64,000 nt of DNA from assembly GCA_964588165.1 (NCBI GenBank), contig CAZPMS010000005.1, forward strand, positions 3,411 to 67,410. Direction: 5' to 3'. Position numbers and translations under genes: made by a program. Positions 1 to 64,000 of this stretch are shown here, one piece after another. The DNA comes from an uncultured Gammaproteobacteria bacterium (GTDB lineage Bacteria > Patescibacteriota > Patescibacteriia > UBA1558 > UBA10009). Position 1 is the first letter of the stretch, and each line of letters begins with the position of its first letter. Under the pieces are notes generated by a model, which saw nothing but the letters and a program-made list of their open reading frames with translations, was not told the DNA's origin and did no database searches.

Positions 1-1
1 C

Positions 2-451
2 AAACTAATTTTGGTAAAGGATCACATTAGCAACCACTGCCCAAATCCCCTAATCGGCCCCAATGATGATAGCCTTGGTACTCGTTTTCCAGGCATGGGG
101 AATGCCTACTCACAACGCTTAAGAGATTTGGCCCAAAAAATCGCTACTGAAAAATTTGGAGCTGAATTATCTGAAGGCATCAGCATCTTCCATTTGGGCC
201 CAGGCTACGAGACGCCTGCTGAAGTTCAAGACTACATAAATCGTAAAGCTAACCTAACTACCATGAGTACCATTCCTTCAATCATTGCCGCCCAGCACAT
301 GGGGGTAGAAGTTTTAGATATTGCCAACCCAACCAACTTTGCTTGTGGTATTAATGATAGCCAGCCAAACCATGAAGAGGTTGAGGCTATGAGCAAAATA
401 ATAGAAACAGACTTAATCTCTCTGATTACGGGTGTTATTGCCCAGCTCTAA
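2..451 (+). CDS. Purine nucleoside phosphorylase family protein, C-terminal part (5' end truncated by window edge)
   Basis: Open frame running in from the window start. The translation (LIGPNDDSLGTRFPGMGNAYSQRLRDL...HLGPGYETPAEV...STIPSIIAAQHMGVEVL) matches the PNP/MTAP family-2 fold motifs. A rho-independent terminator follows. Confidence 0.7.
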   Translation, partial: KLILVKDHISNHCPNPLIGPNDDSLGTRFPGMGNAYSQRLRDLAQKIATEKFGAELSEGISIFHLGPGYETPAEVQDYINRKANLTTMSTIPSIIAAQHMGVEVLDIANPTNFACGINDSQPNHEEVEAMSKIIETDLISLITGVIAQL

Positions 452-471
452 GCATCACAACTAAACACTTT

Positions 472-502
472 CAGCCCTTTTAACACTAAGGGCTGTTTTT
501 TG
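472..502 (+). terminator. Rho-independent terminator (cagccctt-loop-aagggctg + T6)
   Basis: 8-bp GC-containing stem followed by TTTTTTG, directly after the PNP stop codon. Confidence 0.7.
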
Positions 503-515
503 TTATAATAAACCT

Positions 516-839
516 ATGAACTTCTATAGCCAAGTTTACGCCATAACAAAAAAAATACCCAAAGGCAAAGTGGCAACCTACGGACAAATTGCCGGTATGA
601 TTTCTTCACCCAGGGCAGCCATTATAGTTGGCCAAGCTTTGCATTTGGCTGATAATAAAATAAAACTGCCTTGGCAAAGAGTTATAAATTCCAAAGGTAT
701 GATTTCTACCACCTGCCTGGACCACCCTAAAGAACAACAAGCCTTCCTTTTAAGAAAAGAAGGTGTAGAAGTTAAAGAAATAGACGGCAATTATTTTATT
801 GATCTTAAAAAATACCTTTGGCAGCCGAACACATCTTGA
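516..839 (+). CDS. Alkyltransferase-like (ATL) protein. It has the MGMT-family DNA-binding domain with Trp replacing the catalytic Cys (PWQRV instead of PCHRV).
   Basis: 107 aa. Helix-turn-helix region ATYGQIAGMI plus PWQRVINSKG motif, the known ATL signature of a catalytically inactive O6-alkylguanine sensor. Confidence 0.65.
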   Translation: MNFYSQVYAITKKIPKGKVATYGQIAGMISSPRAAIIVGQALHLADNKIKLPWQRVINSKGMISTTCLDHPKEQQAFLLRKEGVEVKEIDGNYFIDLKKYLWQPNTS

Positions 840-853
840 CAGTTTAATAAATA

Positions 854-870
854 TTAGATAACTTATCTAA
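854..870. promoter_or_regulatory. Perfect 8-1-8 palindrome TTAGATAAcTTATCTAA upstream of the GC-rich ORF at 993
   Basis: Seen directly in the sequence. Operator-like dyad, about 120 nt upstream of the ORF start. Confidence 0.25.
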
Positions 871-992
871 TACTTTGCACTTTCTACATCCAAGCCACAA
901 AAGCCTGGATCAACCCACAGAACCTGCTCTAAGCCAAAAGATCAAAGAAAACTCGAGGATCTGCGGTTAGGAAAAGGTTAAGGAGACCCAAG

Positions 993-1715
993 ATGAACAC
1001 CAGCGGCAGTATAGATTGGAATGAAGCCGGCAGAGGCTTCAACATCGTCAACCAATTTCTTAGTAAAATCAATACGACATTAAAACACTGCTTTTTAGGT
1101 GTCGACCTAGAACTAATTGAATGGCTAGTAAATGGAGGCAAACACGTACTTATTGAACATGTCAAACAGATGGCCCAAACTTTTCTTGGTAATGCTCTAA
1201 CCAGGAATGTCCGCAAAACACATATGATGGTCAATCTGTCCTCACCACTGTCTCACCCAATCTATAGAACTGAAGTTGCCTTGAATGACCTAATAGAGGG
1301 TGATGGAAAATGGATCACTTTCTATCGCAATAGAAAGGGCCAACCAATGATCAAGTACTCAGACGGTAAATGGAGAATAATTAAACTCGTTCCCGTCAAA
1401 GACAGAATGGGCTCTCAGAAAATTCCAAGGTCAAAAGCCCCTTCTCTGCTAGAAGAAGGCGAAGAGCTTATAAACTTGCACATTTTGGTTGCCCTGACAT
1501 CCAACAAATCTGTCATTCCAATCACCTGGACAACTGAAGGAAAACATGGTAGCCAACTCCGCCGAATCTTTTTCTTGGGCAACCATGACACCGGCATATC
1601 CGAACTCGAAACCTACTGGCTAGAGGGTTATTTGCAAGATCCCCGCATTCGGCATGAAGATCAAGGCTCAAACTTCAAAAATAAGGATTGGCTGGCTGTA
1701 ACTGTGGCTGCCTAA
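993..1715 (+). CDS. Hypothetical protein. Compositionally atypical (GC-richer) orphan ORF with a strong SD (AAGGAG, 7-nt spacer).
   Basis: 240-aa ORF with no motif I recognise. GC content is visibly higher than in flanking genes. A terminator hairpin follows it. Confidence 0.5.
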   Translation: MNTSGSIDWNEAGRGFNIVNQFLSKINTTLKHCFLGVDLELIEWLVNGGKHVLIEHVKQMAQTFLGNALTRNVRKTHMMVNLSSPLSHPIYRTEVALNDLIEGDGKWITFYRNRKGQPMIKYSDGKWRIIKLVPVKDRMGSQKIPRSKAPSLLEEGEELINLHILVALTSNKSVIPITWTTEGKHGSQLRRIFFLGNHDTGISELETYWLEGYLQDPRIRHEDQGSNFKNKDWLAVTVAA

Positions 1716-1735
1716 TCACCTAAAGACATTTACTG

Positions 1736-1767
1736 CCTTGATCAGAAACTGATCAAGGCTTTTTTTG
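1736..1767 (+). terminator. Rho-independent terminator (ccttgatcag-aaa-ctgatcaagg + T7)
   Basis: Perfect 10-bp stem followed by CTTTTTTTG. Confidence 0.7.
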
Positions 1768-1845
1768 TAAAAAATACCTTTGGCATCCTAAAAAGATGAA
1801 GTAATATACTCATCTACTTCATCTTGACCCGCCGATTCGGCAGGG

Positions 1846-1874
1846 TTGACAGAAAAGCCATAATCTGCTAATAT
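1846..1874 (+). promoter_or_regulatory. Sigma70-like promoter (TTGACA-17 nt-TAATAT) for the 3D-domain gene
   Basis: Consensus -35 with a 17-nt spacer and a near-consensus -10, about 55 nt upstream of the ATG at 1930. Confidence 0.45.
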
Positions 1875-1929
1875 TATCTAATTCCCAAATATATAAGGGA
1901 ATTTTTAAATACCCGAAATTAATAATATT

Positions 1930-2475
1930 ATGGCTAAAATAAAGCAAAAATTCATCAAAAAAAGCCTTATTATGCTGGATAAAATCCTGCCAGTATTCTT
2001 ACTGGTGGTTATTATAACCCTATCAATGCCACACTTAAGTTTGGCTTCTGGGTTAGTAGATGTGCCAGCTACTCCTCAATTACCATATATTGCCGGTAAA
2101 ATTGAGTACTTAAAGGCTTATAGTTATCATATTCCCAGATTACCCGGTACGGCTGAAAAAAGGGAAGCCAGATACACCTATAAAATCTGGATGACTGCTT
2201 ATAACAGTTTGCCTGGCCAAACTGATAGCACTCCTTGTATTACCGCTTCTGGCATGGATGTTTGTGAACGCGACCGTGAAGATATTATTGCTACCAACTT
2301 TTTAAGGTTGCCGTTTGGCACTAAAGTTAGATTCCCGGAACTTTATGGTTCAAAAATCTTTACTGTCCAAGATAGAATGAATTCCAGGTATTGGAAAAAT
2401 GCTGATATTTGGCTAAAAGATTATGCTGAAGCTAAAAGCTTTGGTAGAAAATGGACCACTATTGAAATATTTTAA
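1930..2475 (+). CDS. Secreted 3D-domain (MltA/RlpA-like double-psi beta-barrel) cell-wall-binding protein
   Basis: N-terminal TM/signal segment. The C-terminal region (TPCITASGMDV...IIATNFLRLPFGTKVRF) resembles the 3D/DPBB domain. Confidence 0.5.
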   Translation: MAKIKQKFIKKSLIMLDKILPVFLLVVIITLSMPHLSLASGLVDVPATPQLPYIAGKIEYLKAYSYHIPRLPGTAEKREARYTYKIWMTAYNSLPGQTDSTPCITASGMDVCERDREDIIATNFLRLPFGTKVRFPELYGSKIFTVQDRMNSRYWKNADIWLKDYAEAKSFGRKWTTIEIF

Positions 2476-2500
2476 ACTTAAAGTTGCTTAGATACAAAAA

Positions 2501-2526
2501 ATCCCAGATTTATCTGGGATTTTTTA
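2501..2526 (+). terminator. Rho-independent terminator (atcccagat..atctgggat + T5)
   Basis: Inverted repeat plus T-run after the stop of the 3D-domain gene. Confidence 0.65.
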
Positions 2527-2641
2527 ATCATTCTGTTAATAACTCTGTTAATAACGTGGTATTGCATTAATATATATACTATAATAATAAAATAAAGGTC
2601 GAATAATAAAATATAATTTATAAATAATAAATAAAAAAATA

Positions 2642-3178
2642 ATGAATAAAAAACTATTAGTAGCTATTTTTTCTATTATTCTTTTTGTAACTTTAATTTT
2701 TGTGGGCAGTGTATATGCAATCGGATATTTGGAAGTAAGCTTAAGCGATGACACGCCTCCCGGAGGCTTTATTTCTCCTACCTCCACCAATGTCGCTTTT
2801 GTTAGTGTAGATTTTACAAATACAGCCAGTAGTACCGAAGCCATTACGATTGAAGATATTGCTTTCAAAAATTATGGAACATCTTCCTCTACAAATCAAG
2901 TGCTATCTAGATGGTATCTCTATGATGATACGGGTCTGATCGCCTCTTCTACCGATTATCTTACCCCTAAAATAGCCGTCTTCTATGATATTAATTACGT
3001 CATTCCAACAAGCACTGTAAAAACCTTAACCTTTAAAGGAGACCTGGGAAATGGCGCAACTTCAAGCGAAACTATAATAGTCGGAATTAATAATGAAAGC
3101 TTTATCAATACCTCACCTACCAGCACCGAAATATTCGGAGAATTCCCAATTATAGGTAATACCTTTACTATTGAATAA
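2642..3178 (+). CDS. Secreted Ser/Thr-rich hypothetical protein
   Basis: 178 aa with an N-terminal signal/TM segment. The remainder is rich in S/T and predicted extracellular. No recognised domain. Confidence 0.5.
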   Translation: MNKKLLVAIFSIILFVTLIFVGSVYAIGYLEVSLSDDTPPGGFISPTSTNVAFVSVDFTNTASSTEAITIEDIAFKNYGTSSSTNQVLSRWYLYDDTGLIASSTDYLTPKIAVFYDINYVIPTSTVKTLTFKGDLGNGATSSETIIVGINNESFINTSPTSTEIFGEFPIIGNTFTIE

Positions 3179-3200
3179 TAGCATCAGAAAGCTCAAAAAT

Positions 3201-3228
3201 CCCCGGTAATCTTACCGGGGATTTTTTG
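3201..3228 (+). terminator. Rho-independent terminator (ccccggta-atct-taccgggg + T6)
   Basis: 8-bp GC stem plus ATTTTTTG. Confidence 0.7.
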
Positions 3229-3249
3229 ATTTGGTCGAGCTAAACTCGA

Positions 3250-3324
<75 letters not shown>

Positions 3325-3441
3325 ACGCTTTTTGGGCCACTTGCTGTGTCCGCCTTTGGCGGAGCTACGTGGCTATTTTGTCACCGTTGACTATAGCAAA
3401 GCTGGCTGTAAAAATCAAGAATAAAATGCTAAGATAACTTT

Positions 3442-3936
3442 ATGAAAAAAGCCTTATTAATCATTGATGTCCAAAATTATTTTATCAATAAATGGACCCA
3501 AAATGTGCCCCAAAAAATAGTTAAACTAATTGAAGAAGATGATTTTCCTATTATCATTTTCACTAAATTCGTAAATACGCCAGACAGCCATTTTGTTAAA
3601 CAATTCAACTATACAGAATGTACCAAGCCGCCTTATACCGATATAGTGGCTGATCTTTTACCTTGGGTTAAAAAGGATAACGTTTTTGTCAAAAATACTT
3701 ATTCTTCTTTTTTTGATTCTGAGTTTACCAACTATCTTAAAAAGAAAAAAATTGAGGAGCTGATAATTGTTGGGCTTGATACAGAAAATTGCGTGCTAAC
3801 AAATTCTAGGGCTGCTTTTGATAACGGCTATAAAGTTTCTGTGGTGGCCAACTGTTGCGGCAGTTCAACAAGTGGTGATGAAATGCATAAAGCTGCCTTG
3901 GAAATAATAAAAAATAATATAGGTGATGTAATTTAA
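3442..3936 (+). CDS. Isochorismatase-family cysteine hydrolase
   Basis: 164 aa. The LLIIDVQNYF ... IIVGLDTENCVLTNSRAAFDNGYKV pattern is typical of the isochorismatase-like fold, including the catalytic Cys region. Confidence 0.6.
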   Translation: MKKALLIIDVQNYFINKWTQNVPQKIVKLIEEDDFPIIIFTKFVNTPDSHFVKQFNYTECTKPPYTDIVADLLPWVKKDNVFVKNTYSSFFDSEFTNYLKKKKIEELIIVGLDTENCVLTNSRAAFDNGYKVSVVANCCGSSTSGDEMHKAALEIIKNNIGDVI

Positions 3937-3960
3937 TTTAAAACATTTATAAATGAAAAG

Positions 3961-4090
3961 TAGGACTGGGGGGTCTGGGGACGGGGCTTAACGCCAAGAC
4001 AAAATCTTTAGAAGCTTAATAAAGCTGAGAGTTAATTTTCGCCCCCAGGGGTTTTTGGTCCTTTTTGGCCGCAAAAAGGGCATAAAGAAA
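3961..4090. repeat. Copy A of a ~130-bp repeated intergenic element (second copy at 12861-12995), ending 3 nt before the polA ATG. Contains the 8-4-8 palindrome CCTTTTTG-GCCG-CAAAAAGG.
   Basis: Direct comparison of the two copies by eye shows a shared GC-rich 5' part (ctggggRcgGcgCTTArCGCCAAGACAAAAT), a shared AGCTGAGAGyTAATT block and a shared GGTTTTTGGTCCTTTTTG-N4-CAAAAAGG 3' part. Confidence 0.6.
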
Positions 4091-4092
4091 GT

Positions 4093-6828
4093 ATGTCTAA
4101 TAAATTTAAAAAAAAGTTTGTAATTATCGACGGTAATGCCCTATTACACAGGGCTTTTCATGCCTTACCGCCCATGACCACTAAAGATGGCACTCTGGTT
4201 AATGCTGCTTACGGTTTTACTTCAATCCTATTAAAAATTATTAAAGAATTACAGCCAGATTATTTATGTGCATCTTTTGATAGGAAAGGTACTACCCTAC
4301 GGGCTGAAGAATTTGCCGAATATAAAGCCCAAAGAAAAAAACAGCCGGATGAACTTTATGCTCAAATTCCGATTATAGAAAATATTTTAGAGGCTTTTAA
4401 TATCCCGGTAATTGATTCTGAAAAAGCAGGCTACGAAGCAGATGATGTTATTGGCACAGTTGTAACTAAACTGACTAAAAGCAATCCTGATATAATCAAC
4501 CTAATAGTGACTGGTGATTTGGATGCTTTGCAGTTGGTAAATAAAAACGTGGAAGTTTTTACTCTTAAAAAAGGTATTTCCGATACTATTACCTATGGCA
4601 TAAAAACTGTTGAAGATAGATACGGAATTAAACCAGAACAATTAATAGATTACAAAGCTTTACGCGGTGACCCATCTGATAATATTCCTGGTGTAAAAGG
4701 TATCGGCGAAAAAACTGCTACTAATTTAATTAAAGAATTCGGCAGTTTGGAAAATCTTTATAAAAAATTTGATAAGGCTGATCTTAAAGATAGAACCAAA
4801 CAACTTCTCAAAGAGAATAAAGACGAAGCTTTTTTAAGTAAAAAACTGGTTACCATTCAAACTGATCTACCTACTAACTTTAAGCTTAAAGATACTAAAA
4901 TTGAAGGCATTAACGGACCGGCCGTAGTTAAACTGTTTACCGAGTTGGAATTTAGAAGCTTAATGAATAAAATTCCTACTGAAGTTGAGGGTATAAAAAA
5001 ACAAGGACAAGATACAATGGAATTTGTAACTTTAGAAACTAAGACTGATGATAAATTTAAATATCAATTAATAAATACTGATGATAAATTTGATAAATTC
5101 CTAAATGATTTAAAAAAACAAAAGGAATTCGCTATTGATACCGAAACTACTTCGCTGGACGTTTGGCAAGCCAAGCTTTTAGGCATCAGTTTTTCTTGGA
5201 AAAAAGATACTGCCTTTTATATTGCCAAACCAACCAACCAATGGTTAAAACAATTAAAACCAATTCTGGAGGATGAGAATATCAAAAAAGTAGGCCATCA
5301 TTTAAAATACGATTATGAAATTTTAATGCAACATGATATTTACTTAAAAGGAATTGGTTTCGACACTTTACTGGCTGCTTACCTTTTAACTTCCGGTTCC
5401 AGAAATCTAGGTTTAGACGATCTGGTTTTTGCCGAACTGGGTTATAGGATGAAACCAATTGAAGACTTAATTGGTTCAAAAGGCAAAAATCAATTAACCA
5501 TGGATAAAGTGCCAGTTGACCAAGTTAGCTGGTATGCCTGTGAAGATGCTGACTTTACCTTAAAACTGGCCAAAGAACTAAAACCTAGGTTAGAAAAAAT
5601 TTCTGATATTGGACTCTTGGAAAAACTGGAGCTGCCAATTATTCCAGTGCTGGCCGACATGGAACAGCAAGGCATTAAAATTGATAAAGGATTTTTAAAA
5701 AAACTGGATCAAGAATTCACCAAGAAGATAAAAAAAGTTAAAGAAAAAATATATAAACTTTCGGGTGCTGAGTTTAATATTGCCTCTCCCCTTCAACTTA
5801 AAGAAATTTTATTTGCCAAACTGGAGATTGATTCCAAAGGGCTTAAAAAAACTAAAACCGGCATTTCTACCGCAGCTGGTGAATTGGAAAAAATGAAAGA
5901 TAGGCACGAAATTATTCCGCTTATTTCTGAATTTAGGGAATATAGTAAATTACAAAATACTTATACCAAGGCTTTATCTAAACTGACTGATAAAAATGAT
6001 AGAATCCATACCAGCTTTAACCAAACAGTTACAGCTACCGGCCGATTTTCTTCTTCTAACCCTAATCTGCAAAACATTCCTATTAGAACGGAATTGGGTA
6101 GAGAAATAAGAAAAGCTTTTGTAGCTGAATCAGGCATGGCTTTAATGGCTGCCGACTATTCACAAATTGAACTAAGAACCATTGCTTCGTTGGCAAATGA
6201 CGACAAGATGATTGCTTCATTTAAAAAAGACGAGGATATCCATGCCCGAACAGCCGCCACCATAAATAAAATTGATATTAGCGAAGTTACCAGCCAACAA
6301 AGGCGGGCCGCTAAAGAAGTAAACTTTGGAGTTATTTACGGCCTGGGCTCAACCGGCCTGGCCCAGCGAACCGGCATTACCAGGCCAGAGGCTAAAGAAT
6401 TTATTAATAAATATTTTAAACTTTACCCTAAGGTAAAAAATTGGCTGGATGAAACCAAACAAATTGCAGCTAGAGATGGCTTTGTAGAAACCTTACTGGG
6501 CCGGAGAAGATATCTGCCAGATATTAATTCCGGCGTGCAAATGATTAGAGCAGCTGCCGAACGAATGGCCATTAATGCTCCTATCCAGGGTACAGCCGCA
6601 GATTTACTTAAAATGGCGATGATTAAAATTCATAACCAACTGCCTGATATTTCAGCCAAATCCAAAATGCTCTTAACTGTCCATGATGAACTGGTTTTTG
6701 AAGTGCCTAAGAATGAAGTTGACAAGGTATCTAAATTCATTAAAAATACAATGGAAAACATCTATACCTTAAAAGTTCCCATTAAGGTTGATGTCCATTC
6801 AGCAAATAACTGGGGTGACTGCAAGTAA
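4093..6828 (+). CDS. polA: DNA polymerase I
   Basis: 911 aa covering the 5'-3' exonuclease domain, the 3'-5' exo-like domain, polymerase motif B (RRAAKEVNFGVIYG) and motif C (HDE). Confidence 0.97.
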   Translation: MSNKFKKKFVIIDGNALLHRAFHALPPMTTKDGTLVNAAYGFTSILLKIIKELQPDYLCASFDRKGTTLRAEEFAEYKAQRKKQPDELYAQIPIIENILEAFNIPVIDSEKAGYEADDVIGTVVTKLTKSNPDIINLIVTGDLDALQLVNKNVEVFTLKKGISDTITYGIKTVEDRYGIKPEQLIDYKALRGDPSDNIPGVKGIGEKTATNLIKEFGSLENLYKKFDKADLKDRTKQLLKENKDEAFLSKKLVTIQTDLPTNFKLKDTKIEGINGPAVVKLFTELEFRSLMNKIPTEVEGIKKQGQDTMEFVTLETKTDDKFKYQLINTDDKFDKFLNDLKKQKEFAIDTETTSLDVWQAKLLGISFSWKKDTAFYIAKPTNQWLKQLKPILEDENIKKVGHHLKYDYEILMQHDIYLKGIGFDTLLAAYLLTSGSRNLGLDDLVFAELGYRMKPIEDLIGSKGKNQLTMDKVPVDQVSWYACEDADFTLKLAKELKPRLEKISDIGLLEKLELPIIPVLADMEQQGIKIDKGFLKKLDQEFTKKIKKVKEKIYKLSGAEFNIASPLQLKEILFAKLEIDSKGLKKTKTGISTAAGELEKMKDRHEIIPLISEFREYSKLQNTYTKALSKLTDKNDRIHTSFNQTVTATGRFSSSNPNLQNIPIRTELGREIRKAFVAESGMALMAADYSQIELRTIASLANDDKMIASFKKDEDIHARTAATINKIDISEVTSQQRRAAKEVNFGVIYGLGSTGLAQRTGITRPEAKEFINKYFKLYPKVKNWLDETKQIAARDGFVETLLGRRRYLPDINSGVQMIRAAAERMAINAPIQGTAADLLKMAMIKIHNQLPDISAKSKMLLTVHDELVFEVPKNEVDKVSKFIKNTMENIYTLKVPIKVDVHSANNWGDCK

Positions 6829-6865
6829 ACTTGAAATTTAAAATTATAAATTTAAAATTTTTTAA

Positions 6866-7813
6866 ATGTTTCTATTCTTACACGGCGAAGATAGTTATCG
6901 TTCGCAAAAAAAACTTAATGAAATAACGGCTAAATTTAAAGAAAAAACTGACCCAACAGGTATAAATATAAATACTTTTTACGGGAAAGATTTTGATATT
7001 GAAAAATTTAATACTGCCTCCAGCCAATCCGGGTTTTTAGTAACTAAAAGATTAATAATTGTAAAAAACTTATTAACCAGTAAGCCTAAAAAGGATCTGG
7101 CCGGACAATTAACTGAATTATTAAAAAATTTAAAAGGCAGCGATAACATTTATATCTTTTGGGAACAAGGCAGCCCCGATAAACGTACGGCTTTATTTAA
7201 ACTTCTCAATAAAGAAAAAAAATACGTCCAGGAATTCAAGGCTTTGGAATACAAAGAACTAGCCGATTGGTTAAAAAATTATTTAAAAGAAGCCGGCAGT
7301 AAAATGACTACTTCGGCTCAACAACTTCTTTTATCTTTTACTGATAACAACTTATGGCAACTGGCCAATGAAGTTGATAAACTGGTAGCTTATAAAAAGA
7401 ACGAAGAAATTACCGAAGAAGATGTTAAACAAATGGTAACGGCCAAGGTTTATGAAAATATTTTCGGCTTAACTGATGCTATTGCCACAGGTGACAAAAA
7501 AAAGAGCCTGCAACTTTTGCAAGAACAGTTCCAGGCGGGCTTAAATGAACAATATGTTTTAACCATGATAATCAGGCAGTTTAGAATTTTGGCCCAACTT
7601 AAACCTTTGGCGGAAAAATATCCGGAATATCAGATCACCAAAGAGACTAAGCTTCATCCCTTTGTGGTTAAAAAAACCTTACCTCAAGTTAAAAAGTTTA
7701 CCGAAGAAAAAATAATAAAGATCTATGATCTGCTTAGCAATCTAGACAGAAAATTCAAATCTACTAAACTTTCTCCGCAAACCTTGATTGATTTGTTTAT
7801 AATGAAGATTTAA
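6866..7813 (+). CDS. holA: DNA polymerase III delta subunit
   Basis: 315 aa. The N-terminus (MFLFLHGEDSYRSQKKL) and overall architecture are typical of HolA. It sits directly downstream of polA. Confidence 0.75.
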   Translation: MFLFLHGEDSYRSQKKLNEITAKFKEKTDPTGININTFYGKDFDIEKFNTASSQSGFLVTKRLIIVKNLLTSKPKKDLAGQLTELLKNLKGSDNIYIFWEQGSPDKRTALFKLLNKEKKYVQEFKALEYKELADWLKNYLKEAGSKMTTSAQQLLLSFTDNNLWQLANEVDKLVAYKKNEEITEEDVKQMVTAKVYENIFGLTDAIATGDKKKSLQLLQEQFQAGLNEQYVLTMIIRQFRILAQLKPLAEKYPEYQITKETKLHPFVVKKTLPQVKKFTEEKIIKIYDLLSNLDRKFKSTKLSPQTLIDLFIMKI

Positions 7814-7847
7814 TTTAAGAAACTAAAAAACCTTGCTCAATATGTGG

Positions 7848-7867
7848 GAACGCGCCACGGCGCGTTC
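7848..7867. terminator. GC-rich hairpin (gaacgcgc-cacg-gcgcgttc) between the convergent genes holA and rpsT. Likely bidirectional terminator.
   Basis: Perfect 8-bp GC stem. T-rich tracts lie on both sides within about 20 nt. Confidence 0.5.
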
Positions 7868-7898
7868 ATACGTTTGAAGGCAAGATTTTTTTATTTAT

Positions 7899-8165
7899 TT
7901 ATTTCTTGGAAGTTTTGGTTTTTTTAGCAAGCCTAGATTTTCTCCTGTTGGCTGTGCCTTTCTTTAACCAGCCAGACTTTACGGCTTTATCAGCGGCTTT
8001 CTGGAACTTTTTGGTTAGTTCCTTTACTTCATCAGATTTACCGGCATCTACGGCTTTTAAAGTCTTTTTAATTAAATCCTTTAAGTTCTTTTTTTCAGCT
8101 GAATTTTTAGCAGTTAACTTTTTAGTTTGCCTTAAGGCTTTCTTAGCAGAATTTGTATTTGGCAT
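7899..8165 (-). CDS. rpsT: 30S ribosomal protein S20
   Basis: 88 aa. The highly basic sequence MPNTNSAKKALRQTKKLTAKN... is a characteristic S20 signature. Confidence 0.9.
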   Translation of the reverse strand: MPNTNSAKKALRQTKKLTAKNSAEKKNLKDLIKKTLKAVDAGKSDEVKELTKKFQKAADKAVKSGWLKKGTANRRKSRLAKKTKTSKK

Positions 8166-8248
8166 ATTTTTGAATTATGTATTAATATTATACTAGATGT
8201 GAGAGTTAAAAAGATTCTAGCATTTTACATTAAATAAATCAAGTCCTT

Positions 8249-8494
8249 ATGAAAACAGAATATTTAACCTATAATGAGCAACGTTTAATTGCCGAGGATT
8301 TATATAATATTTCTGACTCTATTGAAGCTTGCGATAGGCTGGAGAAAAACTATAACATTAAAATAAAACCGGGCCGTTCAGTTAAACTAAACAGCTTTGC
8401 CCGCAAGCTGGATAAAACCAGATTTTTAAATTCAGAAATTGAAAAGGCTATCAAAAGACATTCTGGACATAAAGTAAGTTTAAGAAAACTCTAA
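8249..8494 (+). CDS. Hypothetical small protein (81 aa)
   Basis: Clean ORF followed by a hairpin. No recognised domain. Confidence 0.4.
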   Translation: MKTEYLTYNEQRLIAEDLYNISDSIEACDRLEKNYNIKIKPGRSVKLNSFARKLDKTRFLNSEIEKAIKRHSGHKVSLRKL

Positions 8495-8538
8495 ATAAAA
8501 ATCCGCTGAGTTTTAATCTCAACGGATAAATGACTTGA

Positions 8539-8832
8539 TCATTCGACAACTTTTACGTTCCAGAATAAATTGGATCTAAGGTTATATTCCAGCATAGCGC
8601 CTGTAGAATCAACTACGGTAGCCACTGTAGGACTCCAGGCACCCCTCTCAAGGTTTTTTACTTCCACTACTGCTGGGTTTACCAAGCTGATGACATTAAG
8701 CGCCCTCGAACTGTTGACCCAAAAATCACCCGTAAAAAATATTTCTGCTCCGCCAATAATAATTACACCAATCACAACGAAAACCAGTACAATCAACAAT
8801 TCGCTCAAGGCAAAGCCAGGCCTGCTCTTCAT
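8539..8832 (-). CDS. Type IV pilin / pseudopilin with prepilin N-terminal cleavage-methylation motif
   Basis: KSRPGFALSELLIVLVFVVIGVI is a class III signal (G|F-x-L-x-E-L-L-I-V) followed by a hydrophobic helix. Confidence 0.75.
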   Translation of the reverse strand: MKSRPGFALSELLIVLVFVVIGVIIIGGAEIFFTGDFWVNSSRALNVISLVNPAVVEVKNLERGAWSPTVATVVDSTGAMLEYNLRSNLFWNVKVVE

Positions 8833-8873
8833 GTTTCCCTCTTGTTAAATGATCTAAATGTTAACTACCAAAG

Positions 8874-10040
8874 TTAATCATATTTTAAATTTTGGGTCAA
8901 GTTAGCGTTTATTTTTTCTAAAGCCTCTAGAGGTTTTATTAAATATTTTGAGTAATTGTCTTTAGTTAAATTTTCTAATTGAATTGCCTTACTGACATTA
9001 AAATCGCCGATGGCGGTTCTTTTTAATTCTTCAAGAATTGCTCCAGTTCCAAGTTTTTGACCAATATCATATGCTAAAGTTCTAATATATGTACCTGTTG
9101 AACATTTAACCCTAAGATTGATGATTGATGATTGATGATCAAAATTTAATAACTCTAAATTATAAATTTCAATCTCACCTGGCTTTCGTTCCACTTCCTT
9201 ACCTTTACGAGCTAATTCATATAATTTCTTTCCTTGAATTTTTTTTGCCGAATACATCGGCGGTAACTGCTGTTGCTTACCTATAAAAGAATTAATGACT
9301 TCATTAATTTTTAATTTTGTTTTGTCATTTTGACTTTTAATTTTTGACTTTTGAATTTGACCAGTACGGTCATATGTATCCGAAGTCACTCCTAATCTAA
9401 CCTCTGCCTCATACTCTTTAGCTAAAACATCAAAAAGTCCAACCATTTTAGTTGCCTTGCCCACAGCACAAATTAACAGGCCAGTAGCAAACGGATCTAA
9501 AGTTCCGGTATGTCCAATCTGTTTTATTTTTAAGATTGACCGCAGTTTTGCCACCACATCATGCGAAGTCCAACCATCTTCTTTATCTATCAGCAAAAAT
9601 CCAGACTGGCTATCTTCAACAGACTTTCTAATTTTTTTACCTTTACAAACTTCTTCTTTAAATACTTCCAACCTTTCTATACTAAAAAATAGATTTGAAT
9701 TTGCACGTAATTCATTCAATTCCGCCAAATGGGATTGCTGGTCATAGCCCAAAGCAATCACTTGCGAATTTTCTTCCCTGATGATTTTATATGGATCTTT
9801 TTCATCACCCAAAACTAGTTTGTAGTGAGTAGGTTTTAGTGAGTAGCTTAATAGCTTTTTTAAATTTTCTAATCTTTGTTTTTCATTAAAAAATGGCTGT
9901 TTACCCTTGGCTTTAATCACATTCTTATCCCTAGCTATAACCACAACCAAAAAATCTCCAAATTCTTTGGCTTGTTTAATTAAATTGATATGTCCGGGAT
10001 GGATTATATCAAACGTACCTGCTATAAGAACTTTTTTCAT
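8874..10040 (-). CDS. truB: Fusion protein: N-terminal RibL/TagD-like cytidylyltransferase (FAD synthase-like) domain plus C-terminal tRNA pseudouridine(55) synthase TruB
   Basis: N-terminus AGTFDIIHPGHINLI carries the (H/T)xGH nucleotidyltransferase motif. The C-terminal half (GHTGTLDPFATGLLICAVGKATK ... CSTGTYIRTLAYDIG) is TruB. Contains an in-frame (gattgat)x3 repeat. Confidence 0.8.
   Translation of the reverse strand: MKKVLIAGTFDIIHPGHINLIKQAKEFGDFLVVVIARDKNVIKAKGKQPFFNEKQRLENLKKLLSYSLKPTHYKLVLGDEKDPYKIIREENSQVIALGYDQQSHLAELNELRANSNLFFSIERLEVFKEEVCKGKKIRKSVEDSQSGFLLIDKEDGWTSHDVVAKLRSILKIKQIGHTGTLDPFATGLLICAVGKATKMVGLFDVLAKEYEAEVRLGVTSDTYDRTGQIQKSKIKSQNDKTKLKINEVINSFIGKQQQLPPMYSAKKIQGKKLYELARKGKEVERKPGEIEIYNLELLNFDHQSSIINLRVKCSTGTYIRTLAYDIGQKLGTGAILEELKRTAIGDFNVSKAIQLENLTKDNYSKYLIKPLEALEKINANLTQNLKYD
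9116..9139. repeat. Heptamer tandem repeat (gattgat)x3.4 inside the truB domain. Encodes HQSSIIN on the minus strand.
   Basis: Seen directly. Shares a 23-nt identical string (in reverse complement) with 38896-38923. Confidence 0.8.
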
Positions 10041-10185
10041 ATTTAAAATTTTATTATTTTATTTGTCATCCCGGGCGGACCCGCCAATGCGGCGGATAGT
10101 TGAGGGATTGACAAAATAGTTATTATAAGCTAATTTTATATATTCTTTTGAACCTTTTAACCAAGGAATACAAGGAGATTTTGAC

Positions 10186-10614
10186 ATGCGCATTTTTTAC
10201 GATTTAGTGTTTCTAGTGGCAGGAATATTGATAGGAGTAATGATTATTACTCTTATAAATATCTATAGCGACCAAAACGAGCTCTGCCCACTATGCCGAA
10301 TACAAGATGTTCAAGAAGAGATGGATAGAAATGATCATTTTGATTCATTGGCCAACATTGTCCAAAACATGAACCCGGAAATAGTTGTGGACGACAGTAG
10401 TCGAACGGTTATCAGTCTGTTCAAATATATGCCTCACGGTAGCCGGACTTTAGCGATTATTTCTACTGATACAGAAGAGGGCTTTGTAATTATCTGTGAG
10501 GGAATATTACATGATACGCTAGCAGCTACTGGGCTGGGGATAGGTGATATAATGACGGAAGTTGAACACAATACGTTTTTACAAATTACCAAGTGGCTCA
10601 ATAATCAAAGATAA
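10186..10614 (+). CDS. Hypothetical membrane-anchored protein. GC-richer orphan with a strong SD.
   Basis: 142 aa with one N-terminal TM segment. AAGGAG lies 7 nt upstream of the ATG. No recognised domain. Confidence 0.45.
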   Translation: MRIFYDLVFLVAGILIGVMIITLINIYSDQNELCPLCRIQDVQEEMDRNDHFDSLANIVQNMNPEIVVDDSSRTVISLFKYMPHGSRTLAIISTDTEEGFVIICEGILHDTLAATGLGIGDIMTEVEHNTFLQITKWLNNQR

Positions 10615-10645
10615 TCTCCTCCGCCTCCTTAACTAAACCCGACTA

Positions 10646-12757
10646 CTACAGTTGGGTTTTTAATTTTTTAAGCTGTTTTATTTTATCTCTTAACTCGGCC
10701 GCTTTTTCAAATTCCAAATTTTCAGCAGCCAGCTTCATCTCATTTACTAAACCATTAACAATTCTTCTTAATTCATCTTTAGGAATAGTTTTGTAATCTT
10801 TTAATTCCTCCCTTTTTGTAGCCAGGAGTGACTTAGCAGACCTGGCTTTAATATCTTTAGGGCTAAACTTAAGGCTATCGCCTACTTCTTTTTCAATCGA
10901 CTTAGGTTTTATCTTATGTTCTTTATTAAAATCTTCTTGGATATGGCGCCTACGCTCCACTTCACCAATTGCCCGTTTCATGGAACCTGTCATCTTATCA
11001 GCATACATTATTACCCTGCCCTCTTGGTGACGAGCGGCTCGGCCCATGGTTTGGATTAACGAAGTTTCTGACCGTAGGAAACCCTCCTTATCGGCATCTA
11101 AGATTGCTACTAATGTTACTTCGGGTAAATCCAAGCCTTCTCGCAATAAATTGATGCCTACCAAAACATCAACCTTGCCCATTCTTAAATCCCTTAAAAT
11201 ATCCAAACGTTCTAAAGTATTTATTTCGGAATGAAGATAGTGGGATTTGATTTTAAGTTCTTTGAGATATTCACTAATCTCTTCAGCCAGCCTTTTAGTT
11301 AGGGTGGTTACCAAAACCCGTTGTTTGTTTTTAATAGTTTTCTTAATCTCTTCCAATAAATTATCCAGTTGATTATCAGTTGGCCTGATTTCTATAGCTG
11401 GATCCAATAAACCGGTTGGCCTGATAACTTGCTGGGTAACAGCCGATGATGGATTATGGATTATAGATTCTAAATCTTTCTTATCAACCAACTCCTTCAT
11501 CAGATTTCCGACTTTAACTTTCTTGGTCTTTACTCCGGATTGGCGATATTCATAAGCAGCCGGTGTAGCCGAAACATAAACTACTTTATTTATATGTTTG
11601 GCAAATTCAGCAAACTTTAAAGGGCGGTTATCCAGGGCCGAAGGCAGCCTAAAGCCAAAATCTATTAAAGTCTGTTTTCTGGATCTGTCACCGTTATACA
11701 TGCCGTTAATTTGCGGAACCGTCATGTGCGATTCATCAATAAACATTAAAAAATCGTCTGGGAAAAAATCCATTAAAGTTGCTGCCTGCTCTCCGGGCTT
11801 ACGGCCGGTTAAATACCTGGAATAATTTTCTATGCCATTGCAGTAGCCTACTTCTTCCATCATTTCCAAATCATAATTGGTTCGCTGCTCTATCCTTTGT
11901 GCTTCTATTAATAAATTTTTACTTTTTAAATATTCAACTCGCTCTTCCATATCTTTCCTTATTTGAACAAATGAACTTTTTAACCTTTCTTCCGGAGTTA
12001 CAAAATGCTTACCTGGAAAAATATCATACTGGATCATGGGTTTTGGATCATGGGTTATTCTTTTCCCTGTTATATAATCTACTTTTGATAAAATCTCAAT
12101 CTTATCACCATCAAATTCTATTCTGATGATTTGATTTTTCTCTTCCACCGGAAATACTTCCACTGTATCGCCTCTTACTCTAAAGTTGCCCCGATAAAAA
12201 CCTTCATCATTCCTAGTATATTGTAATTCAGTTAAGTTCCTTAAAAACTTATCTCTCTTTTTAATGTTGCCCACCTTTAATTTAATACTCATGTTTTCAT
12301 AATCAGTTGGCGATCCTAATCCATAGATGCAAGAAACCGAAGCTACAATAATAACATCTTTTCTGGTTAGCAAAGCATTGGTAGAAGCATGCCTTAAGCG
12401 CTCAATCTCTTCATTAATATCTGCTTCCTTTTCTATATAGGTGTCAGTAGAAGGCTTATAGGCTTCTGGTTGGTAATAATCGTAGTAGCTGACAAAATAA
12501 TGTACCGAGTTATTAGGGAAAAATTCCCTGAATTCTGAAGCTAGCTGGGCCGCCAAAGTTTTGTTATGGGAAATAATTAAAGTGGGTTTTTGGACTTTTT
12601 GGATAATATTAGCCATGGTAAACGTTTTACCACTTCCGGTCACGCCCAAAAGCGTCTGGTGCTTTTTGCCAGCTTCTATGCCGCGAATCAACTTCTTAAT
12701 TGCTTGAGGTTGATCACCCGTAGGTTTGAAATTAGATTTTAATTTAAAACTACCCAT
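10646..12757 (-). CDS. uvrB: Excinuclease ABC subunit B
   Basis: 703 aa with Walker A ([10 protein letters not shown]), helicase motifs and the C-terminal UvrB/UvrC interaction helix. Confidence 0.97.
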
Positions 12758-12814
12758 ATGTTTATTTAACTGTCACCCTGAGCAAAGCCGAAGGGTTGAA
12801 TTTCATAGTTTATG

Positions 12815-12845
12815 AATAATAGCATTGACCCTATCTAATTTCAAT
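12815..12845 (-). promoter_or_regulatory. Candidate uvrB promoter (minus strand TTGAAA-17 nt-TATTAT)
   Basis: Reverse complement of 12816-12844. About 60 nt upstream of the uvrB start. Confidence 0.35.
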
Positions 12846-12860
12846 ATTAAATAACTAAAC

Positions 12861-12995
12861 ATGAATAGAGAGTCAGGGGCCTGGGGGCGGCGCTTAGCGC
12901 CAAGACAAAATAATAAAAGATAAACAGAGCTGAGAGCTAATTGGCGCCCCTAGTGGTTTTTGGTCCTTTTTGCCACCAAAAAGGACAAGTGAATT
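12861..12995. repeat. Copy B of the ~130-bp repeated element (see 3961-4090). Contains CCTTTTTG-CCAC-CAAAAAGG.
   Basis: About 75-80% identity to copy A over its length, with the palindrome arms perfectly conserved. Lies between the uvrB promoter and the 3' end of the orphan gene at 13064-13480. Confidence 0.6.
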
Positions 12996-13002
12996 GATTT
13001 TT

Positions 13003-13038
13003 AAGACCAAAAAAAGAGCGGTTGGGACTTACCGCTCT
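13003..13038 (-). terminator. Terminator for the minus-strand orphan gene (gagcggt-tgggactt-accgctc hairpin, then a T-run on the minus strand)
   Basis: 7-bp stem. On the minus strand the hairpin is followed by TTTTTTTGG. Confidence 0.5.
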
Positions 13039-13063
13039 AAGCTGGATTATGAAAATAAAAAAT

Positions 13064-13480
13064 CTATTTGTTGTCTGGTGCAAGCTTACAAATTATATCA
13101 AACTTATCTAGAATTCCTCCACCAGGACAAGCCTTATCTACTGCTTGAATAATACTAGCCAAAGAATTATATACATCTTTTACGGCCCAGTTTGGCAACT
13201 CGTGAGTACCACTTAGCCACCTGTCCTTTTTAACAGGCACCATAACCCACAAACGTGAAACAGTTCCTGATCGACCCGGAACTCTGTCCTCCGCCAGCTT
13301 TAGAGAAACCAACCTACAACTAGTTGGTGTGACATTTTTCACCTTTTGAGGAAAAACATCTCTAAAAGGAACTATACAATCGTCCAAAAAACCCATCACT
13401 CTTCGAATGGCAGCCCTTTGACGATCAAGTTCTTCAGCTCCACGAAGAAATAGCTCAACATCAACCGCGTTTGTATTCAT
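13064..13480 (-). CDS. Hypothetical protein. GC-rich orphan ORF with a strong SD (AAGGAG, 5-nt spacer), 138 aa from the internal Met.
   Basis: The track ORF is 13064-13555. The Met with RBS ggagattacaATG at 13480 is the probable start. No recognised domain. GC content is clearly above neighbouring DNA. Confidence 0.45.
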   Translation of the reverse strand: MNTNAVDVELFLRGAEELDRQRAAIRRVMGFLDDCIVPFRDVFPQKVKNVTPTSCRLVSLKLAEDRVPGRSGTVSRLWVMVPVKKDRWLSGTHELPNWAVKDVYNSLASIIQAVDKACPGGGILDKFDIICKLAPDNK

Positions 13481-13671
13481 TGTAATCTCCTTATCCCGTG
13501 TCCGGGATGTTTGGCATGTCGGCCTTGTTAATGTCCCGTATTTGCTACAATCCAACTTTTATATTTTAAACTTATATATTATTTTGTCAATTTATTTTTA
13601 AATCTAAGACAAAAAAATCTCATATAAAAAACTTCCACCTGGTGGCAGAAGCTAGCTATGATTTATAGCTA

Positions 13672-14205
13672 TTAGTTTTGCGGAATTCCATGCAGCCTTA
13701 ATTGTATTCCACCGTAATAATCCAGCAACATAATTATGGCTGACCATAGTCCAGCAACAATTACTGTGGCCCAAAAATTTACCAGGGCAATCAAAGGCAG
13801 TAAATGCCAGACATCAAAAATGCTAAGATGTTTTAATTTCTGCTTACTCACAATTATCGAAACTATTGACGGACCTAGTAAATAAATAACTCCCAAGGGG
13901 TAAAAAAAACTTACATATTTGTAACATGAATATGCTACGACTGCCCCTATAGTAATTGCATTGGCCCAAGCATCAGTGTCATAGCTACCCAATCTTCCCT
14001 CAACACAAGGCAATACATTATCATCATCGGAAGGATCATATTTTCCGTACATATTAGAAAAAACAATCCCCATAACTAACCAAGCAGGGCCAAAAAATGC
14101 CATAGCTTTGAATATGACCGACAAGTCTGGGATAGAAGTTTCACCAAAAGTCATCAAAAAAGCCATAAGCAACCACATTACTACAAAAAAGCCTGGCGAA
14201 ATCAT
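13672..14205 (-). CDS. Polytopic membrane protein, function unknown
   Basis: 177 aa with four or five predicted TM helices. No recognised motif. Confidence 0.45.
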   Translation of the reverse strand: MISPGFFVVMWLLMAFLMTFGETSIPDLSVIFKAMAFFGPAWLVMGIVFSNMYGKYDPSDDDNVLPCVEGRLGSYDTDAWANAITIGAVVAYSCYKYVSFFYPLGVIYLLGPSIVSIIVSKQKLKHLSIFDVWHLLPLIALVNFWATVIVAGLWSAIIMLLDYYGGIQLRLHGIPQN

Positions 14206-14409
14206 GACTCTTCCTTCCGTTAAACTTTTTAAATGTGCTGTGAGACTTTTACCTTATATTATAGATGCTCCACTGTCAATTGATTTTTAAGCCCAAAATT
14301 GCTACATTTATAAACATAGATAGCACGGATTAAATCACTGATTGACGCGAATCTATCCGCGGACATCAGCGAAAATCTGCGATCTAAATTAGCGTTATCC
14401 GCGATAAAT

Positions 14410-14994
14410 ATGATTTCTTATCTAAAAGGTACAGTTTTAACCAAAAAAACCAAATATTTAATTTTGTTGGTAGATAATATTGGCTACCAAATTTTTACCA
14501 ATGAAAAAACCTTAAACAGTTTAAAAGAGGATGACGAAGCTTCATTATATATACACCATCATGTTACGGAAAATTCTCAAGAACTTTATGGATTTACTGC
14601 CCTGCCTGAATTGGAATTGTTTAAAAACCTTATTTCCATTTCCGGGGTTGGCCCTAAAAGCGCCATTAATGTTTTGGCTACTTCTTCGGTAGAAGATGTT
14701 ATCCAGGCAATCCTGGCTGAAGATCCAGCCTTGTTAAAAACCGTTTCCGGTATTGGAACTAAAACCGCCGAAAGGATTGTAGTAGAACTTAAATCTAAAA
14801 TCGGTTCACTTTATAAAGAATCAACCGGTAATGAAATTTCTGCAGCTACGCCAAAAGATGTAGAAATTATAGAAGCCTTGCTTGGTTTGGGTTACAACCG
14901 TAAAGAAATAATAGATACCATTAAACAAATTCCTGCCGATATTACAGATACTTCAGAAAAAATCAAAGCAGCTCTTAAATTACTGGCAAAATAA
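14410..14994 (+). CDS. ruvA: Holliday junction DNA helicase subunit RuvA
   Basis: 194 aa. The N-terminus (MISYLKGTV), the helix-hairpin-helix pair (ISGVGPKSAINVL, VSGIGTKTAERIV) and the C-terminal domain III fit RuvA. Confidence 0.9.
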   Translation: MISYLKGTVLTKKTKYLILLVDNIGYQIFTNEKTLNSLKEDDEASLYIHHHVTENSQELYGFTALPELELFKNLISISGVGPKSAINVLATSSVEDVIQAILAEDPALLKTVSGIGTKTAERIVVELKSKIGSLYKESTGNEISAATPKDVEIIEALLGLGYNRKEIIDTIKQIPADITDTSEKIKAALKLLAK

Positions 14995-15003
14995 AATAGC
15001 CTT

Positions 15004-15120
15004 GCCACCTAATGTCATTCTGGAGCGAGTGAAACGAACGATAGAATCTCTATCTTTTTAAAACATAGACTCTATCACTTCACTGCGTTTCGTTCCAGAG
15101 TGACAATGAAAAAAGCAAGG
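15004..15120. repeat. ~115-bp imperfect palindrome between ruvA and the FemAB gene, built from two inverted copies of the motif TGTCAyTCTGGArCG...GTGAAG..ATAGArTCT
   Basis: The arms TGTCATTCTGGA / TCCAGAGTGACA and the inner near-palindromes GATAGAATCTCTATC / ATAGACTCTAT are seen directly. A third related copy lies at 40154-40190. Confidence 0.5.
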
Positions 15121-15130
15121 CTAAGTACTT

Positions 15131-16150
15131 ATGCAATTAAAAACCCTAAACCAAAACGAGCTAGACTCATTTGTGGCTGCCCAACCAAACAGCCAGCTGC
15201 TCCAATCTTATAACTGGAGCCAATTCCAAAAACTTACCGGACACCAAGCTTGGAACTTTGGTGTTTTTGAAAATGATAAGCTAATAGCTTCGGTCAGTTT
15301 AATCAGCCACCAGCTGCCTTTAAATAAAGGTTACCTTTATTGCCCACGCGGACCGGTGTTTGATGAAAGTTTAGCTGATGATAAAAAAGGGGAAGCTTTA
15401 AAAATAATTTTAGGCAAAGCCCGCGACTTAACCATTCAAACCAAACAGTCTGAAGAAATCTTTTTTAGACTAGAACCGATTTTTGAATTTACTAATTCAA
15501 AAATCGCCCCGAGCGAAGTCGAGGGGCCTAAAATTATAAAATCGACGCCCATCCAACCAAAAGATACTTTACTCTTAAACCTAGATGAACCAGTCGAAAA
15601 ACTCCTTTCAAACATGCACCAAAAAACCAGATACAACATTAAAGTTGCCCAAAAACATAATATAAAAATAAAACAGTCTGATGATTTTAATAAAGTTTGG
15701 CCAGTCTTCCAAAAAACTTCCCAGCGGGATAAATTCAGCCTTCATCCTAAAAAATATTACTTAAAAATGCTAAAAACTGTGCCGGAAATTAAACTCTTTT
15801 GCGCTTTTAAAGATAATGCTATAATAGCCGGGAATTTAGTTAGTGCCTTTGGTGACACTGTTACTTATTTACATGGAGCTTCTGACTATAATTACCGCAA
15901 TTTAATGGCTCCTAACCTACTACAATGGGAGGTAATAAAACAAGCTAAAGACCAAAGTTTTAAATACTATGATTTCCACGGTGTAGCTCCAGACGATGAT
16001 AAAAACCACCCCTGGTACGGAATAACCAGATTTAAAAAAGGCTTTGGCGGTAATGTTAAAAACTATCCCGGAACCTTTGACTTTATTTACGAATCTGGCT
16101 GGTATAAAATTTATAAAGTTTTTAGAAAGTTAAATAGACTAAGAAGATAA
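15131..16150 (+). CDS. FemAB-family aminoacyltransferase (peptidoglycan cross-bridge formation / lipid II amino acid transferase)
   Basis: 339 aa. The N-terminal region (SYNWSQFQ ... LISHQLPLNKGYLYCPRGPVFD) and its length fit the FemAB/FmhB-type fold. Confidence 0.6.
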   Translation: MQLKTLNQNELDSFVAAQPNSQLLQSYNWSQFQKLTGHQAWNFGVFENDKLIASVSLISHQLPLNKGYLYCPRGPVFDESLADDKKGEALKIILGKARDLTIQTKQSEEIFFRLEPIFEFTNSKIAPSEVEGPKIIKSTPIQPKDTLLLNLDEPVEKLLSNMHQKTRYNIKVAQKHNIKIKQSDDFNKVWPVFQKTSQRDKFSLHPKKYYLKMLKTVPEIKLFCAFKDNAIIAGNLVSAFGDTVTYLHGASDYNYRNLMAPNLLQWEVIKQAKDQSFKYYDFHGVAPDDDKNHPWYGITRFKKGFGGNVKNYPGTFDFIYESGWYKIYKVFRKLNRLRR

Positions 16151-16194
16151 TTAAATTTACTCGCTACTAGCTATGTGCTACTAGCTAAAATAAT

Positions 16195-16920
16195 ATGATT
16201 AGCAAAGTTGTAGTTTCAGCTGCCGGCAGGGGTACTAGGATGCTCCATTTAGGCAAACAAAAGCCCAAACATTTAATTGAAATTAATGGCAAGCCTTTTT
16301 TGTATTACCTGTTAAATAATTTAAAGCAGGCCGGCTTTACCGAAATCATCATGATCATCGGCTACAAAAAAGAGTTAATGGAAGATTTTTTGAATAAATT
16401 CAACGGCACTTTCAACATTACCATTATTAACCAATTTAATAAGTTAGGAAATAAATATGGCACTGCTTGCCCTATTGAATGCCTTAAAGATGTTATTAGA
16501 AGAGACGAAAGCTTTGTTTCTGTTTGCGGCGATAATTTATATTCAGTAGCCGACCTTAATAAAATGTTTATTGATGATGAATTTACTTACGTTGGCGGGT
16601 TAAAACATCCAGACCCGAACAGATACGGCGTTTTAATCAGAAACGGTGAAGACTACTTAGAAAAAATTATTGAAAAACCAACCACTTATGTAGGCAATTT
16701 AATTAATACCGGTCTCTATAAATTTACCCCTTCAGTTTTTAAACGCCTGCCTAATATTTCCAAATCCATTAGGGGTGAATATGAAATAACTGATGTTATA
16801 AATTTACTGGCTAAAGAAAAAAGAGTTAAAATAAAAGAAATCCAGGATTACTGGCTGGATTTTGGCCGGCCACAGGATGTGCAAACCATCAGCGAATTTT
16901 TAAATAATAATAACGTTTAA
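16195..16920 (+). CDS. Sugar-phosphate nucleotidyltransferase (NTP_transferase fold)
   Basis: Signature of the RmlA/GlmU-N family: VSAAGRGTRMLHLGKQKPKHLIEINGKPFLYY (GxGTRxxP...PK). Confidence 0.7.
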   Translation: MISKVVVSAAGRGTRMLHLGKQKPKHLIEINGKPFLYYLLNNLKQAGFTEIIMIIGYKKELMEDFLNKFNGTFNITIINQFNKLGNKYGTACPIECLKDVIRRDESFVSVCGDNLYSVADLNKMFIDDEFTYVGGLKHPDPNRYGVLIRNGEDYLEKIIEKPTTYVGNLINTGLYKFTPSVFKRLPNISKSIRGEYEITDVINLLAKEKRVKIKEIQDYWLDFGRPQDVQTISEFLNNNNV

Positions 16921-16938
16921 TAAAAAGTTGGGATAAAA

Positions 16939-17003
16939 TTAGGATGCTAGAATGCTAGTTTACTGACATCCTAACCTCCTGACATCCTAACCTCCTAAAT
17001 ACT
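16939..17003 (+). promoter_or_regulatory. Conserved promoter/leader module, copy 1: extended -10 (TGcTAGAAT) plus two tandem CATCCTAACCTCCT boxes ending 7 nt before the ATG
   Basis: ttAGGATGCTAGAATGCTAGTTTACT..GACATCCTAACCTCCTGACATCCTAACCTCCTaaatactATG. Near-identical modules occur at 23144-23207 and 61314-61395. Confidence 0.5.
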
Positions 17004-17360
17004 ATGAGAAAATATCAAGCCGAACATGCAAGGTTGGAGCAATATAAAAAAAGTGGTTTAAAAACCACAGAAAAAGCTGCCGATAGCATTGCTACCTGGT
17101 CTGGCTCTTGGAATTTTTTAATGCTCCATATTATTTGGTTTGCTTTGTGGCTGGCGCTCCAACTGAATGTTGGGCTACTTACTTTAATAGTATCCCTAGA
17201 AGCCATTATCTTAATGAATGTTTTATTAATGGCCCAAACCAGACAAGCTAAAAAAGATGACTTAAGAGACGAAGCCGATTACCAGGCCGATAAGCATACA
17301 GCCGATAAAATGGATGAACTAATTAGGACTATTAAAAGAATCGAAAAAAAGATTAAATGA
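17004..17360 (+). CDS. DUF1003-family membrane protein
   Basis: 118 aa. The conserved WSGSWNFLMLHIIWFALW segment and two TM helices are typical of DUF1003. Confidence 0.6.
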   Translation: MRKYQAEHARLEQYKKSGLKTTEKAADSIATWSGSWNFLMLHIIWFALWLALQLNVGLLTLIVSLEAIILMNVLLMAQTRQAKKDDLRDEADYQADKHTADKMDELIRTIKRIEKKIK

Positions 17361-17480
17361 ATCGAAAAAGTTTGCGGTTCGTAAAAAGTTAGAGCAGTCA
17401 GCGCGGTATGCGTAAATTCGCTTACATTACATACCGCACGAACCTACACGAACTTATCACTAACCACTGACATCTAAAAA

Positions 17481-18773
17481 ATGAAAGAATTAATTAAAAA
17501 AATGTTACCGCCGTTTATCTTGAGCTGGTATCACAAAATACTGGCTCTTTTAGCTATGGCTGTTTATAGTAATCCATCAAATAAACTTATAGTTATTGGC
17601 GTAACCGGCACCAATGGTAAATCATCAGTAGTTAATTTAATTGGTGATGTTTTGGAGAAAACCGGCTACAAAGTTGCCTGGAGCTCTACTGTTAACTTTA
17701 AAATAGCCGGTAAGGATTGGCTGAATAATAAAAAGATGACCATGTTGGGCCGGTTCCAAACCCAAAAATTTTTAAAGCAGGCTGTCCAGGTAGAATGTAA
17801 ATATGCTGTTATAGAAACTTCTTCCGAAGGCATAAAGCAGTTTAGGCACCTGGGTATTAATTATGATATTGCCGTTTTTACCAACTTAACTCCGGAACAT
17901 ATAGAATCACACGGCGGATTTGATAATTATAAAAAAGCTAAAGGAGAACTTTTCAAACATCTAACTTCCAAAACTAAAAAAACCATTAGTGGTAAACAAA
18001 TTGATAAAGTTATTGTTGCCAATAATGACGATGAATATGCCCAATACTTTTTAAACTTTAAAGCAGATAAAAAAATTACCTTCTCTATTGATCAGCATTC
18101 TGACTTTAAGGCTACTGATGTAAAGCTTGAATCCAATGGTTCATGGTTCATGGTTCATGGTTCATCATTTAAAACCAATCTCTTGGGTAAAGTAAATATC
18201 TATAATTACTTGGCAGCCATTGCCGTAGCAAAAAGCCAAAACATTGATGATAAAAAAATTAAACAAGCCCTGCTGACATATCAAGGTATACCTGGACGGT
18301 TTGAGTTTATAAAAACTGACCAAGGCTTTAAAGTAATGGTAGATTATGCACCTGAACCGGAATCATTAAAACAACTTTATAATACTTTAAAAATATTTAA
18401 CTTTAATAAAATAATTCATGTATTGGGTTCTTGCGGCGGCGGACGTGATGTAAGCCGGCAACCTGTTTTAGGAAAAATGGCTGCTGAAAATTCTGATTAT
18501 GTAATTATAACCAACGAAGACCCCTACGATGATGATCCTCAAAAAATAATTGATAACGTAGCCACAGGCGCTGAAGCCAACGGCAAAACTTTAGATAAAG
18601 ATTTATTTAAAATTTTAGACAGACACGAAGCCATTAAAAAAGCTTTATCACTTGCAACTGATGACGACTTGGTTTTAATAACTGGCAAAGGTTCAGAACA
18701 ATACATTTGTGTAGCTGGCAACAAAAAAATCCCCTGGGATGACAGAGAGGTGGTTAGAAAGTTGTTAAAATAA
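17481..18773 (+). CDS. murE: Mur ligase family protein, MurE-like (UDP-N-acetylmuramoyl-tripeptide synthetase)
   Basis: 430 aa with the P-loop VIGVTGTNGKSS and the middle and C-terminal Mur ligase domains. Contains an in-frame (tggttca)x4 repeat. Confidence 0.75.
   Translation: MKELIKKMLPPFILSWYHKILALLAMAVYSNPSNKLIVIGVTGTNGKSSVVNLIGDVLEKTGYKVAWSSTVNFKIAGKDWLNNKKMTMLGRFQTQKFLKQAVQVECKYAVIETSSEGIKQFRHLGINYDIAVFTNLTPEHIESHGGFDNYKKAKGELFKHLTSKTKKTISGKQIDKVIVANNDDEYAQYFLNFKADKKITFSIDQHSDFKATDVKLESNGSWFMVHGSSFKTNLLGKVNIYNYLAAIAVAKSQNIDDKKIKQALLTYQGIPGRFEFIKTDQGFKVMVDYAPEPESLKQLYNTLKIFNFNKIIHVLGSCGGGRDVSRQPVLGKMAAENSDYVIITNEDPYDDDPQKIIDNVATGAEANGKTLDKDLFKILDRHEAIKKALSLATDDDLVLITGKGSEQYICVAGNKKIPWDDREVVRKLLK
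18137..18164. repeat. Heptamer tandem repeat (tggttca)x4 inside murE. Encodes GSWFMVHGSS.
   Basis: Seen directly. The same heptamer is repeated at 39311-39329 and once more at 39862-39876 inside the O-antigen ligase gene. Confidence 0.8.
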
Positions 18774-18784
18774 AATAAATATAT

Positions 18785-19435
18785 TTATTAAAACAGGGTC
18801 AATTAATTTGATTCTGTTTTATGTCTAAGAAAAATTATGATCAATTTTATCGTCAATCCCATAGATTAAAAGGATTTGATTATTCTTCACCTGGTTTTTA
18901 TTTTGTAACAATTTGCACAAATGGTCGTTTAAATTTTTTTGGTCAAATCAATAAAAACAAAATTAAATATTTTAAAATAGGTTTAGTTGCCAAAAAATTT
19001 TGGTTAGAAATCCCAAATCATTATCCATTTATCAAATTAGATGAATTTATTGTAATGCCTAACCATATTCATGGAATTATTGTTATTGGTAAATCAAACA
19101 ACGTAGCGACGTGCAATTGCCCGTCGCTACAAATTAATCCAAAAATGGATTTACGGCATTACAATAAATTTTATAAAACACAATCTAAAAACCTATCAGC
19201 CATTATTCGTGGTTATAAATCATCTGTAAAAAAATACGCTAACGTGAATAATTTGGAATTTAACTGGCAATCAAGATTTTACGACAGGATAATTAGAAAT
19301 GAGGAAGAATTATATAAAATTCAACAATACATAATAGATAATCCAATCAATTGGAAAAATGATAGAAATAATATAAATAAATAGCTGCCTGCACCGTACC
19401 AGTAAACGAAGTGAACTTGGTGCGGTGTGGATAAC
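18785..19435 (+). mobile_element. Putative IS200-like element (Y1 transposase gene flanked by subterminal hairpins rather than terminal inverted repeats)
   Basis: Left hairpin AAAACAG-N17-CTGTTTT at 18787-18817. Right GC-rich hairpin CACCGTACCA-N16-TGGTGCGGTG at 19394-19432. The IS200/IS605 family is known to use hairpin ends. The boundaries are inferred, not proven. Confidence 0.35.
18821..19384 (+). CDS. IS200/IS605-family Y1 (HUH) transposase-like protein (TnpA / RAYT-like)
   Basis: 187 aa with the HUH motif (MPNHIHGIIVIG) and a C-terminal ...SRFYDRIIRNEEELYKIQQYIIDNP block typical of the Y1_Tnp (IS200-like) domain. Confidence 0.7.
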   Translation: MSKKNYDQFYRQSHRLKGFDYSSPGFYFVTICTNGRLNFFGQINKNKIKYFKIGLVAKKFWLEIPNHYPFIKLDEFIVMPNHIHGIIVIGKSNNVATCNCPSLQINPKMDLRHYNKFYKTQSKNLSAIIRGYKSSVKKYANVNNLEFNWQSRFYDRIIRNEEELYKIQQYIIDNPINWKNDRNNINK

Positions 19436-19510
19436 TTCCTTAATAACCACCTATTTAAGCCTCAAAATCTCCTATTTTTAGCCAAATCGGTCTAAAAAAC
19501 CATAATTTTC

Positions 19511-19540
19511 TTGACAAAACAATTTCAATATATCTATAAT
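19511..19540 (+). promoter_or_regulatory. rpoB promoter P1 (TTGACA-18 nt-TATAAT)
   Basis: Consensus hexamers, seen directly. Confidence 0.5.
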
Positions 19541-19585
19541 ATTTTGGCTAAGATAAGCCATTTTTTTAATTATTGCTAAAAATCC

Positions 19586-19614
19586 TTGACAAAAACTTAT
19601 TTTTGATGTATCAT
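19586..19614 (+). promoter_or_regulatory. rpoB promoter P2 (TTGACA-17 nt-TATCAT)
   Basis: Consensus -35 with a good -10, about 110 nt upstream of the rpoB ATG. Confidence 0.5.
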
Positions 19615-19660
19615 CTGCCTATGTTTAGTACTCTAGCTGTGTAAAACAGCACATAAATTA

Positions 19661-19690
19661 CCCTTTCAAAAGCCAAAGGGTTATATTTTT
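19661..19690 (+). promoter_or_regulatory. Hairpin plus T-rich tract in the rpoB leader (cccttt-caaaagcc-aaaggg ttatattttt). Possible attenuator.
   Basis: 6-bp stem followed by a U-rich run, lying between the promoters and the rpoB start. Confidence 0.25.
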
Positions 19691-19721
19691 GTCTAATTTT
19701 AATCCACTTTTTTCATAATTT

Positions 19722-22700
19722 ATGCCTCACATCGCCCCGGAGCGCAAATATTTTACTGAGTCAAAAAGAGCCATCCCCTTACCTGACCTTATAGAGGTTC
19801 AAAAAAAATCCTATAAATGGTTTTTTGAGACTGGCTTAAAAGAACTCTTTGATGAAATTTCACCAATTAAAGATTTTATCGGCAGGAACCTAGAACTATA
19901 TTTTGACGGCTATTATTTGGATGAGCCAAAATTTGACGAGATAACAGCCAGATCTAAAAATATTACTTACGAAGCGCCACTAAGGGTTAAAACCAGATTG
20001 GTTAACGAAAGAACCGGCGAAGTAAAAGAACAAGAAGTTTATCTTGGTGATTTTCCTTTAATGACCAACCGAGGCACTTTTATTATTAATGGCGTAGAAC
20101 GTGCAGTAGTCTCCCAGCTTATTAGAAGCGCGGGGGTCTTTTTTGCTTCCGAAAATTACAGGGGCAAACGGCTTTATGGCGCCAAAATTATTCCTAACCG
20201 CGGCGCTTGGCTGGAACTGGAAACTGATTCCAACCAAGTTATTTATGTAAAGATAGACCGTAAGAGAAAAATTCCTATTACTTCTTTACTGCGAGCTTTT
20301 GGCATTGCTTCGAATGAAAAAATGATAGAAATGTTTGAAGAATCAGAAACTTTGCCGGATGTTAATTATACCGAAAGCACTTTGGCTAAAGATATAACCA
20401 CAACTGAAGAAGAAGGCTTGATTGAAGTTTACAAAAGAATCAGGCCGGGCGACCTAGCTACTCCAGATAATGCCAAGTCATTAATCTATTCTATGTTCTT
20501 TAATTTTGATAGGTACGATTTTGGCGTAGTGGGCAGATATAAATTAAATAAGAAATTTAACGAAAAGCTTCCTATTAATAAAGAAACTAGAATTTTAAGG
20601 ATAGAAGACTTAACTAAAATTATTAAAGAAATCATCCGTTTAAATATTACCCAAGATCCAGCTGATGATATTGATCACTTGGGCAACAGAAGGGTAAGGG
20701 CAGTGGGCGAACTGGTCCAGAATAAATTCAGGATTGGCTTGGCCAGAATGGAAAGGATTATTAAGGATAGAATGAGTACCATGGATATCCATACTTTAAC
20801 TCCCAACCAGCTTATTAATGCCAGGCCGGTTATCGGTTCCATAAAAGAGTTCTTTATGAGCTCCCAGCTTTCCCAGTTTATGGACCAAACTAATCCTTTG
20901 GCCGAACTTGAACATAAAAGAAGGCTTTCTGCCATGGGCCCAGGCGGACTCTCCCGTGAACGTGCAGGTTTTGAAGTAAGAGACGTCCATAGAACTCACT
21001 ATGGCAGGATCTGCCCTATCGCCACTCCAGAAGGCCCAAACATTGGCTTAGTTGGCCATCTTTCCTGTTATGGAAGAGTTAATGATTACGGCTTTATTGA
21101 AACTCCTTTTAGAAAAGTTCTGCATGATATAGATAATGATCCCAAAATAACTGCCGGTAAAATCGCCAGGCAAGATATTATTGAACCAGAATCAAAACAA
21201 GTATTGGTTAAAGGAGGCGATAAAATTGATGAAAAAAGCGCCAAGGAATTGGCTAAGAACAAAAACATTATTAAAATACCTATTAAGCCGATAGCAACCA
21301 ACGAGATTGAATATTTAGACGCTTTTACCGAAGAACGCTTTACTACCTCAGCAGCTACCGTTCCTTTAAAGGAAGAGGGGTATTTTGTAAATGATTACGC
21401 CGAAATGAGAATCCACGGACGGCCCTCATTTGCTCCGGTTCATAAAATTGATTATTTAGATGTGGCTCCTAACCAAATTATTTCTGTAGCTACCTCTTTA
21501 ATTCCTTTCCTGGAACACGATGATGCCGTTAGAGCTTTAATGGGAACCAATATGCAACGGCAAGCTGTATCTCTAGTTAAGCCAGAAGCTCCAATTATCG
21601 GTACTGGTATGGAAAATAGAGCCGCTAAAGATTCCGGACAAGCAATCGTTGCCGAAGAAGACGGCGAAGTTACCCTGGTGCAGGGAGATAAAGTTGTTAT
21701 CCAGCCAAAAAATGACGATGCCCATGAATATCAATTAGGCAAATTTGTCCGTTCCAATGCCTCTACCTGTATGAATAACCATCCCTTGGTAGATAAAGGT
21801 GAAAAAATTAAAAAAGGCGATATTATTGCCGATGGTGCTGCCACCGATAGAGGAGAGCTGGCTTTGGGGCAAAATGTTTTGGTAGCTTTTATGGCTTGGG
21901 AAGGCGGCAATTACGAAGACGCTATTTTAATCTCCGAAAGGCTGGTCCGAAAAGATAAATTCACTTCTATCCATATTGAAGACTATTCAATTGATGTCAG
22001 GGATACTAAGCTTGGCCCGGAAGTTGTTACACGGGATATTCCAAATGTTTCCGAAGAAAAATTAAAAGATTTAGATGAAGAAGGTGTTATCAGAGTTGGC
22101 GCCAATATTACAGCCGGAGATATTTTAGTGGGCAAAATAACTCCCAAGGGAGAAACCGAACTTTCTGCTGAAGAAAAGTTGCTCCGAGCTATCTTTGGTG
22201 AAAAAGCCAAAGACGTTAGAGACACCTCGCTTTATTTGGAACACGGCGAACACGGCAAGGTTATTGATATTAAAATTTTCTCCAGAAAATCGGGTGATAA
22301 ACTGCCGGCCGGAGTTATTAAAACCATCCAAGTAACAATCGCCCAGCTAAGAAAAATCCAACCCGGCGATAAGTTAGCAGGCAGGCATGGCAATAAGGGT
22401 GTTATTTCCAGAATTGTACCTATAGAAAACATGCCTTTCTTAAAAGATGGTACGCCGGTTGATATTATTTTAAATCCACTTGGCGTTATTTCCAGAATGA
22501 ACTTAGGACAGCTTTTAGAAACTCATTTGGGAATGGCAGCTAAAAAACTAAATTATACTGTAGCCTCCCCGGCTTTAGACGGTGTGCCGGTTGGTGATAT
22601 TAGAAAAGAATTAGATAGAGCTGGCTTCCCAGCAGACGGTAAAATCCAGCTTTATGACGGCCGTACCGGCGAAGCTTTCAATAAAAAAACAACTGTGGGC

Positions 22701-23132
22701 ATTATTTACATGCTTAAGCTTAACCATATGGTTGAAGATAAAATCCACCAAAGGTCTATCGGGCCATACTCCTTGGTAACCCAGCAGCCGCTTGGCGGAA
22801 AAGCCCAGGGTGGTGGCCAACGTTTTGGCGAAATGGAAGTTTGGGCCCTAGAAGCCTATGGCGCAGCCCATACTCTGCAAGAAATTCTGACCATTAAATC
22901 AGACGATGTGCCCGGACGATCCAAGGCTTATGAATCAATTATCAAAGGAGAGCCTATTACTAAATTGAATATCCCCGAATCATTTAATGTTTTAACCAGA
23001 GAACTAAAAGGCCTGTGTTTAGATGTAGAACTTATTAAAGAAAAAAAGCTAAAACCAGAAGTTAAAGCTGATAAAAAGGAAAGTAAGAAAGATAATAAAA
23101 CAGAAAAAGAAAAAGTAAAAAAAGAAAAATAA
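19722..23132 (+). CDS. rpoB: DNA-directed RNA polymerase subunit beta
   Basis: 1136 aa with the conserved RpoB blocks throughout, for example [17 protein letters not shown] and [13 protein letters not shown]. Confidence 0.99.
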
Positions 23133-23143
23133 ATTAAGATAAT

Positions 23144-23207
23144 AAGAATGCTAGAATGTCAGTTTACTATCGTTCTAACCTCCTAGCATCCTAACCTTCT
23201 ATTAAAT
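23144..23207 (+). promoter_or_regulatory. Conserved promoter/leader module, copy 2, between rpoB and rpoC (extended -10 TGcTAGAAT plus CATCCTAACCTTCT box before the ATG)
   Basis: taAGAATGCTAGAATGTCAGTTTACT...TAGCATCCTAACCTTCTattaaatATG. Compare 16939-17003 and 61314-61395. Confidence 0.5.
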
Positions 23208-26200
23208 ATGCCAAATCCCTCTTCTACAAAAACAACTTTTATGTCCGATTTCTCGGTACCTGCTTTAGAATTTGACGGCATTCGTTTAAAAATCGCTTCG
23301 CCCGAACAAATTCATAAGTGGTCCCATGGTGAAGTTTTAAAGCCGGAAACAATAAACTACCGTACTCAAAAACCTGAAAAAGACGGCTTATTTTGTGAAA
23401 AGATTTTTGGACCCTCCAAAGATTGGGAGTGTTATTGCGGCAAATATAAACGCATTCGTTATAAAGGAATTGTTTGTGATAAGTGCGGGGTAGAAGTTAC
23501 CAGATCAATTGTCAGGCGTGAAAGAATGGGAAATATTGATTTAGCTGCCCCAGTTTCTCATATCTGGTTCCTGCGGGGCATCCCTTCAAAAATAGGCTTG
23601 GTATTGGATTTATCCATTCAAGAACTGGAAAAAATAATTTACTTCGCTTCTTTTATTATTTTAAATGTAGATGAAGAACTAAAAATCCAAACTTTGGAAC
23701 AAATTAAAGGCGAATTAAAAAACAAAAAAAAGGCTGTAGAAAAAGAGTTTGAGCAAAAATTAGATGAACTCAATAAAAAGAAAGCTGAAAGCAAAAAATT
23801 AAATTTTGATAAAGAACTTCAACTTTTAGATGATATTAAAAACGAAAAAATTAAAACATTAGAAACGGCGGCCGACCAGGCTAAAAAAGAATTAAGAGAT
23901 CTAAAACCGTTTAAAATAATTTCAGAAAGTATCTACCAAGATCTATCCTTAAAATATGGCCATGTGTTTGAAGCCGGAATTGGTGCCGAAGCTATCCGCA
24001 AATTACTTACCGATATTAATCTTTCAAAACATGCTAAAGACCTAGACAAGCAAATTGCCGAAGCTATACCTTCTAAAAAGAAAAAGCTAATCAGAAGGGC
24101 CAAGCTGGTTAAAAGCCTGTTGGTTAACAAAATTAGGCCGGAATGGATGATTCTAAATGTGGTACCGGTTATTCCGCCGGATCTTAGGCCAATTGTCCAA
24201 CTGGATGGCGGCCGTTTTGCCACCTCCGACCTTAATGATCTCTATCGCAGAGTAATTAACCGTAATAACCGTCTTAAACGCCTAAAAGAGCTTAAGGCCC
24301 CTGAAGTTATTCAAAGAAATGAAAAAAGGATGCTCCAAGAAGCAGTTGATGCCCTGATAGATAACAGCGCCAGAAGAGGTAAAACAGTTACCGCTTCTAC
24401 CGGACAAAAAAGGATGCTTAGAAGCATCGCTGATATGCTTAAGGGTAAGCAAGGCAGATTTAGGCAAAACTTACTTGGTAAAAGAATCGACTATTCCGGT
24501 CGTAGCGTAATTGTTATCGGACCAAAAATGGGCATGGACCAATGCGGATTGCCCAAAACTATGGCCTTGGAGTTATTTAGACCATTTGTTATCTCCCAAC
24601 TTATTAGCAGAGAAATTGTCCATAACGTTAGAAGTGCCAACCGCTATATTGAGCAAGACCACGAAGAAGTTTGGGATATTTTAGAAGAAATTACCAATAA
24701 ATCACATGTTTTCTTAAACCGGGCGCCTACTTTGCACAGACTAGGCATTCAAGCTTTCCAGCCTATATTAATTGAAGGCAAGGCCATCCAGATCCATCCG
24801 ATGGTTTGCAGGGCTTTTAATGCTGATTTTGACGGCGACCAAATGGCTGTCCATGTACCCATTACCGAAGAAGCCAAAGAAGAAGCTGCCGAAATAATGC
24901 TTTCTACTAAAAACCTACTTAAGCCGGCCACCGGCGAACCGGTAACCACTCCTGACCAAGATATTGTTTGGGGCTGTTATTACCTTACCTTTATAAATCC
25001 CGGACAGGATAAGCCTAAACAACATTTTACTGATGAAAATGAAGCTAAAACCGCCCATGCACTTAAAAAAATCAGGCTTCATGACCGCATTGCCTTGCCT
25101 ATTAACAATAAACTTACCGAGACCACAATCGGTAGAGTTATTTTTAACGAAATTGTCCCTGAAAAACTCAAATTCGTTAACCAAGATATGACCTCTAAAG
25201 ATCTTAAACAGCTGGTTGCAAAATCTTTAGAAATTAATGGCTTTAAAGATTCGGTAAAATTTTTAGACCAGCTTAAAAAATTAGGTTATGAAACAATTAC
25301 TGCTTCTGGCCTTTCTTGGGGCATGAATGATATTCCAACGGTAGACCAAAAACCAGAAATCATTGCCAAGGGAGAAAAACAGGTAGAACAAATCCAAGAA
25401 CAATTTGAACAAGGCTTGCTTACTAATAAAGAACGCTATGTTAAAGTTATAGAAGTTTGGAATGGCATTAAAGATGAAATTACCGAACTTTCCAAAACCT
25501 CTTTTGATACTTCTAGTTCCCTATATTCAATTATTAATTCCGGTGCCAGAGGTTCTTGGGCCCAAATGATTCAGATAATGGGCATGAAAGGCATGGTTAT
25601 TAACCCAGCCGGTGAAATTATTGAGCTGCCGGTTAAAGCTAACTTCCATGAAGGCTTGGATGTGTTAGAATACTTTATTTCTACTCATGGTACCAGAAAA
25701 GGCTTATCAGATACTGCCTTAAGAACAGCCAATGCCGGTTATTTAACCAGAAGGTTAGTTGATGTTTCCCAAGATTTGGTAGTTATCGAAACCGACTGTA
25801 AAGATAAAATAGGCCTCACAATTACTAAAAAAGAGGCTGATGATATGGGAGAAACTTTAGCCAACTTAGCGTGGGGCAGAACTCTAATGGAAGATATAGT
25901 TGATTCTAAAACAAAGAAAGTTATTGTTAAAAAGGGAGAAATTGTTAACCAAGAACATTTAAGACAACTGGAGGGGGTTGAAATAGATTCATCTATACGT
26001 GTCCGTTCGCTAATGACCTGCCAATCTGTTAGGGGTGTTTGCCAAAAATGTTATGGTTTTGATTTAGGCTTTAATAAGCCAGTTGCTATGGGTGTGGCCG
26101 TAGGTATTGTAGCTGCCCAAAGCATTGGTGAACCCGGCACCCAACTTACCATGAGAACCTTCCATACTGGCGGTGTGGCTGGTGCTGATATTACCCAAGG

Positions 26201-27089
26201 CTTACCCAGAGTAGAAGAATTATTTGAAGCACGTCCGCCAAAGAAAAAAGCTATTGTATCTGAAGTTAAAGGTACAGTTATGGTTGATAAAGAAACTCCT
26301 ACTGGAATAAGAGTTCAAAGAATAATTAAAATTAAATATCACGGAGAAATAAAAGAAGATATCCCTTATAACGAAGATTATGATCTATTAATAAAAGACG
26401 GCAAAACCGTTAAAGCCGGTGATTTACTTTTAAAACATAAATCCAAGGAAAATAAAATTGTAAAAGCAGCTTTTGATGGCACAATAAAAGTTGAGGCAGA
26501 TAACCTAAAAATTATCTCTAATGAAGAAGCTCTGCAAGAGGTAATTATTCCACCTGGCTATGCTTTGTGGGTTAAAGATGGTGACTTGGTTATTCCTGGC
26601 CAATCACTTACTGAAGGCAGTATTAATTTACAAGAACTTTATAAATACCAAGGTATACAAGCTGTCCAAAAATATATTATTAAAGAAATTTTGTATATCT
26701 ACTCTTCTCAAGGACAAAGATTAAACGCCAAACATGTTGAAGCAATTGTAAGGCAAATGTTCTCCAGAATTTACCTTAAAGATGCTGGCGATACTGCCTT
26801 ACTGCCTGGTGAAATTGTCACCAGATCCCAATTTATGGAAGAAAATATTAAAGCTAAAGAAAAAGGCGGACAAGAAGCCACAGGCGAATATTTACTTTTG
26901 GGCATTACCAAAGCTTCCCTTACAACCGATAGCTTCCTTTCTGCTGCTTCTTTCCAAGAAACTGCCAGAGTTTTAATTGATGCAGCCATTACCGGTAAAG
27001 TTGACCGGCTAAGAGGGCTTAAAGAAAATGTTATTATCGGCAGGCTTATCCCGGCTGGGACCGGCTACAATATTAAAGAAAAAAAATAA
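23208..27089 (+). CDS. rpoC: DNA-directed RNA polymerase subunit beta'
   Basis: 1293 aa with the catalytic NADFDGD motif, a zinc-binding Cys cluster near the N-terminus and conserved C-terminal blocks. Confidence 0.99.
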
Positions 27090-27111
27090 TCTGCAACTTA
27101 AATAATTAAAA

Positions 27112-27149
27112 CAGCCCCGCCTCTCGCGAGAGGCGGGGCTGTTTTTTAA
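27112..27149 (+). terminator. Strong rho-independent terminator after rpoC (cagccccgcctctc-gcg-agaggcggggctg + T6)
   Basis: Perfect 14-bp GC-rich stem followed by TTTTTT. Confidence 0.85.
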
Positions 27150-27170
27150 ATAATATTGCTGGTCAAAAAT

Positions 27171-28178
27171 TTAATAAGCTGAATCGAAAAAATTCCAGAT
27201 AGTCTTACTTTCTAAATTATACCAAACATGGGTGCCACCAATAATAGTATAAAAAACTACTGGAGCATCGCAACCCTCATAAGTTTTAATAATTACATCA
27301 AAACCTTGAACAGTCTTGTTTTCTGAATTTGAGCCGGTACAATTATTAAATTCGGCAAATAAATCTGCAATTTCTGGAGCCGATAAAGTTTCATCAGTTC
27401 CCATATAAGGTGTAGTAGTATCAGCAGTGCCATGGATATAAACTAAAGGTATTGGTACATAGTTTTCTGGTTCTTGAGAAGCGCTTGGAACTGCGGTTGA
27501 AACTAAGCCGCCGCCATTAAAATATCCAGGTAATTCAGCAATTAATTTCTGAGTCATGCCGCCGCCATTAGAAAACCCGGTTACATAAATTCTACTTTCA
27601 TTGATGGATAAAATAGCTGTTATTTGTTCAACCATGGTTCTAAAAAAAGTTATATCATCAATATTATTGGCAGTGCCATAACCATCTCCCCTGGTGGTAT
27701 TCCACCCTGTTGTCTTATAGCCTGGATCAATTGCTGGAATACGAAAATCCAAATTGGCAGAAAAACTATAGCCTAAAGCCTGCGGATAAACTACAATAAA
27801 ATTGTTTTGGTCAGATTGTTGGGTAAAACCGGACTTCTCATGCATTTTAACAGCTGCTCCGCTTGTACCATGAAGATTAAACAGCAGGGGATAATCTTGG
27901 GCGCTTGAATAATTTTCCGGTAAATGGAGATAAAACAGCCTTTCAATTTCACCGTGATTCATGTCATCAACTAGCATTCTAACCTCAAAAGTTCTCTGTG
28001 CATAAGGAGAAACCGTATAACTGGCGCTGGTAATCTTCCCTGCTCCTTGGCCGCCAAAAAGTGACTCAATTAAAGAATCCCTGCTATAGCCAGGATCAAT
28101 AACATTAAGCATAACCACTAAAGCTATCATGGTAAAAATAGCAATCCCCCCTATTACTAAGTAATTTTTTTGGATCAT
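27171..28178 (-). CDS. Secreted alpha/beta-hydrolase esterase (PHB-depolymerase / LpqC-like family)
   Basis: 335 aa with an N-terminal TM/signal segment, a GxSxG nucleophile elbow (TGFSNGGGMT) and the upstream LHGTSG motif. Confidence 0.55.
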   Translation of the reverse strand: MIQKNYLVIGGIAIFTMIALVVMLNVIDPGYSRDSLIESLFGGQGAGKITSASYTVSPYAQRTFEVRMLVDDMNHGEIERLFYLHLPENYSSAQDYPLLFNLHGTSGAAVKMHEKSGFTQQSDQNNFIVVYPQALGYSFSANLDFRIPAIDPGYKTTGWNTTRGDGYGTANNIDDITFFRTMVEQITAILSINESRIYVTGFSNGGGMTQKLIAELPGYFNGGGLVSTAVPSASQEPENYVPIPLVYIHGTADTTTPYMGTDETLSAPEIADLFAEFNNCTGSNSENKTVQGFDVIIKTYEGCDAPVVFYTIIGGTHVWYNLESKTIWNFFDSAY

Positions 28179-28276
28179 AGTTTATTTATGTTAGTTAGTT
28201 ATTAAAGACTACTTATTAATATAAATACATTTTGCGAATTTTGTAAAGCACATAATAAAATAAATAATTAAAAAAC

Positions 28277-28305
28277 CGACTCTTAAATGAATCGGTTTTA
28301 TGATT
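28277..28305 (-). terminator. Terminator for the orphan gene at 28325-28711 (aaccga-loop-tcggtt, then a T-run on the minus strand)
   Basis: Hairpin immediately 3' of the stop codon on the minus strand. Confidence 0.4.
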
Positions 28306-28324
28306 GAAAAAGAAAATTTTATTA

Positions 28325-28711
28325 CTATCTTTTCTCCTCAGTATTCACTTCAAAAATACTAAAAGCATCAGAGTAGGGCCCCATAAACAAAAAGGCTGTC
28401 TTTGTTTCACCTTCTAGCTTTAAATAGGCTCCAGGACCTTTTACTCCATAAGGTCCATAAGGAGGCGGAAATTGTTTTATTTCAACCTCCATTAACTCCA
28501 CAGTAAAATTGCTTTGTATAGCAACTTCAGCTTTCAACCTTAACAAAGCACTCCGATGAAGCCGGTGGCCATATATTAAAGGATTGATAAGATTAAGATA
28601 TGAGATGGTGGAAAGTTTTTCTGGTGGCAACTCCACTTTAGCCATACAAGCAATAATCTGACCCCACTCGTTAGGGTGTCGCTCAATAAATGCAGAATAG
28701 TCTTGATCCAT
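28325..28711 (-). CDS. Hypothetical protein. Cassette gene 1, GC-richer orphan with a strong SD (AAGGAAGGAG).
   Basis: 128 aa with no recognised domain. Part of three consecutive minus-strand orphan genes, each with its own terminator. Confidence 0.45.
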   Translation of the reverse strand: MDQDYSAFIERHPNEWGQIIACMAKVELPPEKLSTISYLNLINPLIYGHRLHRSALLRLKAEVAIQSNFTVELMEVEIKQFPPPYGPYGVKGPGAYLKLEGETKTAFLFMGPYSDAFSIFEVNTEEKR

Positions 28712-28800
28712 CTTACTTCTCCTTCCTTGACCAACGGCCTTTTATTACAAAGAACTTTTTTCTCTCAAAATCCACTTTTTAAAAATGAACTTTGGAAGAA

Positions 28801-28823
28801 AGGCGAGAATAAATTTCTCGCCT
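28801..28823 (-). terminator. Hairpin aggcgagaa-taaat-ttctcgcct, terminator of cassette gene 2. A paralogous copy lies at 29301-29323.
   Basis: 9-bp stem about 25 nt 3' of the stop codon of the gene at 28848-29195. The hairpin sequence is repeated downstream of the next gene. Confidence 0.45.
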
Positions 28824-28847
28824 CCGGAATGGAAAACGTAGAAAACT

Positions 28848-29195
28848 CTACTGATGTAATCTGGCATGAGCTTGCCTGCCTCGCTCTGTTGGTTGTGTGC
28901 CGCGAAACAGGGTCGCCATACTAACATCTTGCTGACGCATAACATCTATTTGCCTGTCTTGGTCCTCAACAAGCTTTTGAAGCCGAACAACCTTGGCTTC
29001 CAAATCTTTGCGAGATATAACTACAAAAATACCTAAAGGTAAACCTATTACCATCAACGCTATTCCAGCAGTCGCGCAATCTCTCGCAAAATTGACTTCA
29101 TACCCCAGTGTAAAACCTGGAATAATAATCAATAAAAGGCCGATACAAGCTACAGAAAAACAAACTACTTTATCTGATACAGTGCTCCTCTTCAT
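28848..29195 (-). CDS. Hypothetical membrane protein with C-terminal coiled-coil. Cassette gene 2, GC-richer orphan with a strong SD.
   Basis: 115 aa with two TM helices and a charged helical tail (RLQKLVEDQDRQIDVMRQQD). Confidence 0.45.
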   Translation of the reverse strand: MKRSTVSDKVVCFSVACIGLLLIIIPGFTLGYEVNFARDCATAGIALMVIGLPLGIFVVISRKDLEAKVVRLQKLVEDQDRQIDVMRQQDVSMATLFRGTQPTERGRQAHARLHQ

Positions 29196-29212
29196 CTTCC
29201 TATCCCCTTGTT

Positions 29213-29230
29213 TTAGCTATTTCTAGCCAA
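29213..29230. promoter_or_regulatory. Operator-like palindrome TTAGCTA-TTTC-TAGCCAA in the leader of cassette gene 2 (one mismatch from TTGGCTA-N4-TAGCCAA)
   Basis: Lies immediately upstream of the SD on the minus strand. Part of a ~45-nt leader conserved with the gene-3 leader (GATTGTwCATTTCArGTTAAwTTTGGCTArAAATAGCyAAAACA). Confidence 0.4.
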
Positions 29231-29300
29231 ATTTAACTGAAATGAACAATCGCTTTTCCCTTTCAAAATTTACTTCTTTTTGAAATAAACTTTGAAAGGA

Positions 29301-29323
29301 AGGCGAGAAATTCATTCTCGCCT
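29301..29323 (-). terminator. Hairpin aggcgaga-aattcat-tctcgcct, terminator of cassette gene 3 and paralogue of 28801-28823
   Basis: 8-bp stem about 55 nt 3' of the stop codon of the gene at 29380-29661. Confidence 0.45.
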
Positions 29324-29379
29324 TCGAGGTAGAGGAAGACAGGAAATAATTAAATTTATTAGCTCGACGGGGATTTTGA

Positions 29380-29661
29380 TTACTTAACAACCGGCCCTGT
29401 AATCACCTTTTTAATTACAAAATATGTTTGAGGACCAAGTCCAGCTTTGGGCTTCGGTAGCTGAATTTCAAATTTCCTAGGCCCATCAATTAACTGCCTA
29501 ACTTGCGGATTGAGTCTAACTCCGCTCTGCTCAACAGAAAATTTGGTTATAGCGGCTGTCAATTGCCAGATATTTAATTCATGAACAACCAACTGTTCCT
29601 CGGCAAACTTACCATTCTGAAAAATCCAAAAAACAATAGTAAACTTTCGTTTCTGTTCCAT
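29380..29661 (-). CDS. Hypothetical protein. Cassette gene 3, GC-richer orphan with SD CAGGAGAG.
   Basis: 93 aa with no recognised domain. Confidence 0.45.
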   Translation of the reverse strand: MEQKRKFTIVFWIFQNGKFAEEQLVVHELNIWQLTAAITKFSVEQSGVRLNPQVRQLIDGPRKFEIQLPKPKAGLGPQTYFVIKKVITGPVVK

Positions 29662-29678
29662 CTGTCTACTCTCCTGTT

Positions 29679-29696
29679 TTGGCTATTTTTAGCCAA
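29679..29696. promoter_or_regulatory. Perfect palindrome TTGGCTA-TTTT-TAGCCAA in the intergenic region shared by cassette gene 3 and the divergent TrmB-like regulator
   Basis: Perfect 7-4-7 dyad directly abutting the SD of the gene at 29380-29661. Confidence 0.45.
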
Positions 29697-29851
29697 ATTA
29701 ACTTGAAATGTACAATCTTTTCTCTTTAATAAAACATCATAGCTTTTATTCTACGAGTGGCCAATATGACCCTATGGTGATTAATACCACCTTGACTTTA
29801 TTAATAAAAAATACTACCCTAACTATGGATAGTCTATTAATTTTTAAAATA

Positions 29852-30601
29852 ATGTCAGTAGAAATTCTTCAACAACTAGGTCTTTCCCCTAACGAAGCCA
29901 AAATATATGAGGCTCTTTTGGATTTGAATGAATCCGGAGTAGGAGAAATTTCTTCCAAAGCCGAAATTCATCGGAGGAATGTTTATGACGCCATAAATAG
30001 ATTAATTGATAAAGGTTTAATTTTTCCAATCTTAACTAAAGGCGAAAATTTGTATTCACCGGTAGACCCGGGCAAGCTTTCTGAACTTATTAAAGAAAAA
30101 GAAGTGGGCTTAGAAAAAATAATGCCTGATTTAAGAAAACGTTACGAAGAAAGAGTAGCCAAACAAGAAGCCTACATGTACAAAGGCCTGGAAGGTTTTA
30201 AAAATTACATGCGAGATATTTTAAGAGTTGGCGAGGATGTTTATTTTATCGGGGCCAAACTGGGCTGGTTTGACCCAAGAATAAAAATATTTACCGAACA
30301 ATTTTTAAAAGAAGCTAAGCGCAAAGAGATCACTTTTCATCATATTTTTGATGTTATTGTTAAAGAAAAGGGTAAAGATATTATAAAAAATTTAGAAACA
30401 CCACATAAATTTATGCCAGCCGAATACTCAACCGAATCAGCTGTAGATATTTTTGGTGATTATGTAGTAACCTTTACTGGCTTGGATCTTAAAAAGATTG
30501 ATGTCGGGGTTACTATGTTTGTTTTAAAAGACCAAAAATTAGCAGAAAGTTATAAAACTTGGTTTAAATTCATTTATGATAAATGTCCTGAAATCAATTA
30601 A
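29852..30601 (+). CDS. TrmB-family transcriptional regulator (winged HTH). The start is uncertain and the track ORF begins at 29708.
   Basis: LGLSPNEAKIYEALLDLNESGVGEISSKAEIHRRNVYDAINRLIDKGLI is a typical TrmB N-terminal wHTH. Met49 of the track ORF, placing the HTH near the N-terminus, was chosen as the most likely start. Confidence 0.6.
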   Translation: MSVEILQQLGLSPNEAKIYEALLDLNESGVGEISSKAEIHRRNVYDAINRLIDKGLIFPILTKGENLYSPVDPGKLSELIKEKEVGLEKIMPDLRKRYEERVAKQEAYMYKGLEGFKNYMRDILRVGEDVYFIGAKLGWFDPRIKIFTEQFLKEAKRKEITFHHIFDVIVKEKGKDIIKNLETPHKFMPAEYSTESAVDIFGDYVVTFTGLDLKKIDVGVTMFVLKDQKLAESYKTWFKFIYDKCPEIN

Positions 30602-30610
30602 TTCAACTCT

Positions 30611-31009
30611 ATGAAAATTTACTGCCTAAGGCTAAGGCCGGGACAAGATTTAAAAAAAGAATTAGCAAATTTTGTGGTGGAAAAAAATATTCAAGCCGGC
30701 TTTATAGTTACTACTGTCGGTAGTTTTAAAAAGGCTTGTTTAAGAATGGCTAATGGAAAAGAAACTAAAATTTTTAAAAAAAAGTTTGAAATAACTTCAC
30801 TGGTTGGCACACTTTGTAAAGATGGGCTGCACTTACACGTAAGCTTATCAGATAAAAAAGGAAGGTGTTTAGGCGGGCACTTAAAAGATGGTTGTATAAT
30901 ATATACCACCGCAGAGATTATTATTGGTGATAGTACTGACTACGTTTTTACCAGAAAATTTGATTCCCAAACAAATTTTAAAGAACTTATTATAAAAAAC
31001 AATGATTGA
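30611..31009 (+). CDS. DUF296 / PPC-domain protein
   Basis: 132 aa. The pattern RLRPGQDL ... GSFKKACLR ... FEITSLVGTL ... GLHLHVSLSD..G...GGHL is characteristic of the PPC (DUF296) fold. Confidence 0.6.
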   Translation: MKIYCLRLRPGQDLKKELANFVVEKNIQAGFIVTTVGSFKKACLRMANGKETKIFKKKFEITSLVGTLCKDGLHLHVSLSDKKGRCLGGHLKDGCIIYTTAEIIIGDSTDYVFTRKFDSQTNFKELIIKNND

Positions 31010-31418
31010 TAAACTATTTGTAGCCACTAAAGCCTTTATAGTTTTTGATGGTAAAATTTTAATCCTTAAAGAGTCAGCCAAATATGCAGATGGTGCCAAT
31101 GCCGGAAGATTTGATGTGGTTGGTGGTAGAGTAAACCCCGGTGAAAGATTTGATGAAGGTTTAAAAAGAGAAACCAAAGAAGAAACCGGACTTGATGTTG
31201 AAATCGGCAAGCCTTTTTTTGCCAATGAGTGGCGTCCGGTTGTACGAGGAGAGTATTGGCAGATTGTGGGCATGTTCTTTGAATGCCAAGCCAATGCTGA
31301 TAAAGTTACCCTAAGCGACGATCATGATGAATTTAAATGGATTAATCCAGATGATTTTAAAAAATATAATTTAATTGATAATCTAATACCGGCTTTTAGT
31401 GCCTATTTAAACAAATAA
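31002..31418 (+). CDS. NUDIX hydrolase
   Basis: Nudix box GGRVNPGERFDEGLKRETKEETGLDV. Confidence 0.8.
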   Translation: MIDKLFVATKAFIVFDGKILILKESAKYADGANAGRFDVVGGRVNPGERFDEGLKRETKEETGLDVEIGKPFFANEWRPVVRGEYWQIVGMFFECQANADKVTLSDDHDEFKWINPDDFKKYNLIDNLIPAFSAYLNK

Positions 31419-31485
31419 CACCAAAAAGGGCCCTTAAAAAGGGCTTTTAAAATTGGCTTAAAAGTGTTAAAATTAGCCTATTAAT

Positions 31486-33882
31486 ATGGCAAAAAAACGC
31501 AAACGTAAATATAAAAAAAGGAAGAAAAAAGATGAGCTGGATGAATTTGAAAGTCTTGTTTCTTCAGAAACAAAAAAAAGCATAGCTATTATTATCATTT
31601 TGGTGATAGCTTTTTTAACCATACTCTCTTTATTTGATCTAGCCGGAGCATTTGGCGGTTTTATTAAACAAGCCATGGGCTCAATTTTAGGCTGGGGCCT
31701 TTTTATTTTCCCCATTATCCTCCTTATTTTAGGTTACTATATGCTAAGGCCGGAAAAATACCAAATAAAGCCCAGCAATTACTTAGGATTTTTTCTGCTT
31801 ATTTTAAGCTACTCCGGAATTTTCCAATTTATTAAAGATTTTAATATAGACACTTTCTACACCACAAACTCTGGTGGTGGATTCTTAGGCTTTTTTATTT
31901 TTATGCCCCTGCAAAAAATTATGGGTTCTTGGGCAGGCCTAATTGTTCTGTTGGCTCTTTTATTTATATCTATCCTGATCTCCTTTAATACCAGCCTTGG
32001 CAGTATGGCTAAAAAACTTAACTTTATTAAATTAATTAAAAGCCGGATTACATCTGATCAAGATGAAGAAGACTGGGAATCCGATGAAGACCAAATAGAG
32101 CCGGATGAAGAAGACTGGGAAGGAGAAGCAGAGGAAGATGAAGAAGAATCCTCTGATGACTCCGAAGAAGAGGAAACTGAATTTACCAAGAAAAAAATTC
32201 AACCGACAAAAATCAAAAAAACCAAAGGCAGCATCCCGGATGGTATCAATGTCACTTTTGCCCAAGGTAAAAACCAAAGAGTAGAGGTTCCCTTAAGCTT
32301 TCTGGAATCCAGGAAAGGCAAGCCCACCAGTGGCGATATTAAAAACAATATAGAAATTATTGAGGCAACTTTAGAAAACTTCGGTATCCCGGTAGAAATG
32401 GGAGAAGTAAACGTAGGCCCAACAGTTACCCAATTTACCCTTAAGCCACATCAAGGAATTAAACTTTCTAGGATAACCGGTCTGCAAAATGATCTGGCCC
32501 TAGCATTAGCTGCTCACCCTATTAGAATCGAAGCTCCTATACCTAAAAAATCCTTGGTTGGCATAGAAGTGCCGAATCAAAGCATAGCCATTGTAAAATT
32601 AAAAGATGTTTTAACCAGCAAACAATTTGCAAAAAAGAAAGCTAACCTTAAAATATGCTTAGGAGAGGATGTCAGCGGAAAATCATGGGTGGCCGACTTA
32701 ACCTCCATGCCTCATATGCTAATTGCCGGCGCTACCGGTTCTGGAAAATCAGTTTGCATTAATAACGTTATTATCAGTTTGTTATACCAATACTCACCTC
32801 AACAGCTAAGGTTGATTATGGTAGACCCTAAAAAAGTTGAACTAACTAATTACAACGGCATCCCCCATCTTTTAACTCCTGTAATTACTGAAGTTGATAA
32901 AACCATCAATGCCTTAAGGTGGGCTGTTAAAGAAATGGATGAAAGGTTTAGGCTGTTAAATTCCGTAGGCAAAAGAAATATCGAAGCCTACAACAGCAGT
33001 GTTTTAATTAATAAACTGCCTTATATAGTAATAATTATAGATGAATTGGCCGATTTAATGGCTGTAGCTGCCAGAGATGTAGAGGCAGCTATTGTCAGGC
33101 TTTCCCAAATGGCCAGAGCAGTGGGCATCCACTTAGTAGTGGCTACCCAAAGGCCTTCAGTTAATGTAATTACCGGCCTAATTAAAGCTAATGTACCGGC
33201 CAGGATTGCCTTTGCAGTAGCTTCTTCAGTTGATTCCAGGACTATTCTAGATTCATCTGGTGCTGAAAAACTTTTAGGAAAGGGCGATTTGCTATTTACT
33301 ACAGCAGAAATATCAAAGCCACGTAGAATTCAAGGAGCCTATCTTTCGGATGAAGAAATTGAACGTGTAATTAATTTTTGGCAATCACAGGCTGATCCTG
33401 ACTATGTTGATGATGTTACCGAAGGCCAAAGCCGTTTTGCCGCTCCAGGCTTTAGCGGTTCCGATAACGGCGATGAGCTCTTAGAAGAGGCTAAAGATGT
33501 AGTTATGAAAGCTGGTAAAGCTTCTGCCTCCTTATTACAAAGACGCTTAAGAGTTGGCTATGCCAGGGCCGCCAGAATTTTAGATCTCTTGGAAGAAATG
33601 GGAATTATTGGCCCGGCCGAAGGAGCTAAGCCCAGAGAAATTTTAATAAGCGATGATGAAATATTAGGCATCCCAACGGAAACCACCGAGGCTTACAATG
33701 AAGAAGAATCCGAGGATGATAATGATGACGATGATTCAGCTGAACTAGATGAAGATGAACCTGATGACGAGGACAATCAAGACGATGAGATCGAAGAAGA
33801 AGAAATTGATGATGAAGACGAGGAAGGAACCGATGAGCCTGATGAAGATGATGAAGAGGAAAAAGAAGAAAACTCAAAATAA
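31486..33882 (+). CDS. ftsK: DNA translocase FtsK
   Basis: 798 aa with N-terminal TM helices, an acidic linker, a RecA-like motor (LIAGATGSGKSV) and a gamma-like wHTH (LLQRRLRVGYARAARILDLLEEMGIIGP). An ~85-residue D/E-rich C-terminal tail is unusual. Confidence 0.9.
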   Translation: MAKKRKRKYKKRKKKDELDEFESLVSSETKKSIAIIIILVIAFLTILSLFDLAGAFGGFIKQAMGSILGWGLFIFPIILLILGYYMLRPEKYQIKPSNYLGFFLLILSYSGIFQFIKDFNIDTFYTTNSGGGFLGFFIFMPLQKIMGSWAGLIVLLALLFISILISFNTSLGSMAKKLNFIKLIKSRITSDQDEEDWESDEDQIEPDEEDWEGEAEEDEEESSDDSEEEETEFTKKKIQPTKIKKTKGSIPDGINVTFAQGKNQRVEVPLSFLESRKGKPTSGDIKNNIEIIEATLENFGIPVEMGEVNVGPTVTQFTLKPHQGIKLSRITGLQNDLALALAAHPIRIEAPIPKKSLVGIEVPNQSIAIVKLKDVLTSKQFAKKKANLKICLGEDVSGKSWVADLTSMPHMLIAGATGSGKSVCINNVIISLLYQYSPQQLRLIMVDPKKVELTNYNGIPHLLTPVITEVDKTINALRWAVKEMDERFRLLNSVGKRNIEAYNSSVLINKLPYIVIIIDELADLMAVAARDVEAAIVRLSQMARAVGIHLVVATQRPSVNVITGLIKANVPARIAFAVASSVDSRTILDSSGAEKLLGKGDLLFTTAEISKPRRIQGAYLSDEEIERVINFWQSQADPDYVDDVTEGQSRFAAPGFSGSDNGDELLEEAKDVVMKAGKASASLLQRRLRVGYARAARILDLLEEMGIIGPAEGAKPREILISDDEILGIPTETTEAYNEEESEDDNDDDDSAELDEDEPDDEDNQDDEIEEEEIDDEDEEGTDEPDEDDEEEKEENSK

Positions 33883-33941
33883 AAATAAAATAGTAACTAA
33901 AAAGTTAAAAATTATCTTTTAACTCTATTTTTACATCTACT

Positions 33942-34670
33942 ATGACCGGCTTCATTCAAAAAAAATTACCAACCACTAAAAGCTTGCCCGAAATTATTAA
34001 AGAAGAAAGGCAAAAACATGGGCTTACAGTTGAACAACTATCTTTTAAAACTAAAATTTCTGTCAAATACCTAGAAGCTTTTGAAAAGGGCCACTACCAA
34101 CTTTTACCGGGTGAAGTTTATACTAAACAATTTATTAAAAATCTGGCAAAACTTTTTCATCTCAATGAAAAAAATCTTCAAAACATCTACCAAAAAGAAA
34201 AAAAGAGCCAGCCAACTTTAATAAATATAAACCGGCATCCTAAAAAAGAACTAAAAACCGGCCACTGGCTTTCTCCAAAAAGCATCAGAAATTTTTTAAT
34301 CGTACTTATTATTATTGCTTTCAGCAGTTATTTTGGTTTTGAAATTAAAAATATTTTCACTCCCCCGTCTTTAGAAATATATTCACCCCTAAGCCAAACA
34401 ATTACCACCGAATCCAATATAGAAATTAAAGGCAAAACCGAACCCGAAAGTACTGTTTTAATAAACCAGCAAGAAATCCTTACAGACCCAGAAGGCAATT
34501 TTACCCAAATAGTGGATTTGACTATTGGCTTAAATGTCTTTAAAATTTCAGCAGGTAAAAAACACAGTAAAATAAATGAAATTACCATTTCTATACTTAG
34601 AAAGCCCTCTATAACTGCGGGGGCAAATCTAGAAATAGGAGGAAATCAGCACAGGGTTGTTAATAATTAA
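33942..34670 (+). CDS. RodZ-like helix-turn-helix membrane protein
   Basis: N-terminal XRE-type HTH ([23 protein letters not shown]) followed by a single TM and a beta-rich C-terminus, as in RodZ. Confidence 0.55.
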
Positions 34671-34681
34671 ACAACGATTTT

Positions 34682-35710
34682 ATGTCAAAAAATGAAGAAA
34701 AAGACCTAAAAAAAGAGCAAAGCTCAAAAAAAACAGAAGCAGCCAGCCAGGCTATTGAACAAATCAGGGACAAATTTGGCGAGGGTTCCATAATGAAATT
34801 CGGTGACGCCAAATCGCTTAATATAGAAGCCGTGCCTACCGGCTGCCTTTCATTAGATATTGCCTTAGGCGTAGGCGGGGTGCCAAGAGGCAGAATTATT
34901 GAAATCTATGGACCGGAAGCTTCCGGCAAAACCACTCTTTCTCAACACATTGCATCTGAAGTCCAAAAAATGGGCGGTACAGCCGCTTTTATTGATGCTG
35001 AGCATGCTCTGGATCCGGAATATGCAAAAAAAATAGGTATTAATGTAGATGAACTTTTAATCTCCCAGCCGGATACCGGCGAGCAGGCTCTGGAAATTGC
35101 TGAAACCTTAGTTAGATCCAATGCCGTTGATGTGGTAGTAATTGATTCAGTAGCCGCATTGGTGCCAAAAGCAGAAATTGAAGGGGAGATGGGTGATAGG
35201 CATGTAGCCCTGCAAGCCAGATTAATGAGCCAAGCTTTAAGGAAACTTTCCGGCATAATTTCTAAAACCAATACCGTGGTTATCTTTATTAACCAGATTA
35301 GATTAAAGATTGGCGTCTTCTTTGGCAACCCGGAAACCACACCTGGAGGCATGGCCTTAAAATTTTATTCTTCAGTTAGAATAGAAGTAAGGCGGGCTGC
35401 CCAAATTAAAAAAGGCGACCAGATTATCGGCAATCGGGTAAAAGCCAAAGTGGTTAAAAATAAAGTGGCCGCTCCCTTTAAGAATACCGAATTTGATATT
35501 ATGTATAATGAGGGTATTTCCATTAGTGGCGATGCTTTAGATACCGGCGTTAATCTGGGCGTTCTAAGCAAATCAGGCAATACTTATTCTTATGGTGAAA
35601 CCAAACTTGGCGTTGGCCGAGAAAATGCCAAACAATTCCTGCGAGAAAATCCTAAAATGATTGCTGAAATAAAAAAGAAAGTTTGGGATAAAGTGAAATC
35701 GGAAGAATAA
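34682..35710 (+). CDS. recA: Recombinase RecA
   Basis: 342 aa with Walker [11 protein letters not shown] and L1/L2 loop regions conserved. Confidence 0.98.
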
Positions 35711-35728
35711 AAAAATAATATATCTTTA

Positions 35729-35760
35729 AAACCGATTTACTAAATGTGAATCGGTTTTTG
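35729..35760 (+). terminator. Rho-independent terminator after recA (aaccga..tcggtt + T5)
   Basis: Hairpin plus a U-tract about 20 nt after the stop. Confidence 0.55.
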
Positions 35761-36092
35761 TTTTAAAAATAATGATATTTAATATTAAAAATGAATTGAT
35801 TTCTGCGAGTCTTGAAAAATTTATAGAATTTGGAGCGGTAAGCAAAAAATAGAATTTTCTTTTGTTTGACGAACTAAGCCCGAGCCTAAACTAAGGCGAA
35901 GGGCGAAGGAGGAGTTAGAAAATTCCTTTGCTGAAGTAAACAAATTCCTTAAATTTTTCGTGGCTCGCGCTTTTGGCACCACCTTTTCTAAAAAGGTGGT
36001 ATAAAACTAGAAACTAACAAAAAAATAAGTAAACAAAAACCCGCTTTCAAAAGAAAACGGGTATAAAATACAAACATAATTTGTAAATCAAA

Positions 36093-37562
36093 ATGAAATA
36101 CGGAAACTGGCTAAACCTCTGCTTTATTGTTAAAATAACCTTATTATTTATGGAACAAACTAAAAAAATCGCCCGCAACACAATTTGGCAGGTAATTGGT
36201 AAAATAATCGGAACTGCCCTTGGAGTTGTAACTATTGGTTTACTCACCAGATACTTAGGTACAGAAGATTTTGGCCTCTACACCACAGCCGTAGCTTTTA
36301 TGCAGTTTTTTGGCGTGCTGGTAGATATGGGCCTATATTTGATTTGCCTTAAAGAAATCTCAGCCAAGCCGGACAAAGAAAACTTTATATTAAGTAATAT
36401 TTTCACCATAAGAGTAATTTCAGCCATCATATTTATGGGCGGCGGTACACTGCTAATTTTCTTATTCCCCTACCCAATGGTGGTAAAACTTTCGGCTGCT
36501 ATTGTCAGTTTGTCATTCTTTTTCATGACGTTGGTACAGACTTTGACATCAGTTTTCCAAAAATATTTAAAAATGGGCCAAGTGGCCATAGCTGAAGTTG
36601 TTGGTAGGTTTGGTTTTTTAATTGTGATTCTGCTTTTTGTTTTTTATAAAGGAAATCTGCCAGCCTTAATGTGGGGCAATGTTGTAAATACCTTTATTTA
36701 TTTTATTATCCTTTGGTTTTTAATAAAACGATACGTAAAAATTAAATGGGCCTGGGATTTTGAATATTGGAAAGTGGTTTTTAAAAAAAGCTGGCCCATT
36801 GCCCTAGGCGTTGCTTTTAATTTAGTCTATTTTAGAGCTGATACTATTATCCTTTCTTTATTTAAACCAGCAACTGATGTAGGAATATATGGCGCCCCTT
36901 ACAAAATCCTGGAAATTATTGCCACCTTCCCCCATATGTTTATGGGGCTGGTTATGGCACCTCTAACTGCCGCCTGGATTGCCGGCAATTTAGATAAATT
37001 TAAAAACATTACCCAAAAAACTTTTGACTTTTTTATAATCATTCTGGTGCCGATGGTTTTGGGTACTCTACCGCTGGCTGGAGGCATTATGAAACTAATT
37101 GCTGGGGAAGAATTTACAGTTTCTGGTCCGATCCTTTCCATATTGATGCTGGCCACCGGTATTATCTTTTTAGGAATTTTGATGACCTATATAATTGTGA
37201 TTTTAGATAAGCAAAAAGCTATGCTTAAATATTTTTTAATAGCAGCGATCCTAGCTTTAATCGGCTACTTTATTTTTATCCCTAAATATTCTTACTTTGG
37301 CGCTGCCTGGGTAACGGTGGTTATAGAAGGCTTTATTGTAATAACCTCATGGTTGATATTTTATAAATATGCCAAAATTAAACTTTCCTTAAAAATCTTT
37401 TTCAAAAGCCTGGTGGCCGGATTGATTATGATGCTGGCTATTTACCAACTGCCTGGCTTGCATATTTTATTAAATATCCTAATTGGAGCTGTAATTTATG
37501 GCTTAATTATGATAATTACAAAAGGAATTGACAAAAAATTGCTTAGTGATATAGTCAAATAG
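36093..37562 (+). CDS. Polysaccharide/oligosaccharide flippase (MOP superfamily, Wzx/MurJ-like). The probable true start is the internal Met near 36150.
   Basis: 489 aa with about 12-14 TM helices and an N-terminal ARNTIWQVIGKIIG motif typical of Wzx-type flippases. Confidence 0.65.
   Translation: MKYGNWLNLCFIVKITLLFMEQTKKIARNTIWQVIGKIIGTALGVVTIGLLTRYLGTEDFGLYTTAVAFMQFFGVLVDMGLYLICLKEISAKPDKENFILSNIFTIRVISAIIFMGGGTLLIFLFPYPMVVKLSAAIVSLSFFFMTLVQTLTSVFQKYLKMGQVAIAEVVGRFGFLIVILLFVFYKGNLPALMWGNVVNTFIYFIILWFLIKRYVKIKWAWDFEYWKVVFKKSWPIALGVAFNLVYFRADTIILSLFKPATDVGIYGAPYKILEIIATFPHMFMGLVMAPLTAAWIAGNLDKFKNITQKTFDFFIIILVPMVLGTLPLAGGIMKLIAGEEFTVSGPILSILMLATGIIFLGILMTYIIVILDKQKAMLKYFLIAAILALIGYFIFIPKYSYFGAAWVTVVIEGFIVITSWLIFYKYAKIKLSLKIFFKSLVAGLIMMLAIYQLPGLHILLNILIGAVIYGLIMIITKGIDKKLLSDIVK
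37528..37555 (+). promoter_or_regulatory. Promoter TTGACA-16 nt-TATAGT embedded in the 3' end of the flippase gene. It is duplicated at 38121-38148.
   Basis: A 32-bp identical string ATTGACAAAAAATTGCTTAGTGATATAGTCAA occurs at both positions, each about 40-45 nt upstream of a small membrane protein gene. Confidence 0.45.
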
Positions 37563-37597
37563 ATTTTCGCACTTTCAAAACCACAAAGGAGATAGAG

Positions 37598-38071
37598 ATG
37601 TCTGAAATTGCCACAGGCTCCGCATCTGTAGTAAGTGAAGGCGAGATGAACTTTTGGTTATTGTTTGTGTCGCTCGCAACCGTTATTCTTTGTACCGGCT
37701 ATGCCTTTTTCCCTGGTAGTTTTGTTAATATGAATCTGTACATAAGTGCCGGATTATTTCTTTTTGAAGGCGTAATGGTTCATACCAAACTAAACTCCCT
37801 CTATAAAACCCTCTTCAAAGAGAATGAGTGGCAAAGCGGCATGAAATCTAAAATACTAAAAGATGAAATGGCAAAATGCGTATCAATCTCAAACTTTATA
37901 ATGATAATAACTGCAATCATTGTCAGTGGACATTTTCTCCATTTGCTCTTTGGCTTCTTTGGCCTTGAAGTTAACTGGCTGCCCAAGGTCTTTATTTCAT
38001 TCGGAGTTATTATTAACTTAATTTTCTACTACCTATTGTTTTACCCGCTGCTAAATAGGGCTAGAAGTTAG
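37598..38071 (+). CDS. Small 4-TM membrane protein, paralog 1
   Basis: 157 aa with SD AAGGAG. Weak similarity to the next gene (YAF...AGLFLFEG vs YAF...SGLLFAIEG). Confidence 0.5.
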   Translation: MSEIATGSASVVSEGEMNFWLLFVSLATVILCTGYAFFPGSFVNMNLYISAGLFLFEGVMVHTKLNSLYKTLFKENEWQSGMKSKILKDEMAKCVSISNFIMIITAIIVSGHFLHLLFGFFGLEVNWLPKVFISFGVIINLIFYYLLFYPLLNRARS

Positions 38072-38086
38072 TTTAACCTAATAACC

Positions 38087-38112
38087 AACCGTTCAACATT
38101 GAACGGTTTTTT
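38087..38112 (+). terminator. Terminator (ccgttcaa..ttgaacgg + T6). It is duplicated at 38583-38610.
   Basis: Seen directly. Confidence 0.65.
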
Positions 38113-38120
38113 ATTAAAAA

Positions 38121-38148
38121 TTGACAAAAAATTGCTTAGTGATATAGT
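38121..38148 (+). promoter_or_regulatory. Duplicated copy of the TTGACA-16-TATAGT promoter
   Basis: Identical 32-bp string as at 37527-37558. Confidence 0.45.
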
Positions 38149-38187
38149 CAAGTAAATAGTAACTTAACATAACCTAAGGAGAGAACT

Positions 38188-38547
38188 ATGTGGAAACTTG
38201 GAGTGGTCCTCAGCTTGCTAGCCATGATTATCTGCGGCGTCTATGCTTTCGGCATTATTAATCTCCCCCCGGCAATCAGCGGCTTGTTATTTGCCATTGA
38301 AGGTAGTGTAATCACCGTTCTACTTATCAAAGAATCTAAGGCTAATGATGAGCCATTCACTAAATTCACTCTTGCTGCAATAGCCTTTTTCTGCGGATTT
38401 CTGACCGTTGCCATTGTCGGCTGTCATTTTTGGAAGCCACAACTTTTTGCCAGCGCAGGCTTTATAATTAAACTGATTATTTATCTTATAATTACATCGC
38501 TTCCTAAGCCTACGCCACTTCCTGGTACTGAAAAATTTTCAAACTAA
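38188..38547 (+). CDS. Small 4-TM membrane protein, paralog 2
   Basis: 119 aa with SD AAGGAGAG. Confidence 0.5.
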   Translation: MWKLGVVLSLLAMIICGVYAFGIINLPPAISGLLFAIEGSVITVLLIKESKANDEPFTKFTLAAIAFFCGFLTVAIVGCHFWKPQLFASAGFIIKLIIYLIITSLPKPTPLPGTEKFSN

Positions 38548-38582
38548 CTAAAGAAGCAGTCATCTGCTTAAAACTAACATTC

Positions 38583-38610
38583 AACCGTTCAACTCTGAAC
38601 GGTTTTTTAT
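38583..38610 (+). terminator. Terminator (ccgttca-actc-tgaacgg + T6)
   Basis: Paralogous to 38087-38112. Confidence 0.65.
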
Positions 38611-38645
38611 TTGAAAAATAAGCTCTGGCGGGGTAAAATATAACC

Positions 38646-40085
38646 ATGTTTTACTACCTTTTTATTATCATTTTCTACCTGTTATTTGCCTATCTTTGTG
38701 CTAAAAACATCCGCTGGGGTATTTATACAGTTGTAGCCTTACTGCCAACTTATTTGATAAGATATACTGTTTTTGGCATCCCAGGAACTTTACTGGAAGG
38801 CATGATCTGGATTTTATTTATTGTCTGGCTAATCAAATTAAAGCAGGAAAAAAACCTAAGCTTTAATCCTTTAGTTTGGATAAAAAATATATTTAATCAT
38901 CAATCATCAATCATCAATCATAATCCCGTCCCTGATAAACTCAAACTGCCCTTGATTCTATTCCTAATCGCCTCCACCTTCGCCACATTTATTTCCACCA
39001 ATCAACTGGCTGCAGCCGGTATTTGGAAAGCTTATTTTATAGAACCCCTGCTGTTTTTTATAGTTTTTATCTACACAATAAAAAACCCGGTCCACTTTAA
39101 AAAAGCTGTTAGATTTTTAGGGCTAACTGTTTTAGCTATTGGCGTATTTGCAGTAATTCAAAAACTGACTGGGGTGTTAATTTCTAATCCTTTTTGGGCA
39201 GACGAAGCTACTAGGCGAATAACCACCTTTTTCGGCTATCCTAATGCCAATGCTTTATTTGTAGCCCCTGTCTTACTTTTATTAATAGGAAACTTAATTT
39301 CTGATTATAGTTCATGGTTCATGGTTCATAAAAATAACTCGTTATCCATAAACCATAAACTCTGGTGGATTATCTATTATATTATTTGCATTATACTTGG
39401 CACACTGACAATCATTTTTGCCAAATCCACCGGCGGCCTAATCGGGCTCGTTGCCGGCTTAATCTTTTTCTTAATTTTTTATAAAAAAACTAGGTTATTT
39501 ACCTTACTGGCTATTTTGATAATAAGTGCCGGATTGAATTTTTCGACCGGGATTAAAAATAAAATAACTGATACTTTTGCTACCACTTCACAAACCCATT
39601 TACCCTTGGATGCTTCTGATATTCATATGAGATCACAGCAATGGCGCGAAGCTTCTCAAATGCTTATGGATACGCCTGTTTTTGGAGCAGGCTTGGCCGG
39701 TTACCAAAATTTAATGGTTCCCTACCACCAAAATCCGCATGTAGAAATCTATCTATACCCCCATAACTTTTTCTTAAACTTTTGGACAGAAACCGGCTTG
39801 CTTGGCTTAGTTTCAATTATTTGGATTTTATTTGTCTTCTTTTGGTTAGGCCATAGATCATGGTTCATGAATAATAAGAACAACCCAAAGCCCATAAACC
39901 ATAATCAAATATTGACTTTAACGACCAGCATGGCTATGATAACGCTCCTGGTCCACGGCCTGGTTGATGTGCCATATTTTAAAAATGACTTATCATTTTT
40001 ATTCTGGATAATTATAGGCTTGATGATAGTTATATATAATCAATCACGAATAAACACAAATGGTTCACCAATAACTCACAAATAA
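38646..40085 (+). CDS. O-antigen ligase / polymerase-like membrane protein (Wzy_C domain)
   Basis: 479 aa, polytopic, with a PHNFFLNFWTETGLLGLVSIIWIL motif region typical of WaaL/Wzy-like proteins. Carries three in-frame heptamer-repeat insertions. Confidence 0.55.
   Translation: MFYYLFIIIFYLLFAYLCAKNIRWGIYTVVALLPTYLIRYTVFGIPGTLLEGMIWILFIVWLIKLKQEKNLSFNPLVWIKNIFNHQSSIINHNPVPDKLKLPLILFLIASTFATFISTNQLAAAGIWKAYFIEPLLFFIVFIYTIKNPVHFKKAVRFLGLTVLAIGVFAVIQKLTGVLISNPFWADEATRRITTFFGYPNANALFVAPVLLLLIGNLISDYSSWFMVHKNNSLSINHKLWWIIYYIICIILGTLTIIFAKSTGGLIGLVAGLIFFLIFYKKTRLFTLLAILIISAGLNFSTGIKNKITDTFATTSQTHLPLDASDIHMRSQQWREASQMLMDTPVFGAGLAGYQNLMVPYHQNPHVEIYLYPHNFFLNFWTETGLLGLVSIIWILFVFFWLGHRSWFMNNKNNPKPINHNQILTLTTSMAMITLLVHGLVDVPYFKNDLSFLFWIIIGLMIVIYNQSRINTNGSPITHK
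38896..38923. repeat. Heptamer tandem repeat (aatcatc)x3.5 inside the O-antigen ligase gene. Encodes HQSSIINH.
   Basis: Shares a 23-nt identical string with the reverse complement of 9116-9139 in truB. Confidence 0.8.
39311..39329. repeat. Heptamer repeat (tggttca)x2.5. Encodes SSWFMVH.
   Basis: Same unit as in murE (18137-18164). A further single unit at 39862-39876 encodes SWFM. Confidence 0.75.
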
Positions 40086-40153
40086 CGCACTAATTTGTGC
40101 GTCATCTGTGAAAAATTAGTGAGCAACGGTGTTATCTGTATAATAAAAAGGAC

Positions 40154-40190
40154 TGTCATTCTGGAACATAAGCAATAGAATCTTGGCTAC
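40154..40190. repeat. Third copy of the TGTCATTCTGGA...ATAGAATCT motif, just upstream of tRNA-Ser
   Basis: ctGTCATTCTGGAacataagcaATAGAATCTtgg. Compare 15015-15056. Confidence 0.4.
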
Positions 40191-40201
40191 GGATAAATAA
40201 C

Positions 40202-40291
40202 GGAAGCGTGCCGGAGTGGTTTAACGGGACAGTTTCGAAAACTGTTGTGCCTTTACAGGCACCGAAGGTTCGAATCCTTCCGCTTCCGCCA
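40202..40291 (+). tRNA. tRNA-Ser (anticodon CGA)
   Basis: 90-nt cloverleaf with acceptor GGAAGCG/CGCTTCC, a long variable arm, T-arm GGTTCGAATCC and encoded CCA. Confidence 0.85.
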
Positions 40292-40382
40292 ATTTACAAT
40301 TTCAGTATTTTAAAAAAGAAATCGCCGCACGCCAAAGCCCCATTTTGCAACAATTTAGTATAATTAACTTAACCATAAAATT

Positions 40383-41867
40383 ATGGAACAAGAATTTCAA
40401 CAACAACCACAACAAATAGAACAAAATCCTAATGCTCCGACCCCAACACCTAAACCAAAAAGTAAGCTGGCTATTTTTATTTTCGTTGCAACGATTATTT
40501 TAATAATCGAGGTTATAGTTATCTATTTACTCGTCACAGAAAAGCAGATCCCAACTGAGCAAAACCAAAACCCCGTCGTCTCTCAAACTAGTTTATCCAA
40601 TCAATTCAATAGTGAAGAGTTAGGTATTTTATTTTCCTATCCAAAAAAATGGGGCGAGGTTTCAAAAATTACTTCTGCCCATATTCATTCCAAGCCCTTT
40701 GATTTAATACACTCTTTCAACTTCAATTCAAACCCATCAATTTCAATGAGTGTAAAGTTCCTTGATGAACCCGAGGTATTTAGACAGCACGCTGATGTAT
40801 TAAAAGAAAAGTCTAATCCGAGACAGGAATTTTGTAAAGAAAATTTGGTATATAGCGCGCCAAAAGATAATGAAAATCCGAACAAACAACACTCCGCTTT
40901 TAGGCAATTTGGGACTTTTAGCTTTGGTACTTGTGATTATCAATATATTTCTTTCATAGGGGCTAAAAAAGTCTCCGATCCTTCTAGCTTGGTTGAACAA
41001 GACATAACAGCGAAAAGTTCACAAATAGAAATTACGAAAACTTATGTAATCCCCGTAGAAAATCTCCTATATTCACCGCTGTTTCTAACCATTAAACTGT
41101 CCCCCATTCAATCTGACGATTATTGTTTAACTGAAATGCCAAACTACCCGCCTCCAAGTCAAAAAAAAGTGATGAAAAGCTTCTCTTGCATTACATACGG
41201 AGACAAAACATTGATTGAAAATGCAATAACTGAATTTGAAAGCAGTGAATCGAACAATAAGATACAACAACTGTTGGGCTCAATGGCAATTAGCGATGTT
41301 GCAAAACAAAATGCTCTAAATTTTGTTGGATCATATTTTGAGACAAAGACTTCTTATTTTAACGACAAATTAGGAATCGAATTCGATTATCCAACAATTC
41401 TTCCCGATCCGGTGTTGGAGGAAAACGAAAGATCAATAAGCATTGATGATTTTGAAATAGTTGAGGTGATCTCTCGCCAAGACGCTGCTAATATCGAAAA
41501 ATCAGCAGCAGAATGCGAAGGTATGTGTTTTGGTCCTTCCATAACAGTGGAAGAATGGGATCTACATTTAGATATTCTAACAAAAAATATCATCGACAAA
41601 GAAGAATGTAGCGAATGTGTCTCAATAACCACAATGGGGAATAATAAATTTCTGGTTTTATTTCAAGGAAAAGCAGGTTATTCTGGACACCCTGGTAAAA
41701 GATACATAACTTACCAAAATGGCAAACGCTTTGAGTTTAATGGTTTTCAAAATTTATTTACTTTAGGAACAGAATTTACACTTGCTGAGTTTAATATGAT
41801 GTCTGAAGAAAGCTTAATGCAAAAGATTATAAAGGATATTATTGTAAGCACTTCCTTCAACGAATAG
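40383..41867 (+). CDS. Hypothetical membrane-anchored extracellular protein
   Basis: 494 aa with a Q/P-rich N-terminus and a single TM anchor. The remainder is predicted outside. No recognised domain. Confidence 0.5.
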   Translation: MEQEFQQQPQQIEQNPNAPTPTPKPKSKLAIFIFVATIILIIEVIVIYLLVTEKQIPTEQNQNPVVSQTSLSNQFNSEELGILFSYPKKWGEVSKITSAHIHSKPFDLIHSFNFNSNPSISMSVKFLDEPEVFRQHADVLKEKSNPRQEFCKENLVYSAPKDNENPNKQHSAFRQFGTFSFGTCDYQYISFIGAKKVSDPSSLVEQDITAKSSQIEITKTYVIPVENLLYSPLFLTIKLSPIQSDDYCLTEMPNYPPPSQKKVMKSFSCITYGDKTLIENAITEFESSESNNKIQQLLGSMAISDVAKQNALNFVGSYFETKTSYFNDKLGIEFDYPTILPDPVLEENERSISIDDFEIVEVISRQDAANIEKSAAECEGMCFGPSITVEEWDLHLDILTKNIIDKEECSECVSITTMGNNKFLVLFQGKAGYSGHPGKRYITYQNGKRFEFNGFQNLFTLGTEFTLAEFNMMSEESLMQKIIKDIIVSTSFNE

Positions 41868-41897
41868 TTCGTACCCACTCGCCCCTCATAAAATATT

Positions 41898-42689
41898 ATG
41901 AATCATAAAAAATTTGCCATTAAACTAGCCCTTCAGGCCGGTAAAATTATAAAGAAAAATTTTACCCTAAATATGCAAACAGAATATAAAAAGGGTGATT
42001 TTTCTTCTGTAACCAAAACTGATTATAAAATTAACGATCTGGTAATTCAATCCATTGAAAAATATTTTCCTTCTCATAGTGTTTTAGCTGAAGAAAAAAG
42101 TAATTTAAAAGATAGTGAATATGTTTGGGTTTGTGATCCGGTAGACGGCACAATCGCTTTTGCCCATGGGTTTCCTTTATCTACATTCTCATTGGCTTTA
42201 GTAAAAAATGGTGAGCCCATACTTGGAGTAGCCTATGACCCTTTCCAAAAAAGATTATTTTTTGCAGAAAAAGGCAAGGGAACCTATTTGAATAATAAAA
42301 AAATAAATGTACCTCAAATTAATAATTTTGAAGGCTCAGTTGGTGCTTTTGAAATGTGGAATAAAGCTAAATATGATGTTTTTAAATTAGCTGAATATCT
42401 AGAAATGAACAAAATAGTCAAAACAGTTAAATTATGTTCCATTGTTAACCCCTCGGTTCTAGTTTCTAACGGTGAATTATTATTTACAATTTTCCCACAC
42501 ACTACAGCCCATGATGCGGCTGCTATAAAAATTATTGTAGAAGAAGCCGGTGGCAGATTTACGGATATTTTTGGCAACGAGCAAAGATATGACAAATCAA
42601 TAAACGGTTTTATAGCCTCCAATGGTATGGTTCATGATAAACTGGTTGAACTATCAAAAAAATTAGTTACTATCAATAAAAGTAGTTAA
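41898..42689 (+). CDS. Inositol monophosphatase family protein (SuhB-like)
   Basis: WVCDPVDGTIAFAHGFP is the DPIDGT metal-binding motif. Confidence 0.75.
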   Translation: MNHKKFAIKLALQAGKIIKKNFTLNMQTEYKKGDFSSVTKTDYKINDLVIQSIEKYFPSHSVLAEEKSNLKDSEYVWVCDPVDGTIAFAHGFPLSTFSLALVKNGEPILGVAYDPFQKRLFFAEKGKGTYLNNKKINVPQINNFEGSVGAFEMWNKAKYDVFKLAEYLEMNKIVKTVKLCSIVNPSVLVSNGELLFTIFPHTTAHDAAAIKIIVEEAGGRFTDIFGNEQRYDKSINGFIASNGMVHDKLVELSKKLVTINKSS

Positions 42690-42725
42690 AGGTTTTAAAA
42701 TATGGACATAGCTTGGAAAAAAATT

Positions 42726-43361
42726 ATGAAAACTATAAAAAAACCACATATCCTATTATGTACAGCTATGTTTTTTGTGCTTATTTTAGCTGGCTGTTCA
42801 TTAGCCTCAACAAACATTCAAGAAACTCAAAAACCAGTCGAAAAATCAAATCAAACACCACCTGTTTCAGAAACACAGCCAGAAATAATGGAAGAAACAA
42901 GCCAGACAGCTAAGTATAAAATAGAATTTATTGCCGAATGGAGTTCAAAAACCCATTCTGACTTTTATCCGCTGGAAGCTCATTTTTCACCGTTCGTAGC
43001 CTACTCGCATAATGGCTCTAACGAAGCAGCAATTTTTTCCCTAGGAAAAATTCCAACTGCCGGCGTAGAGGAAATGTCAGAATCAGGTGATCCAAATATA
43101 CTAATTAATGAAATCCGAAATAAAATTAATTCTGGTCTGGCTTACGCACAAACAAAAGGCAGTAGAATTGACTCTCCCGGGAATGATATTTCTGAATTAA
43201 ATTTTTCTCAAGAATATAGTTTTATTACTTTCGTTAGCATGCTGGCGCCAAGCCCTGACTGGTTTGTTGCCGGTTCAGTTAATTTATTAGAAGGAAATAA
43301 ATGGATAGAAAGAATAGAAATTAATCTAAAAACTTATGATTCCGGTGGCGATAGCGGCTAA
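42726..43361 (+). CDS. Putative lipoprotein, function unknown. The start is uncertain by a few codons and the track ORF begins at 42702.
   Basis: The N-terminus (MKTIKKPHILLCTAMFFVLILAGCS) carries a lipobox (LAGC). Confidence 0.5.
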   Translation: MKTIKKPHILLCTAMFFVLILAGCSLASTNIQETQKPVEKSNQTPPVSETQPEIMEETSQTAKYKIEFIAEWSSKTHSDFYPLEAHFSPFVAYSHNGSNEAAIFSLGKIPTAGVEEMSESGDPNILINEIRNKINSGLAYAQTKGSRIDSPGNDISELNFSQEYSFITFVSMLAPSPDWFVAGSVNLLEGNKWIERIEINLKTYDSGGDSG

Positions 43362-43461
43362 AAATTAACCTCAAAAGACCAAGATTCAAATCCAAAACAA
43401 ACAGTTACAGTTTTTGATGAATCCCTACAAAATCTTGGTAAAATTATTTTAACTAAAATTA

Positions 43462-44205
43462 ATGAATAAAATCCTTCTTCAAATAAAAAAAGAACTGAAG
43501 AAAAATATTGATCTTGAATATAAGAAAGGATCAATTAATTTTTTTAAGGAGCCCATTAAACTTTACGGCGTTCGCTCGCCTGAACTTAAAAAAATAAAAT
43601 CAAAATTTTGGCCAGAAGTAAAACTTCTTTCTAAAGCTGATTTTATCAAACTGACCGAATCTTTATTCAAATCAAATTTAAATGAGGAATTCTCGCTTGG
43701 CTGTGGCTGGCTGTATAAACGGATTGATGAATTTAATAAAAATGACTTTAAACTAATGGAAGGCTGGCTTAAAAAATATGTAACTAACTGGGCTATGTGT
43801 GATGATTACTGCACTCATCCGCTCGGTTACCTTATTTATAAATATCCAGAATTTATTAAACAAACCAAACTTTGGACCAAATCCAAAAACCGTTGGGTTA
43901 AACGAGCGGCAGCCGTAAGCCACATTCACCCAACTAAAATGGGTAGCCCATTCTTTAATAATATTATTAAAAATAAAAAGAAATTTTTAAACGATATTTT
44001 TTATACTGCTGACCGGTTGTTGCTAGATAATGATGATCTGGTACAAAAAGGCTATGGCTGGATGTTAAAAGAAGCTACCAATCTTTTCCAAAAAGATATT
44101 TTTAATTATGTAATAAAAAATAAAGATACTATGCCCCGGACCGCTCTTAGATACGCCATAGAAAAAATGCCTGCGAATCTTAAAAAACGAGCTATGACGA
44201 AATAG
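43462..44205 (+). CDS. DNA alkylation repair protein (AlkC/AlkD-like HEAT-repeat glycosylase family)
   Basis: 247 aa. The ...NWAMCDDYCTHPLGY ... KNRWVKRAAAVS pattern is typical of the DNA_alkylation family. Confidence 0.55.
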   Translation: MNKILLQIKKELKKNIDLEYKKGSINFFKEPIKLYGVRSPELKKIKSKFWPEVKLLSKADFIKLTESLFKSNLNEEFSLGCGWLYKRIDEFNKNDFKLMEGWLKKYVTNWAMCDDYCTHPLGYLIYKYPEFIKQTKLWTKSKNRWVKRAAAVSHIHPTKMGSPFFNNIIKNKKKFLNDIFYTADRLLLDNDDLVQKGYGWMLKEATNLFQKDIFNYVIKNKDTMPRTALRYAIEKMPANLKKRAMTK

Positions 44206-44308
44206 CATCCTAAATTATATAATATAAATACGTCGTATAATCTGCGGCGTTATTTTATTTTTCAACCTTTACTAAACTAGAGTAAATATTGTATAATTAT
44301 TTATATTT

Positions 44309-45172
44309 ATGCAAAAAATACGCAAAGCAATAATACCAGTAGCCGGATTTGGCACCAGATTTTTACCGGCCACTAAAGCCCAGCCCAAAGAAATGCTACC
44401 CATAGTAGATAAGCCGGCAATTCAATACATTGTAGAGGCGGCTGCACAGTCTGGCATAACTGAAATTATCATTGTAACCAGCGGCAACAAGCGGGCCGTA
44501 GAAGACCACTTTGACCGTTCTCCAGAACTGGAAAAATGGCTGGCCAAGGTTAAAAAAAACAGCCTATTAAAAGAATTAAGAGTCATTCCCAGAATGGCTA
44601 ATTTCGTTTATATAAGACAAAAAGGCGGTTATGGAAATGGCACACCAGTTTTAAACGCCAAACCCCTAATTGGTGATGAGCCTTTTGCAGTTTTTTGGGG
44701 GGATGAATTTTTTGTCAGCAAAAAACCTTGGGTAAAACAAATGATAGAAGTCTATGAAAAATACCAAGATCCTGTTTTATCTTTAGTAAAAACTGACAAA
44801 GAAGGACAGGGAAGATACGGCATTATTGACGGTCCGGAAGTGGAAAAAAGAGTCTATCAAATAAATAATATAACTGAAAAACCAGGGGCACAAAAAGCCA
44901 AATCCAACCTAGCGGTGGTCGGTGGTTATATTTTAACTCCGGAAATTTTTAAAATTCTGGAAAAAACCAAACCTGGCAAAGATGGCGAGCTTTGGTTAGC
45001 TGATGCCATAGATGTGCTTACAAAAAAAAGGTCTGTCTATGGCAAGCAGATAGAAGGCAAACTTTATGATGCTGGAACAATTTTAGGCTGGCTTAAAGCC
45101 AATGTAGATCTGGCCCTGGATCATCCTAAAATAAATGGCGAGTTCAAAAAATATATAAATAAAATAAAATAG
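44309..45172 (+). CDS. galU: UTP--glucose-1-phosphate uridylyltransferase
   Basis: [39 protein letters not shown] is the canonical GalU N-terminus. Confidence 0.85.
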   Translation: [287 protein letters not shown]

Positions 45173-46546
45173 ATGATCAAAAATTTCAAAATATTCACAT
45201 TAATAATCTTAACAGTAGTTGTTAGTACTTCCGGTTTTTCTTGCAAATTATTCCCTTCTAAAGATGTTCCTGAATCTTTAACAAAAACCACTGAACTTAC
45301 CTATTGGGGAGTTTGGGATGATAGCGACTATTTAAAGCCGGTTATCACTGATTTTCAAGCACTGCATCCTAATATAAAAATTACTTATAAAAAATTCCGC
45401 TTCTCTGAATATGAACAAAAGCTATTAGAAGCTTGGGCCGAAGATAGGGGTCCGGATATTTACAGTGTTCCGGCTTCTTGGCTTAAAAAATACCAAAGCC
45501 GCATTACTCCCCAGCCGGAAAGTGTTAGTTTAGCCTTTAGGGAAGTTAAAAAAACTCTGGGCAAAACAGAAATCAATACTGTAGTACGATCGGTACCAAT
45601 TTTTAAAACAAATGATATTAAAAGCCAGTTTGTTGATGTGGTTTATGATAATGTAGTAATAGACAACCAAATTTACGGACTGCCGTATAGTGTAGATACT
45701 TTAATCCTCTATTATAACCGGGACTTACTAGACAGTGCTGGTTTAGCTACTCCGCCTGTTACCTGGACAGGAGTTAAAGAAGCAACTAAAGCTCTTACCC
45801 AAATAGACCAAAATAATAACTTAATTCAAACGGGCGTGGCTATGGGCACTTCGGATAATATTCCCCATGCTGTAGATATAGTTTCACTCTTAATGATGCA
45901 AAACGGCACAGTAATGGTAAATGCCAAGGGCCAGGCTGCTTTCCACCAGCCTGCTTCCGGAGAAAAAGGCTACTTCCCAGGGCAAGAAGCCCTTAGATTC
46001 TATACAGACTTTGCCGATCCTATTAAAGAAGTCTACAGCTGGAACAGCCGGCAACCAGATGCTTTAGACGCTTTTATTTCCGGTCAGGCCGCCATGATGT
46101 TTGGCTACTCCTACCATCTGCCGGTAATAAAAGCCCGGTCTCCCAAGTTGGATATAGGTCTTGCGCCAATGCCTCAAATCCAGGGCGCAGCTAAATCAAT
46201 TAATTACACCGATTATTGGGTAGAAACAGTTTCACATAAATCAAGGAGTGCCGAAATTGCGTGGGGCTTTTTAAATTTTGCTGCCAACCAAAATGAAGTA
46301 ACCAAATATTTAGAAAAAGCCAAAAAACCCTCTGCCCTTAGGTCTTTAATTATAAGCCAAAAAGAAGATCCGGAATTGGCTGTTTTTGCCAACCAAACTT
46401 TAACGGCCGAACACTGGTACAGAGGCAATGATGCTTTAAAAATGCAGGAAATTTTTGAAGAATTAATAGAAGATTTTCCAGATTCAACAGAGCCGTACAA
46501 ACTTTTGGAATATGCTGCTGCCAGAATTAACCAAACTTTAAAATGA
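45173..46546 (+). CDS. ABC transporter extracellular solute-binding protein (family 1, carbohydrate type), lipoprotein
   Basis: 457 aa. The signal ends in FSC (lipobox-like). Overall length and motif spacing fit an SBP_bac_1 protein. Confidence 0.6.
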   Translation: MIKNFKIFTLIILTVVVSTSGFSCKLFPSKDVPESLTKTTELTYWGVWDDSDYLKPVITDFQALHPNIKITYKKFRFSEYEQKLLEAWAEDRGPDIYSVPASWLKKYQSRITPQPESVSLAFREVKKTLGKTEINTVVRSVPIFKTNDIKSQFVDVVYDNVVIDNQIYGLPYSVDTLILYYNRDLLDSAGLATPPVTWTGVKEATKALTQIDQNNNLIQTGVAMGTSDNIPHAVDIVSLLMMQNGTVMVNAKGQAAFHQPASGEKGYFPGQEALRFYTDFADPIKEVYSWNSRQPDALDAFISGQAAMMFGYSYHLPVIKARSPKLDIGLAPMPQIQGAAKSINYTDYWVETVSHKSRSAEIAWGFLNFAANQNEVTKYLEKAKKPSALRSLIISQKEDPELAVFANQTLTAEHWYRGNDALKMQEIFEELIEDFPDSTEPYKLLEYAAARINQTLK

Positions 46547-47319
46547 CTGTGGTAAAAAAAAGTAAATTTTTAATTTTAAGCTTTTTAATTTTAAGCTTTT
46601 TAATTTTACCTAATATTTCTTACGCCCAACTTTTGCCGGCCTGCACAGCCACTGGCAATTGCGGCATCTGCGATATTATAGATACAGCAGTTAAAATATT
46701 CAGGTGGCTCTTGGGTATTTTAGGTGGCACCGCCTTGTTCTTACTTGTCTGGCACGGTTTTGGCTGGCTGACTTCTATCGGCAATAAAGAAAAAATAGAA
46801 GCCACCCGAAAAGCTTTACTAAGTACTGTTGTTGGCATAATAATAATTTTGGCCAGCTGGATTATAGTAAATATTGTTTTGGTAATTTTACTAACCCCGC
46901 CCGAAAGCGTTAATCCTATCCAAACGGTTTTTTCTAATTCCAACAAATGGTATGAATATTGCACCGGCGCCAATACAACCGTTTGCACCGGCAAAGGAGA
47001 GGGCTCTCCTTGTAGGCAAGGGCAATTTTGTTTAACCAGGTGCACTGAATGGGAAACAAAGGGAGAAGGCTCAACTAATCCAATTATACAATGTGTGGAT
47101 AAAAGAACTGGTATGGCAGAAAAATTTAACTGCGGCCTAACTGATTATTATGGACCACCAGATGGCGCTAAATTTGAAAGTGCCTGCGAATTTTGGTCAA
47201 CTCACCCACAATACGAAGATTACCAATGCCTAACAAGTTCAAACTGCACTACGGGTAAAATCCTAGGCAGTGAATATTGTACAAAGGCCGACTTAACCTG
47301 CTGTTTTCCAAATAATTAA
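46543..47319 (+). CDS. Pilin-like array member P0: signal peptide, two TM helices and conserved loop (GFGWLTSIGNKEKIEATRKAL), plus a Cys-rich (~17 Cys) extracellular C-terminal domain
   Basis: 258 aa. Overlaps the SBP stop by 4 nt. Has a 15-nt tandem repeat in the signal region and the same TM-loop-TM core as the ten downstream paralogs. Confidence 0.7.
   Translation: MTVVKKSKFLILSFLILSFLILPNISYAQLLPACTATGNCGICDIIDTAVKIFRWLLGILGGTALFLLVWHGFGWLTSIGNKEKIEATRKALLSTVVGIIIILASWIIVNIVLVILLTPPESVNPIQTVFSNSNKWYEYCTGANTTVCTGKGEGSPCRQGQFCLTRCTEWETKGEGSTNPIIQCVDKRTGMAEKFNCGLTDYYGPPDGAKFESACEFWSTHPQYEDYQCLTSSNCTTGKILGSEYCTKADLTCCFPNN
46567..46609. repeat. 15-nt tandem repeat (tttttaattttaagc)x2.8 encoding LILSFLILSFLIL in the P0 signal peptide
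   Basis: Seen directly. Confidence 0.8.
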
Positions 47320-47337
47320 ATTTTAAAATAGTTTTTT

Positions 47338-47679
47338 ATGAAAAATATTTACAAAATCAGTTTATTCTTCTGCCTGCTTACTTTATTCTTAAGCATGGCC
47401 GGCCCAGCTTTAGCTCAAGCCTTAGACAACCCCCTCGGCAACAATGTTTTGGGGCCCCAAGAACTGTACGGCCGGCTTATATTCAGCTTTATGGGTATTA
47501 CCGGAGTTATTGCTTTATTAATGTTTTTAGTTGGCGGTTTCCAGTGGATGACGGCCGCTGGCAATGCTGAACGGGTAAAAAAAGGAAGGGATACTTTAAT
47601 GTGGGCCATCTTAGGGCTGGTGGTAATTTTTTCCAGTTATGCAATTTTAAGAACCATCTTTGAAACTCTTAAATTCTAA
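47338..47679 (+). CDS. Pilin-like array member P1 (VirB2/TrbC-like topology: signal peptide plus two TM with a short basic loop)
   Basis: 113 aa. Core LMFLVGGFQWMTAAGNAERVKKGRDTLMWAILGLVVIF. Confidence 0.75.
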   Translation: MKNIYKISLFFCLLTLFLSMAGPALAQALDNPLGNNVLGPQELYGRLIFSFMGITGVIALLMFLVGGFQWMTAAGNAERVKKGRDTLMWAILGLVVIFSSYAILRTIFETLKF

Positions 47680-47838
47680 ATAGTAAAACATAGAAAAATA
47701 TTGTATAATAAAGATAGTTTAATAATTAGTTATCCACATAATAAATATTTTATATATTAAAAAAATAAATCAATATTGAAACTTACTTAAAATACTTTGG
47801 TTTAAGTGGATTCAATAATTAAGAAAGGGGGTGAAGAA

Positions 47839-48219
47839 ATGAAAAAATTCTTAACCAAAAAAAATGTTCTTTCACTGGCTGGCTTAACTCTAGGGCTTAT
47901 GCCGGCAGTAGTTTCTGCCCAAGCATCTTTAGGAATTGAGGCTGCTGCCAGTACTGGTTTAGGTTCAAGAGACCTTAAAGATACCATTACATCTGTTTTA
48001 AATGTTTTATTGGGTTTCTTGGGTATTATTGCTGTCATTGTTATTTTACTTGGTGGCTTTAAGTGGATGACTGCAGGTGGTAACGAAGATAAAGTTGCTG
48101 AAGCTAAAAAACTTATTGGCGCAGGTATTGTCGGTTTAGTTATTATCTTAGCAGCTTACGCTATCGCTATTTACGTTATCAATACTATTTCAACGGCTAC
48201 AGTAGATATAGGAGGATAG
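47839..48219 (+). CDS. Pilin-like array member P2
   Basis: 126 aa from the Met with the strong RBS AGGGGGTGAAGAA-ATG (track ORF starts at 47806). Core ILLGGFKWMTAGGNEDKVAEAKKLIGAGIVGLVII. Confidence 0.75.
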   Translation: MKKFLTKKNVLSLAGLTLGLMPAVVSAQASLGIEAAASTGLGSRDLKDTITSVLNVLLGFLGIIAVIVILLGGFKWMTAGGNEDKVAEAKKLIGAGIVGLVIILAAYAIAIYVINTISTATVDIGG

Positions 48220-48287
48220 TGGCTGTATAGACTTAAGAGACTTAGATATTTAGTATTCTATTTAACTTGAATACAATTTAGACAAAT

Positions 48288-48319
48288 CCTCCTGAAGTGT
48301 ATTATTCTTCTTCAGGAGG
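48288..48319 (+). other. 10-bp perfect hairpin cctcctgaag-N12-cttcaggagg between P2 and P3. Its 3' arm contains an AGGAGG SD-like sequence.
   Basis: Seen directly. No T-run follows. The hairpin lies about 30 nt upstream of the P3 start. Confidence 0.4.
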
Positions 48320-48351
48320 AAAGTGTAGATTGTATAAGCCACAATAATAGA

Positions 48352-48810
48352 ATGGACTTCCTCTTTAAAAACAAAAAAAATATAAAAAAGGGTATCTTTA
48401 CCCTATTTTTATTATTGGTTGCTGTTTCTATGATGCCTATCAATGTCAGTGCCGAAACTGATGTTGCCGATGTTGCCGAAGATTTTTTAACCAACGTAGC
48501 CCAGCAAGGCGGAGTAATCCAAGATCCGCAATCAGCTCCCACGGCAGCCCAACTAATTGGCATAAAAATAAAAACCATTCTTAATTTTGTAGGAGTTATC
48601 TTTTTTATTTTAGTTATTTATGGTGGAATAATCTGGATGACAGCCAGTGGCAATGAAGAACAAGTGCAAAAAGCCGTAAAAATATTCAAAGGGGCAGTTA
48701 TTGGAATTATTGTAGTAATACTTGCCTACCTATTAACTAATTATGTTGTTTTTAAAATATCTGATCTAAACCAAATTAGCGAGCCAACTATTGAAGAAGA
48801 TCCTATATAA
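48352..48810 (+). CDS. Pilin-like array member P3
   Basis: 152 aa. Core VIYGGIIWMTASGNEEQVQKAVKIFKGAVIGIIVVILAY. Confidence 0.75.
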   Translation: MDFLFKNKKNIKKGIFTLFLLLVAVSMMPINVSAETDVADVAEDFLTNVAQQGGVIQDPQSAPTAAQLIGIKIKTILNFVGVIFFILVIYGGIIWMTASGNEEQVQKAVKIFKGAVIGIIVVILAYLLTNYVVFKISDLNQISEPTIEEDPI

Positions 48811-48821
48811 TCCTAAACAAA

Positions 48822-49187
48822 ATGAAAAAAGGTCATAAAATTCTACTAATTCTCACTATGGTAAGCCTGGTTTTTTGCCTGGCAAAATTTTCTTTAGCTG
48901 CAGAAATTGATGATGTAATTACTGACTTGGATAATGTTGCAGGACAGGCTAAAATAAACCAAGAGGTTACAACCTTTGAAATTATAGGTACTTTTATTAA
49001 AACTTTTCTTACTTTTATAGGGGCTATTTTTTTACTGTTAATGGTTTATGGCGGGGTTAAATGGATGATGGCCAGCGGCAACGAAGAGAAGATTAAGCAG
49101 GCTTCTGACCTAATTTCCAAAGCAATTATTGGCCTAATTATCATTATCATGGCTTATTTACTAACTAACTATTTTATTTTTAGATAA
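48822..49187 (+). CDS. Pilin-like array member P4
   Basis: 121 aa. Core MVYGGVKWMMASGNEEKIKQASDLISKAIIGLIIIIMAY. Confidence 0.75.
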   Translation: MKKGHKILLILTMVSLVFCLAKFSLAAEIDDVITDLDNVAGQAKINQEVTTFEIIGTFIKTFLTFIGAIFLLLMVYGGVKWMMASGNEEKIKQASDLISKAIIGLIIIIMAYLLTNYFIFR

Positions 49188-49188
49188 T

Positions 49189-49641
49189 ATGAAAACTATA
49201 AAACTAATTTTGCTTATTTTCGCCATAACAGCCCTCTTAAATCCGCCGCTAATAGCCAATGCGCAAGAAAAGGATTTTGCCTGCCCCTATGATACTTTTG
49301 AGGAATGCCAAGAATGGGCACTAGGGCAAGTTGGTGAAACCAGCGGCTATGGCGAGCCCGGGCCCGTTTCTGAAGAGCTTATTGCCCAAAGAGTTGGCCA
49401 AATTATTAGTCTTGTTTTAGGCTTTTTAGGAGTTATATTTTTATTTTTAATAGTTTACTCTGGCGTCCAATGGATGACAGGCGGTGGTAATGACGAAAGG
49501 ATTACTAAAGCAAAAAAAAGAATGATCCAAGCAGTTATTGGTTTGGCTATTACTGTTTCTGCTTTTGTTTTAACAAACTTTATTATAGATAGGCTTCAGC
49601 CCAATATTACCAATAATATAAATGAAGAAGAGCCCATTTAA
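49189..49641 (+). CDS. Pilin-like array member P5
   Basis: 150 aa. Core IVYSGVQWMTGGGNDERITKAKKRMIQAVIGLAITVSAF. The ectodomain contains CPYDTFEEC. Confidence 0.75.
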   Translation: MKTIKLILLIFAITALLNPPLIANAQEKDFACPYDTFEECQEWALGQVGETSGYGEPGPVSEELIAQRVGQIISLVLGFLGVIFLFLIVYSGVQWMTGGGNDERITKAKKRMIQAVIGLAITVSAFVLTNFIIDRLQPNITNNINEEEPI

Positions 49642-49652
49642 TAAATAAAATT

Positions 49653-50024
49653 ATGAAATTAATATTAAAATCTGCCATAATCTTAATTCTTATTACCTTT
49701 AGTTTTTCTTTGGTTGTACAAGCGCAGGTAAATACTGATTTAGTTAGCGACGCCGCTGGAGGCGCCGGCTTTGATACTAGCCAAAGTGATGAAACTATTG
49801 CCCAAAGAGTAGGTGCTATTATTAGTATAATTCTAAGTTTTGTCGGAACAATCTTCTTTATTTTAGTGATTGTATCCGGCATTCAATGGATGACAGCCGG
49901 CGGCAACGAAGAAAAGGTTACCAAAGCCCGCACCAGATTGGTCCAAGCTTCTATTGGCCTGGCTATTACTGTGGCTGCCTACTTTATCACCTGGTTTATC
50001 AGTAATACCTTAGGGGCAGTTTAA
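49653..50024 (+). CDS. Pilin-like array member P6
   Basis: 123 aa. Core VIVSGIQWMTAGGNEEKVTKARTRLVQASIGLAITVAAY. Confidence 0.75.
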   Translation: MKLILKSAIILILITFSFSLVVQAQVNTDLVSDAAGGAGFDTSQSDETIAQRVGAIISIILSFVGTIFFILVIVSGIQWMTAGGNEEKVTKARTRLVQASIGLAITVAAYFITWFISNTLGAV

Positions 50025-50043
50025 ATAAACTTTAAGGCTATAT

Positions 50044-50709
50044 ATGGATAAAAAACTTCTAAAAAGAGTATTGCTATCTTTAATTATAGGTATTTTTTTA
50101 GTTGGGGGTTCTATTTTTGCCCAAGATATTGGTTTAGGCAACACACTTGATATAGTGGCCGATTCTGCCGGCGTCCAAACCAATGTTACTGATCCAACCC
50201 TGCCAGATACCATTATTGGCGCCATAATTACCTGGGTGTTAGGCTTTATTGGCGTACTATTTTTAAGTTTTATTATTTTTGCCGGCTACCAATGGATGAC
50301 AGCCGGCGGCAATGAGGAAAAAGTGGATAAATCTAAAAAAAGAATTATCAGTTCAGTTATCGGCCTGGCTTTAGTCTTTTTCGCTTTTATAATTTCCAAT
50401 CTTATTTTTGAATTCTTTTATGAACAAACTAACAAACAATATGATCAAGGTCCTGAATATGGCGAAGGCCAAATGATTAGTTGTGAAAATAATTCTGATT
50501 GCCCAATAGACCAGCCAGTTTGTACTGAAAGTGGCATTTGGAAATTCTGCTCTTGCAACAACAATTCTGATTGTATAGGCGTCCCTGGCAAGCCAATCTG
50601 CGGTGAAATTGCCTTAAGAATCAACCGCTGTGTAGAATGTGCCAACGATAATAATTGTGCCGAAGGAGAATATTGCGATTTAACTACTTATACTTGTGAA
50701 GAGGAATAA
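50044..50709 (+). CDS. Pilin-like array member P7 with a Cys-rich C-terminal extension (~12 Cys)
   Basis: 221 aa. Core IIFAGYQWMTAGGNEEKVDKSKKRIISSVIGLALVFFAF, then ...CENNSDCPIDQPVCTESGIWKFCSCNNNSDC... Confidence 0.75.
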   Translation: MDKKLLKRVLLSLIIGIFLVGGSIFAQDIGLGNTLDIVADSAGVQTNVTDPTLPDTIIGAIITWVLGFIGVLFLSFIIFAGYQWMTAGGNEEKVDKSKKRIISSVIGLALVFFAFIISNLIFEFFYEQTNKQYDQGPEYGEGQMISCENNSDCPIDQPVCTESGIWKFCSCNNNSDCIGVPGKPICGEIALRINRCVECANDNNCAEGEYCDLTTYTCEEE

Positions 50710-50713
50710 GTTT

Positions 50714-51601
50714 ATGTTTTATAAAAAAATTACAAAATTTGGCTGGTTAATAATTATTTTGGCTTTTATTTTTTTAATTTCTGCCCAATCTAGCCAAGCT
50801 GCCTTCCAAGATGATAATCAAAATTTTTTAGAGAAAGCTGGCCTTTCAGCCAGTTACAGAACAGCTGAACAAGGACAGGAAGGTTATATAAATCCCATAA
50901 TCGCCAACTCTATTAACACCATAATCGGTTTTATTGGTGTAATTTTTCTACTTTTGGTAATTTATTCCGGTATCCAATGGATGGCCTCTGGAGGAAATGA
51001 AGAAACCATTGCCAAAGCCAGAAAAAGAGTCATTAACGGTACCATCGGGGTAGGCTTAACTTTAGCCGCTTTTATTGTAACCAACTTAGTTTACAATTTC
51101 TTTGATGAAAGATTTCTAAAAGAACCGGGTGCCGGCCCTCAATCACCACCTTATTTTGAAGAAGTAGACTGTGTTACCGATGCCCAATGCTCTGATAGAA
51201 TTGGGCCGATTTCCGGCAATCCTTATCTATGTGATGAGGGTAGAGGTTTTTGTGTGGAGTGTTTGTTTGATGCTGACTGTAATGATTCCAATTATGAATG
51301 TAATACAACCTACGGATTATGTGTTCCCAGAGACGGCTTAAGTTGCAATAGTATTGCTGTAAGAGATTATTGCATTTCTAATGCTGATTGTAGGTGGGAA
51401 ACCGCTCATGGAAATAGAACGGCTTGGGAAGATCAAGAAGGCACCTGTGTATCAATAGATGAATATCTTTGTGATAGCCAATGTTCTAACAATACACCTT
51501 ACTGCCTTGAGGATGAAAACACCTGTGTTAGGTGCACTCAACAAAGTGATTGTGGCTTGATTGGCTGGTGCACGCCTGATAATGAATGTTTCTTTGATTA
51601 A
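50714..51601 (+). CDS. Pilin-like array member P8 with a long Cys-rich C-terminal extension (~24 Cys)
   Basis: About 295 aa from the Met with RBS GAGGAATAAGTTT-ATG (track ORF starts at 50696). Core VIYSGIQWMASGGNEETIAKARKRVINGTIGVGLTLAAF, then repeated C-x-DC / CxxC modules. Confidence 0.75.
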   Translation: MFYKKITKFGWLIIILAFIFLISAQSSQAAFQDDNQNFLEKAGLSASYRTAEQGQEGYINPIIANSINTIIGFIGVIFLLLVIYSGIQWMASGGNEETIAKARKRVINGTIGVGLTLAAFIVTNLVYNFFDERFLKEPGAGPQSPPYFEEVDCVTDAQCSDRIGPISGNPYLCDEGRGFCVECLFDADCNDSNYECNTTYGLCVPRDGLSCNSIAVRDYCISNADCRWETAHGNRTAWEDQEGTCVSIDEYLCDSQCSNNTPYCLEDENTCVRCTQQSDCGLIGWCTPDNECFFD

Positions 51602-51605
51602 TAAT

Positions 51606-51992
51606 ATGAAAAATATCTTAAAAAAAATTACATCTTTAATTTCCATTTGGTTGGTTTTCCCTCTTACTGTTTTAGCGGTCCAGTCTTCTAAAAACAGGCT
51701 GGACGATATTGCACCTTCGGCCGGTTTTGAAACTTCTCCAAATAGCATCCAAGGAATAATTGTAAGCGTTATAACTTATGCCCTGGGTTTTGTTGGAATA
51801 GTATTTTTAATTTTAATGATTTATTCAGGCACCCAATGGATAGCCGCCGGAGGCAACGAAGACATAATTACCAAAGCCAAGAGCAGGTTTAAGCAGGCAG
51901 TTATCGGCTTTGTGGTTATTGGTATTGCTTATGGTCTTACAATTTTAATTGTTAAATTATTAGAAGCTTCTACCTCCAATACTTATTTATAA
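51606..51992 (+). CDS. Pilin-like array member P9
   Basis: 128 aa from the internal Met (track ORF 51561). Core MIYSGTQWIAAGGNEDIITKAKSRFKQAVIGFVVIGIAY. Confidence 0.75.
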   Translation: MKNILKKITSLISIWLVFPLTVLAVQSSKNRLDDIAPSAGFETSPNSIQGIIVSVITYALGFVGIVFLILMIYSGTQWIAAGGNEDIITKAKSRFKQAVIGFVVIGIAYGLTILIVKLLEASTSNTYL

Positions 51993-51993
51993 T

Positions 51994-52593
51994 ATGAATT
52001 TTCTAAAGAAACTAATTATCCCTATAAATATCGCAATAAGTTTTTTAATAAGCAAGGTTGCACTAGCGCAAAATACTGATCCGCTGTCCAGACTGCAAAG
52101 AACGGGCTTGGGCGCCAGCTTACCCGATACCGAGGCCGACCCCCAGAGAATAATTGTTAATATTGTTGTTTATATTTTAGGTTTTGTAGCTATATTTTTC
52201 TTGGGCAGCATTATTTACGCCGGCTACCAATGGATGGCTTCTGGAGGTAACGAAGAAAATATTTCCAAAGCTAAGAATAGGTTAAAAAATTCAATTATTG
52301 GCATAGTTATAATTGTCAGTTCTTATACCGTTACTTTATTTGTTAATGATGCAATATATAAGGCCACTTGCACTGACGGTTATTACTGTCCTCCATCTAG
52401 GCCACAAGAAACTGGTGAGTGCGGCACTGATGCCGACTGTGAAGACTATTTTGGCAGTGATAATTGGGGCTGTAATAAATATAATAGCTGTATGGATAAT
52501 TCTTGCTCTGGCGATAATGCTGATGAATATTGTTATGAAATTTTCAGCGAAGAACATGTTTGCCAAGATAATCGCTGTAGAATTCCCGATTAA
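51994..52593 (+). CDS. Pilin-like array member P10 with a Cys-rich C-terminal extension (~14 Cys)
   Basis: 199 aa. Core IIYAGYQWMASGGNEENISKAKNRLKNSIIGIVIIVSSY, then CTDGYYCPPS...CGTDADCEDY... Confidence 0.75.
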   Translation: MNFLKKLIIPINIAISFLISKVALAQNTDPLSRLQRTGLGASLPDTEADPQRIIVNIVVYILGFVAIFFLGSIIYAGYQWMASGGNEENISKAKNRLKNSIIGIVIIVSSYTVTLFVNDAIYKATCTDGYYCPPSRPQETGECGTDADCEDYFGSDNWGCNKYNSCMDNSCSGDNADEYCYEIFSEEHVCQDNRCRIPD

Positions 52594-52669
52594 TTCCAGT
52601 TATTCAAAAAACAGATTATTTAAATAATTTGTTTTTTTGTTTGAATAAAGCTAAAATATAGTCATATTT

Positions 52670-54673
52670 ATGACAAAAATTACTAATTTCTTCAACAAAA
52701 ACCAAAAAAAGTTTCTTTGGTTCTTTATTATTTTCTATTTTATTGCTTTTTCCCTAATCTGCATTTGGAAATACTACCAGTTTGGCTATAATGGGCTGGA
52801 TCTGGCCATTTTTAACCAAGTTTTTTACAATAGTGCTCAGGGCAACCTATTCCAGTTCACTATCCACCCGGGCCTATATCTAGGCGACCATTTCGCCCTG
52901 ATTATCCCACTACTGCTGCCTTTTTATCTCCCTTTCCAGCACCCAATTAATCTTTTAATCTTACAATCTTTAATCTTAGCTCTCTCGGCCTGGCCAATTT
53001 TTTTAATAGCTAAAAATGTTCTAAGCGCTAAAGTGTGGCCATTAATAATAGCCCTGGCTTGGCTTTTAAATCCTTTTGTCCATAATATAAATTTATTTGA
53101 ATTCCACCTGCTGCCTTTTGCTATTTTCTTTTTACTGTTTACTTTTTATTTTTACCAGAAAAAAAACTTTTTGGCATTTTTATTATTTGGCGTTTTGGCC
53201 TTGCTGGTTAGAGAAGATGTTTCTTTGGTATTTTTTATGTTTTCTATTTTAGCTCTTTTTGAAAGAAGAAAACTAAAATGGATTTTAGCACCAGCTTTAG
53301 TTTCTATTTTATGGTTTTTAATGGCCATTAAATTCACCTCCTACTTTACCCCTTCTGGTAATTACAAATTTTTGTATTACTATTCCTGGTTGGGCCAAAG
53401 CCCTAGTGAAATGTTTATAAACTTTTTCGCCTATCCCCTAAATACCTTAAAGCATGTTTTTTCCTTTAATAATATTTTATTTACTCTAACCATGCTTTTG
53501 CCTTTTACATTTTTGAATTTGATAAAATCCCGTTACTTATTGTTGGCTCTGCCGATTTTTTTACAAATTATTTTAGGTGGCAGTTCTAATTCCACTATTG
53601 CTTTAAAGCTCCACTATACATCTTTATTTCTACCGGCCTTATTTATAAGTTTAATTTATGGCTTAAAACAATTATTAAGTCCGGATAATAACAAACGGCA
53701 TCTTATTTTTTTAAATAAATATAAAAAACTGGTTATAATAATTTTAACAGTAGCAACTGTTTATACTTGCTTAACTTTAGGGCCGGTGGTTCCTTTGGTA
53801 AAAGCCATAGCCAATGCTGATAACTTACAAGAATTTAATCAATTAAGGTCAGAGTTTGTAAAAACTATATCAAAAAATGAAAGCCTGGTTGCCACTTATG
53901 ATTTTTTAACCCCTTTATCGGGCAGAGAAAAAGTTTATTCCCACCATTATACTTTTATTGGTAAAATGCAATTTACTGATATAAACTATCAACCGCCAGA
54001 AGATGTGGAAACCTTTTTAGTTAATTATGATGATTTATTAACCTATGCCGTCCAGTTCCCCAACAGCAGCCAATGGCAAGCTTATTATAAAGAAGGTGAT
54101 AATAATTTAAGAAAATTGATTCAAGAAAGAAACTTAAAAGTTAATAAAATAGCTGACTCTTATGTGCTGCTTACAAAAAACGGCAATCCTGATATAAATT
54201 TATTTCAAAAAGAAAAACAGTTTTCCAACATAAAAAATAAACAAATTACTAATATTGATAACAAAATTGAATTTCTTGGCTGGAGCCCTATTACCAATTA
54301 CTCATTACCAATTACTCATTACCAATTACTCCCAATTTCCCTATACTTTAAGGCTTTAAATGAATTAGATGAAAATTACCAGTTAAAACTTTCTGTAAAA
54401 AATAAAAACGGGCAAATTGTCCATTCCAAACTTTACCCCTTAGCCTACGGCCTTTACCCAACTTCTGACTGGCAAACTAATGAAGTTATTAAAATTAACT
54501 ACTGGTTTTTAATGCCGGAAAAATTACCAAAAGATGATTATATAATTGAACTTGAGCTTTTAAGCTATAAAGGCTATTTAACACTTGATGGCATTAGATC
54601 CACTGTAATAAAAATTACCAAAGAAGAAGTTTTAAAGCCATCCATTCAATTAACTAATTATTTTCACCATTAA
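52670..54673 (+). CDS. DUF2079-like polytopic membrane protein (putative GT-C-type glycosyltransferase)
   Basis: 667 aa. The N-terminal YQFGYNGLDLAIFNQVFYNSAQG motif resembles DUF2079. About 10 TM helices plus a large C-terminal extracellular domain. Contains a 14-nt x3 in-frame repeat. Confidence 0.5.
   Translation: MTKITNFFNKNQKKFLWFFIIFYFIAFSLICIWKYYQFGYNGLDLAIFNQVFYNSAQGNLFQFTIHPGLYLGDHFALIIPLLLPFYLPFQHPINLLILQSLILALSAWPIFLIAKNVLSAKVWPLIIALAWLLNPFVHNINLFEFHLLPFAIFFLLFTFYFYQKKNFLAFLLFGVLALLVREDVSLVFFMFSILALFERRKLKWILAPALVSILWFLMAIKFTSYFTPSGNYKFLYYYSWLGQSPSEMFINFFAYPLNTLKHVFSFNNILFTLTMLLPFTFLNLIKSRYLLLALPIFLQIILGGSSNSTIALKLHYTSLFLPALFISLIYGLKQLLSPDNNKRHLIFLNKYKKLVIIILTVATVYTCLTLGPVVPLVKAIANADNLQEFNQLRSEFVKTISKNESLVATYDFLTPLSGREKVYSHHYTFIGKMQFTDINYQPPEDVETFLVNYDDLLTYAVQFPNSSQWQAYYKEGDNNLRKLIQERNLKVNKIADSYVLLTKNGNPDINLFQKEKQFSNIKNKQITNIDNKIEFLGWSPITNYSLPITHYQLLPISLYFKALNELDENYQLKLSVKNKNGQIVHSKLYPLAYGLYPTSDWQTNEVIKINYWFLMPEKLPKDDYIIELELLSYKGYLTLDGIRSTVIKITKEEVLKPSIQLTNYFHH
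54290..54331. repeat. 14-nt tandem repeat (attaccaattactc)x3. Encodes NYSLPITHYQLLPI, in-frame.
   Basis: Seen directly. Confidence 0.8.
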
Positions 54674-56309
54674 AAATTACTTTAAAGATATTTGCCTTGC
54701 CTTCTTGCCAGACCGGAAGAAGGTAGTTTTTTTCAAATGGATTAAAATCCCCTATTAAATCCTCAAGGTGGCCAAAAAACAGATAGTCTATACCCCCTTG
54801 CTTTAACCATCTCTCTTTTAGATCATCCGCCTGGTTAGTGCTAAAGAAAAAATTATTAACATTATTTTTTTTATCCAGCCAATTGGCAGTTTGGTGGCCA
54901 TGGCCAATATAAACCGTGCGGGCGCTGTAAGCCGGAATGATATTTCCTGTAGCCGGGGCGGCAAGAATTACCTCATTCTTTTCTATGTTTACCTTAAACC
55001 ACTTTATTGCCTGAAAATTTTCCCTAGGAATGTGGATAGGATAACGCTTCCATAAAATTAAAACCATCTCGGCCCCTAAAAAGAAAATGTTTGAACTAAT
55101 TAGTAAAATTAAAATTAATTGAATAAACGCTGACTTGTAACCAAAGCTTTTAAATAATTTTTTTTCATTTAAAAATTTAATAACTACTATTAAACCTACT
55201 ACAGCAATTATTACCATTGGCATGTGCAAGCCATTAGACATTCTTCTTTGAAACTGCACAGGTAAAAAAAGTAAGAACCAGCTCACTACAGACCAGATAG
55301 ATAAAAAGAATAGATATTTATTTTTGCCCTTTAATGTTTTCCTGATAGCTATAATATAAAATATAAATATTAAACCATAACCAATAAAATAATTAATTAT
55401 TTTAGGCGAAAGGGTTACATTTTGGATCAGCCACTCTTTAAAAATCGGGTTAGCAAGCTGTAGCCAAAAAAAATAAAAACCGGCCATAAACCCAAATAGG
55501 CTCAAAATTATTATCTTCAAAAAAATCTTACTAAAAAACTTTTTTAATTTTAAAGATTTAATAATAAACCAAGTACCTATCACTGAAAAAATAATAAATA
55601 AATCGTAAGGGTGGATCAAACCCAGTAATAAAACTAACAAGCCCATTATAATAACTTCTAACAATTTAGACTTAACCAGCCTTTCTATAGTCCACCAAAA
55701 TATAATTAAAATCAAAATTTGGGATAATATAAAAAGCGGCGAATGGCTTATAGTTAAAAATGTATTGGCTTCAGAGGCCCACAAATCTGTACCCACGTGC
55801 TCATATAAATAACTATAATGCCAGTTAGAACTAATGGTAAAAATACCCAAACCAGAACCAAAACATAAAATTAAGAAGCCAATTTTGCGCCATTTAACTT
55901 TAATAAATATTTTTGACAACAATAAATATAATAAAAACAATAAAATAAAGCCGAATACCAGCCTCGCCAAATGAAAAATTATTATAGTAGGCAAGCCAGT
56001 TAATTTAGCTATAAAGCCAAGACTAAACCACAGAGGGGAAAATAATCCGGTATTTTGCAGCTCGGAAGTATAAAGATTCTTTAATAAAAAACTTCCTTGC
56101 CTTGCATCCTCTATCTGAGAAAAATAAACCATCTTATCGGCTCCACCAACAAAGCCCGAACCTGTATAAAATAACTCACTATTACTGCTTAATAAACCAA
56201 ATACCAAGGGTATTGAACTTATCAGCAGAGTTAATAAAATAACCAAATATAAAAATCTTTTTTCTGATTTTTTTAATCTTTTATAAATTTTCTGCCAAAT
56301 TTTTAACAT
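54654..56309 (-). CDS. Polytopic membrane protein, function unknown (possible envelope glycosyltransferase/YfhO-like)
   Basis: 551 aa with about 12 TM helices and a C-terminal soluble domain. No firm family assignment from sequence alone. Confidence 0.45.
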   Translation of the reverse strand: MLKIWQKIYKRLKKSEKRFLYLVILLTLLISSIPLVFGLLSSNSELFYTGSGFVGGADKMVYFSQIEDARQGSFLLKNLYTSELQNTGLFSPLWFSLGFIAKLTGLPTIIIFHLARLVFGFILLFLLYLLLSKIFIKVKWRKIGFLILCFGSGLGIFTISSNWHYSYLYEHVGTDLWASEANTFLTISHSPLFILSQILILIIFWWTIERLVKSKLLEVIIMGLLVLLLGLIHPYDLFIIFSVIGTWFIIKSLKLKKFFSKIFLKIIILSLFGFMAGFYFFWLQLANPIFKEWLIQNVTLSPKIINYFIGYGLIFIFYIIAIRKTLKGKNKYLFFLSIWSVVSWFLLFLPVQFQRRMSNGLHMPMVIIAVVGLIVVIKFLNEKKLFKSFGYKSAFIQLILILLISSNIFFLGAEMVLILWKRYPIHIPRENFQAIKWFKVNIEKNEVILAAPATGNIIPAYSARTVYIGHGHQTANWLDKKNNVNNFFFSTNQADDLKERWLKQGGIDYLFFGHLEDLIGDFNPFEKNYLLPVWQEGKANIFKVIFNGENN

Positions 56310-56312
56310 TCT

Positions 56313-57290
56313 TTATTTTTTTAAATATTTATACCACTTATCAACTATTTTCTTGCCAAGCCAAATTCCTAAAACAGCCACAAGCAAGCCCCCGACCCAA
56401 TCAATTAAATAATGCCATCTTAAATAGAGGGTGGCCATCCATAATAAAAGGACTAATGGAATATGCAGATAGTAAAAATACTTAAAGAACCTTTCTTTTC
56501 TTAAATATTTCCAAGCTAAAAACAGCCACACAAACGTTATACCAAAATGCAAGCTAGGAAAACAATGAAAATATCCTCTAGAAAAAGTATAGGCTGAAGA
56601 TAAATCATCAGATTGAATGTAGGGCTGACAGTTTGATAAAACTAAATCTTTATTAAAAAGATCCTGCTGATACAAAATTGGCCCCAAGCAAGGAACCAAG
56701 ATGTATCCGACTAAACCTAAATAGCAGGCAATAATCACAGAGGTTAAAACAGTATCAAAAACTTTTTTACCTTTAACCAAAAAATAAATCATTGGATCTA
56801 CGAGAAAAAAAACAAAATACAGATTATATGACCAAGCCATAAGATCAGTTAATTTAGGATGAATTATTTTTTCAAACAATAGGGCAATATCATTACCCAA
56901 AAGCATAAAGCGGTCAATCACAACTAAAAAATAATCAAATTCATAACTGTTTATAAGATGGGTGATATCATGAATAGAATCATAAATATATAGAAAAATA
57001 AAAAAAGGTATGGCTTTAATAAAAAATTCAAAAGTTAGTTTAGCGGAAAGCCCTAATAACTGCTTAATTGATGACCATTTATTGGTTTTAAAAATTATCT
57101 GGTAATTAAAAGCCATGCCAAAAAATCCAATTACTCCATAAACTAATATTAAAAAAATGTAGGTATCTCTTGCCCTCCTTAAGGGCAGGCCATAATAGTT
57201 ATATAATAGAATAATAGATATCAAAGCAATAAAGCTCACCCAAAAAATCGGTGAAAAATATTTTTTAACTATATTTTTTACTTTAATCAT
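56313..57290 (-). CDS. PAP2-superfamily membrane protein (lipid phosphatase / phosphotransferase-like)
   Basis: PAP2 motifs C2 (FPSLHFG) and C3 (RWHYLIDWVGG) are in the expected spacing. Confidence 0.55.
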   Translation of the reverse strand: MIKVKNIVKKYFSPIFWVSFIALISIILLYNYYGLPLRRARDTYIFLILVYGVIGFFGMAFNYQIIFKTNKWSSIKQLLGLSAKLTFEFFIKAIPFFIFLYIYDSIHDITHLINSYEFDYFLVVIDRFMLLGNDIALLFEKIIHPKLTDLMAWSYNLYFVFFLVDPMIYFLVKGKKVFDTVLTSVIIACYLGLVGYILVPCLGPILYQQDLFNKDLVLSNCQPYIQSDDLSSAYTFSRGYFHCFPSLHFGITFVWLFLAWKYLRKERFFKYFYYLHIPLVLLLWMATLYLRWHYLIDWVGGLLVAVLGIWLGKKIVDKWYKYLKK

Positions 57291-58162
57291 AAATCATTGG
57301 GAATTAAAAAATCTGTATAAATTCCGTAAATCCGGTTATATTTAAATATGTTCTTATTATTTATAGAATAAACAAAGATTGGTGTGTTAAGCTGGTCTAG
57401 GCCATCAACTAAAACATTGTCTACAATACTTACAGGTAACGCTATGGCTGAAATAGGATATTGCTGAATAAATTTATTCAAACTTTCTGTTGAATAGTTT
57501 CTTTTATATAAAGAAAGGATTATTTTATCAAAACCTAGTTTTCTGGCCTTATAATACTGGCTAAAACTAAAAATTTGTGGAATAAACTTACTTTTATAAT
57601 CTAAAGCCCGAAGGCTAATTTCCTTTAAAATTTTAATATTATTTAAAATGCTTGTATCTGTAATAATATATACATCTGGCTTATCTTTTAACCAATCTAC
57701 TAATTGGCTTAAACTTATTTGTGTCAAATTATTAACCATTTTAAGATCTTCAAACTCCGATAGGCTCAATCTGCCAGGCTTAGCAGAAAATAATCTTTCC
57801 ATACTTTTGTTCCAGTCGTGGATTAGAACCAATTTATCATCAGAAGTCCATTCAAAATCTACTTCTATAAATTTAAATCCATTTTGATAACTCTTTTCTA
57901 AAGCTTCTAAAGAATTGGAATAGGTTAACCCATCTATAGCTCCTCCGGCATGTGCCACAAGCTCATCTATTTCAAAATTACTATCAAAATTATTAAAAGC
58001 ATCTATGTCCTTAAGACTAAGATAAGTTAATTCTAACTTCTCAAAAAAATATTTATTAAGCGAAAAAAAATCAAATTTAAAGCTGGTGGCAAAAATTGTA
58101 AATAAAACCAATAAAAGAAGAAGAAACAAATTTATTCTATGCACAAAACCACTAATAGGCAT
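57287..58162 (-). CDS. Glycerophosphodiester phosphodiesterase / PI-PLC-X-like phosphodiesterase domain protein
   Basis: LVAHAGGAIDGLTYSNSLEALEKSYQNGFKFIEVDFEWTSDDKLVLIHDW fits the GDPD-like TIM-barrel N-terminal signature. Confidence 0.5.
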   Translation of the reverse strand: MPISGFVHRINLFLLLLLVLFTIFATSFKFDFFSLNKYFFEKLELTYLSLKDIDAFNNFDSNFEIDELVAHAGGAIDGLTYSNSLEALEKSYQNGFKFIEVDFEWTSDDKLVLIHDWNKSMERLFSAKPGRLSLSEFEDLKMVNNLTQISLSQLVDWLKDKPDVYIITDTSILNNIKILKEISLRALDYKSKFIPQIFSFSQYYKARKLGFDKIILSLYKRNYSTESLNKFIQQYPISAIALPVSIVDNVLVDGLDQLNTPIFVYSINNKNIFKYNRIYGIYTDFLIPNDL

Positions 58163-58169
58163 TTTAAAA

Positions 58170-59750
58170 TTAAATTACCTGATAAATTATAGCCTCGCTA
58201 TCCTCATAAACTTTTTCAAAATCCAGATGGTACCGCAATAGGCGGTTTAAATCTACGTGCTGTTTGTCTAAAAATATATAGTCCGCTTTAAAATCCTCTT
58301 TTACTATTTGTTTTAATTGTTGGTATTGCTTGCCTAAAGATACATCAACATAAAGCCAATATTTATTGCGGTCATTTTCAAACATAAAAGTCGGATCCAG
58401 GCCGGTTAGATATAAATTATGGCTGTTGTGATAAAAAAGTGAAGGGAAATCATCCCAATCGGCATTAAATACTATGGTGCCAGGTGGAGTATTAAGCCTT
58501 AGCCACTCTGCAGACTTTTGATAATGGCTTAAATTCCAACCTCCTTGCATATCTTTTTTTACGGCAATTAAATCGCTGGGAATTTGTAAAATAAAAACTG
58601 CTCCCAAAACCAAAAATATAATTCCGAAAAAGGCTTGCCAGCCAATATTCATTAAAACGCCTAAGCGGAACCTGGAAAGTTTTTTTAAGTAATCACTAAA
58701 ACTAAAGGCTGAAAAAAATATAACGATAGGTATAAAAAATTCAATATTTCTTCTTGATTTCAAAGTAAAAACTAAAAAAATAATGGCTAAAACTGCCCAA
58801 ACCCAAGAATAGATTGAAGATTTCCTAAAAGTTAATATAAATAATAAAATACTTATTACCAGCAAAGCACAGGCTAAGGGCGCATCTGAAATTAAATTCC
58901 AAAAACCATAAGGGTACCATTCTCCGCCAACACCAATAATATTCTGGTAGTTAACTAAAGCTATCTTAACTATCTGCTGCCAATAAAAATCTAAATTTTG
59001 GGGAAAATATGGGTTTATAATAATGCCCCCAGCCAAACCTAAAATAACATAGCCAAAGCCTTGATAAAAAATGGTTTTCTTTTTTACTCTAAAGACATTT
59101 TTTATTTTAAACCAAATTGATTCTTCCAGCTTCAATTTTTCTAAAATCCAAGAAATAAAAACATAGGCTATTGCCATTAGTAAAATTAAAGGCCATCCCC
59201 CATAAAGCCAAACTGAAAAAAAAGAAATTAATGTCAACCACAGCCATTTTTGATGGGTTAAAAAATAAAATGCCAATAAAAAGAAAATTAAAAAAACAGC
59301 CGGAGCCTTAACCAAACTTGCCCTAAAAAGCCATGGCTGGCTGACTAATAAAAAAATTATAAAAAGAAACGGAGCCTTAATTTGAAATTTTTTAAATATC
59401 CAATAAATTATTAAAACCAATAAAGATGCAAAAAATACGGTAGCTAATTTTACGCCTATCAGGGGATCTGTTATTTTAACAAAGGGCACCAATAGTAAAT
59501 GGTATAGGAAATGATGGTCTACATAATTATTTTTTAAATCAGTTTCCTGAAGCCAAGGGAATTGATGCAATATCTCCCCCTCACTTAAAAACGTTGCCAC
59601 TTTAGCGTGGTAAAAAGAGTCCGGTTCAGGCAAAGTAGGGCTGGCCTGGAGCCAAGAAAACAAAACCAGAGCAATTGTAAAAACTAAAAAATAATCAAAA
59701 AAATATTTCCTGTTTATTTTTCTACAAAATGACCAAAAGTCTTTAAACAT
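58170..59750 (-). CDS. Large polytopic membrane protein, function unknown (possible GT-C-like)
   Basis: 526 aa with about 13 TM helices. Confidence 0.45.
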   Translation of the reverse strand: MFKDFWSFCRKINRKYFFDYFLVFTIALVLFSWLQASPTLPEPDSFYHAKVATFLSEGEILHQFPWLQETDLKNNYVDHHFLYHLLLVPFVKITDPLIGVKLATVFFASLLVLIIYWIFKKFQIKAPFLFIIFLLVSQPWLFRASLVKAPAVFLIFFLLAFYFLTHQKWLWLTLISFFSVWLYGGWPLILLMAIAYVFISWILEKLKLEESIWFKIKNVFRVKKKTIFYQGFGYVILGLAGGIIINPYFPQNLDFYWQQIVKIALVNYQNIIGVGGEWYPYGFWNLISDAPLACALLVISILLFILTFRKSSIYSWVWAVLAIIFLVFTLKSRRNIEFFIPIVIFFSAFSFSDYLKKLSRFRLGVLMNIGWQAFFGIIFLVLGAVFILQIPSDLIAVKKDMQGGWNLSHYQKSAEWLRLNTPPGTIVFNADWDDFPSLFYHNSHNLYLTGLDPTFMFENDRNKYWLYVDVSLGKQYQQLKQIVKEDFKADYIFLDKQHVDLNRLLRYHLDFEKVYEDSEAIIYQVI

Positions 59751-59829
59751 ATGCCTATTTTACCTTATTTTGGGGCAAAAATAAAGAAAAATCCGCTGGT
59801 TTGGCGGATTAATATTTAGCTAAATATTT

Positions 59830-60852
59830 TTATTTTTTCAATTTTCTTTTAAAATAATTCACCCAGGGAACTTGATTGGGGTTAACTTGATTATTTTTTG
59901 CTAATTGATATGAAAGTAAGCTGCCTAAAATTAACATTTCCACTGATTGTTCCAGTTTATTGCCTAAAAATTCCATGTGTTGGTATTTTATTTTCTGTTT
60001 AGCTAAAACCTCCTCAGTTATTTTAAACCGTTTTTGATTCCTTAAATGGTAATCGGTTGAATTAAAGAAAAGAAAATATAAACTTTGGCGGTTAGATTTA
60101 GGAAAAGTTAAACCCTCCAACAAATGATGGTTAAGTTCAGGAATAGGATAATACAATGTGGTTTGTTTGGCTGACTCATTTATTTGATTAGCCATTATGT
60201 GGGCATTGCCCAATAAATGCTCGGCAGAAATTATTACCGGAATCTTGCCTGATAACTTTTTAGCCAACTGATTTACCAAGGCTCTTTTTGTATTTTTTTT
60301 ATAATTATCTTCGGTTGATTTTCTAAATTGGTTGATTTGAGTGGCTGAAATTTTAATTTTTCCGATTTTCTTAAGTACAGCCAAAATTGAACCTATAAAA
60401 TAGCCAGTTCCCATTCTGGGTTGGCCCGAAGGGTTATTAATGGGATCAAATTTATACAGTGGCCAGTTATTCCTTTTGGCCATAGTTGCCAGTTGGCCAC
60501 CCGAGGTGATAACTACAACCTTACATTTAAGTTTCTTAGCCTGCTTGCCAGCTGATAAAACTTCCTCAGTTGATCCTGAATAACTTAATAAAAAAACCAA
60601 AGTTTTGCTGTCCACAAACTTTGGCAGATTATAATCTCTTACTTGGCTGATAGATGATTTTATTTCCTGGCCAAAAAGGTTGCTAACTAAATCAACCGGT
60701 AATTGTGAGCCGCCCATACCACAAGTAACAATTCTATTTATTGACCGGTAAGTTTTAGGTAATTTGATTTGTCCAGCCTCTTTAAATGACTGTTTTACCT
60801 GTTCACCAAGTAGCCTAATTGATTCTAGGTAGTTTTTTTCCGCTTTCTTCAT
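59830..60852 (-). CDS. Bifunctional phosphoglucose/phosphomannose isomerase (SIS domain)
   Basis: ITCGMGGSQLPVD ... FLLSYSGSTEEVL ... VVVITSGGQL, the archaeal-type PGI/PMI pattern. Confidence 0.6.
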   Translation of the reverse strand: MKKAEKNYLESIRLLGEQVKQSFKEAGQIKLPKTYRSINRIVTCGMGGSQLPVDLVSNLFGQEIKSSISQVRDYNLPKFVDSKTLVFLLSYSGSTEEVLSAGKQAKKLKCKVVVITSGGQLATMAKRNNWPLYKFDPINNPSGQPRMGTGYFIGSILAVLKKIGKIKISATQINQFRKSTEDNYKKNTKRALVNQLAKKLSGKIPVIISAEHLLGNAHIMANQINESAKQTTLYYPIPELNHHLLEGLTFPKSNRQSLYFLFFNSTDYHLRNQKRFKITEEVLAKQKIKYQHMEFLGNKLEQSVEMLILGSLLSYQLAKNNQVNPNQVPWVNYFKRKLKK

Positions 60853-60908
60853 AAAATTATTATATCAGAATTAATGTTTTTTTACCAAAGAAAAAACCAC
60901 TGAAAATT

Positions 60909-61190
60909 TCAGTGGCCCATAGCTTTTGTGGTACTTCGACCCTTTGCAGCCAGTTCAAAAAAACGATGCAGTAAAACAGCAATAACAATAGCTACCAAGA
61001 AAGGCCCCACATACAATGCTTCGTTTTGTACTTTATCTGGCAGCTTCAAACAAATACTTATTGTAAAAGGCCAGATTAATAAAAAATTGATAACAGTCGG
61101 CCATATAGGGGCTTTCTTTTTAACCCTAGAAATTATTAAGCCGACAACTACTAATACACCGATCAAAATCAAAGGGATGTAGAAAAGCAT
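60909..61190 (-). CDS. Small membrane protein (93 aa), unknown
   Basis: Three predicted TM helices. Confidence 0.4.
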   Translation of the reverse strand: MLFYIPLILIGVLVVVGLIISRVKKKAPIWPTVINFLLIWPFTISICLKLPDKVQNEALYVGPFLVAIVIAVLLHRFFELAAKGRSTTKAMGH

Positions 61191-61313
61191 TTTCTCCTCC
61201 TTGGATCTGGTTGTAAATTACGTTTATACTATAAATTAACCATAAATAGCTAATTTGTCAGAAAAAATTCCTTGATTTCTCAACCCAAAAAAGTTAAAAT
61301 AGATACGTTTAAT

Positions 61314-61395
61314 AAGGATGCTAAAATGTCAGTTTTAAAATTATTACAACTTTAACTGACATCCTAATTTCCTGGTATCCTAACCTCCTAACTCT
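61314..61395 (+). promoter_or_regulatory. Conserved promoter/leader module, copy 3 (extended -10 TGcTAAAAT, 9-bp hairpin ATGTCAGTT/AACTGACAT, then CATCCTAATTTCCT and TATCCTAACCTCCT boxes before the yebC ATG)
   Basis: aAGGATGCTAAAATGTCAGTTTT...AACTGACATCCTAATTTCCTGGTATCCTAACCTCCTaactctATG. Confidence 0.5.
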
Positions 61396-62100
61396 ATGTC
61401 AGGACATAATAAATGGTCAAAAATTAAAAGAAAAAAGGGCATAGCTGATGCCAAGAGGTCGGCCAATTTTACCAAACTTGCCAACATAATTTCCGTAGCT
61501 GCCAGGGGAGGCAGTGATCCGGAAATGAATTTTAAATTAAGAATGGCTATTGATAAAGCCAAATCTTTTTCCTTACCAAAAGAAAATATAGAACGGGCCA
61601 TAAAACGTGGCGCCGGCGAGTTGGGAGGCAACCAGATTGAAGAAATGGTTTACGAAGGCTTTGGCCCGGAAGGCATCGCCTTAATAATTGAAGTGGTTAC
61701 CGATAATAAAAACCGGGCTTCAGCTGATGTTAAACATATTGTTTCCAAATACGGTGGTAACTTAGGCGGGCCTGGCGCTACTATGTGGATGTTTAACCAA
61801 AAAGGCGTTATTGCTTTAGATAAAAAAGAACTGGCCGATGATGAACAGTTGGAACTGATTGACACCGGAGCAGAAGATATAGAAACTGACGATGGAGTAA
61901 CAGTTTATACTTCAATTGAAAAATTTGAAACAATAAAAAGGAAGATTGATAAAATGGGCTTGCCTATTTTAGAATCTAATCTGGAATATGTGGCTAAAGA
62001 TTTAGTTAAGCCAGAAAAAGATAGCAGCCTCTTAAAACTTTTTGAAGCTTTAGATGAGTGTGATGATGTAAGTAATTTTTATTCTAATGCCGATCTCTAA
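61396..62100 (+). CDS. yebC: YebC/PmpR-family transcriptional regulator
   Basis: MSGHNKWSKIKRKKG is the canonical N-terminus, and length and architecture fit the family. Confidence 0.85.
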   Translation: MSGHNKWSKIKRKKGIADAKRSANFTKLANIISVAARGGSDPEMNFKLRMAIDKAKSFSLPKENIERAIKRGAGELGGNQIEEMVYEGFGPEGIALIIEVVTDNKNRASADVKHIVSKYGGNLGGPGATMWMFNQKGVIALDKKELADDEQLELIDTGAEDIETDDGVTVYTSIEKFETIKRKIDKMGLPILESNLEYVAKDLVKPEKDSSLLKLFEALDECDDVSNFYSNADL

Positions 62101-62572
62101 AAAACAAATTATTTTAGGAATAGATCCTGGCTTAGCCGATACTGGCTATGGAGTTATTGAAAAATTCGGACAAAACTTAAAAATGATAACTTGTGGCAGC
62201 ATTAAAACTTCAGCCAAAGATAATTTTGTTGACCGCCTGAATCAAATCCATAAAGAATTAGTAAAAATAATCAAAAAATATAAACCCGATATAGTTAGCG
62301 TAGAACAACTATTTTTTTGTAAAAATGTAAAAACCGCCCTATTGGTTGGCCAAGCCCGTGGTGTTTGTTTAATGACCATAGCCGAAAATAACCTGCCTAT
62401 TTATGAATACACCCCCCTGCAGGTTAAACAAGCTTTAACTTCTTACGGTAAGGCAGATAAAAATCAAGTTGGGCAAATGGTAAAAATTTTGCTAAAATTA
62501 AGTAAAATTCCCAAACCGGACGATGCCGCTGATGCCTTAGCAGTAGCTATTACCTGCGCCAATTCAACCTAG
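62087..62572 (+). CDS. ruvC: Crossover junction endodeoxyribonuclease RuvC
   Basis: ILGIDPGLADTGYGVI with catalytic acidic residues. Overlaps the yebC 3' end, as in the typical yebC-ruvC operon. Confidence 0.9.
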   Translation: MPISKKQIILGIDPGLADTGYGVIEKFGQNLKMITCGSIKTSAKDNFVDRLNQIHKELVKIIKKYKPDIVSVEQLFFCKNVKTALLVGQARGVCLMTIAENNLPIYEYTPLQVKQALTSYGKADKNQVGQMVKILLKLSKIPKPDDAADALAVAITCANST

Positions 62573-62595
62573 ATAAAATCCTTATTTTAAATTTA

Positions 62596-63717
62596 ATGGA
62601 AGAAGCTGAACCGTTATTAAACAACAGTTCTACCAAAATAGTGCAAACTATTCTTAAAATAATCGGTTTGATTGTTGTTCTTTATATCTTCCTTTTAAGC
62701 ATCCAAATGATGGGTGCTTCTTTTAAGCTGTTCGGCAAGGATTTGGCTGAATCCATGATGGCCATGACTTCTAACCCTTTTGTGGGTTTATTTATAGGTA
62801 TTTTGGCCACCAGCTTAATTCAAAGCTCATCAACCACCACTTCACTTATTGTTGGCTTGGTTGCCGGCGGAGCCATACCTCTGGGCAACGCCATACCTAT
62901 GATTATGGGTGCCAATGTCGGAACCTCTATCACCAATACCATTGTAAGTTTGGGCCATATTACCAGGCGAGAAGAATTTAAAAGAGCCTTTGCAGGTTCT
63001 ATAGTCCATGATTTTTTTAATTTATTAGCGGTTCTAATCCTTTTCCCTCTAGAATTAATCTTTCATCCTTTAGAAAAAATTGCCTTGTGGTTGACAGGGA
63101 TATTTATGAATGTTGGCGGCTTTACTTTTGTTTCACCAGTTAAAACCATCTTAAACCCAGCGCTCCACTTTTTAAAAGATAATATTACTTCACCCGCCTT
63201 ACTGTTAATTATTTCATTGGTTGCTCTTTTCTTTTCACTAACTTTTTTAGTAAGGTTGATGAAATCATTAATTATCGGCCGAATTGAAGTTATTGTTGAT
63301 AGTTACTTATTTAGAAATATTTCAACTGCCTTTTTACTGGGCATTATTATCACGGCAGTTTTACAAAGTAGCTCTGTTACTACCTCTTTGATTATTCCTA
63401 TGGTGGGAGCAGGAATTTTAACCGTAAGAAAAATCTATCCGTATACTTTGGGAGCTAACATAGGAACCACCATTACGGCTATTTTGGCCGCTTTAATAAC
63501 TACAGCGCCCGAAGCAATTTCAGTAGCTTTTAGCCATTTAATGTTTAATATTTTAGGTATAGTTGTAGTTACTATTTTATTAAGAGACCTGCCCATTAAA
63601 TTAGCCGAAAAAATATCCGAAATATGTTCCCATAAAAGAAGATTTGCCTTCCTTTATGTGGCTATTGCTTTTTTTATAATTCCTTTAATATTAATAACCA
63701 TAACCAAAAATATATGA
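62596..63717 (+). CDS. Na/Pi-cotransporter family protein (NptA-like)
   Basis: 373 aa, polytopic, with two internal repeats carrying ...GANVGTSITNT... / ...GANIGTTITA... motifs. Confidence 0.6.
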   Translation: MEEAEPLLNNSSTKIVQTILKIIGLIVVLYIFLLSIQMMGASFKLFGKDLAESMMAMTSNPFVGLFIGILATSLIQSSSTTTSLIVGLVAGGAIPLGNAIPMIMGANVGTSITNTIVSLGHITRREEFKRAFAGSIVHDFFNLLAVLILFPLELIFHPLEKIALWLTGIFMNVGGFTFVSPVKTILNPALHFLKDNITSPALLLIISLVALFFSLTFLVRLMKSLIIGRIEVIVDSYLFRNISTAFLLGIIITAVLQSSSVTTSLIIPMVGAGILTVRKIYPYTLGANIGTTITAILAALITTAPEAISVAFSHLMFNILGIVVVTILLRDLPIKLAEKISEICSHKRRFAFLYVAIAFFIIPLILITITKNI

Positions 63718-64000
63718 GTATATTTGATATTTTCACCAAAGAAACATTACTTAAACAAGTGGTTACTGAAATAGACCAAATGTTTAACAAAAACAAAAAA
63801 ATGTTTGAGTCGGTAACTAATTTTTTGTTTGAAGGAAAAGAAGTAAAACTGGATATTGGCAAAGAAGATAAAAAGCTAAATGTTTTTGAGATTCAAATAA
63901 GAAAAAAGGTGTTTGAACATCTTTCTATGAACCCTAAAAAAGATCTGGCTTTTTCTTTAATTATTATTGATGTAGCTAGGGATATTGAAAGGGTGGGAGA
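63714..64000 (+). CDS. PhoU-domain protein (3' end truncated by window edge)
   Basis: ATGA start/stop overlap with the cotransporter gene. Ends ...IIIDVARDIERVGD, the PhoU helix signature. Confidence 0.5.
   Translation, partial: MSIFDIFTKETLLKQVVTEIDQMFNKNKKMFESVTNFLFEGKEVKLDIGKEDKKLNVFEIQIRKKVFEHLSMNPKKDLAFSLIIIDVARDIERVG

Follow-up and report, generated by a model that had tools for sequence, protein, structure and literature searches.

Organization of the locus

Within the 64-kb stretch of DNA that was analysed (the window), which comes from an ultra-small (CPR) bacterium, three consecutive small genes lie on the minus strand precisely where the original prediction had placed them. These are g3 (29380-29661, 93 aa), g2 (28848-29195, 115 aa) and g1 (28325-28711, 128 aa), and the spacers between the cassette genes measure 136-184 nt. 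The cassette is flanked on one side by an esterase gene and rpoC, and on the other by genes for a TrmB-like regulator (29852-30601, plus strand, 249 aa), PCC, NUDIX and FtsK. The three genes had been described as GC-richer than their surroundings, which holds to a modest degree (0.39-0.43 against 0.356 for the window) and does not take them beyond the range of rpoC. Their coding potential is positive in the annotated frames only, with GC1 exceeding both GC2 and GC3, and their coding scores fall approximately 1-1.5 sd under the mean of long genes. Fourteen contigs from other samples are clonal, sharing an identical layout and differing by 0-1 SNP over aligned lengths of up to 3.6 kb, a clonality that precludes dN/dS analysis of the cassette. 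One assembly (L006) carries a nonsense change in g2, with TTG replaced by TAG at codon 22 (window position 29131). Comparison of related loci revealed that the cassette region differs among relatives.

The TrmB-like regulator and its conserved upstream element

Assignment of the divergently transcribed gene to the TrmB family was borne out by PF01978 (E = 1e-15; 57.8 bits, cut-off 25.6), the best NCBIfam match being TrmBL1 (1.5e-08 over residues 3-242). The regulator is widely conserved among CPR/Patescibacteria, having 148 relatives in genomes and 232 in metagenomes at 48-75% identity, and alignment to these homologs backs the gene start at 29852.

Upstream of the gene lies a conserved control element, GAGTGGCCAATATGACCCTATGGTGATTAATACCACC (29755-29792, plus strand), in which three CACC/GGTG half-sites, spaced approximately 10 bp apart, come after an invariant GAGTGGCCAA. 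This element of approximately 40 nt occurs in 54 of 80 genome loci across CPR phyla, with 14 invariant columns. Its half-sites, arranged as ATCACC-N4-GGTGAT, match those of the TGM operator of TrmBL1/Tgr, TATCAC-N5-GTGATA (PMC4158304). The divergence of g3 from the regulator gene, noted in the original prediction, extends to the family, the upstream neighbor being divergent in 43 of the 45 element-bearing loci that could be scored. We also considered the element as an RNA hairpin and rejected this, as its pairing is no higher than in shuffled controls; a DNA site is therefore likelier than an RNA structure. None of the papers searched had the invariant 10-mer in a CPR context, and a literature search for the element's sequence gave AAV ITR papers alone.

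The original prediction had instead nominated a dyad ahead of g3, TTGGCTA-N4-TAGCCAA, as the TrmB operator. This proposal was not supported, because the gene family has its own conserved ATCACC-N4-GGTGAT element and the dyad is absent from relatives. The search for further dyad sites that had been suggested as a check returned no exact match elsewhere in the window and none in 160 related loci. Upstream of 80 TrmB-like homologs, the best matches have at least 3 mismatches, with the exception of one locus (L016, 1 mismatch), whose near-perfect dyad was rejected as a conserved operator since the site falls within the coding sequence of a signal peptide. On the evidence of sequence conservation, the control element is a better candidate for the TrmB site than the dyad. 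A conserved palindromic candidate operator, of the kind that would mark a TrmB-family system, is seen at 29755-29792, where it appears to overlap both divergent promoters; this stretch is probably a TrmB operator inside a bidirectional promoter region.

Promoters and terminators

A promoter scan predicted one cassette promoter on the minus strand (29736-29764), consisting of TTGGCC (29764-29759), N17 and TATGAT (29741-29736) and matching the consensus at 9 of 12 positions. Its -35 box lies within the control element. On the plus strand, the predicted -35 box of the regulator gene, TTGACT (29793-29798, read from the sequence), abuts the element directly, and relatives in the same clade (L015-L021) have TTGACA in its place. 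Since the element thus contains one -35 box and abuts the other, the TrmB-like protein probably controls both promoters. A reverse-strand TTGGCC-N17-TAnnnT was found in 47 of 54 related loci, although a forward-strand -10 box overlaps the site and partly confounds this count.

The claim that promoter, operator and terminator are reiterated for each gene fared less well. No sigma-70-like site was detected at the 9-of-12 threshold on the minus strand of either internal spacer (29196-29379 and 28712-28847), the only minus-strand promoter matches near the cassette being that at 29764-29736 and one upstream of the esterase gene. The leaders contain a weak match, TGTACA-N17/18-TAAAAA(T), and every candidate -10 hexamer that can be read in the second leader lacks either A2 or T6. 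Only one canonical intrinsic terminator occurs on the cassette strand; it follows g1 (28270-28299, minus strand) and has an 11-bp stem and then TTTTTT. The GC-rich hairpins located after g3 and g2 have U-rich tails, UUCCUUUC and UUUCUUCC, that were not called by the terminator scan because the T-tail is interrupted by C.

Leaders, dyads and Shine-Dalgarno sites

The putative 5' UTR of g3 (leader copy 1, 29662-29724, minus strand) carries the Shine-Dalgarno (SD) sequence GGAGAG at 29674-29669. Leader copy 2 (29196-29258, minus strand) lies in the g3-g2 spacer and ends in the SD region GGGGATAGGAAG (29207-29196). The two belong to a 66-nt direct repeat (29659-29724 and 29193-29258) with 77% identity, and the 43-nt IUPAC leader pattern given in the original prediction has 2 exact matches in the 64-kb window against 0 expected. 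That the leader is shared by all three genes is true of g3 and g2; the g1 leader (28712-28760, minus strand) shares only the first approximately 13 nt and bears a different mini-hairpin, GGCC-GTT-GGTC (28739-28729), with its SD region GGAAGGAGAAG at 28726-28716. A scan of a metagenome collection with the leader pattern gave 0 matches although JGI contigs of the strain exist, from which it follows that the collection scanned lacks the organism.

Each full leader contains a dyad on the minus strand, perfect for g3 and with one mismatch for g2, as had been described. Dyad 1 (29679-29696; TTGGCTA-AAAA-TAGCCAA) can form a 7-8-bp stem-loop that ends 4 nt ahead of the SD, and the mismatch in dyad 2 (29213-29230; TTGGCTA-GAAA-TAGCTAA) becomes a G·U pair on the sense RNA. 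Between the copies, 1 of 8 pairs has changed to G·U and 0 are broken. With 25 perfect 7-N4-7 dyads in the window, a lone dyad is not unusual here; it is the duplication, and not the dyad itself, that surpasses chance.

The observation that the cassette genes have strong SD sequences, unlike their neighbors, was correct and describes a dichotomy that runs through the whole window. A dozen small genes, nearly all of them domain-less, have a strong SD, whereas housekeeping genes lack one.

Intercistronic hairpin modules

The regulatory modules are indeed reiterated, in that the leader and a double-hairpin module are each present twice. The inverted repeat GGCGAGAA-N5-TTCTCGCC has exactly 2 occurrences (29302-29322 and 28802-28822) against 0.1 expected. 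These form GC hairpin 1 (29300-29324, minus strand; 10-bp stem, 5-nt loop) and its second copy, GC hairpin 2 (28800-28824, minus strand), which are embedded in a 50-75-nt repeat of approximately 78% identity. Abutting each is a long AU-rich hairpin that the original prediction did not describe (29259-29299, 16-18 bp, and 28761-28799, both minus strand), giving a double-hairpin module of approximately 75 nt in two copies. No further copies of either module occur in the 64 kb, and dispersed repeats of the REP/MITE type were rejected, as these would be present in many copies.

Both spacers fold far more stably than shuffled controls (z = -6.8 and -5.0). Of 26 predicted pairs compared between the module copies, 0 are broken, 3 have become G·U and 2 carry compensatory substitutions, while the loops vary freely; the counts come from two module copies only and the statistics are correspondingly thin. 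As G·U pairs exist solely on the sense transcript, they were counted in favor of a role at the RNA level. Judged by these substitutions, the spacers contain stable sense-transcript structure that appears selectively maintained, within the limits of a two-copy comparison.

Ahead of each GC hairpin on the minus strand is a pyrimidine tract complementary to the SD region of the next gene. Tract 1, CTTCCTCTACCTC (29326-29338), is complementary to the g2 SD region, a pairing present in both the MFE and centroid folds; the duplex has a predicted energy of -15.3 kcal/mol, within the top 0.5% of background windows. For tract 2, TTTTCCATTCC (28826-28836), and the g1 SD region the values are -12.3 kcal/mol and the top 4%. 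Copy-specific anti-SD pairing of the tracts was rejected, the pairing not being specific to the copy.

At the gathering threshold, Rfam identified two tRNAs alone in the window, and relaxing E to 10 added hairpin-like noise alone. No match to the RNase III signature motif was found in the 64-kb window.

Orphan proteins

The small proteins were said to have no recognizable domains, and they are true orphans for which Pfam, NCBIfam, PADLOC and PHROGs were empty. Word-seeded searches of 5.8e9 clusters with all three proteins recovered same-strain copies alone, as did a full HMMER scan of 1.8e9 representatives with g1. The best family match of g2 in the profile searches (Pfam/NCBIfam/PADLOC/PHROGs) was to '4TM effector', with an E of 0.014 that is below significance. 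Two hydrophobic segments (approximately residues 11-29 and 41-60) can be read in the g2 sequence ahead of a coiled-coil-like tail, which gives the protein the appearance of a two-pass membrane protein. Within this tail, residues 82-111 are 67% identical (47 bits) to a segment of the protein encoded divergently from the TrmB-like gene at another locus (L136), the shared 30-aa motif being QIDxMxQQxxxMAxLFRGxQPTxxGRxAHA. An AlphaFold2 single-sequence model of g3, a soluble protein, reached a pLDDT of 69 with a beta-beta-alpha-alpha-beta layout for which fold searches gave no meaningful match, and the corresponding model of g1 (pLDDT 45) was unusable.

A toxin, immunity or defence role had been suggested for the cassette and gained nothing from these searches: there is no significant PADLOC, Pfam, NCBIfam or PHROG match, the spacers span 136-184 nt, and scans of viral collections with the leader, the hairpin, g2 and the L136 protein gave 0 matches. 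There is no evidence for a toxin, defence, integron or phage origin.

Related loci with comparable arrays

The closest relative (L095, FLOH01001461.1) has a TrmB-like protein of 74% identity, whose gene has the predicted promoter TTGACA-N16-CATAAT with 11 of 12 consensus matches. In the same slot, divergent from this gene and its element, is an array of three small SD-led ORFs, one of which has two transmembrane segments. As in the window, a long intergenic module is repeated (85% identity), its RNA is strongly structured, a pyrimidine tract can pair with the SD that follows, and the modules have no promoter or terminator matches. Unlike those in the window, however, the modules are 253 nt long (approximately 140 nt in the window), and neither they nor the proteins have any detectable similarity to ours; the proteins were thus rejected as diverged g1-g3 orthologs.

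We found no enrichment of reiterated modules next to TrmB-like genes, local direct repeats being present in 10 of 117 upstream and 11 of 109 downstream segments. Local direct repeats spaced 150-1500 nt apart occur in approximately 10% of 3.5-kb CPR segments.

Discussion

Taken together, these findings suggest a model in which g3-g2-g1 constitutes a single lineage-specific, TrmB-controlled operon with intercistronic stem-loops that act on the RNA, a reading to which we give an even chance. The promoter at 29764-29736 would drive all three genes, which would be co-transcribed by read-through of the GC hairpins, and the transcript would end at the canonical terminator (28299-28270). The TrmB-like protein would probably bind the control element, and not the dyad, to control both divergent promoters. 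Within each spacer, four parts may jointly tune how strongly the three cistrons are expressed relative to one another and how stable they are. First comes a pyrimidine tract able to base-pair with the SD of the next gene, which it may occlude; next, a GC hairpin with a C-interrupted U-tail, potentially a leaky terminator or a 3' stabilizer; then a long AU hairpin that is a candidate site for cleavage by a double-strand RNase; and last, immediately 5' of the SD, the dyad as a small stem-loop. The leader before g2 would be a copy of the g3 5' UTR rather than a second promoter. The model is sensitive to the behavior of the GC hairpins, whose U-rich tails could terminate efficiently, in which case g2 and g1 would need promoters of their own.

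This last possibility leads to an arrangement of per-gene units, in which each GC hairpin is a terminator, each leader contains a promoter, and the dyad is a DNA operator for the TrmB-like protein or another repressor. We consider this unlikely, while acknowledging that U-rich-tailed hairpins do come after g3 and g2, that the leader is kept ahead of two unrelated ORFs, and that two small genes elsewhere in the window (37598 and 38188) each have their own identical promoter and terminator. With a putative -10 box on one side and the SD on the other, the palindrome moreover occupies a classic operator position. Against this, the spacers have no promoter-like site at 9 of 12, the -10 candidates of the second leader want for A2 or T6, and the hairpins were not passed by the terminator scan. 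The dyad is unlike the family-wide element and missing from relatives, its mismatch is a G·U pair on RNA, and it would lie at approximately +33 to +50 from the predicted start.

Under a neutral explanation, the flanks are copies left by tandem duplication or gene conversion, their similarity reflects recent common descent without dedicated function, and the ORFs have diverged or been replaced. The background frequency of direct repeats in CPR segments and their equal occurrence on either side of TrmB-like genes fit this reading, as does a second example in the window, where weakly paralogous genes (27% identical) have identical promoters. At 22% divergence, however, 0 of 7 substituted stem positions break a pair while loops vary, the module edges fall exactly at the ATG and the hairpin base, and the closest relative has similar structured spacers; we regard a purely neutral origin as possible but improbable.

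It is very unlikely that the ORFs are not genes and that the region is non-coding or decaying DNA. The orphan status, the lower coding scores and the one g2 nonsense variant speak for this reading, yet coding scores are positive in the annotated frame alone with GC1 above GC2 and GC3, and every one of the ORFs is preceded by a strong SD at good spacing, which most genes of this genome lack. The g2 tail motif shared with L136 and the pLDDT reached by g3 without an alignment likewise argue for genuine proteins.

If the modules were sites of recombination or insertion, the array could consist of mobile gene cassettes (integron-like, MITE/REP-like or phage-derived), for which the same 5' and 3' modules flanking unrelated ORFs, in a region that varies between relatives, would speak. 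Such an origin is highly improbable: no RYYYAAC...GTTRRRY core-site pair exists (none 40-150 nt apart in four spacers, on both strands), the adjacent genes (esterase, rpoC, TrmB-like, PCC, NUDIX and FtsK) are not recombinases, no extra module copies in the 64 kb and no viral matches to modules or proteins were found, and the layout is identical in the 14 clonal contigs. Integron cassettes do resemble the array in having small, unrelated same-strand ORFs with similar hairpin-forming repeats between them; the array, however, has no attC core sites or adjacent integrase, its leaders are long and SD-bearing, and it contains two module copies only.

The operon model has parallels in known regulatory systems. 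Like TetR/tetA-type pairs, the regulator is divergent from its presumed target, and one palindromic element overlaps both predicted promoters. Within the TrmB family the likeness is to TrmBL1/Tgr and its TGM, with which the system shares TATCAC/GTGATA half-sites, the PF01978 winged-helix and the best NCBIfam match. The archaeal system nevertheless differs in several respects: that in the window is bacterial (CPR) and has sigma-70-type boxes instead of BRE/TATA; its spacer is N6 (ATCACC-N4-GGTGAT) where that of the TGM is N5; it has a third half-site and the invariant GAGTGGCCAA; and the protein, at 249 aa, is missing the last approximately 100 positions of the TrmBL1 profile.

Intercistronic stem-loops process or stabilize polycistronic mRNAs, as exemplified by the RNase III sites of phage T7 and the hairpins of the puf and mal operons. 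By analogy, the stable hairpins between our cistrons include one that may be placed to protect the upstream 3' end, alongside a neighboring long duplex and a structure that could expose or mask the SD of the following cistron. The AU stem, however, at 13-18 bp does not exceed the length usual for RNase III substrates. Further differences are that no rnc gene was seen in the window and that the modules are reiterated near-copies including the 5' UTR.

It is tempting to speculate that the window, L095 and L136 are instances of one regulatory design. The TrmB-like protein of CPR bacteria is among the few regulators found here to be strongly conserved. On this view, the slot divergent from its gene would host, in some lineages, small SD-led lineage-specific proteins of fast turnover, and the intercistronic RNA modules (an SD-occluding tract with stacked hairpins) would undergo concerted evolution within genomes and become unrecognizable between them, such that accessory surface or host-interaction proteins are switched by a CPR-wide, TGM-like bidirectional element. 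We view this generalization as distinctly unlikely.

Considered alone, the cassette, as a small and probably single operon confined to its lineage, is of limited direct importance. Its position is of wider interest, since it occupies the target slot of a CPR-wide regulator beside a deeply conserved element and so offers an entry point to transcriptional control in the CPR, whose organisms cannot be grown alone. The division between housekeeping genes without an SD and a dozen small genes with one is also relevant to the way in which CPR bacteria partition translation initiation.

A probable three-gene operon beside a TrmB-like regulator

The minus-strand genes g3 (29380-29661, 93 aa), g2 (28848-29195, 115 aa) and g1 (28325-28711, 128 aa) stand divergent from a TrmB-like gene at 29852-30601 (+), and most likely form one TrmB-controlled operon in which duplicated intercistronic modules, acting at the RNA level, separate three orphan small proteins. 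The features described in the original prediction are real, including the coordinates of the three ORFs. The cassette is of known kinds, being a divergent regulator-target pair with structured intercistronic spacers, and is itself of modest interest. More attention may be deserved by the by-products of the analysis: a control element found across the CPR (Patescibacteria) and resembling the Thermococcales glycolytic motif (TGM), a dichotomy of Shine-Dalgarno (SD) signals, and a parallel array in L095 (FLOH01001461.1), the closest related locus.

The ORFs were described as GC-richer, which they are to a modest degree (0.39-0.43 versus 0.356). Their codon-usage score is positive in the annotated frame only (0.15-0.21, against 0.29 ± 0.09 for long genes) and GC1 exceeds GC2 and GC3; they look coding despite their orphan status. 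As had been claimed, the proteins are dissimilar to one another and have no recognisable domains, with no match in Pfam, NCBIfam, PADLOC or PHROGs. Homologue searches, three against 5.8 billion protein clusters and for g1 also a complete HMMER scan over 1.8 billion representatives, returned the same strain only. The exception is the tail of g2, of which residues 82-111 align with a segment of a small protein from L136 (Ga0172381_10018032) at 67% identity (47 bits); the L136 protein is also encoded divergently from a TrmB-like gene, in the genome of a distant CPR bacterium. By inspection of its sequence, g2 combines two hydrophobic segments with a coiled-coil-like tail. The structure model of g3, built without an alignment, reached a pLDDT of 69 and gave no meaningful match in fold comparison, and that of g1 was unusable.

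Several samples together yielded about 20 contigs of the strain. All are clonal, with 0-1 SNP over up to 3.6 kb compared. Within this otherwise clonal population, one assembly, L006 (JGI 3300007504), has a nonsense change at g2 codon 22, with TAG in place of TTG (window position 29131).

The suggested toxin, immunity or defence role was rejected, as no toxin-antitoxin or defence family matched and the spacers are long. Integron-like cassettes (attC core pairs absent, no adjacent integrase), dispersed repeats (just two copies within 64 kb) and a phage origin (neither DNA nor proteins matched viral sequences) were rejected too.

The conserved control region

The neighbouring gene was correctly recognised as TrmB-like (PF01978; best NCBIfam match, TrmBL1). 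It is widely conserved in CPR at 48-75% identity, with relatives in MAGs labelled Peregrini-, Doudna-, Kerfeld-, Uhr-, Buchanan- and Saccharibacteria. Upstream of it lies a gapless, strongly conserved, non-coding element of about 40 nt (29755-29792, +; in related loci, upstream of the TrmB match in L015-L094 and L095-L174), present in 54 of 80 genome loci from many CPR phyla, with the consensus GAGTGGCCAATA-nCACC-N4-GGTGnTA-N2-TAnCACC and 14 invariant columns. The half-sites are those of the archaeal TGM, TATCAC-N5-GTGATA, which is bound by TrmBL1/Tgr (PMC4158304); the element differs in having a third half-site and one more base in the spacer. Its arms did not pair above the level of shuffled controls, and thus independently conserved, candidate protein-binding half-sites fit better than an RNA helix. 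A literature text search with the invariant 10-mer retrieved AAV ITR papers only and none on CPR.

The element has a TTGAC-N17-TATAAT promoter ahead of it in most loci. Its invariant GGCCAA reads as TTGGCC on the reverse strand, where TAnnnT comes after a gap of exactly 17 nt in 47 of 54 loci; the overlapping forward -10 box accounts for part of this count. Of 45 loci that could be scored, 43 have a divergent gene as upstream neighbour of the TrmB-like gene. In the window's clade the element is directly abutted by the -35 box of the regulator itself (TTGACA/T), and in L095 the regulator's own promoter after the element scores 11 of 12 matches. Divergent neighbours and promoters on both strands thus point to a bidirectional control region, whose target slot the cassette appears to occupy.

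The usual divergent partner is a sodium:solute symporter or a secreted, beta-barrel-like protein of about 195 aa (examples of such partners in related loci: L064 9276-9878, L078 1810-2382, L017 1021-1596, L016 88-672). The secreted partner is beta-rich, with an aromatic last residue and a weak OMP_b-brl match, an odd find in bacteria that are not known to have an outer membrane.

The predicted cassette promoter, TTGGCC-N17-TATGAT (29764-29736), is the sole sigma-70-like match on the cassette strand near the genes, and a canonical terminator lies 3' of g1. The proposal that promoter and terminator are reiterated for each gene gained no support: scanning revealed no promoter-like site in either internal spacer, and neither GC hairpin, with tails UUCCUUUC and UUUCUUCC, passed the terminator scan.

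Duplicated leaders and the dyad

The leader recurs as a direct repeat of 66 nt (29659-29724 and 29193-29258, 77% identity), and the 43-nt degenerate pattern originally proposed for it has two exact matches where none is expected. It is shared by g3 and g2 only, the leader of g1 being alike just at the 5' end. Since the similarity extends from a few nucleotides off the inferred start of the 29764-29736 promoter to the ATG, the leader of g2 is best read as a duplicate of the g3 5' UTR.

Each copy contains the dyad TTGGCTA-N4-TAGCCAA, perfect before g3 (29679-29696) and with a single mismatch before g2 (29213-29230), just as described. The window holds 25 perfect 7-N4-7 dyads, so they are not rare here; the above-chance feature is the duplication, not the palindrome itself. 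As a proposed TrmB operator the dyad falls outside the conserved system. Upstream of 80 TrmB-like homologues the best matches have at least three mismatches, except for a near-match in L016 that was discarded as lying inside signal-peptide coding sequence, and the search for further sites gave no exact copy among 160 related loci. The lone difference between the copies yields a G·U pair. The dyad is most likely a small RNA stem-loop rather than a TrmB operator.

Intercistronic modules

The hairpin GGCGAGAA-N5-TTCTCGCC occurs exactly twice (0.1 expected), consistent with the predicted reiteration between genes. It is embedded in a repeat of about 75 nt that also holds a long AU-rich hairpin absent from the earlier description. 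Compared with shuffles, the spacers (29196-29379 and 28712-28847) are far more stable as RNA (z = -6.8 and -5.0). The predicted fold has the next SD paired with a pyrimidine tract that lies immediately 5' of the GC hairpin. This pairing encloses the GC and AU hairpins, together with the dyad hairpin in the first spacer. Predicted binding of the tract to the SD region (-15.3 and -12.3 kcal/mol) falls within the top 0.5% and 4% of background windows, respectively, and is not copy-specific.

Between the module copies, none of 26 predicted pairs is broken, three become G·U and two are compensatory, while the loops vary freely. G·U pairs form on the sense transcript only; DNA or antisense RNA would have mismatches there. 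Pair preservation with sense-only G·U changes thus favours a function at the RNA level. The GC hairpin may serve as a leaky terminator or 3' stabiliser, the long AU duplex could offer a double-strand RNase site, and the small stem-loop would sit beside the SD, with possible SD occlusion.

Parallel arrays in related loci

Homologues of g1, g3, the esterase and the PCC gene, and the cassette modules, are absent from 160 related loci, and the scanned collections contain no relative above 74% TrmB identity. In that closest relative, L095, an array with the same layout occupies the corresponding position. Its slot (4700-5900) carries three SD-led small ORFs (70, 97 and 71 aa; two hydrophobic segments in the third), set apart by a 253-nt module with copies 85% identical. 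Neither proteins nor modules resemble those of the window, and the modules gave no match in promoter and terminator scans. As RNA the module again pairs a pyrimidine tract with the next SD (z = -5.3).

L136 (3388-4510) has two tandem paralogs in the slot divergent from its TrmB-like gene, with 5' modules of 121 nt at 95% identity; an insert of 30 aa in one paralog (QIDAMKQQEQAMAALFRGAQPTREGRTAHA) shares 67% identity with the g2 tail. In a control, local direct repeats by TrmB-like genes were as frequent downstream (11/109) as upstream (10/117), and hence reiteration itself is not specific to the TrmB-divergent slot.

Translation-initiation signals and other repeats

The contrast drawn between strong SDs in the cassette and their absence from neighbouring housekeeping genes is real and extends across the window, where initiation signals split sharply into two classes. 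No SD precedes rpoB, rpoC, FtsK, RecA, the TrmB-like gene, PCC or NUDIX. Strong AAGGAG-type SDs lead twelve small genes (993, 8539, 10186, 13064, 13672, 37598, 38188, 47839, 60909 and the three at 28325-29661), 11 of them without a Pfam domain. A pyrimidine motif, (CTGAC)ATCCTAACCTCCTAA, recurs at 16943-16998, 23163-23202 and 61352-61391 (+), directly before the ATG of ORF 17004, rpoC (23208) and ORF 61396; it contains CCUCC, the anti-SD sequence itself and not its complement.

Per-gene reiteration of promoter and terminator is genuine elsewhere in this genome. At 37526-38616 (+), adjacent small membrane-protein genes (37598 and 38188; 157 and 119 aa, 27% identity) each have the promoter module TTGACA-N16-TATAGT in front (33 nt, identical in both) and a similar terminator, CCGTTCAAC..TGAACGGTTTTTT, behind. 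A GC-rich intergenic repeat of about 110 nt (3970-4082 and 12876-12987, +; 8.9 kb apart, 81-89% identity) includes the hairpin CTTTTTGG/CC..AAAAAG and matched no Rfam family. Short repeats of CATGGTT(CATGGTT)n type lie at 18142-18178, 39306-39358 and 39852-39904, two of these sites being 546 nt apart. Finally, 46543-52593 (+) encodes about ten tandem paralogs, small proteins with a common WMTAGGNEE motif; of these, 47839-48219 was the one searched, with a match to the T4SS pilin family PF18895.
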